Assembly (NCBI GenBank): GCA_045653405.1
Contig: JAZOLW010000031.1
Coordinates: 1 to 37,766, forward strand
From: Eubacteriales bacterium
GTDB lineage: Bacteria > Bacillota > Clostridia > Oscillospirales > CAG-382
Direction of reading: 5' to 3'
Length of the DNA: 37,766 nucleotides
Part shown: piece after piece, positions 1 through 37,766 of the stretch
How positions within the stretch are numbered: the first letter of the stretch is position 1
Layout: every line of letters starts with the position of its first letter
Program-made: the position numbers and the translations under genes
Notes under the pieces: generated by a model
Told to the model about the DNA's origin: nothing
The model's database searches: none
Seen by the model: only the letters and a program-made list of their open reading frames with translations

Positions 1-3000
1 GGACTTTCCGAGCTTATACTGACACTTGAAAAATACGGCTATACGAGATGCGACACGGTTGAGGGACCGGGACAGTATTCGTCACGAGGAGATATTCTTG
101 ACATATTCATCCCCGATAATGATTATCCCGTAAGACTTGAATTTTTCGGTGACGATCTGGACTCTGCAGGCTTTTTTGACACAATGACACAGCGCAGAAC
201 CGAAAATGTGCAGGAAATTGAAATTACACCCGTCAAAGAGGTGATGATTTCAACCGAAAAACGTGAGTTGCTGTCTGAAAAGATTGACAGCCTGATTGCT
301 TCTGCTCTTAAAAAGAAAAATCAGAAGCTTGCAGAAAAACTGCAGAAAGAAAAGCTGGATGCACAAGCGGGAGAATTTCCCGGTGCTGACAAATATCTGT
401 CATTTATATATGATGAATTCACAACCCTGCTTGACTATGCGGGAGGCCCCGCCTTTGTATGCGACCATCCAAGAGTAAGGGACAGATTAAATTCTTATCT
501 GTGGCAACTTGGTCAGACAGTTACCGACCTTGCCTCTGAGGGCGAAATGTCTCTCAAAGACGGGAAATGGTGCAAGACTTATGAAGATATGAAATATTAT
601 CTGTCAAAGCGCCCGACTGTTGTGACAGATACATTTACAAGCACCCCTGACTTTGAAATATCGGGGCTTTTCGAGTTTACCTCCAAGCAGACAGTGAGCG
701 TGGAGTGCGGACTTGATATACTTTGCGATGACCTTGACGGATATATAAATCACGGATATAAAACTGTTCTTTGTGTAAGAGGTGCGGCACACGCATCCTC
801 CCTTTATGAAATGCTTGAAGAAAAGGGAATAAAGGCGGTTATTTCTTCAGGCGCAGACATTGAGAAAATGTCGGGTAAACACATATATATTATCCCAAAA
901 GATAACCCTGCCGATGAATACACCGGATTTGAACTTACAAAGTCAAAGTTTGCCTTTTTGTGCGAGGATGCATCAACTCAGGGTGCTGCTGCAAGAGCAG
1001 TAAAATCAAATGACAAGGCAAAGAAATCTGCAAAGAAAAAGATACTGTCGTACCTTGAACTGACTGAGGGTGACTATGTTGTTCACGAACAGCACGGAGT
1101 AGGGCAGTATTTGGGAATAAAAACACTGACGGTTGCGGGTGTTACAAGGGATTATATTACCATTAAATATGCAGGAACAGACAGCCTGTATGTACCCTGT
1201 GACCAGCTTGATAAGGTTTCAAAGTATTCGGGCAAAGGCGAAAATGTAGTGCTTTCCAAAATGGGAGGTGCTGAATGGATAAAGAAAAAACAGCGTGCAA
1301 AAAAAGCGGCAAAGGATATGGCAAAGGAGCTTATTGCACTCTATGCCGAAAGAAGCCGCAGACCGGGTTATGCCTTTTCGCCCGATAACGAGTGGCAGAG
1401 AGAATTTGAAGCAGGCTTTGAATATGAGGAAACAGAAGGCCAGCTTGATGCCATAAAGGATATAAAAAGAGATATGGAAAAGCCATGTCCCATGGACAGA
1501 CTTCTCTGCGGAGATGTTGGATTTGGCAAAACTGAGGTTGCACTTCGCGCCGCATTCAAATGCGTAATGGACGGCAAGCAAGCGGCAGTTCTTGTGCCTA
1601 CAACCATACTTGCATTCCAGCATTTCAGAACATTCTCCTCAAGAATGCACGGTTTCCCTATAAAGATAGAAATGCTGTCACGATATGTTTCTCCCAAAAA
1701 GGCAAAAGAGGTGCTGAAGCGCCTTGAATGCGGTGAAACAGACATTGTTGTGGGAACTCACAAAATTCTCGGAAAGAATGTAAAATTCAAGGATTTGGGA
1801 CTGCTTATTGTTGACGAAGAACAGAGATTTGGTGTTGCCCACAAAGAAAGACTTAAAGAAATGTCAAAGCAGGTGGATGTTCTTACACTTACTGCAACCC
1901 CTATTCCCAGAACCTTCAATATGGCGCTAGTGGGAATACGTGATATGTCGGTGCTTGAAGAAGCGCCTGTTGACAGATATCCTGTTCAGACCTATGTTCT
2001 TGAGTATGACCACACCATAATAACCGAGGCAATCAAGAAAGAACTTCGCCGAGGCGGACAGGTCTTTTATATGCATAACAAAGTCGAAGATATAATGACG
2101 GTTGCGGCACACATCAAGGAAGAAGTGCCGGATGCTGTTGTGGCAGTTGCTCACGGACAGATGGACAAAGAGGAGCTTTCGGAAATATGGTATGATATGA
2201 CCGAGGGCAAAATCGACGTTCTTGTCTGCACAACCATTATTGAAACAGGTGTGGATGTACCTAATGCCAACACTCTGATTATAGAGGATGCGGACAAACT
2301 TGGACTTGCACAGCTTCATCAGATTAGAGGCAGAGTAGGTCGTTCAAACAGAAGAGCATATGCATATTTTACGTGGAAGCCTCAGAATATGCTTAACGAA
2401 ATAGCCCAGAAACGTCTTGTTGCCATAAAGGAATTTACGGAGTTCGGTTCAGGCTTCAGAATTGCTATGCGCGACCTTGAAATAAGAGGAGCAGGAAATC
2501 TTCTTGGCGCAGAGCAGTCGGGACATATGGAAGCTGTCGGATACGATATGTTTGTAAAAATTCTCGAACAGGCAGTGCTTGAAGAAAAGGGAGAAGCTCC
2601 GGAAGAAGTAAAAGAATGTGTCATAGACCTTGGTGTCAGCGCATATATTCCCGAAAAGTACATCAAGCGTCCTGCAGGAAGAATTGAGATGTACAAACGT
2701 ATTGCAGAGATTAAATCTCAGGCGGATGCAGATGATGTAACGGATGAAATGACCGACCGTTACGGCGAAATTCCCAAGGAAACCAAAAATCTTATCACAG
2801 TTGCATCTGTAAGAGCGAGATGTACTGCAATCGGCATAGTAAAAGTTGAATACAGAGGGGGAAAACTTGCGGTTTATCCGTCAGATGCGCCCACAAAGGA
2901 ACAGTCTGTGGCTCTTGCAATGAAATTCCCCGGCAAAGTCCTTACTTCCCTCGGAAAAACTCCCTGCTATAATATAAAAGTAAGCAGTGCCGATGAAGCA

Positions 3001-3048
3001 GGGCGTGTTTTGGAGGAAATATTCAAGATTTATTCACCAAAGAATTGA
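1..3048 (+). CDS. mfd: Transcription-repair coupling factor Mfd (5' end cut by window edge)
   Basis: Frame 1 is open from nt 1 (..RGDILDIFIPDNDYPVRLEFFGDDLDS.., UvrB-homology module) and runs into the 184..3048 ORF. It has a CarD/TRCF-type motif (YVVHEQHGVGQY) and SF2 helicase motifs GDVGFGKTEVA, DEEQRFGV and QLHQIRGRVGRS. Confidence 0.95.
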   Translation, partial: GLSELILTLEKYGYTRCDTVEGPGQYSSRGDILDIFIPDNDYPVRLEFFGDDLDSAGFFDTMTQRRTENVQEIEITPVKEVMISTEKRELLSEKIDSLIASALKKKNQKLAEKLQKEKLDAQAGEFPGADKYLSFIYDEFTTLLDYAGGPAFVCDHPRVRDRLNSYLWQLGQTVTDLASEGEMSLKDGKWCKTYEDMKYYLSKRPTVVTDTFTSTPDFEISGLFEFTSKQTVSVECGLDILCDDLDGYINHGYKTVLCVRGAAHASSLYEMLEEKGIKAVISSGADIEKMSGKHIYIIPKDNPADEYTGFELTKSKFAFLCEDASTQGAAARAVKSNDKAKKSAKKKILSYLELTEGDYVVHEQHGVGQYLGIKTLTVAGVTRDYITIKYAGTDSLYVPCDQLDKVSKYSGKGENVVLSKMGGAEWIKKKQRAKKAAKDMAKELIALYAERSRRPGYAFSPDNEWQREFEAGFEYEETEGQLDAIKDIKRDMEKPCPMDRLLCGDVGFGKTEVALRAAFKCVMDGKQAAVLVPTTILAFQHFRTFSSRMHGFPIKIEMLSRYVSPKKAKEVLKRLECGETDIVVGTHKILGKNVKFKDLGLLIVDEEQRFGVAHKERLKEMSKQVDVLTLTATPIPRTFNMALVGIRDMSVLEEAPVDRYPVQTYVLEYDHTIITEAIKKELRRGGQVFYMHNKVEDIMTVAAHIKEEVPDAVVAVAHGQMDKEELSEIWYDMTEGKIDVLVCTTIIETGVDVPNANTLIIEDADKLGLAQLHQIRGRVGRSNRRAYAYFTWKPQNMLNEIAQKRLVAIKEFTEFGSGFRIAMRDLEIRGAGNLLGAEQSGHMEAVGYDMFVKILEQAVLEEKGEAPEEVKECVIDLGVSAYIPEKYIKRPAGRIEMYKRIAEIKSQADADDVTDEMTDRYGEIPKETKNLITVASVRARCTAIGIVKVEYRGGKLAVYPSDAPTKEQSVALAMKFPGKVLTSLGKTPCYNIKVSSADEAGRVLEEIFKIYSPKN

Positions 3049-3118
3049 ATATATATGATAGAATAAATTAGTTATATTATGCCCGCGAAAAAAGGCGAAA
3101 AAAGCAGTTTTAAGGGAG

Positions 3119-4171
3119 ATGGGTACAATGAAAAAAATAATGGCGCTCGTACTTGCGATTGTTATGTGTGCAGGAGTGTTGTGTTCTTGTTCAAATACAG
3201 ATAAAGACACAGCGATGTCCATGGATGGAGGCGGAAAGCTGTCGGTAAACTTTATGTATTTGCTTACTGCTTTTCAGAATACTATGTGGAACGTAACATC
3301 CTATGAGGATTTTGATATTGTAATTAACGAACAAACAGGAGCAACCGTCAACGATTTCTTAAAAGAGCAGGTGAAGAAATCTGCGGAAAGCTCTCTTATC
3401 TGCGAGTATATTCACGACAAGGTTTACGGACTTACTCTTTCTGATGCGCAGAAGCAGGCAATAGACGCTCAGATAGAAAAGTATATCAGTACCGCAGGTT
3501 CAAAACAGCAACTTGAGGGACAACTCTCTGCGTACAGTGCAAACATTGCTACACTTAAAAGATACTTTGAAATCAGCCTGAAGCAGAATAATATTTACAA
3601 TCTGTTTTATGACACAGAGGGAATATATGCAATTCCTGAGGAAACTGTGAAGAAATATTTTGAAGATAACTATGCTATAGTTACTCATATATTTTTTAAT
3701 ACCGCATTCAAGGTCAAGGAAGACGGAACTTATGTTTCGCTGACCGAGGAAGAAATCGAGATAAAAAAACAGGTTGCACAAAATGCATATTCCAACATAC
3801 TTGCGGGAGAAGATTTCTATGCTCTCAGAGAGTATTACACTGAAGATTATACATCTCCCAACGGAATGTTTGTCACAAACGACGGTGAGTACCCCGAGAA
3901 GTTTACGCAGGCAGCCCTTGAAATGAGAGTTGGAGAATACCGTATGGTTGAAACCGAGGGTGCCGGAATACACATTATGTATAAGCTCCCTATGGATGCA
4001 GAGCTTTACAATACGGATGAAACAGTTTACAACAGCATTATGAGTATGCTTATTTCAAAAGATTTTGACACAAGACTTGCCGAGTACAGGGCAAACATCA
4101 AGGTTAATGAGGAGAAGATGGCATTGCTTAATCCGCAGATTGTGCCTGCTTATACCTTAGGTCTGGAATAA
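3119..4171 (+). CDS. PrsA/SurA-like foldase lipoprotein with a degenerate parvulin PPIase domain
   Basis: Signal peptide with lipobox (VLCSC). The C-terminal half resembles a parvulin domain (THIFF.. / GEDFYALREYYTED..NGMF..FTQAALEMRVGEY..GIHIMYKL). A position directly after mfd is typical for Clostridial prsA-like genes. The start could be 3128 (MKKIM). Confidence 0.6.
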   Translation: MGTMKKIMALVLAIVMCAGVLCSCSNTDKDTAMSMDGGGKLSVNFMYLLTAFQNTMWNVTSYEDFDIVINEQTGATVNDFLKEQVKKSAESSLICEYIHDKVYGLTLSDAQKQAIDAQIEKYISTAGSKQQLEGQLSAYSANIATLKRYFEISLKQNNIYNLFYDTEGIYAIPEETVKKYFEDNYAIVTHIFFNTAFKVKEDGTYVSLTEEEIEIKKQVAQNAYSNILAGEDFYALREYYTEDYTSPNGMFVTNDGEYPEKFTQAALEMRVGEYRMVETEGAGIHIMYKLPMDAELYNTDETVYNSIMSMLISKDFDTRLAEYRANIKVNEEKMALLNPQIVPAYTLGLE

Positions 4172-4190
4172 AAGTCAAGGAGGGAAGCAA

Positions 4191-4733
4191 ATGAGGATAT
4201 CCGGTTCAGATGTAAAGAGCAAGGTTTTCTTTTCAGTTCTGTTTGTTATGGGTTTCTTTTTCAGTGCATCGTTTATGCCGTATGTTGCACGGGATTTTTC
4301 GGCGGCAAATATTACCGCAACATCTGATTTGCTTCTTGCCCTCAGTATAGTTTGCGGTATCGTTTACGAAAACAGAAAAGCAGCATCGGTTATAGCCCTT
4401 GTTGCAGGTGTTTTGACAGATATATTCATAACACCTCCTATGCATCTGTCACCAATACTGTTTTTCCTTGCGGCATATTTTGCATCAAAGACGGTCAGCG
4501 TTTTTGTGAGTGTTAATGCGGCAACGGCGGCAGTGTCTGCAATTCCGTTCTGCCTGTTCAGAGCAGTTACGGGAAGTATATACATTATATCAGAAAACAG
4601 CGGTTTAAAATTGGGTACGGTTCTCAAAACCACAATTCTTCCAGAATTTGCCCTTAACATAGTAACGGTATTTTTTGTTTATATAGTTGTGAAATATCTG
4701 TACAAATGGTTTAAAAGAAGATTTTATATATAA
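4191..4733 (+). CDS. Integral membrane protein, function unknown (weak MreD-like pattern)
   Basis: Good RBS (aaggaggg, 7 nt before the ATG). About 5 hydrophobic segments. The GVLTDIF..P..LSPILFFLAAYF pattern is reminiscent of MreD, but no mreBC genes are adjacent. Confidence 0.4.
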   Translation: MRISGSDVKSKVFFSVLFVMGFFFSASFMPYVARDFSAANITATSDLLLALSIVCGIVYENRKAASVIALVAGVLTDIFITPPMHLSPILFFLAAYFASKTVSVFVSVNAATAAVSAIPFCLFRAVTGSIYIISENSGLKLGTVLKTTILPEFALNIVTVFFVYIVVKYLYKWFKRRFYI

Positions 4734-4775
4734 TGTTCTGTCAGTTTAATCCCACAGAGAAAGGAACAGAAATTT

Positions 4776-6020
4776 ATGGAAAAGAAGTTTAATGCGGTTG
4801 TAGGTCAGTCCGGCGGACCAACCTGTGCCATCAACGCGACCCTTGCCGGTGTGATTTCAGGCTGTATTGATGCGGCGGCAAAGGGAAAAATTGATAAGAT
4901 TTACGGTATGAGAAACGGTGTGGAAGGCTTCCTCAAAGAAGATTTCGCAGACCTTGGAGAACGCTTTAAGAATAAAGAAGAACTTGACCTTCTCTGTATG
5001 ACACCTGCGTCAGCTCTCGGTTCCTGCAGACTGAAACTCAAAGAGGAGTCACAGCTTGAAAAGGTGTTTGAAATAATTGAACGAAACAGTATCAAGTACT
5101 TTTTCTACATAGGCGGAAACGACAGTATGGATGCTGTTGCAAAGCTGGATAAGTATAAGAAAGAACATCCTGAAGCAAATCCTACGGATACCTGCTTTAT
5201 AGGTGTGCCTAAGACTATTGATAATGATCTGTGCTGTACCGATCATACACCGGGCTTTGGCTCTGCTGCAAAGTATATTACAACCTCCCTTGCAGAAATG
5301 GCAAGAGACTGCGCAGTGTACAAGCTCAAGGCAGTGACTATAATTGAAATAATGGGACGTGATGCAGGATGGCTTACAGCTTCAGCGGCACTTACAAAGG
5401 AAATCTGCGGACTTGGTGCAGACCTTATATATCTTCCCGAAAAGGCGTTTGATACAGAAAAATTCATAGCAGATCTGAACAATCTGCTGGCAAAACCCGA
5501 TAAAAGCAGTGTAATTGTTGCTGTTTCCGAGGGAATAAGAGATAAAAACGGAGAATATGTTGCAAAGGCGGCTATGAGCGGCGTTGTAGACAGCTTCGGA
5601 CACGCATATCTTGCAGGAACAGGCAAGTATCTCGAAAACCTCGTGCGTGACAAAATCGGATGCAAGTGCCGCAGTGTTGAACTGAACATCCTCCAGAGAT
5701 GTGCATCCCACATTGCTTCAAAGACTGACATTGACGAGTCATTTGCAATCGGAAGTGCGGCGGCAGAGGCGGCTTGTAGCGGCAAGAGTGGAAGAATGAT
5801 GGTGTTTGTAAGAGATGAAAAGGACGGGGCGTATTCCGTACATATTGAAGATGCAGATATTTCAGGTGCAGCAAATAATGTAAAGACAGTTCCCGATGAA
5901 TATATAACTGCAGATGGAACAGGCATTACAGAGGCGGGAATAGCGTACCTCAAACCCCTTATTCAGGGCGAATGCACTACAAATTACAAAGACGGTCTGC
6001 CTGTGCATATAGTGATTTAG
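4776..6020 (+). CDS. pfp: Pyrophosphate-dependent 6-phosphofructokinase
   Basis: PFK motifs GGPTCAINA, IGGNDSMD, GVPKTIDNDL and MGRDAGWL. The Asp in GGNDS and the Lys in PKTIDND are the residues classically associated with PPi rather than ATP specificity. Confidence 0.85.
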   Translation: MEKKFNAVVGQSGGPTCAINATLAGVISGCIDAAAKGKIDKIYGMRNGVEGFLKEDFADLGERFKNKEELDLLCMTPASALGSCRLKLKEESQLEKVFEIIERNSIKYFFYIGGNDSMDAVAKLDKYKKEHPEANPTDTCFIGVPKTIDNDLCCTDHTPGFGSAAKYITTSLAEMARDCAVYKLKAVTIIEIMGRDAGWLTASAALTKEICGLGADLIYLPEKAFDTEKFIADLNNLLAKPDKSSVIVAVSEGIRDKNGEYVAKAAMSGVVDSFGHAYLAGTGKYLENLVRDKIGCKCRSVELNILQRCASHIASKTDIDESFAIGSAAAEAACSGKSGRMMVFVRDEKDGAYSVHIEDADISGAANNVKTVPDEYITADGTGITEAGIAYLKPLIQGECTTNYKDGLPVHIVI

Positions 6021-6103
6021 TATATAATAAATTATTATTATATGCAAAATGCTTAAATTTGCTCTTTGAGTATGGGCAAAAGTTACAAAAAAATATATGA
6101 ATA

Positions 6104-6132
6104 TTGACATCGTAGGTTTGTTGGTGTAAAAT
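6104..6132 (+). promoter_or_regulatory. Sigma-A type promoter for the solute-binding lipoprotein gene
   Basis: TTGACA (6104..6109), 17-nt spacer, TAAAAT (6127..6132). Confidence 0.55.
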
Positions 6133-6201
6133 ATTAGATAGACAAAATATGCAAAATCGCAGATGTACTGCGAAATTATTATCGGGAGGCTCCGTAAATC
6201 A

Positions 6202-7953
6202 ATGACAAAGAAGATTTTAGCATTGGTATTTGCAGCTGTTATGATGCTTACAGCTGTAATGTCAACAGGTTGCGCTAATGGCGACAATAGTGACGAGAAT
6301 GAACTCAGCGGTATTGTTACCCTTAATATGTTCGTTATCACAGAAGAAGAAACCAGCCAGACTGCAGCAAAAGAAGTGCAGATGGCAATTAACGAAATTA
6401 CAGTTCCCCAGTACAAGATGCTGGTGAAAATAAACTATCTGACAGCTGATGAGTACTGGGATGTTGTAGAAAGCACAGAAGCTGAAACAATCAAGTACAC
6501 AGAAGAAAAGAGAGCAGCAGCTGCGGCAGGCACAACACCTGTTGCTGTTGAAGAAGACGAAGAAGCTCTCAAGTCAATTGACAAGATGACATTCAACGAA
6601 GCAATCGACTATGTATTCGATATTGATGATGTTGAACTTGAAAATCCCCAGATTGACGTACTTGTTGTTGACGATTACGATAAATTCGTTCAGCTTGTTG
6701 AAGAAGAACGTGTTTCTGAAATTGACATAAAGTATGACAGAAAGATTGTTACAAAGTACATACATCCCCTTATTCTTTCATCAACATCAGTTAACAAGAA
6801 GACTTACGGTATTCCTACAAACTTTGTTATAGACGGCGAGTATGAATTCCTTGTATACAACAAGAATCTTCTTGACAAGTACGGATATTCCGTACAGCAG
6901 CTCAGAAACATTGAGGATATGGGTGAATATTTTGCTCTTATCAAGGCTAACGAACCCGGTGTATATCCCATTTCAGACATCCCCGAACTTGCGGGAGCGG
7001 AAATATACAACAACATTCTGTTCTCACAGTCAGAATATGGCAAAGTTGCCGGTTCAAGCAACCCTGTTTATATGAGTAACGTTGCATATATGAATTATCT
7101 GAACGCAGCGGGCGAATTCAGAAAGAGCGGTTATGTAGCATCATTTGACGGTGTTGAAGATGCAGAATATGCAATTGAATATGTTACATCAAAAGAAATC
7201 ATTGAACGTGAAACAACAGAAAACGGAGTTACCTATCAGGCATACCTCTACGATATACCCAGAGTAACAGCAGATGATGCATTCAAGTCTGCAATGTGTG
7301 TAAGTGCATATTCACTCAACAAGGCGAAAGCCGCTGAACTTATAGAACTGTTTACAATTGATGCAGAACTTGCAAATCTTCTCCAGTACGGTATCGAAGG
7401 CAAGCACTACAGAGTGGAAGACGGTATTGTATCCTATATTGAAACAGATGAAGAAGATACATACAGAATGAACAATCTTCTTACAGGAAATGTATACATC
7501 AAGTACGCAACAGAAGAAACCGCAGACTATATCGAAACTGCAAAGGATTTCAATCTCGGAACCGTTCCCAGCACATTTTTCGGATATAATCCTTCCTTTG
7601 ATGACGTGGCATCACAGTCAATATTTGAATGTGTAGAAGCTTTCTCAGAGACAGCCCTTGAAAAGCTTGAAAGCGGAGAGATGACAGTTGACGAAGTATT
7701 CAACGTAGCAGGCAAGCAGCTTAACGCGCTTGGCTGTGTATGGAATGAATCAGGCTCTGCTCTCCTTGGCGTATTCGGTAAGGTAAGTGCAACACAGCAG
7801 GCAACAGCAGCACTGCACGCTAACTCTTTCATAATTCCCGAAGAAGTACTCACTTATAACGATGTGTATAAGTCAGAAGCGGAAATTGAAACTGAGATTG
7901 TAGCAGAGGAAGAAAAGGCTGTTGAAGAAGCAGAAACTCCTGTGGCAGAATAA
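6202..7953 (+). CDS. Large extracellular solute-binding lipoprotein (ABC-transporter SBP family); no adjacent permease or ATPase
   Basis: I prefer ATG 6202 (MTKKILALVFAAV..STGC lipobox) over the track start 6163. Its size (about 583 aa) and sequence are typical of large family-1 SBPs of Firmicutes. The C-terminal tail is acidic. Confidence 0.7.
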   Translation: MTKKILALVFAAVMMLTAVMSTGCANGDNSDENELSGIVTLNMFVITEEETSQTAAKEVQMAINEITVPQYKMLVKINYLTADEYWDVVESTEAETIKYTEEKRAAAAAGTTPVAVEEDEEALKSIDKMTFNEAIDYVFDIDDVELENPQIDVLVVDDYDKFVQLVEEERVSEIDIKYDRKIVTKYIHPLILSSTSVNKKTYGIPTNFVIDGEYEFLVYNKNLLDKYGYSVQQLRNIEDMGEYFALIKANEPGVYPISDIPELAGAEIYNNILFSQSEYGKVAGSSNPVYMSNVAYMNYLNAAGEFRKSGYVASFDGVEDAEYAIEYVTSKEIIERETTENGVTYQAYLYDIPRVTADDAFKSAMCVSAYSLNKAKAAELIELFTIDAELANLLQYGIEGKHYRVEDGIVSYIETDEEDTYRMNNLLTGNVYIKYATEETADYIETAKDFNLGTVPSTFFGYNPSFDDVASQSIFECVEAFSETALEKLESGEMTVDEVFNVAGKQLNALGCVWNESGSALLGVFGKVSATQQATAALHANSFIIPEEVLTYNDVYKSEAEIETEIVAEEEKAVEEAETPVAE

Positions 7954-8040
7954 ACAAAGCAGGAAGTTGTAGAGGAAAATACTGCTGAAATTTCTGAAGA
8001 AGTTACTTCCGAAGCATAAAACAGAAAATTAAGTTTTTAA

Positions 8041-8068
8041 GACTGCGGTTTTTACCGCAGTCTTTTTT
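8041..8068 (+). terminator. Rho-independent terminator
   Basis: Perfect 9-bp stem GACTGCGGT / ACCGCAGTC, loop TTTT, followed by TTTTTT. Confidence 0.85.
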
Positions 8069-8137
8069 ACTGCCGTGAAACAGAGACGTATTTAAAAATT
8101 CCAAAGAATAATACATAAATGTTTATAAAATACCCGA

Positions 8138-8166
8138 TTGACACAAAAGATATAATTTGATAAAAT
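8138..8166 (+). promoter_or_regulatory. Sigma-A type promoter upstream of dnaA
   Basis: TTGACA (8138..8143), 17-nt spacer, TAAAAT (8161..8166). Confidence 0.6.
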
Positions 8167-8207
8167 ATATAATGAAGTATTATCGACGAAAGGAAAGGGA
8201 AAGACGT

Positions 8208-9638
8208 ATGAACGAAAGAGATATTTGGAAGCTTGTCATTGAAAATATGCAGAATAATAACGGCTTCTCAGACCTCACAATAGAACTGTGGTTCAGCCGT
8301 ATGAATATGGAAAAGCTCACACCCGATACAGCATATTTCAGCACTGATAACAATCTGGTTAAAGATATAGTTGAGAATAAATATGCGGAATTTATTCGTA
8401 AGGAGCTTGCAGAGGTTCTGGGATTTGATGTGGAAATAGTTATACTCTCCTGTGAAAAGGAACCTTTTGAGCAACAGTACACAAGACTTATCAACAAGCA
8501 GGAATCGGATAAGATACTTGAAGTTTCAAAGATGCTTGATGTAAGCGGCGGTGTAACGGAAGAAAGCAAAGAAGAAATTATCGGTACGGAAGAAGAAAAT
8601 GCAGATGCTCTTGTTTCACCTGTAATGCCCTATACATTTGACAGCTTTGTTGTTGGCGGGTCAAACCATTATGCTTATAATATAGCAATGTCTGTTGCAA
8701 AAAAGCCTGCACTTATAGCAAACCCCCTGTTCCTGTATGGTGCACCCGGACTCGGAAAAACACATCTTCTTTACGCTATTACAAATGAAATAAAGAAAAA
8801 TCATCCTGATTATAATATTATATATACAAAGGGCGTTGATTTTACTAACGAATTGGTAGAAGCAATTACAAACGGAACAACAATTCTGTTCAGAGAAAAG
8901 TTTAGAAATGCAGATGTTTTCCTTGTGGACGATATTCAGTTTATTGCAGACAAGAAAAGCACACAGGAAGAATTTTTCCATACATACGAAATGCTGTTTG
9001 AAGCAGGAAAGCAGATAATTGTTGCGGCAGACCGTTTGCCCAAGGATATCAAAGCCCTAGCGGAAAGACTGCGTTCTCGTTTTGAACACGGTATTATTGC
9101 GGATATCCAGCCCCCCGACCTTGAATTGAGAGTTGCAATTGCCAAGAGAAAGGCACAGCATCTCGGAATGCAGGTTCCAAATAACGTGCTTATATATCTC
9201 GGCGAAAATATCAAGGATAATATAAGACAGATAGAGGGAGCTCTCAAGAAAATGAGAGCTATGGCATATATTCAGGGTACTGACGTAAGTATGGAACACG
9301 CAAAGGCGGTGGTTTCGGATATACTTACCGCAAAAGCGGCAGCTGTTACCCCCGAAAAGGTAATTACATATGTGTCACAGAAATACAATATTCCATTTGA
9401 GGATATTGTCGGAAAGAGAAAGACAGATGCAATAGCATCCGCAAGACAGATAGCGGTATTTTTACTGCGTGAGCTTACCGAAATGTCACACGCAAATGTG
9501 GGTAAAGTGTTTAACAGAGACCATTCAACAGTGGTGTCATCTGTAAATAAAATTAAGGAACGTATGAATGATGACCCTGCGTTTGAAGCAGAAATCGAAG
9601 ATATGATGAAGGATTTACGTTCAGTTGCGGAGTATTAA
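8208..9638 (+). CDS. dnaA: Chromosomal replication initiator protein DnaA
   Basis: Start at ATG 8208 (MNERDIWKLV) behind a purine-rich RBS. Domain I is present. AAA+ motifs: FDSFVVGGSNHYAY, GAPGLGKTHLL, VFLVDDIQF. Domain IV: RKTDAIASARQIAVFLLRELT..RDHSTVVSS. Confidence 0.93.
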   Translation: MNERDIWKLVIENMQNNNGFSDLTIELWFSRMNMEKLTPDTAYFSTDNNLVKDIVENKYAEFIRKELAEVLGFDVEIVILSCEKEPFEQQYTRLINKQESDKILEVSKMLDVSGGVTEESKEEIIGTEEENADALVSPVMPYTFDSFVVGGSNHYAYNIAMSVAKKPALIANPLFLYGAPGLGKTHLLYAITNEIKKNHPDYNIIYTKGVDFTNELVEAITNGTTILFREKFRNADVFLVDDIQFIADKKSTQEEFFHTYEMLFEAGKQIIVAADRLPKDIKALAERLRSRFEHGIIADIQPPDLELRVAIAKRKAQHLGMQVPNNVLIYLGENIKDNIRQIEGALKKMRAMAYIQGTDVSMEHAKAVVSDILTAKAAAVTPEKVITYVSQKYNIPFEDIVGKRKTDAIASARQIAVFLLRELTEMSHANVGKVFNRDHSTVVSSVNKIKERMNDDPAFEAEIEDMMKDLRSVAEY

Positions 9639-9671
9639 GAAAAAAGCGGAACAGAAAGGAGAGGTTTAACA

Positions 9672-11711
9672 ATGAAATACTTACCAAAGCTCGGAACAAA
9701 GCCGCTCCCTATGTCGCCGCAGGAGCTTCCCGAAGGAACAGTCTGCGATTTTGTATATGTAACAGGGGACGCCTATGTTGACCACCCCAGCTTCGGAACC
9801 GCAATCATAGGCAGAATCCTTGAAGATGCAGGTTTTACTGTGGGAATAATCGCACAGCCCGATTATAAGAATATGTACAAGGACGGAAGCGGCAAAGGTG
9901 TTTGCGTTTTCGGAAGACCGAGACTGGGTTTTCTTGTAAGTTCAGGTAATATGGACTCAATGGTTGCCCACTATACCGCATCCAAAAAGCGCAGAAGTGA
10001 GGACTATTATTCTCCTGAAATGAAAGCGGGTCTTCGTCCCGACAGAGCGGTAATTGTCTACTGTAACAGAATAAGACAGGCATACGGCGATGTGCCTATC
10101 ATCATAGGCGGAGTTGAGGCATCCCTTCGAAGATTTGCGCATTACGATTATTGGGACGATAAAGTGAGAAGAAGTGTGCTTATCGATTCGGGTGCAGATA
10201 TTCTCAGTTACGGAATGGGAGAGTATTCCATCCCCGAAATTGCAAGAATGCTGGATAAGGGCGTTCCCGTAAAGAAAATCAGAGGTATCAGAGGAACTGT
10301 TTTTGCTGCAGAGCTTGACTATAAGCCCGAATTTGAATTTGTTGATACATTTAAATACGATGAACTGAAAACAGATAAAAAGGCTTATTCCAAAGCCTTC
10401 AAAATACAGTATGCAAACCAGAGTCCCGTAGACGGCAAGGCGGTTGTTGAGTATTACGACAACAAAAAACTGGTTCAGAATCCTCCGTCACCCCTTCTCA
10501 CAAGAGAAGATATGGACAAGGTATATTCATTGCCCTACACAAGAACCTGGCATCCGTCATATGACAAATACGGCGGAATTGCGGCACTTCGTGAGGTTGA
10601 ATTTTCCATTACACATAACCGAGGATGCTTCGGCGGATGTGCTTTCTGCTCCATTGCTTTCCATCAGGGCAGAAATGTGGTATCAAGAAGCATTGAATCA
10701 GTTGTTGAGGAAGCAAGACTTCTCACAACCCTTCCCGGCTTCAAAGGATACATCCACGATGTGGGCGGTCCTACTGCGAACTTCAGGTACGGTCCCTGCG
10801 AGGCGGTAAGGGACGGCAAAAAGGGTGTATGTAAGGAAAGAAGATGTCTTGCACCAAAACCCTGTAAGAACCTTGTGTGCGACCATAGCGAATATGTTGA
10901 ATTACTTGAAAAGGTTGCGGCACTTCCAAAGGTTAAAAAAGTGTTTGTCAGAAGCGGAGTAAGATTTGACTACGCAATTTATGACAAAGACCATTCATTT
11001 ATAAATGTGCTTGTCAGAAAGCACGTAAGCGGTCAGTTGAAGACAGCACCCGAGCATATTTCAAACAATGTGCTGAAATATATGGGCAAGCCCGAGATAT
11101 CGGTATATGAAAAATTCTGTGACAAATATTTTGACGTTTGCAAAAAGGCAGGACTTGAGCAGTATATCGTACCTTATCTTATGTCATCCCACCCCGGAAG
11201 CACAGTTTCGGATGCAATCGACCTTGCGCTGTATCTTAAAAAGCACAATATAAGACCTGAACAGGTGCAGGATTTTTATCCCACGCCCGGAACTGCGGCA
11301 ACAGCTATGTATTATACGGGAATTGACCCCTTTACAATGCAAAGTGTCGAGGTAACCAGGGATTACGAGCAAAAGAGAATTCAAAGAGCACTTCTTCAGG
11401 CAACACGTCCGGAAAATACCGAGCTTGTTAAAAAGGCTATACAGATGTCGGGCAGGGAAGATGCAAAAGAACTGTTACCCAAGAGTGCATTTTACAGCGA
11501 AAAGACGGGAAATGCGGCAAGACAGCCGGCAAGAAAAGGTACTTCAGGAAGAAACACTGACCGCAAGGGTTTGTCTTCAGCAAAGAATGGCAGAAATTCC
11601 GGCAGAAATGCAGATAATAAATCAGGCAGGACAAAGAATGCAAAGACGTTTGGAAAATCGGATAACAGAACAAATAAAAAGACAGACAGCAGAAGCAGAA
11701 AACGCAAATAA
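9672..11711 (+). CDS. ygiQ: YgiQ-family radical SAM protein (UPF0313)
   Basis: Characteristic N-terminus (DFVYVTGDAYVDHPSFGTAIIGRILE). Radical-SAM cluster region (RGCFGGCAFCSI). Basic disordered C-terminal tail. Only 33 nt downstream of dnaA, with no terminator between them. Confidence 0.85.
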   Translation: MKYLPKLGTKPLPMSPQELPEGTVCDFVYVTGDAYVDHPSFGTAIIGRILEDAGFTVGIIAQPDYKNMYKDGSGKGVCVFGRPRLGFLVSSGNMDSMVAHYTASKKRRSEDYYSPEMKAGLRPDRAVIVYCNRIRQAYGDVPIIIGGVEASLRRFAHYDYWDDKVRRSVLIDSGADILSYGMGEYSIPEIARMLDKGVPVKKIRGIRGTVFAAELDYKPEFEFVDTFKYDELKTDKKAYSKAFKIQYANQSPVDGKAVVEYYDNKKLVQNPPSPLLTREDMDKVYSLPYTRTWHPSYDKYGGIAALREVEFSITHNRGCFGGCAFCSIAFHQGRNVVSRSIESVVEEARLLTTLPGFKGYIHDVGGPTANFRYGPCEAVRDGKKGVCKERRCLAPKPCKNLVCDHSEYVELLEKVAALPKVKKVFVRSGVRFDYAIYDKDHSFINVLVRKHVSGQLKTAPEHISNNVLKYMGKPEISVYEKFCDKYFDVCKKAGLEQYIVPYLMSSHPGSTVSDAIDLALYLKKHNIRPEQVQDFYPTPGTAATAMYYTGIDPFTMQSVEVTRDYEQKRIQRALLQATRPENTELVKKAIQMSGREDAKELLPKSAFYSEKTGNAARQPARKGTSGRNTDRKGLSSAKNGRNSGRNADNKSGRTKNAKTFGKSDNRTNKKTDSRSRKRK

Positions 11712-11759
11712 AAAGACTCTGCAGAAACCTGCAAAGTCTTATGGGAATGCGTGAGTACG

Positions 11760-11978
11760 TCAGATGTGTTCTTCGCCGTCAGTGATAATATTTCTTTCTC
11801 TGAACAGCAGAGTGATACACCATACACCTGCAAGACCTACAAGTGCGTATATGATACGGCTTACGATATTGTCCTGACCGCCGAAAAGCCAGGCAACGAG
11901 GTCAAACTGGAAAAGACCGATGCTTCCCCAGTTTACGGCACCGATTATAGAAAGAATAAGAGCAATTCTGTCAAGCAT
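11760..11978 (-). CDS. DUF378-family small membrane protein
   Basis: MLDRIALILSIIGAVNWGSIGLFQFDLVAWLFGG.. is the typical DUF378 signature. I chose ATG 11978 because GGAG lies 9 nt upstream. ATG 11987 directly abuts the GGAG, and the track start 12086 lacks an RBS. Confidence 0.75.
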   Translation of the reverse strand: MLDRIALILSIIGAVNWGSIGLFQFDLVAWLFGGQDNIVSRIIYALVGLAGVWCITLLFRERNIITDGEEHI

Positions 11979-12119
11979 TTGTTTCATCTCCTTTGAGTAT
12001 CTTTGTAAACGAGCGTTCCGCTCTTTTTGACGGCGGAACAGGCTCATTCTGCAAGTATTGTTTGCAAAGGAAAGAAATTTATACATTAATCAAAAATAAA
12101 ATCAAGAGGTTACGTCATT

Positions 12120-12761
12120 ATGAGAATGAGAAAAAAGAAAAACGGCTCGCAGCGTATGGAAGCCTGTGCAAAAATACATATACAGACACCGTCTGAAATG
12201 AAAGGCAAGTGGCAAGAGCTTGCCAAAGGAAAGGAACTGTACGCTGAAATCGGATGCGGAAAGGGAAGATTTATTCTGGAAACCGCAAAGAAAAATCCCG
12301 ATAAGTTTTTTGTGGGATTTGAAAAGATTGCAGATGTAATTGTTCTTGCTATGGAAAAGGTAATGAACGAGGAGCTTGAAAATGTTGTTTTCGTATGCGA
12401 TGACGCAGAGAGAATAACTGAAATTTTTGAAGAATCCGAGCTTGACGGACTTTATCTCAATTTCTCCGACCCGTGGCCCAAGAAAAGACACGCAAAGAGA
12501 AGACTTACATTTGTGACATTCCTTGAAAAATATAAGCAGATTATCAAAAACGGCGGAAAAATATTCTTCAAAACGGACAATCGCCCGTTGTTTGATTTTT
12601 CACTCGAACAGTTTGAGGAGGCAAAGATACCTCTGTCGGATGTAACCTTTGATTTGCACAATTCCGAATACGAAAAGGATAATATCCATACAGAATACGA
12701 AGATAATTTCTCTGCAAAGGGCTTTAACATAAACAGACTTGTAGGAACTATCTGCAAGTAA
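12120..12761 (+). CDS. trmB: tRNA (guanine46-N7)-methyltransferase
   Basis: SAM-binding EIGCGKGRFI and the TrmB motif NFSDPWPKKRHAKRRL. Confidence 0.9.
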   Translation: MRMRKKKNGSQRMEACAKIHIQTPSEMKGKWQELAKGKELYAEIGCGKGRFILETAKKNPDKFFVGFEKIADVIVLAMEKVMNEELENVVFVCDDAERITEIFEESELDGLYLNFSDPWPKKRHAKRRLTFVTFLEKYKQIIKNGGKIFFKTDNRPLFDFSLEQFEEAKIPLSDVTFDLHNSEYEKDNIHTEYEDNFSAKGFNINRLVGTICK

Positions 12762-12896
12762 TTTATTTATGTGTAACAGGCTGGTGGCGGTGAAATTATA
12801 CGGATATTTTCGGTACACCATATAAACCATATACAGAATAGATTGTTTGCTTGAGAGAATAATAGATGTATATATTCAGGCAAAACCGAAAGGACG

Positions 12897-14852
12897 ATGA
12901 ATATGCTGGATTATGCAAGAATTAGTATTGCCGTGCCAAATGTAACTGTCGGCTCGGTAACCAAGAACAAGGCGGATATAATTGAAAAAATCAAAGAGGC
13001 ATCAGGACAGGGCGCAGACTTTGTGCTGTTTCCCGAATTATCCCTTACGGGATATACCTGTGGAGATCTGTTTTTTCAGAAGACCTTGCAGGACAACGTA
13101 TGCTCAGCACTTTGCGAGATAGCAGAGCTTTCCGCAAAGGTAAAGAGTGTAATTATAGTGGGCGCACCTTTGAAAATAAACGGTCAGCTCTATAACTGCG
13201 GTGTTGTACTGTCGGGAGGCAGAGTGTGTGCTGTTGTACCTAAAACATTCATTCCCGATTACAACGAATTCAGTGAAAAAAGATGGTTTTCCTCAGCATT
13301 GAATCTTGATACAGATGAAATAATGTCCGAGGATATAGGAATTTATCCGACATACCCCGTTGCTGTTTCAAACAGACTTGTTCTTGAGGGCAGAGAGGGC
13401 GTAAAGTTCGGCGTTGAAGTCTGCGAAGATATGTTGGCACCCATTCCGCCAAGCGCCCACCTTGCTCTTTCGGGTGCGGAAATAATTTTCAACCTTTCGG
13501 CAAGCAACGAAACTGTAGGCAAACACCATTTCAGAAAAGATATGGTAAGTACACGTTCATCAAGCGAACTGTGTGTGTACGCTTATGCATCTGCCGGTTG
13601 CAGTGAGTCTACAACAGACCTTGTGTTCTCCGGACACAGCATAGTATGCGAAAACGGAAGTGTTATCTGTGAAAATAAGCAGTATATAGACAATGATTAT
13701 ATAATGAACTGCGATGTGGATTTAGGCAAAATAAGAGCCGACAGAGCAAGAATAAGAAGCTTTGCTGATTGTGCGGCAACTGCCGATAAGTGCAAAACAG
13801 TAAAGCTGTATAACGGCATATTTGACAGTAAGCTGAGTTCAGACGGCTTCCTTTATCCCTTGAAGAAACTTCCCTTTGTTCCCACAGATAAGCGGACAAG
13901 AACACTCAGATGTCTTGAAATTTTTGATATGCAGGCGGCAGGACTTGTAAAGAGAATGAGCGTTGCGGCACAGAAGATAGTTATAGGTGTTTCGGGAGGG
14001 CTTGATTCCACACTTGCTATTCTTGTTTGTGCAGAAGCTATGAGAAAAATGCACAAGCCTATGACAGATATTATAGGTGTGACAATGCCCTGCTTCGGTA
14101 CAACATCAAGAACCTATAACAATTCACTTGCACTTATGGAACAGCTTGGCGTAACATCTATGAATATAAGCATCAAGGATGCCTGCTTACAGCATTTCAA
14201 AGATATCGGACACGATTATGATGTAAAAGACGTAACCTTTGAAAACGTGCAGGCGCGTGAGAGAACACAGGTGCTTATGGATGTTGCCAACAAGAACGGA
14301 GCAATCGTGTGCGGCACGGGTGACCTCAGTGAATTGACACTCGGTTGGTGTACCTACAACGCAGACCATATGAGTATGTATGACGTTAATGCAGGTATTC
14401 CCAAGACACTCATTCGCTGGATGCTTGAAAGCCTTGCTGAAGACGGAAGATTTGCAGGATGTGAAAACACACTTCTTGATATAGCGGATACTCCCATAAG
14501 TCCCGAGCTTCTGCCACCGGATGAAAGCGGAGAAATTGCACAGAAGACTGAAGATTCGGTTGGGCCCTACGCACTCCACGACTTCTTCCTTTACTATACA
14601 TTGAGATACGGCTTTACACCTGAAAAGATATACACCCTTGCAACTCGTGCTTTTGCAGATGATTTTGACGGTGAAACAGTGAAAAAATGGCTGAAAGTAT
14701 TCTATAGACGTTTCTTTACACAGCAGTTCAAGAGAAGCTGTCTTGCCGACGGAGTTAAGGTAGGAAGTGTAGGCATATCACCCAGAGGAGATTTGAAAAT
14801 GCCAAGTGACGCAAGCTTTGCAGACTATATTGAGATAATTGAAGCACTTTAA
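12897..14852 (+). CDS. nadE: Glutamine-dependent NAD+ synthetase (CN-hydrolase domain plus NAD synthase domain)
   Basis: N-terminal nitrilase-type domain (FPELSLTGY..VCED). C-terminal PP-loop (GVSGGLDSTL). Length of 651 aa is typical of fused NadE. Confidence 0.9.
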   Translation: MNMLDYARISIAVPNVTVGSVTKNKADIIEKIKEASGQGADFVLFPELSLTGYTCGDLFFQKTLQDNVCSALCEIAELSAKVKSVIIVGAPLKINGQLYNCGVVLSGGRVCAVVPKTFIPDYNEFSEKRWFSSALNLDTDEIMSEDIGIYPTYPVAVSNRLVLEGREGVKFGVEVCEDMLAPIPPSAHLALSGAEIIFNLSASNETVGKHHFRKDMVSTRSSSELCVYAYASAGCSESTTDLVFSGHSIVCENGSVICENKQYIDNDYIMNCDVDLGKIRADRARIRSFADCAATADKCKTVKLYNGIFDSKLSSDGFLYPLKKLPFVPTDKRTRTLRCLEIFDMQAAGLVKRMSVAAQKIVIGVSGGLDSTLAILVCAEAMRKMHKPMTDIIGVTMPCFGTTSRTYNNSLALMEQLGVTSMNISIKDACLQHFKDIGHDYDVKDVTFENVQARERTQVLMDVANKNGAIVCGTGDLSELTLGWCTYNADHMSMYDVNAGIPKTLIRWMLESLAEDGRFAGCENTLLDIADTPISPELLPPDESGEIAQKTEDSVGPYALHDFFLYYTLRYGFTPEKIYTLATRAFADDFDGETVKKWLKVFYRRFFTQQFKRSCLADGVKVGSVGISPRGDLKMPSDASFADYIEIIEAL

Positions 14853-14910
14853 TAAAGAAATGAAACTTCTTACTTCATAAGTTCGTAAATAATGTCAATA
14901 AAAAACAGGG

Positions 14911-14956
14911 ACCTCCAATAGTGGGATAAAACAACTACTATTGGAGGTTTTCTTAC
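14911..14956 (+). terminator. Rho-independent terminator after nadE
   Basis: Perfect 12-bp stem ACCTCCAATAGT (14911..14922) / ACTATTGGAGGT (14937..14948), followed by TTTCTT. Confidence 0.75.
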
Positions 14957-14961
14957 AGAAA

Positions 14962-14982
14962 AGAGCGGGGAACCCCCGCTCT
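14962..14982. terminator. GC-rich hairpin, probably the terminator of the convergent minus-strand small gene
   Basis: AGAGCGGGG-AAC-CCCCGCTCT. On the minus strand it is followed by CTTTTCT; on the plus strand by TATTTGTT. Confidence 0.6.
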
Positions 14983-15015
14983 TATTTGTTGATAAATTGA
15001 TAAATCTGAATCGGC

Positions 15016-15252
15016 TTATTTGTTTTGGTTATTACCAATTTTATTAATGATTGCCCCTGTGCAGATAACCATTTCAAACGCAAGGAAGAAAGCCGTACCG
15101 ATAATAATACCGCCCAATTCTCCCATGCCGTTAAACCAGGTCGCAAACACTGCTAAAAATATCCACTCTAAAACTATAGTAATCAAACCAATCAAAATGT
15201 ACTTCCACATATTTTTCATACAATTATTCTCTTTCATTATCTTGTTTATCAA
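15016..15252 (-). CDS. Small two-TM membrane protein, unknown function
   Basis: 78-aa ORF with two clear hydrophobic helices (WKYILIGLITIVLEWIFLAVF / IIIGTAFFLAFEMVICTGAII). The start is uncertain because several Met codons are available. Confidence 0.45.
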   Translation of the reverse strand: MINKIMKENNCMKNMWKYILIGLITIVLEWIFLAVFATWFNGMGELGGIIIGTAFFLAFEMVICTGAIINKIGNNQNK

Positions 15253-15386
15253 ATTATACTATAAAATAATTTATCTACCTTGCAATATCTATATCTTGGT
15301 AGTATAGCAATGTAGTCAATAGCACCTGATGTCAAGGTTTTTTCAATAAGTTAATGAGTTATAGGTATTGTTCAATTATGATGAGT

Positions 15387-15803
15387 TTATAAGTTGTCTT
15401 TTATTTTGCCAATAATTTCTGCATATTCTGCATCGGAAAGAAGTGTTTTCCCGGGGTTCATGGCAAACACACCGCCCCATTCAAACTCATTCTCATATTT
15501 GGGAACAAGATGAAAGTGAAGATGGCATCCTGTGTCTCCGTAAGCACCGTAGTTTACCTTTTTCGGGGAAAATGCTTTATGAATGGCACGAGATACTTTT
15601 GCAATATCCTCCATAAACCCTGCTCTTTCTTCGGGTGTCAGGTCTACTATTTCACTTACGTGCTTTTTGTGGGCAACAATTACCCTCCCTCTGTGGCTTT
15701 GTTCTTTGAATAGGTATACCTTGCTCTGTGACAATTCGCAGATTTTTATACCGAATGCATCAAGCAGTTCATTTTCCATACAGTAAGCACAGTTTTTATC
15801 CAT
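15387..15803 (-). CDS. HIT-family (histidine triad) nucleotide hydrolase/transferase
   Basis: Histidine triad HLHFHLVP. Start at ATG 15803 (MDKNCAYC) with RBS AAGGAGA. The longer track ORF lacks an RBS. Confidence 0.85.
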   Translation of the reverse strand: MDKNCAYCMENELLDAFGIKICELSQSKVYLFKEQSHRGRVIVAHKKHVSEIVDLTPEERAGFMEDIAKVSRAIHKAFSPKKVNYGAYGDTGCHLHFHLVPKYENEFEWGGVFAMNPGKTLLSDAEYAEIIGKIKDNL

Positions 15804-15995
15804 AATAATTCTCCTTTTTAAAAAATCACAATATAGTATCTTCATTGTATCACATAATTTGATGAATTTCAATAACAAAGACTGAAAATAATTTTTAAGG
15901 ATATCATAATTGTAAGTACAAAAGTTATAAATTTGTTTTATAAAGTAATGTTTTAATGCCGTACCGTTTTTTCGTATTCTTTGCGGAATAAAATC

Positions 15996-16043
15996 CGAAT
16001 AAAAAGCACTTGCAAGTTGCGTTTTATAACAACAGCAAGTGCT
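15996..16043 (-). terminator. Rho-independent terminator of the 16054..17718 gene
   Basis: 9-bp stem AGCACTTGC (16005..16013) / GCAAGTGCT (16035..16043). On the minus strand it is followed by TTTTTATT. Confidence 0.65.
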
Positions 16044-16053
16044 TGAGCTTTAG

Positions 16054-17718
16054 TTACTTTTTGATAAGTATAAATCCTTCCACTGAAAAGTCATTAAGTT
16101 CCTCGGTTTTCTTATTTACAGAAAAGCCTATTCCTTCGTAATAAAAATCAGTATATTCATCAAGGGCAATTACTTCATCAGGCTGATTTCCTGCGCGGTA
16201 CCCGTCATATCCGTATTTGTTTACGAGTGCTTCTATAACAGGCATAAGATTATACTCTTTAACAGTTCCGTCAGAGAGATAAACTGTTGCATACGGTTGT
16301 TTTTCACCGCTGAAATGCAGGTATCCTATATCGCAAAGATATTTGTACTGCGAAATATCAAACAGTCCTGTTCTTGCGAACATTTCGTTATTGTACCATA
16401 TGTATTCGGTGACTGAAGCACTTTCAGCTTCAAATCCGTATATTTCACTTATGTTTTTGTCCGCTAAGTTTTCAAAGAAGGCAGGAGTATTTAACGCATC
16501 GTATTTTATGTAATGGTGAGCGCTGATTATTTTCGCTTTATCTTCAGGTGAAATTTCTTCGGTCGCGGGCACAACATCTCCGTCTATAAGCATACCGTTT
16601 TCTTCAAGAACACCTATCAGCATTTGTGTCTGCTGATATACCGGAATATCGAAAACATTGAAGGGTGTGCAGAAAATTACAAATGAAAGACACACGGCAA
16701 ACAGTAAAGATTTTCCAAACCCTATGTGTTTTATAAAAGAGCCGAGAGCAAATACCAGAGTTACTGCAATAAAGCAAAGGGAAGCCATACGAGTTGTTGT
16801 CAGTCCGTAATGGTAAAGCCTGATGCCTACTGCAACACACTGAATTGCAATAAGGGGAAGCATAAGCATTCCGCCGTATTTCATAAAGAACTTTGCAAGT
16901 TTTGAATTTTCGGCATATACACCTGCGGCAAAAATGTTGAATATATATGCCGCACTTGCAACCGTTACATAGGGATTAACTCCTCCTGACGGAAGATGCC
17001 GGGTGAATATCATCTTAAAGAGATATATGTAAAGTACAGCCGTAAGAACAAAGTAAAGCGTAAGCTCGGTGTATAAAATTATTGCTTTATAGGCTTTCGG
17101 AAGTTCAGGACGTTCTTTTTTTGGATGCGGAGTTCCCGAAAGCACAAGCAGTAATCCCAGCAAAGCGCTGAACTCAAACAGGAGCAAAAACAGCTTGTAG
17201 GAACTGTTGAAATCAAAAATCAGAACAATGAATGCACCGATGCAGATTGCTCCGCCCACAAAGGTGACAAATGATGCAAGAAAAGCAAACCCTGCACCTT
17301 TCAACAGATGCGCAGATGCCAAAAGACTTTTTCCACCGTCTGTTACTGCCCAAAGCGAGATAAGGACCGCACAAAGACAAATTCCTCCGCAGGCAGTAAA
17401 GTAGTATTCTTCTCTTATTACAAAAGACAGCGCATACCACACTGCATCAAAAATTGCGGGAATAATGTAAAGGGAACGCTTAATCAGCAGGCTTTCTTTT
17501 CCGCCTTTTTCGTGCAAGAGGGAAAGTGCCGCAGAAACAAAAGCTCCGCACAGAAATACAGGTATAAGATAAATAAACCATTCGTCGTCAAATTCCGTAA
17601 TCGTGTAAAAGGCAATTACTGCAAAAAGCGCATACAGATTTACCGTTGCCGCCGGAAATCTTTCAAAGGTCTTTTTCAAAGCGGTGCAGGAATTGCGGAT
17701 GTTTTCCATTATTTTCAT
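16054..17718 (-). CDS. Large polytopic membrane protein with a C-terminal soluble domain (possibly DUF4153 family)
   Basis: About 350 aa of densely packed TM helices followed by about 190 aa of hydrophilic domain. RBS GAGGGA. The family assignment is from memory of the overall architecture only. Confidence 0.5.
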   Translation of the reverse strand: MKIMENIRNSCTALKKTFERFPAATVNLYALFAVIAFYTITEFDDEWFIYLIPVFLCGAFVSAALSLLHEKGGKESLLIKRSLYIIPAIFDAVWYALSFVIREEYYFTACGGICLCAVLISLWAVTDGGKSLLASAHLLKGAGFAFLASFVTFVGGAICIGAFIVLIFDFNSSYKLFLLLFEFSALLGLLLVLSGTPHPKKERPELPKAYKAIILYTELTLYFVLTAVLYIYLFKMIFTRHLPSGGVNPYVTVASAAYIFNIFAAGVYAENSKLAKFFMKYGGMLMLPLIAIQCVAVGIRLYHYGLTTTRMASLCFIAVTLVFALGSFIKHIGFGKSLLFAVCLSFVIFCTPFNVFDIPVYQQTQMLIGVLEENGMLIDGDVVPATEEISPEDKAKIISAHHYIKYDALNTPAFFENLADKNISEIYGFEAESASVTEYIWYNNEMFARTGLFDISQYKYLCDIGYLHFSGEKQPYATVYLSDGTVKEYNLMPVIEALVNKYGYDGYRAGNQPDEVIALDEYTDFYYEGIGFSVNKKTEELNDFSVEGFILIKK

Positions 17719-17929
17719 AATTGTCCCTCTCTTTCTTTATTGTTATTACAATTTTATTATGCCATGAAACCGTAATTGTGTCAACTGCCTTAAAATATTT
17801 TAATAGTTTCCATTTCATCCCGAAACAAGAATAAAATAACTCTGATAAGAAAATGAAAAAATGAAAAAATAATAACAGACCGGGCAAATATATGTCTTGG
17901 TTTTATAATGAAAGGAACGGACCTTAACA

Positions 17930-18379
17930 ATGAGAACCAACAAAAAAATGATTATACTCTCACTTATCTGCGCACTTTTTGCAGTATGTCTCATGTCTTG
18001 CACAGGCGGAATGGATAATGCAGGAAACGCAGGCAGAAACTCAGGTGTAACAACAGGTAACGGTACAGCAACAGACTACGGTAACAATGCTTCCGGCAGT
18101 GCCTCTATGGGTACAGGAAGCGGAGCAGGAAGCACATCAGGTAATACTTCCCACGACACAGAAAACTACGGACAGATAAACACCAACAACGGAAGCGCCG
18201 ACGGTGGATATGGTGACGCTTACAGCGATACCGATATGGGACTTGACGGCGTTGCGGGAAATGCCGCAGATATGGCAGGGGATATGGTAAACGGTGCCGC
18301 AAACGGCGCAGGAAATATGGCAAACGGTGTCCTCGGCAGTGCCGGCAACACAGGCGGAAATACAACTTCAACTTTCTGA
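17930..18379 (+). CDS. Low-complexity Gly/Asn/Ser/Thr/Ala-rich lipoprotein
   Basis: RBS AAAGGAA. Signal peptide with lipobox LMSC. The mature part is almost entirely G/N/S/T/A/D/M repeats. Confidence 0.6.
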   Translation: MRTNKKMIILSLICALFAVCLMSCTGGMDNAGNAGRNSGVTTGNGTATDYGNNASGSASMGTGSGAGSTSGNTSHDTENYGQINTNNGSADGGYGDAYSDTDMGLDGVAGNAADMAGDMVNGAANGAGNMANGVLGSAGNTGGNTTSTF

Positions 18380-18589
18380 TAACCAACTTTTACTGTTGCT
18401 TCGCAAATAAATAGTGTTTGCGGAGCAACATTGCGGTTATGTTTGTGTTTCTTGTGGGTGTATTTGTATTATTCCACTTTGTTAACCGTGGATTTCGGCT
18501 TTTTATGTACAAATACATTGACAATATTATTATTGATGCTATAATTTTACATATAAAAGAACATATAAACAGTGTTTTAAATTTTTTTG

Positions 18590-18618
18590 TTGACCTTGTC
18601 TTTGTTTTGTGGTACAAT
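18590..18618 (+). promoter_or_regulatory. Sigma-A promoter with extended -10, upstream of the DnaC-like gene
   Basis: TTGACC (18590..18595), 17-nt spacer ending in TGg, TACAAT (18613..18618). A second candidate lies upstream: TTGACA at 18518, 16-nt spacer, TATAAT at 18540. Confidence 0.55.
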
Positions 18619-18659
18619 GATAAATGTATGGAAATCATTGTTTGTTCCGGAGGACACTA

Positions 18660-19658
18660 ATGGGATATTCAAAGCAGGTAATAGAAAAAGTAAAAGACGA
18701 ATTTGAAAGAAAGCGTAAAGCCGCTGAAGATGCCGCTGAGGAGAGAAAAGCGGAAATGTACGGCGCTTGTCCTGTTTTAAGGCAGATTGATGCCGCCCTT
18801 GCAGCAACAGGTCTTAAAGTATATAAGGCAGCTCTTGAGGGTAAGGTTGGTCTTGAAGAAAGAATAGCCGCCCTTCAGAAAGAAAATATGGAGCTTCAGG
18901 ACGATAAGCGCAGAATTCTTAAAATGAACGGCAAGCCTGAAAACTATCTTGACGTTGTATATTCCTGCAAAAAGTGTTCTGACACGGGATACGACGGACT
19001 TAATATGTGTTCCTGTATGAAAAAGGCGCTTGTAAAGGAAGCATATGAAACATCGGGTCTGGGCGCAGTTCTTACAAAACAAGGATTTGACAATTTTGAC
19101 CTTGAATACTATTCTGATGCTAAGACATCAAAGGGAATAAGCCCGAGGGATAATATGAAGTATATCCTTGAGGAAGCTAAGCAATATGTAAAGGACTTCG
19201 GAAAGACAGACAGAAATGCAAATCTTCTCTTTATCGGCAAGACAGGCCTTGGCAAAACACATATTTCCACAGCTATTGCAAAGGGCGTAATTGACAAGGG
19301 TTATGATGTAGTGTACGACACCGTGCAGAACATTATAAATACATACGAACAGCAGACATTCGGACACAATACCGATGCCGCGGCAAATGTGCAGAGATAT
19401 GATGAATGCGCTTTGCTTATTATTGATGACCTCGGAACTGAATTCAAGAATGCATTTACACAGTCGGTGCTTTATAACCTGCTGAACACAAGAATTATAT
19501 CGGGAAAAGCAATGATAATAAGCACAAACCTTGACGATTCCGAGCTTTTCAAGAAGCAGTATGATGACAGAATCAATTCCCGTCTTATAGGAAACTTCAG
19601 AACCTTCAAGTTTACCGGTGAAGACATCAGAATTAAAAGAGCGGTACAGAAAAAATAA
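18660..19658 (+). CDS. DnaC/DnaI-like AAA+ helicase-loader family protein
   Basis: Start at ATG 18660 behind GGAGGA. N-terminal coiled-coil plus a Cys cluster (CKKCSDTGYDGLNMCSC). Walker A GKTGLGKTH and Walker B LLIIDDLG. Confidence 0.75.
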   Translation: MGYSKQVIEKVKDEFERKRKAAEDAAEERKAEMYGACPVLRQIDAALAATGLKVYKAALEGKVGLEERIAALQKENMELQDDKRRILKMNGKPENYLDVVYSCKKCSDTGYDGLNMCSCMKKALVKEAYETSGLGAVLTKQGFDNFDLEYYSDAKTSKGISPRDNMKYILEEAKQYVKDFGKTDRNANLLFIGKTGLGKTHISTAIAKGVIDKGYDVVYDTVQNIINTYEQQTFGHNTDAAANVQRYDECALLIIDDLGTEFKNAFTQSVLYNLLNTRIISGKAMIISTNLDDSELFKKQYDDRINSRLIGNFRTFKFTGEDIRIKRAVQKK

Positions 19659-19700
19659 GAAAATTACATAAAAACAAGCACACGAAAAGGAGAAATCACT

Positions 19701-20750
19701 ATGAAAATGAGTTTCAGATGGTACGGCGACAGCGATCCCGTAACACTGCAGTACATCTCTCAGATTCCTGCAATGGACAGCATCGTTTCCGCTGTATACT
19801 CAGTTGCTCCGGGTGAAGTTTGGCCCGAAGAAGCAATCAAGGACATCAAGGACAAGGCAGCAGCAAACAACTTGAAGTTTGACGTTGTTGAAAGTGTTCC
19901 CGTTCACGAAGACATCAAGCTCGGCAAGCCCTCAAGAGACCACTACATTGAAGTATACTGCGAGAATATCCGCAGACTTGCAAAGTACGGCGTAAAGGTA
20001 ATATGCTATAACTTTATGCCTGTATTCGACTGGCTGAGAAGCAGTCTTGACTACGAAAACGAAGACGGCTCTACATCTCTTATCTACAGAGATCAGGCTG
20101 TTCTTGATATGGACCCCCGTTCAGGCGACCTTTCTCTCCCCGGATGGGACTCCAGCTATACAAAGGAAGGGCTCGGAAAGCTCCTTGAAGAATACAAGGC
20201 AATAGACGACAAAGCTCTCTGGGACAATCTTGAATACTTCCTCAAGGGAATAATCCCCACTTGTGAAGAGTGCGGAATTAAGATGGCTATACATCCCGAC
20301 GATCCGCCATGGGGCATTTTCGGTCTTCCCAGAGTAATCATTGATGAAGCAAACCTTGAAAAGTTCCTTCGTCTTGTTGACTCTCCCTGCAACGGACTTA
20401 CTCTCTGCACAGGTTCTCTCGGGGTAAACCCCAAGAACGATATTCCCGGTATGATAAGACGTTTCGGTAAGGAAGGAAGAATTCCCTTTATCCACGCAAG
20501 AAACATCAAGTGGACAGGCGAACGCGACTTTAACGAAACAGCACATAAGACAGAGTGCGGTTCTCTTGATATGTACGAAATCATCAAGGCTGCATACGAT
20601 GCAGGCTTTGACGGATATATCCGTCCCGACCACGGCAGAATGATCTGGGGTGAAAAGGGAAGACCTGGCTATGGTCTTTATGACAGAGCGTTGGGTGCTG
20701 CATACCTTAATGGTCTGTGGGAAGCAGTTGTAAGAGAAAACGAGAAATAA
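19701..20750 (+). CDS. uxuA: Mannonate dehydratase
   Basis: [25 protein letters not shown].. is the characteristic Firmicute UxuA sequence. Good RBS (AAGGAGA). Confidence 0.9.
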
Positions 20751-21100
20751 TGGAACAGAAACGTTTCATTAAAAATGACAACGGATTTGTCTGTGCGAAC
20801 TGCGGTTTCGAGGTAATGCCTCTTGGTCGCACAAGCAGAAACCACTGTCCTAAATGTCTTTGCTCGCTGCACGTGGATATACTTCCCGGTGACAGAGCCT
20901 GCGATTGCGGAGGAATTTTAAGACCGCAGTCAGCTGAGCCTGACCCGAAAAAGGGGTACATTATACACCATAAGTGTTCCAAGTGCGGATTCACAGGCAG
21001 AAACAAGGCGGCGCTTCCCGACGGGAAGAACGATTTGCCTGCTGAACAGTATGATAATATGGATTTGCTCATTGCTCTTACAGTAAACAGAAACTGGTAA
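20750..21100 (+). CDS. RNHCP domain-containing zinc-ribbon protein
   Basis: [40 protein letters not shown] carries the eponymous RNHCP motif. The ATG overlaps the uxuA stop (TAATG). Confidence 0.8.
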   Translation: MEQKRFIKNDNGFVCANCGFEVMPLGRTSRNHCPKCLCSLHVDILPGDRACDCGGILRPQSAEPDPKKGYIIHHKCSKCGFTGRNKAALPDGKNDLPAEQYDNMDLLIALTVNRNW

Positions 21101-21103
21101 GTT

Positions 21104-21139
21104 AAAAAACCGTACCAACGGGAGTTGGTACGGTTTTTG
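21104..21139. terminator. Bidirectional rho-independent terminator
   Basis: 10-bp stem ACCGTACCAA (21109..21118) / TTGGTACGGT (21125..21134). It is flanked by AAAAA on the left and TTTTT on the right, between convergent genes. Confidence 0.85.
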
Positions 21140-21146
21140 TGTGTTT

Positions 21147-21908
21147 TTATAATCTCCTCAGATGAAATCCGCCGTCGGCATTGAATACCTGACCTGTAGA
21201 GAAATCAAAATTTCCGTCTGAAATGCTGTTTACAATCTTAGCAATGTCAGACGGTTCTCCCCAGCGTTTTGTGGGAGTGATTCCGCCTGCTATGAGCTTG
21301 TCGTATTTTTCTGTAACGGATGAAGTCATATCCGTCTTTATTATGCCGGGACGTATTTCAAATACAGGAATGTCATACTCGCTGAGTCTGTCTGCAAACA
21401 GTGCGGTCACCATAGATACCCCTGCCTTTGATATGCAGTATTCTCCACGGGATGTGGAGGAAACATATGCAGACATTGAGCCAACGTTTACAATTCTCGG
21501 AGAGAGTGCGGGATTTTCTTTTTTAAGCTCTACCATATAGTTTGCCACGCTTTGAGTAAGGAAAAATGTTGCCTTGAGGTTGGTTTCCATAACAAGGTCA
21601 AAACTATCCTCGGTTGTTTCGAGTATATCCATTCTCACAGGCGGTGCAATTCCCGCATTGTTTACAAGCAGGTCAATTCCGCCGAGCATCCTGATAGCAT
21701 ACATAAAGTTTTCTCTTGTTTCCTTTGCCTTTATATCGCCCCATACATATGTAAAGTCACCACCGAAAGCTTCAGCAAACTTTTGCTCGGTCTTTTCGCT
21801 GTATGATGAGGATGCCGCAACAACGTGATATCCTTTTTCGGAAAGCTGCTTTGCAATTTCAAAGCCAATTCCTCTTGATGCTCCCGTAACAAGTGCAATT
21901 TTCTTCAT
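21147..21908 (-). CDS. Short-chain dehydrogenase/reductase (SDR) family oxidoreductase
   Basis: TGASRGIG cofactor motif, NNAG, and catalytic S..YxxxK (YCISK). Lies 12 nt downstream of the OYE-like gene. Confidence 0.85.
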   Translation of the reverse strand: MKKIALVTGASRGIGFEIAKQLSEKGYHVVAASSSYSEKTEQKFAEAFGGDFTYVWGDIKAKETRENFMYAIRMLGGIDLLVNNAGIAPPVRMDILETTEDSFDLVMETNLKATFFLTQSVANYMVELKKENPALSPRIVNVGSMSAYVSSTSRGEYCISKAGVSMVTALFADRLSEYDIPVFEIRPGIIKTDMTSSVTEKYDKLIAGGITPTKRWGEPSDIAKIVNSISDGNFDFSTGQVFNADGGFHLRRL

Positions 21909-21920
21909 CTGCGTTCCTCC

Positions 21921-23255
21921 TCAGTTGTTTTCAGCCTTGTATTTCTTGTAAACGCCGTTGTAAAAGCTGCTTCTTATGATACATCCGCTTTTCTGAACAT
22001 TCTTCTTGAGATATGAGCAGCCTCCGCAGGCAACACATACCTTTTTCCTGTTGAATGTATCTGAAAGGATATCATTTGCAAGGTCGGGGTATGCAAAGGA
22101 CATTCTGCCAAAGCCGACAAAGTCAGTCATACCCTCTCTTACAAGACCTGCCGCCGCAAGATGTGACATCTCACCGAGAAGGGAAATGCCCGTGTCAACT
22201 ATTGCAAGGTCGGGATGCTGTTTCTTTATGTCATATGCCCCTCCGAGTATTCGGGAAAGCGCGTGGATTGCATTGGATTTAGGCATATCAAGTCCGCGTC
22301 TGTAGGGGCGTGATACATGAGGATTTCTGTATGGACTACCCATAGTTACATTGAGAAGTGTAACACCGTTTTCTTTGAGCATATCTATGGCTTTATTTGC
22401 TTCGGTAAGGTCATACAGCTTGCCCTTGGCCTCTCCGAAACTGTACTTTGAAAGATATCCGTCGTAAACATTAAGACGGGAAGCTCTGATTGTGCTTTGC
22501 GACAGCACTGCGTCTACTGCCTCGGCAGACTCTCTGAACAGTCTGCTTCTGTTTTCAAAGCTTCCGCCGTATCTGCCCTCTCTGTCAAAAGCAGACATAA
22601 GCTCCGAGAACAGATATCCGTGACAGCATTTAAGGTCAACCCCATCAAATCCGCAAAGTTCTGCAAGATGTGCACTTTTTGCAAACTTTTCGGGAAGAGC
22701 GGCGAGATAGTCGTCACTTGCTACTCTCGGTGTTTTGTCTTTGTCAATATCGGGATTTATGTATGCGACAATAGGGTCGGGCGTGCCGAGGGGCTTTGCA
22801 TATCTTCCCGAATGGTTCATTTGCATAATTACAACAGGAGCTTTTCCTGTTGCTTTTTCACCCTCTGTTTTTATAATCTCTGCCAATTTCTTGAATCCGT
22901 CGGCAGTATCTTCTTTCAGTTCAAGCTGGTAAGGATTGCTTTTTCCGTCTGTGCTTACCGAAACAGCTTCAACCCAGACAATACCTGCACCGCCTGCGGC
23001 AAGGTCTGCATATCTTTTGAAAGTGATGTCAGTGGGCGCACCGTTTCCGTCACCGTCCTGTCCCTCCATTGGCTGATAGCATATTCTGTTCTTAGCAACC
23101 TTTCCTCTGCCAACTTTCATTTCAGCGGAAAGGGGAGACATATCCTCTGAATAAGGAATATATGAAATGCTGTCGGTTTCATTTTCGTAATCTGTTCCTC
23201 TGAGCACACTGCCGTAAAGCTCATAGGTTTTGTTATTGATTCTTGAGTGTTCCAT
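21921..23255 (-). CDS. Old-Yellow-Enzyme-type NADH:flavin oxidoreductase with a C-terminal 4-Cys (Fe-S-like) motif
   Basis: OYE TIM-barrel-like sequence (ICYQPMEG.., MQMNHSGRY, GFDGVDLKCCHGYL). CX2CX2CX11C at residues 407-425 (nt 21981..22037). Confidence 0.7.
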   Translation of the reverse strand: MEHSRINNKTYELYGSVLRGTDYENETDSISYIPYSEDMSPLSAEMKVGRGKVAKNRICYQPMEGQDGDGNGAPTDITFKRYADLAAGGAGIVWVEAVSVSTDGKSNPYQLELKEDTADGFKKLAEIIKTEGEKATGKAPVVIMQMNHSGRYAKPLGTPDPIVAYINPDIDKDKTPRVASDDYLAALPEKFAKSAHLAELCGFDGVDLKCCHGYLFSELMSAFDREGRYGGSFENRSRLFRESAEAVDAVLSQSTIRASRLNVYDGYLSKYSFGEAKGKLYDLTEANKAIDMLKENGVTLLNVTMGSPYRNPHVSRPYRRGLDMPKSNAIHALSRILGGAYDIKKQHPDLAIVDTGISLLGEMSHLAAAGLVREGMTDFVGFGRMSFAYPDLANDILSDTFNRKKVCVACGGCSYLKKNVQKSGCIIRSSFYNGVYKKYKAENN

Positions 23256-23651
23256 AAGCGACCTTTCTCCAGTTTAGTATTATAGCTCAATTATACAACA
23301 TATTTTTCTTTTTTTCAATGACATTATAACGCCAAACCTGTTGATATTGGGTACTGTAGGCGGGATTTTTAGCAGCTTTACAGAATTTATGAACAATTTT
23401 AAGTCATAAACCGCAATAAACATGAGGGAACACTGAAAGAAGTAGCAGATCCAATATATTTTCGTATAATACAAGAAAAACAAAACAGCTTTTAGGCGAG
23501 TGTTCTTAATGACAAAAATTTTCAGCCGTTTCTTCAAGGAAAACACGGGTTGTTCTACCAGTGAATTGATAAAATGAATATAATTGCATATCAGTTTAGA
23601 TATACTATTGAAAAATGCTCAAAAGCTGGATGATATTCAATCTATTTACAC

Positions 23652-23680
23652 TTGACAACCTTATAATGCTAAGGTATAAT
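23652..23680 (+). promoter_or_regulatory. Consensus sigma-A promoter of the rnf operon
   Basis: TTGACA (23652..23657), 17-nt spacer, TATAAT (23675..23680). Both hexamers are perfect. The leader to the rnfC ATG is about 77 nt. Confidence 0.7.
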
Positions 23681-23763
23681 TTTTATGATTGGTGATTTAT
23701 GCAGAAAAAATGCGTATTTTCAATTGTATAAATCATAATTAATATAAGAAAGGTAAAATAAAT

Positions 23764-25083
23764 ATGGCTTTTTATCTTCCCGGAATACACGTTCCGCACA
23801 GAAAAAATACAGCAAAACAGCCGGCGGTAAAAATGGACACTCCCAAGTCCGTAACAATACCTATGGCAATGCATATCGGCAAGCCTGCCGTTCCCACAGT
23901 TAAGGTGGGGGATCTGGTCAAGGTTGGCACAAAAATCGGCGAAGCAGACGGAAAGGTATCGTCCTGCATTTATTCAAGTATATCAGGTAAGGTAACAAAA
24001 CTTGCAGAATATCTGCTGTCAAACGGTGCTGTTACAACCGCTGTTGTTATTGAATCCGACGGCGAAATGACTGTGGATGAAGCAGTTTGCCCGCCTGTTG
24101 TAAATACCCGAGAGGAACTCATTGAAGCAATAGAAAAAAGCGGTGTTGTAGGACTTGGCGGTGCAGGGTTCCCCACACACGTAAAGCTTGATGTTGCCCC
24201 TGAGCGTATTGAGTATCTTGTAATCAACGGAGCAGAATGTGAGCCTTACATAACAAGCGATACAGTAACTATGCTTACACGTGCAGAGGATATGAAATAT
24301 GCACTGAAAGAGCTAAGCCGCCTGCTTGGCATAAAAAATGTAGTTATCGGCATCGAAAACAATAAAAAAGAAGCAATTTCAGCAATGCGTGCTATGGCTT
24401 CAAGGGTAAGCGAATGTTCGGTAACTGTAAAGAGTCTTCCTGCGGTATATCCTCAGGGAGGTGAAAAGGTTCTTGTATATCATACTACAGGACGCAAAAT
24501 TGCGTTGGGTAAACTTCCTATTGATGTAGGATGCGTTGTTCTTAACTGCACAACTCTTGCGGCAATAGGAACATATCTGAAAACAGGTATGCCTCTTACC
24601 CAAAAGTGCGTAACTGTTGACGGCGGAGCAGTTAAAAAACCTCAGAATGTAATTGCCCCCATCGGAACAGCCCTGAAGGATTTGTTCGAGTTCTGCGGAG
24701 GACTTAAGGAAGACCCTGCAAAGATTATTTACGGCGGACCTATGATGGGTATAACCGTACCAAACACAGATTGTTCTGTTATTAAAAATACAAATGCGGT
24801 TCTTGCTCTTACAGCAAAAGAGGCAAAGCTTCCCAAAACAACAGCCTGCATCAGATGCGGTTCGTGTATCAATACCTGTCCTTTTGGACTTGCACCGGGA
24901 AATATTTCTGCAGCCTTTGAAAAAAAGGATGCGCAAGCTCTGAAAGAACTGTCGGTAGATACTTGTATGGAATGCGGCTGCTGCAGCTTTGTATGTCCTG
25001 CAAACCGTCCCTTGGTACAGGTAAATAAGCTGTCAAAGCAATTTCTCAGAGAAGAAAAGATGAAGGAGGCAAATAAATCGTGA
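23764..25083 (+). CDS. rnfC: Rnf electron-transport complex subunit C
   Basis: Motifs IPMAMHIGKPAVP and GGAGFPTHVKL..NGAECEPY. Two ferredoxin motifs: CIRCGSCINTCP and CMECGCCSFVCP. Confidence 0.93.
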   Translation: MAFYLPGIHVPHRKNTAKQPAVKMDTPKSVTIPMAMHIGKPAVPTVKVGDLVKVGTKIGEADGKVSSCIYSSISGKVTKLAEYLLSNGAVTTAVVIESDGEMTVDEAVCPPVVNTREELIEAIEKSGVVGLGGAGFPTHVKLDVAPERIEYLVINGAECEPYITSDTVTMLTRAEDMKYALKELSRLLGIKNVVIGIENNKKEAISAMRAMASRVSECSVTVKSLPAVYPQGGEKVLVYHTTGRKIALGKLPIDVGCVVLNCTTLAAIGTYLKTGMPLTQKCVTVDGGAVKKPQNVIAPIGTALKDLFEFCGGLKEDPAKIIYGGPMMGITVPNTDCSVIKNTNAVLALTAKEAKLPKTTACIRCGSCINTCPFGLAPGNISAAFEKKDAQALKELSVDTCMECGCCSFVCPANRPLVQVNKLSKQFLREEKMKEANKS

Positions 25084-26000
25084 GTACACTTACAAAAGTT
25101 ATGATTTCTCCCCATATTCACAGCGGAAAATCAACTTCCGGAATTATGAGGGATGTACTGATTTCCTTACTTCCTGCAACTGTTGCGGGAACAGTGATTT
25201 TCGGTGTAAAAGCCTTGCTTCCCGTGCTTGTCTGCGTTGCTTTCTGCGTAGGCTTTGAAGCACTCTTCAATATGATTACAAAAAGAGAACAGACAATAGG
25301 CGATTTATCGGCAGTTGTTACAGGCTTGCTGCTTGCACTTAATCTTCCTGCAAACATTCCTCTCTGGCAGTGTGCAGTAGGCTCTCTGTTCGCAATAATT
25401 GTTGTTAAATGTCTGTTCGGAGGCATAGGATGTAACCTTGTAAACCCTGCTATTACCGCGAGAGTATTTATGCTTGTTGCTTTCGGTTCGATGGCTACAG
25501 CGGCTTTCCCTGTTGATACAGTGGCTGGCGCAACACCTCTTGCATCTGAAGAAATGCCATCTCTTATGACAATGTTCCTCGGTAATTACGGCGGAAGTAT
25601 CGGTGAAACCTGCACTGCGGCATTACTGCTTGGCGGCATCTATCTGCTGGTACGCAGAGTAATTACCTGGCACCTTCCCGTAGTGTTCATCGGAACAGTG
25701 TTTGTTTTCTCACTGTTCTTCACAGGTTTTGATGCCGTTGCAGCGCTCAGCCTTACAATGGCAGGCGGTGTGTTTATTGGTGCTGTCTTTATGGCTACCG
25801 ACTATGTAACATCTCCGTCAACAGCGTGGGGAAAAGTGATATTCGGTCTTGGTGCAGGACTTATTACCTGCCTAATCCGTTATTTTGGCAACTATCCCGA
25901 GGGAGTATCTTTTGCAATTCTGTTTATGAACATACTTACTCCTTACATAGATAGCTGGACAAAGCATAAAGTTTTTGCAACGGGAGGTAAAAAACAATGA
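25080..26000 (+). CDS. rnfD: Rnf complex subunit D
   Basis: NqrB/RnfD polytopic protein with the flavinylation-site motif VDTVAGATPLAS. GTG start overlaps the rnfC stop; ATG 25101 is an alternative start. Confidence 0.9.
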   Translation: MSTLTKVMISPHIHSGKSTSGIMRDVLISLLPATVAGTVIFGVKALLPVLVCVAFCVGFEALFNMITKREQTIGDLSAVVTGLLLALNLPANIPLWQCAVGSLFAIIVVKCLFGGIGCNLVNPAITARVFMLVAFGSMATAAFPVDTVAGATPLASEEMPSLMTMFLGNYGGSIGETCTAALLLGGIYLLVRRVITWHLPVVFIGTVFVFSLFFTGFDAVAALSLTMAGGVFIGAVFMATDYVTSPSTAWGKVIFGLGAGLITCLIRYFGNYPEGVSFAILFMNILTPYIDSWTKHKVFATGGKKQ

Positions 26001-27172
26001 AAAACAGTATAAAGAACCTCTCCGTGTTTGTTTGCATCTGTACTGTGATAACGGTGCTCTTGGCAATCACAAATTCATTTACGGCTCCCATTATTCTGAA
26101 AAATCAGAATGCTGCGGCAAACAAAGCGCTTCTTGAAGTAATGCCCGAAGGCACAGGCTTTGAGGCGGTAGATTTGAGCGAATATACATTGCCCGCAACC
26201 GTTTCTGAGGTTCACAGAGAAATAGCCGGCAAGGGTTATGTTGTAAAGCTGGTTACTACCGGTTACGGAACAGGTATGACAATTATGTGCGGTGTTGACG
26301 CAAACGGCGTTGTAACAGGTGCGGTGTGTCTTGCTTCCAATGAAACTCTTAGCAAGGAAAAGACTTACGGAGAAAACTTTACAAACAAAGATGCTGCAGG
26401 GGTTGACACCGTAGATATAATAGGCGGTGCGACAAAAACAACCGCGGCATACAAGAATGCAGTAAAGGATGCACTTAACGCAGCCATTATTCTGGGCGGC
26501 GGCTCTGTTGATATCCGAACAGAAGAAGAAATTCTTGCAGATAATCTTGCAGCAGCACTTCCTTCAGGCGAGGATGCGTTTACAAAGCAGTTCCTTACAG
26601 AGTATGTTGAAGGTGTAACCGGTGTTTATGCTGCCGATAACGGAACGGGTTATGTTTTTGTGGTTGACGAGCAGTTTATCGGCGTACTCGCAGACGGAAC
26701 TGTGGTGACAGAGGGTGCTGAAAATGCACAAGCTCTTTCTGAAGCTGTTGCAAAGATTAAGACAACAACATTTGAAGAAATTGACCTTTCAGCATATCCC
26801 GACCTTGCAAAAACCGTTGTTTCAGCTAAAAAGACATCTTCAGGAAACTTTGTTGTTGAAACAAAGGGTGCAGGCTATGGGAAAAAGGGCGGTAATGAGT
26901 ATCACCCTGCATCAGGTGAATATATTATTGTCAAAGTGGCAATGACACCCGATGGAAAAATTATTGATTGCATCACAGTTTCCGAAGCAGAAACAGACGG
27001 ACTTGGCGATGCGTGTGCAGATGAAAGCTTCTACGGCCAGTTTGTCGGTAAGTCAGAAGAAAACTATACGGATATTGATGCTATCGGCGGTGCAACAATG
27101 ACAACCGACGGTTATAAGCAGGCAATTGGGCGTGCATTTGATGCTGTAAAAACTTTTAACGGAGGAGAATGA
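25997..27172 (+). CDS. rnfG: Rnf complex subunit G, unusually long with two FMN-binding domains
   Basis: N-terminal TM anchor followed by two FMN_bind-like modules ending DIIGGATKTTAAYKNAVKDAL and DAIGGATMTTDGYKQAIGRAF. ATGA overlaps on both sides. Confidence 0.85.
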   Translation: MKNSIKNLSVFVCICTVITVLLAITNSFTAPIILKNQNAAANKALLEVMPEGTGFEAVDLSEYTLPATVSEVHREIAGKGYVVKLVTTGYGTGMTIMCGVDANGVVTGAVCLASNETLSKEKTYGENFTNKDAAGVDTVDIIGGATKTTAAYKNAVKDALNAAIILGGGSVDIRTEEEILADNLAAALPSGEDAFTKQFLTEYVEGVTGVYAADNGTGYVFVVDEQFIGVLADGTVVTEGAENAQALSEAVAKIKTTTFEEIDLSAYPDLAKTVVSAKKTSSGNFVVETKGAGYGKKGGNEYHPASGEYIIVKVAMTPDGKIIDCITVSEAETDGLGDACADESFYGQFVGKSEENYTDIDAIGGATMTTDGYKQAIGRAFDAVKTFNGGE

Positions 27173-27864
27173 TAATGGAAAAGAATAAATCTCTTTCCGT
27201 ACTAACAAACGGAATTATAAAAGAAAACCCGGTTCTTGTGCTGATTCTCGGAACTTGTCCCACCCTTGCAACAACAACTACGGTTACAGGTGCTCTCGGT
27301 ATGGGACTTGCGGCACTTGTGGTTTTACTTTGCTCAAACATTTTTATTTCGCTTCTTCGTAAAATTATTCCCGAAACAATGCGTATTCCTTGCTACATAG
27401 TAATTATTGCAGGATTTGTTACCATTGTAAAAATGATGGTTCAGGCGCTTTTCCCGGGACTTTATGAAACTCTTGGTGTATATCTTGACCTGATAACGGT
27501 AAACTGTATCATTCTCGGCCGTGCTGAAATGTTCGCAGGCAAGAATGCTGTTGTCGCTTCTGCTCTCGACGGCATAGGTATGGGTCTTGGCTTTACACTT
27601 GCTCTCGGAGCTATGTCTACAATCCGAGAAGTGCTGGGCTCAGGTTCATTTGCAGGCATTGCAATTCCCTTTATGGAAGAATATAAGATTGAATTTATGA
27701 CAAAAGCACCCGGCGGACTGCTTGTTTACGGATTGCTTATTGCGGCGGTTTACGCACTTACAAAGGGAAGATTTCCTAAAAAGAAATCATTTTCCTGCAG
27801 CGGATGTGTCCATGCGGGTATGTGCAGTGCCGCAAGCTGTGCAGGTAAGGAGGCTGAAAAGTAA
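27169..27864 (+). CDS. rnfE: Rnf complex subunit E (with a Cys-rich C-terminal tail)
   Basis: GIIKENPVLVLILGTCPTLA and ITVNCIILGRAE, the conserved NqrD/RnfE Cys motifs. The tail reads FSCSGCVHAGMCSAASC. Confidence 0.9.
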   Translation: MIMEKNKSLSVLTNGIIKENPVLVLILGTCPTLATTTTVTGALGMGLAALVVLLCSNIFISLLRKIIPETMRIPCYIVIIAGFVTIVKMMVQALFPGLYETLGVYLDLITVNCIILGRAEMFAGKNAVVASALDGIGMGLGFTLALGAMSTIREVLGSGSFAGIAIPFMEEYKIEFMTKAPGGLLVYGLLIAAVYALTKGRFPKKKSFSCSGCVHAGMCSAASCAGKEAEK

Positions 27865-28463
27865 TGGAAAACTTCAAAATTCTTATTGTTATTCTGCTTT
27901 CCTCAGTGTTTGTGGATAACTATGTACTCAGCCGTTTTCTCGGAATCTGTCCTTTCCTTGGTGTTTCAAAGAAACTGGATCAGGCATCCGGTATGGGTGT
28001 AGCCGTTACCATTGTTATGTTGCTTGCAACTGCGGCAACCTGGCCGATTCAGTATCTTGTACTTGATTCACTTGGGCTTGGATATCTGCAGAATATCGTT
28101 TTTATCCTTATCATCGCCACACTGGTGCAGATTCTGGAAATGGTTCTTAAAAAGATTTCACCTGCACTGTATAAGGGACTTGGCGTTTATCTGCCCCTTA
28201 TAACAACAAACTGTGCTGTTCTTGGTGTTACAATCAACAACATCAATGACAAGTATACTTTTGTGGAATCTATGGTAAGCTCCCTTGGCTGCGGTCTTGG
28301 CTTTTTACTTGCGATGGTTCTGTTCTCAGGACTTCGCTCCCGTATAAATGAAACCAATATTCCCGCGCCTTTCCGGGGACTTGCAGTTACACTTATTGCC
28401 GCATCATTTGTTTCCCTTGCATTTATGGGATTTGGTGGCATAGTACAAAACATTTTTGGTTAA
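27864..28463 (+). CDS. rnfA: Rnf complex subunit A
   Basis: NYVLSRFLGICPFLGVS and LITTNCAVLGV (NqrE/RnfA signature). TAATG overlap with rnfE. Confidence 0.92.
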   Translation: MENFKILIVILLSSVFVDNYVLSRFLGICPFLGVSKKLDQASGMGVAVTIVMLLATAATWPIQYLVLDSLGLGYLQNIVFILIIATLVQILEMVLKKISPALYKGLGVYLPLITTNCAVLGVTINNINDKYTFVESMVSSLGCGLGFLLAMVLFSGLRSRINETNIPAPFRGLAVTLIAASFVSLAFMGFGGIVQNIFG

Positions 28464-28478
28464 TATGAGGTGCTGATT

Positions 28479-29315
28479 ATGGAAATATTAATTGCATTTC
28501 TTATAATGCTCGCCATTGCACTGACGGCAGGGATTTTACTTCTTGTTTTCTCCCGTTTCTTTGCAGTGGAAAAAAATGAGCTTGAAAAAAACATAAGAGA
28601 ATGCCTTCCCGGCATCAACTGCGGTGCGTGCGGATATAAAGGTTGCGACGACTATGCAGCGGCTCTTGCTGAAGGCGGTGTTAAGCCTAATCTCTGTATT
28701 CCCGGCTCACTTAAGGTTGCAGAGGAGATAAGCGCACTCCTTGGTGTTACCGTTGAAGACGAAACTGTAGACGTTGTTGCCTTTGTGGCTTGTAACGGTC
28801 ATAAGGGAGTTACTTCTCCAGTGGCACAGTACGAAGGTGTTCAGACCTGCCGTGCAGCATCAATGCTTTATGGCGGTACAAATTCTTGCAGATACGGTTG
28901 TCTCGGACTTGGCGACTGCGCGGTAGTTTGTCCTGCAGGAGCTATCTGTATGGAAGACGGAATTGCACGTGTTGATACATCACGCTGTATAGGATGCGGT
29001 CTTTGTGAACAGACTTGCCCTAAGCATATTATTTCAATGCTTCCTCAGGATGCAGGCACAGTTGTTATGTGCAGTAACAAGCAGAAGGGTGCAGATGCTA
29101 TGAAGGCTTGCAAGAATGCTTGTATCGGCTGTAAAAAGTGTGAAAAGGCTTGTCCGAGCGGTGCTATAGTTATTAAGGATAATCTTGCTGCAATTGATTA
29201 TACTAAGTGTACAAACTGCGGACTTTGTATAGAAGGATGTCCTACAGGATGTCTGCATAAGATATTCTTCCCCGATTTGCCCGAAGATTACGATTATAAA
29301 GAAGTTATTGAATAA
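28479..29315 (+). CDS. rnfB: Rnf complex subunit B (polyferredoxin)
   Basis: ATG 28479 behind GAGGTG. N-terminal TM, CGACGYKGC cluster, and four CxxCxxCxxxCP-type motifs. Confidence 0.9.
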   Translation: MEILIAFLIMLAIALTAGILLLVFSRFFAVEKNELEKNIRECLPGINCGACGYKGCDDYAAALAEGGVKPNLCIPGSLKVAEEISALLGVTVEDETVDVVAFVACNGHKGVTSPVAQYEGVQTCRAASMLYGGTNSCRYGCLGLGDCAVVCPAGAICMEDGIARVDTSRCIGCGLCEQTCPKHIISMLPQDAGTVVMCSNKQKGADAMKACKNACIGCKKCEKACPSGAIVIKDNLAAIDYTKCTNCGLCIEGCPTGCLHKIFFPDLPEDYDYKEVIE

Positions 29316-29316
29316 T

Positions 29317-29718
29317 ATGAACAATCAGAAAAACACAGGCAGATTTCATTTGCGTAACGATATAATCTTTATTGCCGTACTGCTTGCAGTATGTGCAGTG
29401 GGATTGATTTATCTGTTTGTATTCCGTGAAAGCGGAGATACAGTAAAGGTCACCGTAAACGGTGACCTTTACGGGGTTTATTCTCTGTCGCAGGACTTGG
29501 AACAAGATATACGGACAGGTGAAAACGGAGAACAGCTCAACAGACTTGTTATCCGTGACGGCAAGGCTTATATGGAAAGGGCTACCTGCCCTGACGGAAT
29601 CTGCGTTGCTCACAGACCGATATTTCGCAACAGTGAAAGTGTTGTGTGCTTACCCAACAAAGTTGTGGTTACCGTGGTTAAGGAAGACGACACAGCTTCT
29701 CCTGATGTTGTGGCATAG
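29317..29718 (+). CDS. NusG domain II-containing membrane-anchored protein (former DUF1312)
   Basis: ATG 29317, 1 nt after the rnfB stop; the track start 29308 is TTG. TM anchor followed by VKVTVNGDLYGVYSL..ATCPDGICV..VCLPNKVVVTV, typical of this family. Confidence 0.75.
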   Translation: MNNQKNTGRFHLRNDIIFIAVLLAVCAVGLIYLFVFRESGDTVKVTVNGDLYGVYSLSQDLEQDIRTGENGEQLNRLVIRDGKAYMERATCPDGICVAHRPIFRNSESVVCLPNKVVVTVVKEDDTASPDVVA

Positions 29719-29729
29719 GGAGGAACAGT

Positions 29730-30236
29730 ATGAAAAAGAAAAACAAAATGGTTGCCTTTCTAGGTTTGTGTACTGCACTTGCCTTGATACTGGCATATGT
29801 GGAAATTCTGATACAACCTCTCGTTCCATCAATTCCCGGAATTAAAATGGGGCTTCCCAATATCATTATTGTGTTTTTACTCTATCGACGCGGATCGGTT
29901 TCAGCTATTTGCGTGTCAATGCTTCGTATAATTCTCGTGAATATGCTTTTCGGCAACTTTATGGCACTTGTATACAGCCTGGCAGGCGGAGTGCTGAGCC
30001 TTGCTGTTATGATACTGCTGAAAAAGTTAAACCTTATGTCTGTAGTGGGTGTAAGTGTTGCCGGCGGAGTCACGCATAATATCGGGCAGATCCTTACAGC
30101 AATGTTATTGCTTGAAACGGCAGAACTGGGATATTACCTTGCAGTACTTACCGTTACGGGCACCGTTGCAGGTATACTTATCGGGTTGTGCGGCTCGGTT
30201 ATGATAAAAAAGATACCTCAGAAAATGTTTTTGTAA
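29730..30236 (+). CDS. Gx transporter family protein (Hpre_diP_synt_I / PF07456-like membrane protein)
   Basis: Motifs GIKMGLPNI and AGGVTHNIGQI in a small 5-TM protein. This is the usual partner of NusG-II proteins. Confidence 0.75.
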   Translation: MKKKNKMVAFLGLCTALALILAYVEILIQPLVPSIPGIKMGLPNIIIVFLLYRRGSVSAICVSMLRIILVNMLFGNFMALVYSLAGGVLSLAVMILLKKLNLMSVVGVSVAGGVTHNIGQILTAMLLLETAELGYYLAVLTVTGTVAGILIGLCGSVMIKKIPQKMFL

Positions 30237-30254
30237 AATATGTTTGACAAATTA

Positions 30255-30284
30255 TTGACAAAACGCATAAGAATATGGTAAAAT
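30255..30284 (+). promoter_or_regulatory. Sigma-A promoter with extended -10 for the tandem-domain lipoprotein gene
   Basis: TTGACA (30255..30260), 18-nt spacer ending TGg, TAAAAT (30279..30284). A second TTGACA lies at 30244. Confidence 0.55.
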
Positions 30285-30328
30285 AGTTTGGCATTTAAAT
30301 TAATTTTATTTTTAAGGAGATTTTTACT

Positions 30329-31309
30329 ATGAAAAAGCTTTTAGTAATCGCACTTTGTGTGCTTATGGCAGTTCCTACATTTATGGTTGGATGTGACAAG
30401 GCAGACGTAGTTTCCACAGTTAAGTTCGGCGCAGGCGTGTACACAAGCGCACCCTCTGTTACAGATGCAACAGAAGATAAGAACGGTTCAGGTAAGCTCG
30501 ACGTTACAGCAGCCGCTGTTACAGTTGATGCAGACGGCAAAATCGTAGCTTGCCAGCTTGATACAGCAAGCAACACAGTAAACTTCACAGCTGACGGTAA
30601 GAGCGTTGCAAACGACGGCTTCAAGACTAAGTATGAACTCGGAACAGACTACAATATGGTTGCATACGGCGGATCAGTTAAGGAATGGTATGAACAGGCT
30701 GACGCATTTGAAGCACTTGTTGTTGGCAAGACACTTGACGAAGTTAAGGCTCTCGTTGCTGAAGCTAACAAGGGTACAGAAGAAGTTATAAACGCAGGCT
30801 GCACAATTATGATTCACGAATTTGTAGGCGCTATTGAAAAGGCAGTTGGTGCAGCAACAGTTGAAGTTGCGGCAGATGCAGTTCTTAAGGTGAATATGGC
30901 TACTGAACAGACTTGCGAAGACGCTACAGAAGAAAAAGACGGAAGCAATAAGATTTCCGTTTACGTATTCGCAGCTGCAAACGATGCTGAAGGCAAGGTA
31001 GTTGCTGCTTCCAGCGATTGTGTTGAACTTGCATTTACATTTGATGCACAGGGTGTTGCTACTCTCGATACAGCAAAGGCAGTTGTTTCCAAGAAGGAAC
31101 AGGGCACAGACTACGGTATGGTTGCATACGGCGGAGCAGTTAAGGAATGGTTCGAACAGGCTGCAGCATTTGACGCTACTTGTGTTGGTAAGACCGGAGC
31201 AGAAATCGCAGGTCTCCTTGCTGAAGACGGCAAGGGCGTAAGTGACCTCCAGACAGCAGGCTGCACAATCTATGTAACAGGCTTTGTAAAGGCTGCTTCC
31301 AAGAACTAA
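30329..31309 (+). CDS. Lipoprotein with two tandem FMN_bind-like repeats (PplA-like candidate ApbE substrate)
   Basis: RBS AAGGAGA and lipobox MVGC. It is an internal duplication of about 154 aa. Each copy carries GTDY(N/G)MVAYGG(S/A)VKEW(Y/F)EQA and ends ..AGCTI(M/Y)..F(V)..A..K, shaped like the end of an FMN_bind domain. Confidence 0.6.
   Translation: MKKLLVIALCVLMAVPTFMVGCDKADVVSTVKFGAGVYTSAPSVTDATEDKNGSGKLDVTAAAVTVDADGKIVACQLDTASNTVNFTADGKSVANDGFKTKYELGTDYNMVAYGGSVKEWYEQADAFEALVVGKTLDEVKALVAEANKGTEEVINAGCTIMIHEFVGAIEKAVGAATVEVAADAVLKVNMATEQTCEDATEEKDGSNKISVYVFAAANDAEGKVVAASSDCVELAFTFDAQGVATLDTAKAVVSKKEQGTDYGMVAYGGAVKEWFEQAAAFDATCVGKTGAEIAGLLAEDGKGVSDLQTAGCTIYVTGFVKAASKN
30641..30732 (+). 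repeat. Intragenic direct repeat, copy A (conserved core of the lipoprotein duplication)
   Basis: By eye, most positions are identical to 31103..31194 over about 92 nt (ggaacagactacaatatggttgcatacggcggatcagttaaggaatggta.. versus ggcacagactacggtatggttgcatacggcggagcagttaaggaatggtt..). The shift is 462 nt, so the copies are in frame. Confidence 0.85.
31103..31194 (+). repeat. Intragenic direct repeat, copy B
   Basis: See copy A. Similar off-frame ORF translations in the track (..TTIWLHTADQLRNGMNRL.. and ..TTVWLHTAEQLRNGSNRL..) confirm the DNA-level similarity. Confidence 0.85.
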
Positions 31310-31340
31310 TCGGTCTAAACGAAAATAAATACTGATGCAA

Positions 31341-31367
31341 AAAAAGGAGAGTTTTCTCCTTTTTTTG
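31341..31367 (+). terminator. Intrinsic terminator/attenuator hairpin between the lipoprotein gene and apbE
   Basis: AAAAAGGAGA-GTTT-TCTCCTTTTT followed by a T-run. It ends 9 nt before the apbE ATG. Confidence 0.65.
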
Positions 31368-31375
31368 CTAAATAT

Positions 31376-32431
31376 ATGATTATGAAATATAAACTGTTTG
31401 GCAGAGTCACGGCTCTGTGTCTGCTGATTTGTGTAATACTTTCAGCCTGTGCGGCAAAACCGCAGAAAATTAAATATTCAGCATATTCAATGGACTATTT
31501 CGATACTGTAATTACTGTTATCGGCTATGAAAACACAAAGGAAGAATTTGATGCCGTGGCAGATGAGGTGTTGAATCTGTTTGGTGAATATCACCGCCTG
31601 TATTCCATATATCACCGTTTTGACGGAATGGAAAATCTCTGCACAATCAACGATGTTGTAGACGGAGAACATCGTACAGTGACCGTAGACAGACGTATAA
31701 TTGATATGCTTATGTATGCAAAGGAAATGTACGATGCGACAGACGGCATAGTCAATGTGGCTATGGGCAGTGTTCTGTCACTGTGGCACAATTACCGTGA
31801 GATTGGTATGGATAACCCTGCACAGGCATCCCTTCCGCCAATGGAAAAATTAAAATCGGCGGCAGAGCACACAGACATCTCAAAAATGGTTATTGATGAG
31901 GAAAACTGCACAGTAACCCTCTTGGACCCGCTTATGAAACTTGATGTGGGAGCAATTGCCAAGGGATATGCTGTTGAATGTGTTGCCCGTTATATGGAAG
32001 AAAAGGGAATAAGCGGATATGTGCTGAATGTGGGCGGAAATATCCGTGCCATAGGAGGCAAGCCCGACGGAGAAAAATGGACTGTGGGAATTGAAGACCC
32101 TCTCGGAGGAGATTCTCTTGAATATCTGCAGTTAGAGGGCAAGTCCGTTGTTACAAGCGGTTCGTACCAAAGGTATTATTATGTGGACGGAAAATCGTAT
32201 CACCATATTATACATCCCGATACCCTTATGCCGGCAGAAGGATATTTGTCTGTGTCAATTATATGTGATAATTCGGGATTCGGTGATGCAATGTCAACTG
32301 CGCTGTTCTGTTTACCGAAGGAAAAAGGTGTGGAGCTTATTGAGGCTGTGCCGGGTACTGAAGCAATGTGGGTGGCAGAGGACGGCACTAAAACAGTGTC
32401 ATCCGGCTGGAATGAATATGTGAAAAAATAA
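31376..32431 (+). CDS. apbE: FAD:protein FMN transferase (ApbE family) lipoprotein
   Basis: Lipobox LSAC. ApbE-type sequence (MDYFDTVITV.., LDVGAIAKGYA, VLNVGGNI, VVTSGSYQRY.., HHIIHP). No obvious SD before either ATG (31376 or 31382). Confidence 0.88.
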   Translation: MIMKYKLFGRVTALCLLICVILSACAAKPQKIKYSAYSMDYFDTVITVIGYENTKEEFDAVADEVLNLFGEYHRLYSIYHRFDGMENLCTINDVVDGEHRTVTVDRRIIDMLMYAKEMYDATDGIVNVAMGSVLSLWHNYREIGMDNPAQASLPPMEKLKSAAEHTDISKMVIDEENCTVTLLDPLMKLDVGAIAKGYAVECVARYMEEKGISGYVLNVGGNIRAIGGKPDGEKWTVGIEDPLGGDSLEYLQLEGKSVVTSGSYQRYYYVDGKSYHHIIHPDTLMPAEGYLSVSIICDNSGFGDAMSTALFCLPKEKGVELIEAVPGTEAMWVAEDGTKTVSSGWNEYVKK

Positions 32432-32442
32432 GGAGAATTTGT

Positions 32443-32820
32443 ATGTTGGAAAATATTGTTGCTCAATATAAAGAAATTCTGTATGTACTGGCAGAATTTG
32501 CGGCATGCACACTGGAACTCATAGGTGTTCTCATAATTGTTGTCGGTTCATGCCGTGCACTGATACGTCTTTTACGCTGCCTTGTGAAAAAGCACCCTTT
32601 CCATATAGTTATTGACCTTGGCAAGGCGCTGTCTTTGGCACTTGAATTCAAAATGGGTGCTGAGATTATCAAAACGGTAATAATTCATAATCTTGAAGAA
32701 CTTGCAATTCTCGGTGTCGTAATTGTTATCCGTGCACTGCTTTCCGTTATTATTCACTGGGAAATAAGAACAGAGGAAAAAGAAAAAGCACTGAAAAACG
32801 GCGAAAGTTCACAACTGTAA
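32443..32820 (+). CDS. DUF1622 domain-containing membrane protein
   Basis: LELIGVLIIVVGS..LGKALSLALEFKMGAEIIKTVI is the typical DUF1622 core. RBS AAGGAGA. Lies 11 nt after apbE. Confidence 0.75.
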   Translation: MLENIVAQYKEILYVLAEFAACTLELIGVLIIVVGSCRALIRLLRCLVKKHPFHIVIDLGKALSLALEFKMGAEIIKTVIIHNLEELAILGVVIVIRALLSVIIHWEIRTEEKEKALKNGESSQL

Positions 32821-32842
32821 AAAACGATATATTATGTAAAAA

Positions 32843-32878
32843 GAGCCTTGACGTTACTTTGTCAAGGCTCAATTTTTT
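32843..32878. terminator. Bidirectional rho-independent terminator
   Basis: Perfect 10-bp stem GAGCCTTGAC (32843..32852) / GTCAAGGCTC (32861..32870). It has a T-run on the plus strand (TTTTTT) and on the minus strand (TTTTTAC). It lies between convergent DUF1622 and the TIR gene. Confidence 0.85.
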
Positions 32879-32948
32879 ATTACAGACCAAATTTGATACA
32901 ATGCAACGCAACTGAGTCGAACATGGCATTGTGATTTCTCGGTGTTTA

Positions 32949-35405
32949 TCAGTCTTTTAACGAATAACTGTCGTTTCCGTCAAGTGTCGGTCTCCCTGCT
33001 TTTACAAGCTCAGCATTAACCTTATCCAGAACCCGAGCTTTTTCTTCGATCATTCTTTGATGCTCTGCGAAGCGGCCGCCCATTTTGGCAGTTTTTATAA
33101 GAACGTCAAAACTGTTAATGTATTTTACATACGCGCTAACAAGCTGTGTGTCATCCGCCGCTTCCGCAAGAAGCCCGTTCGCTTTTTTGTATGCTCTTAA
33201 AGCTGCAGAGTAACGTTTTTGTGCGCCTTGTATCTTGCCCATGAGAGAGAATGAATCCGCTAGATCATACAAGAAAATCTTTTTGTTGTCAGCTTTTTCC
33301 AAGATTTCCTCGTTCCGTTTTATGCTATTTTCAACCTGCTCCAGTGCCTCCGGGAGCATATCTCTCTCAAACAGCAAGCACGCCCATTTGTAATAAGTCC
33401 TGTACACATCACACATAGCACTAAAGGTGTGCGTTTGTTCTTCGATCTCGGAAAACAACTTAATAGCATCATCAAATTTGTCACTCTCCCGATAACATAC
33501 CGCAAGCAAGCGTTTAGTGCTGGGAGAGTCATCCGCACTCACGGCTTCTTTACCGAGCTCCAGCGCACATTTGTACAAAAATGCAGCGTAATCTGAGTCA
33601 GATTCGTATTTTGCAGATGCGTAAATGTCGGCGGCATTTATATATGCCGAGATCAAAAGAAGCTTAGTATCTAATGTGCCGTGCTGTTCATTTAATTTTT
33701 TGATTATGGAAACAGCAGTATTACTGCATTCTATAGCTTTGCGATCGTAGCCTGTTTCAATATGCATATGGGCACAGCGATTATGAAAACTAAACAGCCG
33801 CCTTTGAACACGGAAATCATCTGTTTGTGAGCTTTTGGAGATCAAATCGCGGTAGTTTGATTCTATCCGCAGTGCTTCCAGATAACTTGACCGGTACATA
33901 GTATTCTGATCAAGCGCCCGATGTGAATCTCCTATGTTTTGGTGGTTTTCCATAAGTTCAAGAACCGACTCAAGAGTAGGATCCTGCTTCAGCGAATCTT
34001 CTAAAAGGGAAACTGATTTGTTGAATATACAGCGTGCGTGAAAATATTCACCCATCTCCATAAGATTTTTCCCGCACATTCCATATGCAAAGATGAGAAT
34101 TTTTCTGACAAGAATGCTTCCGGAAATTCGGCTATCGACTCCAAACGGTCCCATCCTGTTCAAGTATATATGGTTGGCAAGAGAGAAATCGTGTGTGTTT
34201 TGATATAACTCTGCCAACGCAAGATAAGCCACAAGAACGTTTTTTGCTGCCTGCTCACATACGTTTTCCTCAAAAGCATTTGTGCGAAGCTCAATCAACC
34301 GTTCATACCATCTTATAGCCTCTTCAGTGTCTTTTTGTACGCCATCTCCAATTGAGCACATAAATGCGAATTTGTTTATGGCTTCGTCCAAACCTGCTTC
34401 GGCTGCAGAACGAATCATCATAACCCCGATATCGCTGTTTTTCTCTACACGCAAACCGAACAGATAAGCAAGCCCAATCAGATAGTCCCGCTGAGGAGAG
34501 TCGTTTTGTACCGTAAGTCCGAATCTGCAGCTTAATTCTCTCAAGAAATTGCCAAAAGCCGCATCATTCTTAGCAACAATAGCGGGCGATATTCCCTGAA
34601 AAGCACGGACAAGCTCCGTTCGACCGGTGTGTTCCATTTCGACAGGTACAATTTCCTTTCTCATAGAGCACGCTTCGGGATATTCTACCTTAATTATGTA
34701 ATTGTTTTCAGCTACCGTATTTGGAGTGACAAGAAGGATCATTATATCGCTTTCTTGCAAAGCCTCCTTGATACTGTCATTGAAACTTTCCCCGGGCGCC
34801 AGAAATTCATCATACCAAATGGATATTCCAAGAAGATCCTTTTGTTTATGAATCATATGCATTAGTGTGTTTGCCAATGCACGGTCTTTTTTTCTGTAGC
34901 TCAGGAATATGGTTCCCGAAAAGGCTTGGCGAATACTTTCAACTTTTACAGTATCGGGAAAAAACTGATTCAAGTAACTTGTCAGCTTTTCCTGATACGG
35001 GATAGCAGTCGGATCGTCGTCAACTGCAGACAGCCATTGTATATCGCCGTAAAACTCGTTGAATTGCACCTGAAGGTCCTGTTCCATCATCAGGGGAAGC
35101 ACAGGTATTTTGTTTTCCCTTGCAATGCTTATATCTCTTAAAAAAGATTCGGGACGCTCAGAAAGCAATGCTGAGGTCACAACGAATACAAAAAGATGCA
35201 TATTTTTTAATTCAAAACGCACCTGCTCCCTGTCGACGGGATTATCATCCGCAGGATAATAAAAGACAGAACAGTCCTTCGCCAGCAGTATATCCGATGT
35301 AACCTTTTCCAATTTGTGAAATTCGTTTGGATGATAGGATACATATACCTTCGGCTTGTCGGAAACAGTTGCATTTTTTCTTACTACTACTTTGATGTCA
35401 GCCAT
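32949..35405 (-). CDS. Tandem TIR-domain protein with Sel1 and TPR-like repeats (818 aa)
   Basis: Residues about 18-108 are TIR-like (KVYVSYHPNE..VFVVTSALLS..IPVLPL). Residues about 164-260 are a canonical bacterial TIR (TIFLSYRKKD..ISIWYDEFLAPGESFNDSI..SDIMILLVTPN..KVEYPEA..IVPV). Residues about 305-370 are Sel1-like repeats (AAEAGLDEAINKFAFMCSIGDGVQKDTEEAIRWYERL). The rest is all-helical and TPR-like. No P-loop seen. Confidence 0.75.
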   Translation of the reverse strand: MADIKVVVRKNATVSDKPKVYVSYHPNEFHKLEKVTSDILLAKDCSVFYYPADDNPVDREQVRFELKNMHLFVFVVTSALLSERPESFLRDISIARENKIPVLPLMMEQDLQVQFNEFYGDIQWLSAVDDDPTAIPYQEKLTSYLNQFFPDTVKVESIRQAFSGTIFLSYRKKDRALANTLMHMIHKQKDLLGISIWYDEFLAPGESFNDSIKEALQESDIMILLVTPNTVAENNYIIKVEYPEACSMRKEIVPVEMEHTGRTELVRAFQGISPAIVAKNDAAFGNFLRELSCRFGLTVQNDSPQRDYLIGLAYLFGLRVEKNSDIGVMMIRSAAEAGLDEAINKFAFMCSIGDGVQKDTEEAIRWYERLIELRTNAFEENVCEQAAKNVLVAYLALAELYQNTHDFSLANHIYLNRMGPFGVDSRISGSILVRKILIFAYGMCGKNLMEMGEYFHARCIFNKSVSLLEDSLKQDPTLESVLELMENHQNIGDSHRALDQNTMYRSSYLEALRIESNYRDLISKSSQTDDFRVQRRLFSFHNRCAHMHIETGYDRKAIECSNTAVSIIKKLNEQHGTLDTKLLLISAYINAADIYASAKYESDSDYAAFLYKCALELGKEAVSADDSPSTKRLLAVCYRESDKFDDAIKLFSEIEEQTHTFSAMCDVYRTYYKWACLLFERDMLPEALEQVENSIKRNEEILEKADNKKIFLYDLADSFSLMGKIQGAQKRYSAALRAYKKANGLLAEAADDTQLVSAYVKYINSFDVLIKTAKMGGRFAEHQRMIEEKARVLDKVNAELVKAGRPTLDGNDSYSLKD

Positions 35406-35407
35406 AA

Positions 35408-36160
35408 TTATTTATTCTGAGAAACGTGTATAACTTGGTTTTCTTCAATCTCAACCAGAATGACGCCTCGAACCTCGGTAACGAATTCCTCAGGTTCCCA
35501 TGCTCTGATATTACTCGCTTCCGGTTCTATTAGAGCGTGGCATTCATCATACAAAATATCGCACCAGTCTTGTGTTTCATTTTCTATAGACTGACGGGCA
35601 AAATTTTTAATGGTTTCGGACTCCCCGTGAAATAAATTGTAAAACAAATTCAAATAGTTGTTTTCGGAATTTTTATATGCTTCCAATACTCTTTTATTGC
35701 CAAACGCAAAGGTATTCTGCAGATTTTCGGGAAGCTTTACGGATCTTTCGCCTATGAAATCTCCACTAAGCCTGTCGTAAAAAATAAATATCGCCTCATC
35801 GACAGGATTGTTGATGTCATTCATATCAGGGATGATTCCGTGAGAGGTAAAAACATCGCCCCATTGAAAATCCCCGAATTTAATCATAAAATGATTTGTC
35901 AATCTGGCGGGAAAGACACCTAACGAAATATTTTCGTTTAAAACCATATCAACTTCATCGTCAGAAAAATCCGACCAACGTGTAACAAAAATCAATTTGT
36001 TGCCAAAGGCATAGCAGTTAACACCGTCAGGAATATTCACTCCAACAATGTCCATATAAATGGAGAAATCTGTATCCATACGTGTGGCTACTAAGCAGCG
36101 ACCCCTTTTCGGAAGGACAGCTTCCTCTATTAAGATGTTACCGTATTCTTTTTTAAACAT
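35408..36160 (-). CDS. Hypothetical cytoplasmic protein (250 aa), first gene of the TIR operon
   Basis: RBS AGGAG 8 nt before the ATG. Its stop lies 2 nt before the TIR gene ATG. No TM segment, no signal peptide and no motif I recognise. Confidence 0.6.
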   Translation of the reverse strand: MFKKEYGNILIEEAVLPKRGRCLVATRMDTDFSIYMDIVGVNIPDGVNCYAFGNKLIFVTRWSDFSDDEVDMVLNENISLGVFPARLTNHFMIKFGDFQWGDVFTSHGIIPDMNDINNPVDEAIFIFYDRLSGDFIGERSVKLPENLQNTFAFGNKRVLEAYKNSENNYLNLFYNLFHGESETIKNFARQSIENETQDWCDILYDECHALIEPEASNIRAWEPEEFVTEVRGVILVEIEENQVIHVSQNK

Positions 36161-36210
36161 AATATTTCACTCCTGCTTGTTTGTTTATTTAAAATAAAAA
36201 AACCGATTAC

Positions 36211-36239
36211 AGTATAACACAGGAACGGTAAAAAAACAA
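36211..36239 (-). promoter_or_regulatory. Putative promoter of the two-gene TIR operon
   Basis: Minus strand: TTGTTT (36239..36234), 17-nt spacer, extended -10 TGtTATACT (-10 at 36216..36211). About 45 nt upstream of ATG 36160. Confidence 0.45.
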
Positions 36240-36589
36240 GTGTACATTGGCAAAAGTACCGCAATTGGCGGAAAGACGGGGAACGGTCACAGTCACTTAT
36301 TTTTTTGCAAAGGTTTCTGTATTTTTCATCACGGCTATGGTCTATGAAGGAAGTTCGTACGGAGAAAAAGAAGAGTCGTTGAAAAAAGATACAGACTTAG
36401 AAACCGAATCCGAGTAAATAAAATATTAAGACCGCCCATCACACGGGTCGTCTAATAACACGGCTATTTAGTTATCACATAATCAATCTCACTCGCACCT
36501 GCAAGATTATATCGACAAATATTGACATAAAACGAAAAAAGTAGTATTCTTATAGTAATAACATTTAAAAATGTTCAAGGATGGGTTTT

Positions 36590-37714
36590 ATGAGTATTGT
36601 CATAAAGGAAGTTACAACAAAGAAGGATTTAAAAAATTGGGTTGATTTTCCCACTGTGCTCTATAAGGACAATGACTATTTTGTTCCGTTCTTAGCGAGT
36701 GATGAAACGGAGACATTTTCTCCTGATAAAAACCCCGCATATGATTTTTGCGAAACAAAACTGTTCTTAGCGTATAAGGATGATGAAATTGTTGGCAGAA
36801 TAGCAGGTCTTATCAACCGTGCTTATAACGAAAAGTGGAATAAAAATGCAATCCGTTTTACCCGTTTTGATTTTGTTGACGATTACAGTGTTTCAAAGGC
36901 TCTGTTTGATACGGTTGTGGGTTGGGGCAAGGAAAACGGCTTTACGGAAGTTATGGGCCCCATCGGATTTACCGATATGGACCACGAGGGAATGCTGGTT
37001 GAAGGTTTTGAAGAACTTAATATGTCAATAACTTTTTACAATCATCCCTATTACATTGACCATATGGAAAAATTGGGACTAAAAAAAGATATTGACTGGA
37101 TTGAATACCGCATTAATGTTCCCGAATCAATAGACCCGCGCATTGAACGTATCAGCAATCATATTATCAAAAAGAACGGATATCAGGTAACAACCTACAG
37201 CAACCGTAAAGCCCTTAATGCTGACGTCTGGGACGCTTTCAAGATTATTGATGTTGCTTTTTCGAAATTGTACGGAACCGTTCCGCTTACACCTGAAGTT
37301 ATCAAGCATGCCGTCGACAGTTATTTGCCTGTTGTTAATCTTGATTATATCTGTTCTGTAAAGGACAAGGACGGAAATGTTGTCGGTTTTGGCGCACTTA
37401 TGCCGTCGATAGCCAAGGCACTCAAAAGGTCTGACGGGAAATTGTTTCCCTTGGGTATATTCCGTATGCTTAAAGCAATAAACGGCAAGAATGACACTCT
37501 TGAGATGTTCTTTGTTGCTGTGCATCCCGATTATCAGGCGCAGGGACTTCCTGCAATTATTATGCAGACTCTTGCAAAGAAAATTATTGAAAATGGGGTA
37601 AAATATTGCGAAACCGGTCCGATGCTCGAAACAAATCTTGATGTTCACAGTATGTGGAAACCTTTTGAAAAGCGTCAGCATCGCCGCCGCCGCTGCTACA
37701 TAAAGAGTATATAA
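36590..37714 (+). CDS. GNAT-like N-acyltransferase family protein (about 375 aa)
   Basis: ATG 36590 (MSIVIKEV) behind AAGGA. The C-terminal part (MFFVAVHPDYQAQGLPAIIM) looks like the acetyl-CoA-binding core of the GNAT fold. The family call is from memory. Confidence 0.5.
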   Translation: MSIVIKEVTTKKDLKNWVDFPTVLYKDNDYFVPFLASDETETFSPDKNPAYDFCETKLFLAYKDDEIVGRIAGLINRAYNEKWNKNAIRFTRFDFVDDYSVSKALFDTVVGWGKENGFTEVMGPIGFTDMDHEGMLVEGFEELNMSITFYNHPYYIDHMEKLGLKKDIDWIEYRINVPESIDPRIERISNHIIKKNGYQVTTYSNRKALNADVWDAFKIIDVAFSKLYGTVPLTPEVIKHAVDSYLPVVNLDYICSVKDKDGNVVGFGALMPSIAKALKRSDGKLFPLGIFRMLKAINGKNDTLEMFFVAVHPDYQAQGLPAIIMQTLAKKIIENGVKYCETGPMLETNLDVHSMWKPFEKRQHRRRRCYIKSI

Positions 37715-37739
37715 TTACAATTTGATAATACAGCATAAA

Positions 37740-37766
37740 ACGCAGTCCGTTTGGACTGCGTTTTTG
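37740..37766 (+). terminator. Rho-independent terminator
   Basis: ACGCAGTCC-GTTT-GGACTGCGT followed by TTTT, at the window edge. Confidence 0.8.

What the first reader, a model, noticed from the sequence alone, without database searches (positions are those of the whole stretch)
32949..36239. Self-contained two-gene operon (unknown 250-aa protein plus tandem-TIR/Sel1/TPR protein): candidate undescribed TIR-based immune system
Seen in the sequence:
- The operon is on the minus strand and has its own putative promoter (TTGTTT-17-TGtTATACT).
- Only 2 nt separate gene 1's stop from gene 2's start.
- A perfect bidirectional terminator closes it.
- It is wedged between a housekeeping flavinylation cluster and a GNAT gene, both on the opposite strand.
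- The few 60-nt lines I hand-counted in it were about 35-45% GC. Sampled lines in rnfD and uxuA were about 52-53%, but GNAT lines were also low. Composition is therefore only a weak hint.

The 818-aa protein has two N-terminal TIR-type domains, followed by Sel1 repeats and about 450 aa of TPR-like helices.

Established knowledge: bacterial TIR domains are NAD+-consuming effectors or signal generators in Thoeris, CBASS (TIR-STING), Avs/TIR-NLR and other anti-phage systems. Repeat domains such as TPR often act as sensors.

I see no SIR2/SLOG ThsA partner, no STING domain, no cyclase and no STAND/P-loop NTPase. The partner protein has no recognisable domain. The architecture therefore does not match any TIR system I know.
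Basis: partly seen in the sequence, partly recalled or inferred. Interest (0 to 1): 0.8.

Follow-up and report, generated by a model that had tools for sequence, protein, structure and literature searches.

The report
Tandem-TIR TPR sensor with new partner
A two-gene unit in a gut Clostridia genome encodes a likely NAD+-destroying sensor protein (two TIR domains plus a variable repeat 'antenna') and a small partner of unseen fold that is always inherited with it; it looks like a new variant of a known kind of bacterial antiviral defence, but nothing has been tested experimentally.

Summary
Two minus-strand genes, 250 aa and 818 aa, lie 2 nt apart, with a conserved extended -10 promoter and a bidirectional terminator, between housekeeping genes.

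The 818-aa protein has a degenerate TIR copy, then a TIR with an invariant SARM1-type catalytic Glu (E241), then Sel1 repeats and a fast-evolving TPR solenoid. It has no NTPase. It belongs to a large family in gut and rumen Clostridia: at least 533 places in species-representative genomes, often multi-copy.

The 250-aa partner has a confident model but no fold or sequence match to anything known. It is co-conserved. All 14 examined members of the window's TIR-TPR clade have an adjacent partner homologue, often fused to Sel1 repeats; none of about 77 other family members do. One lineage keeps the partner beside an in-frame deletion remnant of the TIR-TPR gene. Both genes are under purifying selection.

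Verdict: a new variant of a known kind. It is probably a TPR-gated NADase immune sensor with a novel accessory subunit. Immunity and the partner's role are inferred, not shown.

The parts
36234..36239 (-). -35-like hexamer TTGTTT of the operon promoter
   Evidence: Read. Identical in the second genome, L094. Matches only 3 of 6 of TTGACA, so the scanner did not list it.
36211..36219 (-). Extended -10 element TG-t-TATACT, 17 nt after the -35
   Evidence: The orthologous site in L094 reads TGtTATAAT.
36170..36174 (-). Shine-Dalgarno AGGAG, 9 nt before the ATG of gene 1
   Evidence: Sequence read.
35408..36160 (-). Gene 1: the 250-aa partner ('X domain'), a cytoplasmic protein of unknown fold
   Evidence: ORF. 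No Pfam, PADLOC or NCBIfam hit. AF2 pLDDT 93.9, pTM 0.91. No fold match in PDB or BFVD. The family has 33 representatives among 1.84 billion proteins. dN/dS 0.11.
35406..35407 (-). 2-nt spacer between the stop of gene 1 and the ATG of gene 2. There is no Shine-Dalgarno for gene 2, which suggests translational coupling.
34935..35405 (-). Gene 2, residues 1-157: TIR1, a degenerate duplicate TIR domain. It has Asp91 where the catalytic Glu would be.
   Evidence: hhalign of TIR1 against TIR2 profiles: probability 97.5%, E 7.6e-12. No Pfam or PDB sequence hit on its own. Residue statistics. Codon checked.
34521..34934 (-). Gene 2, residues 158-295: TIR2, the predicted NAD+ glycohydrolase domain
   Evidence: Pfam TIR_2, best stretch 166-261. 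The profile hits AbTIR 8g83, tir-1/SARM1 8p2m and 7uxr. Motifs FLSYRKKDR, IWYDEFLxPGE and NYxxxxEYPxA are invariant in 85 of 85 sequences.
34683..34685 (-). Codon of Glu241, the predicted catalytic glutamate of TIR2
   Evidence: Aligns with the Glu of WVHKE in tir-1/SARM1, with the same 13-residue spacing to the next beta-strand Pro. Invariant in 85 of 85. Codon verified.
34266..34520 (-). Gene 2, residues 296-380: Sel1 repeats, part of the conserved N-terminal module
   Evidence: Pfam Sel1 1.3e-7. PDB Sel1 proteins hit profile positions 301-374. 39% mean identity across the family.
32949..34265 (-). Gene 2, residues 381-818 plus stop: variable TPR-like alpha-solenoid, the predicted sensor. 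It ends in a C-terminal cap motif that appears only in the partner-associated sequences.
   Evidence: TPR_12, TPR_2 and TPR_1 hits. All-helical model, pLDDT mostly above 90. Foldseek hits LGN, OGT and other TPR superhelices. Only 18-19% identity across the family. The AKLAGxF-like tail is visible only in the sequences later shown to be partner-associated.
32843..32870 (.). Bidirectional intrinsic terminator shared with the convergent DUF1622 gene
   Evidence: 11-bp stem with 6 G-C pairs, A-run before and T-run after, scored on both strands.

Best explanation
The operon encodes a cytoplasmic, TPR-gated TIR NADase sensor and a clade-specific accessory subunit.

Shown:
- The 818-aa protein has a degenerate TIR duplicate, a TIR carrying all catalytic hallmarks (E241), Sel1 repeats and a fast-evolving TPR solenoid.
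- It belongs to a very large, often multi-copy family in gut and rumen Clostridia.
- The 250-aa protein is a new domain that is co-inherited with exactly one clade of that family. It is frequently fused to Sel1 repeats.
- Both genes are under purifying selection.

Inferred mechanism:
- At rest, the helical Sel1/TPR region and the inactive TIR1 keep TIR2 off. This resembles the ARM repeats of SARM1 and the solenoid of DSR2.
- Binding of an invader (phage) protein to the variable TPR surface drives oligomerisation of the TIR domains.
- E241 then cleaves NAD+, causing NAD+ depletion, with or without production of an ADPR-type signal. The infected cell arrests, which is abortive infection.
- The partner most likely binds the TIR-TPR protein, through the Sel1 module or the clade-specific C-terminal cap, as a co-sensor or regulator. 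It may compensate for the clade's loss of the TIR1 glutamate.

The partner's role is the least certain step.
For: TIR identity and catalytic residue:
- Pfam TIR_2 scores 59 bits against a cut-off of 28.
- The family profile hits the NADases AbTIR and tir-1/SARM1. Invariant E241 lies on the catalytic Glu, with identical spacing to the next strand.
- E241 is present in 85 of 85 sequences.

Tandem TIR:
- hhalign probability 97.5%.

Receptor-like evolution:
- The N-terminal module is 36-46% identical across the family, against 18-19% for the TPR region.
- There are at least 533 places in GTDB species representatives, with several copies per genome (for example the SIG592 and Tb.RUG.209 MAGs) and tandem arrays such as L027, L028, L065 and L071.
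- There is no NTPase and no other effector domain, so the TIR is the only plausible output.

Partner linkage:
- An X or X-Sel1 gene is adjacent in 14 of 14 clade members, with gaps of 2-44 nt. It is adjacent to none of about 77 other family genes.
- In L001 and L002, X is followed by an in-frame deletion remnant of a TIR-TPR gene.
- The clade never has Glu at the TIR1 position, against 48 Glu and 24 Asp of 80 elsewhere; Fisher p = 2.6e-4.
- X is fused to, or sits next to, Sel1 repeats in many contexts.

Functionality:
- dN/dS is 0.11 for X and 0.17 for TIR-TPR. The promoter is conserved.

Precedent:
- E. coli TIR-II, a TIR+TPR protein, protects against phages and needs its TIR active site (PMC11350192).
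- BcTir/Tpr pairs an inactive TIR with an NADase-TPR protein (10.1101/2023.05.26.542521).
Against: - There is no defence-island context. The 108 genes flanking family members are mostly housekeeping, such as pyruvate kinase, PFL, pth and DNA pol III delta'. Only about seven kinds of PADLOC hit occur.
- The window locus itself sits between Rnf/ApbE and a GNAT.
- The family is absent from the phage and plasmid collections, and the partner is absent from viral contigs.
- PADLOC and NCBIfam give only weak, domain-level TIR hits.
- No experiment supports NADase activity, oligomerisation, phage sensing or X binding.
- X also occurs without a neighbouring TIR-TPR in L003, L090 and L091.
- Most of the family works without X, so X cannot be essential to the core mechanism.
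Confidence: 0.45

Rival explanations
1. A Thoeris-like signalling system. The TIR-TPR protein senses infection and makes an ADPR-derived second messenger. The 250-aa X protein is the downstream effector that receives it. In sister loci this role may fall to X-Sel1 and/or the 649-aa HD/RyR-like protein.
For: - X is strictly co-inherited with one TIR clade, as with ThsB and effector pairs.
- X has conserved polar residues (N48, N54, K55, R61, E69, N114, D129, R139) that suggest a ligand or active site.
- Many newly validated Thoeris effectors are domains of unknown function, and helical-repeat (TPR) modules are proposed signal receivers in ThsI and BcTpr (10.64898/2025.12.03.692087; 10.1101/2023.05.26.542521). 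X is often fused to Sel1 repeats.
- A third conserved gene with HD-like motifs sits in five sister loci.
Against: - X has no transmembrane segment and no recognisable killing domain or nucleotide-binding fold.
- About 85% of the family has no partner, which fits a self-sufficient NADase.
- X(-Sel1) occurs away from any TIR gene in L003, L090 and L091.
- The window lacks the 649-aa gene.
Confidence: 0.22
2. A toxin-antitoxin-like pair. X is an inhibitor or immunity protein that holds the TIR-TPR NADase inactive. Its loss or titration during infection releases the toxin.
For: - In the window X is the upstream gene, 2 nt from the TIR gene, which has no SD of its own. This is typical coupled expression.
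- X survives intact where the TIR-TPR gene has been deleted in L001 and L002, as expected for an antitoxin outliving its toxin.
- Orphan X genes exist.
Against: - In 11 of 14 clade members X is downstream of the TIR gene.
- Most family members need no such inhibitor.
- X is large (250 aa, two subdomains) and is often fused to Sel1 repeats, which is unlike typical antitoxins.
Confidence: 0.1
3. Not an immune system. The TIR-TPR family would be a lineage-specific NAD+-linked regulatory or housekeeping module of Clostridia, for example controlling dormancy, sporulation or redox state, with TPR and Sel1 as ordinary protein-interaction scaffolds.
For: - Neighbours are housekeeping genes, not defence genes.
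- The locus is stable between two genomes and under purifying selection.
- The family is not on phages or plasmids.
- SpoVT lies beside four loci.
Against: - Distribution is patchy and multi-copy, with tandem paralogues and a hypervariable TPR region. These are features of receptors in conflict.
- One lineage has an in-frame deletion.
- The operon's dS is 2-5 times lower than that of the flanking core genes, which suggests recent exchange.
- Every bacterial TIR with this catalytic Glu characterised so far acts in conflict, according to the literature read here (PMC11350192; 10.64898/2025.12.03.692087).
Confidence: 0.15
4. A host-directed TIR effector, like the Tcp-type TIR proteins that interfere with animal TLR signalling, made by a gut commensal.
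For: The carriers live in animal guts (record titles). TIR and Sel1 repeats occur in host-interaction proteins; this rests on established knowledge and was not tested here.
Against: - Neither protein has a signal peptide or a transmembrane segment in the sequence.
- No secretion genes are nearby.
- The many paralogues per genome and the NADase-type catalytic Glu are better explained by intracellular conflict.
Confidence: 0.03

Closest known systems
E. coli TIR-II system (TIR + TPR protein; Nat Commun 2024, PMC11350192)
   Same: TIR and TPR lie in one polypeptide. It needs no ThsA-like partner, and about 70% of members lack an ATPase. Its TIR active site is required for anti-phage activity. Additional proteins are sometimes encoded alongside. 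It is described as the most widespread of the new TIR systems.
   Different: The sequence relationship could not be tested, because no accession or sequence was available. The window protein also has a degenerate second TIR and a Sel1 module, comes from Clostridia, and has a specific novel-fold partner. No phenotype is known.
BcTir/Tpr system of Bacillus cereus (bioRxiv 10.1101/2023.05.26.542521)
   Same: It combines a catalytically dead TIR (Glu to Lys) with an active NAD+-cleaving domain joined to TPR repeats. The TPR tunes activity. It is a small operon in Firmicutes and depletes NAD+ on infection.
   Different: There the dead TIR is a separate protein, and the active domain is described as MilB-like glycosidase rather than Pfam TIR_2. 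Here both TIRs and the repeats are fused, and the second gene is an unrelated new domain.
Thoeris (ThsB TIR plus effectors ThsA to ThsL; 10.64898/2025.12.03.692087)
   Same: A TIR gene is co-inherited with a variable adjacent gene. Some effectors carry TPR domains (ThsI), and many are domains of unknown function.
   Different: No known Thoeris effector is present. ThsB models give only weak partial hits (34.9 bits over 80 of 319 positions). The TIR protein itself carries a large repeat sensor. The family is not enriched next to defence genes, which was the entry criterion of that survey.
SARM1 / C. elegans TIR-1
   Same: The catalytic Glu and its spacing align. A helical-repeat region sits in the same polypeptide as the TIR, consistent with autoinhibition released by ligand binding and oligomerisation.
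   Different: Domain order is reversed (ARM-SAM-TIR against TIR-TIR-Sel1-TPR). There is no SAM domain. It is a eukaryotic protein, and overall sequence similarity is limited to the TIR.
DSR2 (SIR2 NADase with C-terminal alpha-solenoid sensor; PMC11850899, PMC10973363)
   Same: It is a single protein with an N-terminal NADase and a C-terminal helical-repeat sensor that binds a phage structural protein. This is the functional template for the mechanism proposed here.
   Different: The NADase fold is SIR2, not TIR. There is no homology and no accessory partner.
Avs / TIR-NLR STAND defence proteins
   Same: They combine a TIR effector with a C-terminal TPR-type sensor and show diversifying repeat regions.
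   Different: The defining STAND NTPase is absent here.

Membership tests
TIR domain superfamily (Pfam TIR_2, PF13676) | Significant match to the family HMM above the curated cut-off | tested here: met
   59 bits against a cut-off of 28, E 8.6e-16, best stretch residues 166-261.
TIR NADases (SARM1 / AbTIR type) | Catalytic glutamate in the alpha-C region | tested here: met
   E241 aligns with the Glu of WVHKE in tir-1/SARM1 (8p2m, 8p2l), with identical spacing to the following strand. It is invariant in 85 of 85 family members.
TIR NADases (SARM1 / AbTIR type) | NAD+ cleavage activity | not testable with these tools
   Needs a biochemical assay.
   No Pfam or PDB sequence hit on its own. However, hhalign of the TIR1 profile against the TIR2 profile gives probability 97.5% and E 7.6e-12 over 103 columns. 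It has Asp rather than Glu at the catalytic position.
Thoeris | ThsB-type TIR gene next to a known effector (SIR2-SLOG, Macro, or another described Ths effector) | tested here: not met
   The partner has no hit in PADLOC, Pfam or NCBIfam. ThsB models match only about 80 residues of the TIR. The NCBIfam Thoeris type III ThcB4 model scores 15.6 bits against a cut-off of 220.
CBASS / Pycsar TIR effectors | A STING, SAVED or cyclic-nucleotide-binding domain, plus a cyclase gene | tested here: not met
   No such domain in either protein or in the flanks. The TIR-SAVED model matches the TIR part only.
Avs / TIR-NLR (STAND) | A central STAND/P-loop NTPase | tested here: not met
   No NTPase HMM hit. 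The AF2 model is purely helical repeats from residue 281 to 802.
E. coli TIR-II (TIR + TPR) | TIR and TPR in one protein, or in adjacent genes, without a signalling effector | tested here: met
   Architecture shown, compared with the description in PMC11350192.
E. coli TIR-II (TIR + TPR) | Sequence homology to the validated TIR-II protein | not testable with these tools
   Accessions are only in Supplementary Data 2, which is not held.
E. coli TIR-II (TIR + TPR) | Anti-phage protection that depends on the TIR active site | not testable with these tools
   Needs an experiment.
BcTir/Tpr | A separate inactive TIR protein plus a MilB-like glycosidase-TPR protein | tested here: inconclusive
   The logic is analogous: a dead TIR, an active NADase and TPR repeats. 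Here they are fused in one chain, and the second gene is unrelated. No BcTpr sequence was available for comparison.
Defence-island genes (guilt by association) | Homologues enriched next to known defence genes | tested here: not met
   Of 108 immediately flanking proteins from 78 loci, each matched PADLOC family was hit by a single protein, giving about seven kinds. Pfam shows mainly housekeeping neighbours.
Two-gene system (partner co-conservation) | The partner gene is co-inherited with the TIR gene | tested here: met
   Met for the window's clade only: 14 of 14 have an adjacent X or X-Sel1 gene, against 0 of about 77 outside the clade. A deletion remnant lies next to X in L001 and L002.

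The most novel reading that the evidence does not exclude
The tandem-TIR-Sel1-TPR family would be a large NLR-like receptor repertoire of gut Clostridia that lacks an NTPase. Defence-island-based discovery misses it because its genes are scattered among housekeeping genes. In the window's clade, the new-fold X domain, together with the 649-aa HD/RyR-like protein in sister loci, would be a previously unknown class of TIR-signal receiver or effector, or a new co-sensor. That would define a new multi-gene TIR signalling system.
Probability: 0.25. Interest if true: 0.8.

Novelty: new variant of a known kind. Interest (0 to 1): 0.55.

Why it matters
- If the prediction holds, gut and rumen Clostridia carry hundreds to thousands of NTPase-less TIR-TPR receptors. 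These organisms are a dominant and poorly studied part of animal microbiomes, and standard defence-island searches do not find these genes. The known immune repertoire of these bacteria would then be substantially incomplete.
- The partner is a confidently folded protein with no structural relative. It is genetically tied to one TIR clade that has lost the glutamate of its first TIR domain. That offers a tractable case for learning how accessory subunits regulate or read out TIR NADases, which is relevant to SARM1-type enzymes and to plant and bacterial TIR signalling.
- Practically, at least one cultured carrier of the family exists (Gemmiger formicilis An723, L051).
- The operon is small (3.3 kb) and has its own promoter and terminator, so it is easy to clone.

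Tried and rejected
- Composition as evidence of horizontal acquisition: rejected. GC is the same as the window.
- Single-sequence scan of reference genomes: found nothing. It was repeated with an alignment.
- Word-indexed homology search for the partner: found only 2 relatives. The profile version was swamped by Sel1-repeat candidates. The exhaustive profile search gave 33.
- First impression that the partner is not co-conserved, because P0002 and P0003 are not next to a TIR gene: overturned by clade-wide context and by the deletion remnant next to P0002.
- Fold searches of the partner against PDB and BFVD: no match.
- Sequence-profile searches of the partner: PDB gave only Sel1 hits from fused members. 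PHROGs hit only four other members and not the window's X; these are presumably the Sel1-fused members.
- Fold search of the full TIR-TPR model: dominated by TPR proteins and uninformative for the TIRs. The same was true of the full-length PDB profile search, so domain-only profiles were used instead.
- Phage or plasmid origin: no family members in the phage or plasmid collections. Viral contigs were scanned for the partner only, with no hit.
- Rfam scan of the locus, for a riboswitch or sRNA in the 420-nt upstream region: nothing.
- Shared synteny with L034 (ApbE near a TIR-TPR gene): strand and intervening genes differ, so this is not simple conservation.
- Characterising the 649-aa third gene: only sub-threshold HD, RyR and DUF7167 hits. 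No PDB or PADLOC hit.
- Obtaining the TIR-II sequence for direct comparison: supplements are not held.
- The Burroughs & Aravind 2020 source paper is not in the library.

Full report
**1. What is in the sequence**

The two minus-strand ORFs exist exactly as described: 35408-36160 (250 aa) and 32949-35405 (818 aa). The junction reads TAA-tt-ATG, and there is no Shine-Dalgarno before the second ATG. The first gene has AGGAG 9 nt before its ATG.

Upstream lies TTGTTT, then 17 nt, then TG-t-TATACT (36239-36211). The consensus scanner did not list it, because the -35 matches only 3 of 6. It is an extended -10 type and is conserved in a second genome, where the -10 is TATAAT.

An 11-bp GC-rich hairpin at 32843-32870, flanked by an A-run and a T-run, scores as a terminator on both strands. 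It serves the convergent DUF1622 gene as well.

The flanks are the Rnf complex, an FMN-binding lipoprotein, ApbE and DUF1622 on one side, and a GNAT acetyltransferase on the other.

GC of the operon (0.39-0.43) does not differ from the window. Rfam finds nothing in the locus.

**2. The 818-aa protein**

Pfam gives TIR_2 (59 bits, cut-off 28), Sel1 and several TPR families. PADLOC and NCBIfam give only weak, partial TIR hits to ThsB, TIR-SAVED and ThcB4 models.

An AlphaFold2 model built on 85 homologues is confident (pLDDT 89.3). It shows two alpha/beta domains (about 1-120 and 164-270) followed by uninterrupted helical repeats from 281 to 802. There is no room for a STAND NTPase.

A profile of the second alpha/beta domain hits the NADases AbTIR (8g83, E 9e-4) and C. 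elegans tir-1/SARM1 (8p2m, E 4e-3). The family's invariant Glu (E241 in the window protein) falls on the catalytic Glu of the WVHKE motif. The spacing to the next strand's Pro is the same 13 residues.

E241 and the motifs FLSYRKKDR, IWYDEFLxPGE and NY are invariant in 85 of 85 sequences.

The first domain has no Pfam or PDB sequence hit by itself. A profile-profile comparison with the second domain gives probability 97.5% and E 7.6e-12. At the catalytic position the window protein has Asp91.

**3. The family**

The word-indexed search returned more than 2,700 significant relatives, all about 30% identical over nearly the full length. Where they are named, the names are only 'TIR domain-containing' or 'tetratricopeptide repeat' protein from Ruminococcaceae, Oscillospiraceae or Clostridia MAGs.

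These are mostly Oscillospiraceae, Lachnospiraceae and other gut or rumen Clostridia. Several genomes contribute 2-4 loci, and some loci hold tandem paralogues (L027, L028, L065, L071, L049).

Across the family the N-terminal TIR-TIR-Sel1 module is 36-46% identical to the window protein, but the TPR region only 18-19%. A constant enzymatic head with a variable repeat tail and many paralogues is the pattern expected of a receptor family in conflict.

The genes are nevertheless not in defence islands. Of 108 proteins immediately flanking family members in 78 loci, PADLOC models were hit by only a handful: one CARF/Csx1-type protein, mad3, mad8, MzaA, a subtilase, a Toprim ATPase and a TIR. Pfam shows ordinary housekeeping neighbours.

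The family is absent from the phage and plasmid collections.

**4. The 250-aa partner ('X')**

X has no hit in Pfam, PADLOC, NCBIfam or PHROGs. An exhaustive profile search of 1.84 billion representative proteins finds only 33 relatives.

The AF2 model is very confident (pLDDT 93.9, pTM 0.91). It has a beta-rich N-terminal half, a helical bundle and a C-terminal hairpin. Foldseek finds nothing in the PDB (best E 0.036, TM 0.13) or in BFVD. The PDB sequence-profile search hits only the Sel1 extension of some members.

Conserved polar residues (N48, N54, K55, R61, E69, N114, D129, R139) suggest a binding or active site.

Many relatives carry a Pro-rich linker and C-terminal Sel1 repeats.

**5. 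Is the partner co-conserved?**

At first it seemed not. The two closest relatives found by word search, P0002 (55% identical) and P0003 (36%), are not next to a TIR gene. Wider context reversed this view.

- (a) Among the 78 genome loci fetched for TIR-TPR relatives, three have an X homologue immediately downstream: L019, L070 and L077, with gaps of 10-17 nt. A metagenome locus adds a fourth, L093.
- (b) The eight closest TIR-TPR relatives looked up individually (P0019, P0008, P0007, P0036, P0005, P0017, P0070, P0035) all have X or X-Sel1 directly downstream.
- (c) In a neighbour-joining tree of the N-terminal module, all ten X-associated genes known at that point group together. No other two-TIR family member falls among them. 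The only interloper is L058_503, a long-branch single-TIR protein.
- (d) The 98-aa ORF that follows P0002 in two independent samples is an in-frame fusion. Its first part matches residues 17-56 of the window TIR-TPR protein (43% identity, E 2e-8), and its second part matches residues 765-804 (35% identity, E 7e-6). It is the remnant of an internal deletion of about 710 codons.

The tally is therefore 14 of 14 clade members with an adjacent X, one lineage with X plus a TIR-TPR remnant, and 0 of about 77 non-clade genes. X also occurs away from TIR genes in a few places: L003 next to a Sel1 protein, and L090 and L091 as X-Sel1 fusions.

The same clade never has Glu at the TIR1 catalytic position (D2, A4, V2, I1, R1). 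Outside the clade the position is Glu in 48 and Asp in 24 of 80; Fisher p = 2.6e-4. The sequences of this clade also share a C-terminal cap motif (AKLAGxF-like; AKMGGRF in the window).

Five sister loci carry a further conserved upstream gene of 649 aa. It has HD-like motifs and sub-threshold HD, RyR and DUF7167 hits. The window has no copy.

**6. Is the operon functional?**

A second genome (GCA_052832045.1, L094) has the same operon at the same site next to DUF1622, ApbE and Rnf. The TIR-TPR proteins are 93% identical.

dN/dS is 0.11 for X and 0.17 for the TIR-TPR gene (TIR2 0.11, TPR 0.18). This is similar to the flanking core genes at 0.03-0.12. Both genes are therefore maintained by selection.

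Their dS (0.16-0.18) is 2-5 times lower than that of the flanking genes (0.31-0.85). This suggests the operon was exchanged between the lineages more recently than the surrounding chromosome.

**7. Mechanism**

Shown: a TIR with all catalytic hallmarks, a degenerate TIR duplicate, a conserved Sel1 module, a variable TPR solenoid, no other output domain, and a clade-specific co-inherited partner.

Inferred, by analogy with SARM1, DSR2, E. coli TIR-II and BcTir/Tpr: the helical region keeps the TIRs inactive. Ligand binding, probably by a phage protein, to the variable TPR surface promotes TIR-TIR assembly. E241 then cleaves NAD+, which arrests the infected cell.

The partner's role is unresolved. 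I favour an accessory co-sensor or regulator that binds the TIR-TPR protein, for three reasons: most of the family works without it, it is repeatedly joined to protein-interaction repeats, and its presence correlates with loss of the TIR1 glutamate.

Three other readings remain open: a Thoeris-like reading with X as effector, an antitoxin reading, and a non-immune reading. They are scored as rivals.

**8. Comparison with what is known**

TIR+TPR defence is not new as a class.

- A TIR-TPR protein from E. coli (TIR-II) protects against phages in a manner that depends on the TIR active site. It is described as the most widespread of the new TIR systems, sometimes with extra genes (PMC11350192).
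- The B. cereus BcTir/Tpr pair joins a dead TIR with an NADase-TPR protein.
- The Thoeris effector ThsI carries a TPR domain thought to perceive cADPR.

The locus fails the membership tests for Thoeris, CBASS/Pycsar and Avs. Sequence homology to TIR-II or BcTpr could not be tested.

Four things appear new:
- the tandem-TIR-Sel1-TPR architecture as a very large Clostridia family;
- its location outside defence islands. The 2025 systematic TIR survey required such enrichment, so the family was probably outside its scope;
- the X domain of unmatched fold;
- the clade-specific X module, with or without the 649-aa gene.

**9. Verdict**

This is a new variant of a known kind of system. The partner of unknown fold and the scale of the family raise its interest. 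The absence of any functional evidence, the lack of defence-island context and the existing TIR-TPR precedents limit it. Interest 0.55.

Noticed in passing
window 32949-36160 compared with 25997-32820; L094: Between the window and genome GCA_052832045.1, the operon's synonymous divergence (dS 0.16-0.18) is 2-5 times lower than that of the adjacent core genes (DUF1622 0.72, ApbE 0.47, HepPP synthase I 0.85, RnfG 0.33). This suggests the operon was exchanged or swept more recently than its chromosomal surroundings.
   Followed up: partly
L001 1662-1958 and L002 1628-1924: A 98-aa ORF directly after the closest partner homologue is an in-frame fusion of the first ~55 residues of TIR1 to the last ~40 residues of the TPR tail. 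A ~710-codon internal deletion of the TIR-TPR gene has occurred while the partner is kept intact. It is seen in two independent samples.
   Followed up: yes
L070 4013-5962; L095 2030-3979; L098 2030-3979; L101 2042-3991; L105 676-2625; L051 6627-8603: A conserved 649-aa protein (74-80% identical among the five operon copies; the L051 copy is about 60% identical to them) is encoded immediately upstream of the TIR-TPR gene in five sister loci. A copy also lies near a non-clade TIR-TPR gene in the isolate Gemmiger formicilis An723. It shows HD-like motifs (HRDHYVHS, LFHDIGYP, LCDELQ) and sub-threshold HD, RyR and DUF7167 hits, with no PDB or PADLOC match. It is absent from the window.
   Followed up: partly
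window 14500-16500: This is the lowest-GC patch of the window (0.335-0.37). It holds minus-strand genes for a HIT-domain protein (15387-15878) and a DUF4153 membrane protein (16054-17718), and coincides with a local reversal of GC skew.
   Followed up: no
L027, L028, L065, L071, L049: Two or three TIR-TPR paralogues lie in head-to-tail tandem arrays (gaps 38-846 nt). In the tree, the members of an array are each other's closest relatives in L027, L028 and L049, which indicates recent local duplication.
   Followed up: partly
L027 (Spirochaetaceae MAG), L049 (Muribaculaceae MAG), L071 (Bacilli MAG), L036 and L074 (Erysipelotrichaceae): Family members sit on contigs binned to non-Clostridia lineages. 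This could be cross-phylum transfer or binning contamination; the two were not distinguished.
   Followed up: no
L076, L077 9720-10382, L087, L098 9177-9719: A SpoVT/AbrB-type regulator gene lies next to or near the TIR-TPR locus in four unrelated loci. This may be a recurrent insertion site near the spoVT region, or chance.
   Followed up: no
L034 1416-8754: A Candidatus Avispirillum MAG has an FMN-binding lipoprotein and ApbE (55% identical to the window's) two genes away from a non-clade TIR-TPR gene. Orientation and intervening genes differ from the window, so this is either a recurrent site or coincidence.
   Followed up: partly
L003 1937-8111: The partner homologue P0003 sits in a co-directional run of eight genes with no Pfam hit except one Sel1 protein. 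The run is preceded by a divergent XRE-type HTH gene. It may be a larger uncharacterised module.
   Followed up: no
L090 5001-7655: An X-Sel1 fusion gene with no TIR nearby is followed by IS21-type transposase genes (Mu-transposase C-terminal domain and IstB). It is preceded by a DnaJ-TPR protein with a C-terminal membrane region that gives weak DUF4231/SLATT-like hits.
   Followed up: no
window 36161-36580: The 420-nt region between the operon and the divergent GNAT gene is unusually long. Its promoter-distal part no longer matches L094 position for position in an end-anchored visual comparison; only the promoter-proximal ~170 nt match (no gapped alignment was made). There is no Rfam hit.
   Followed up: partly
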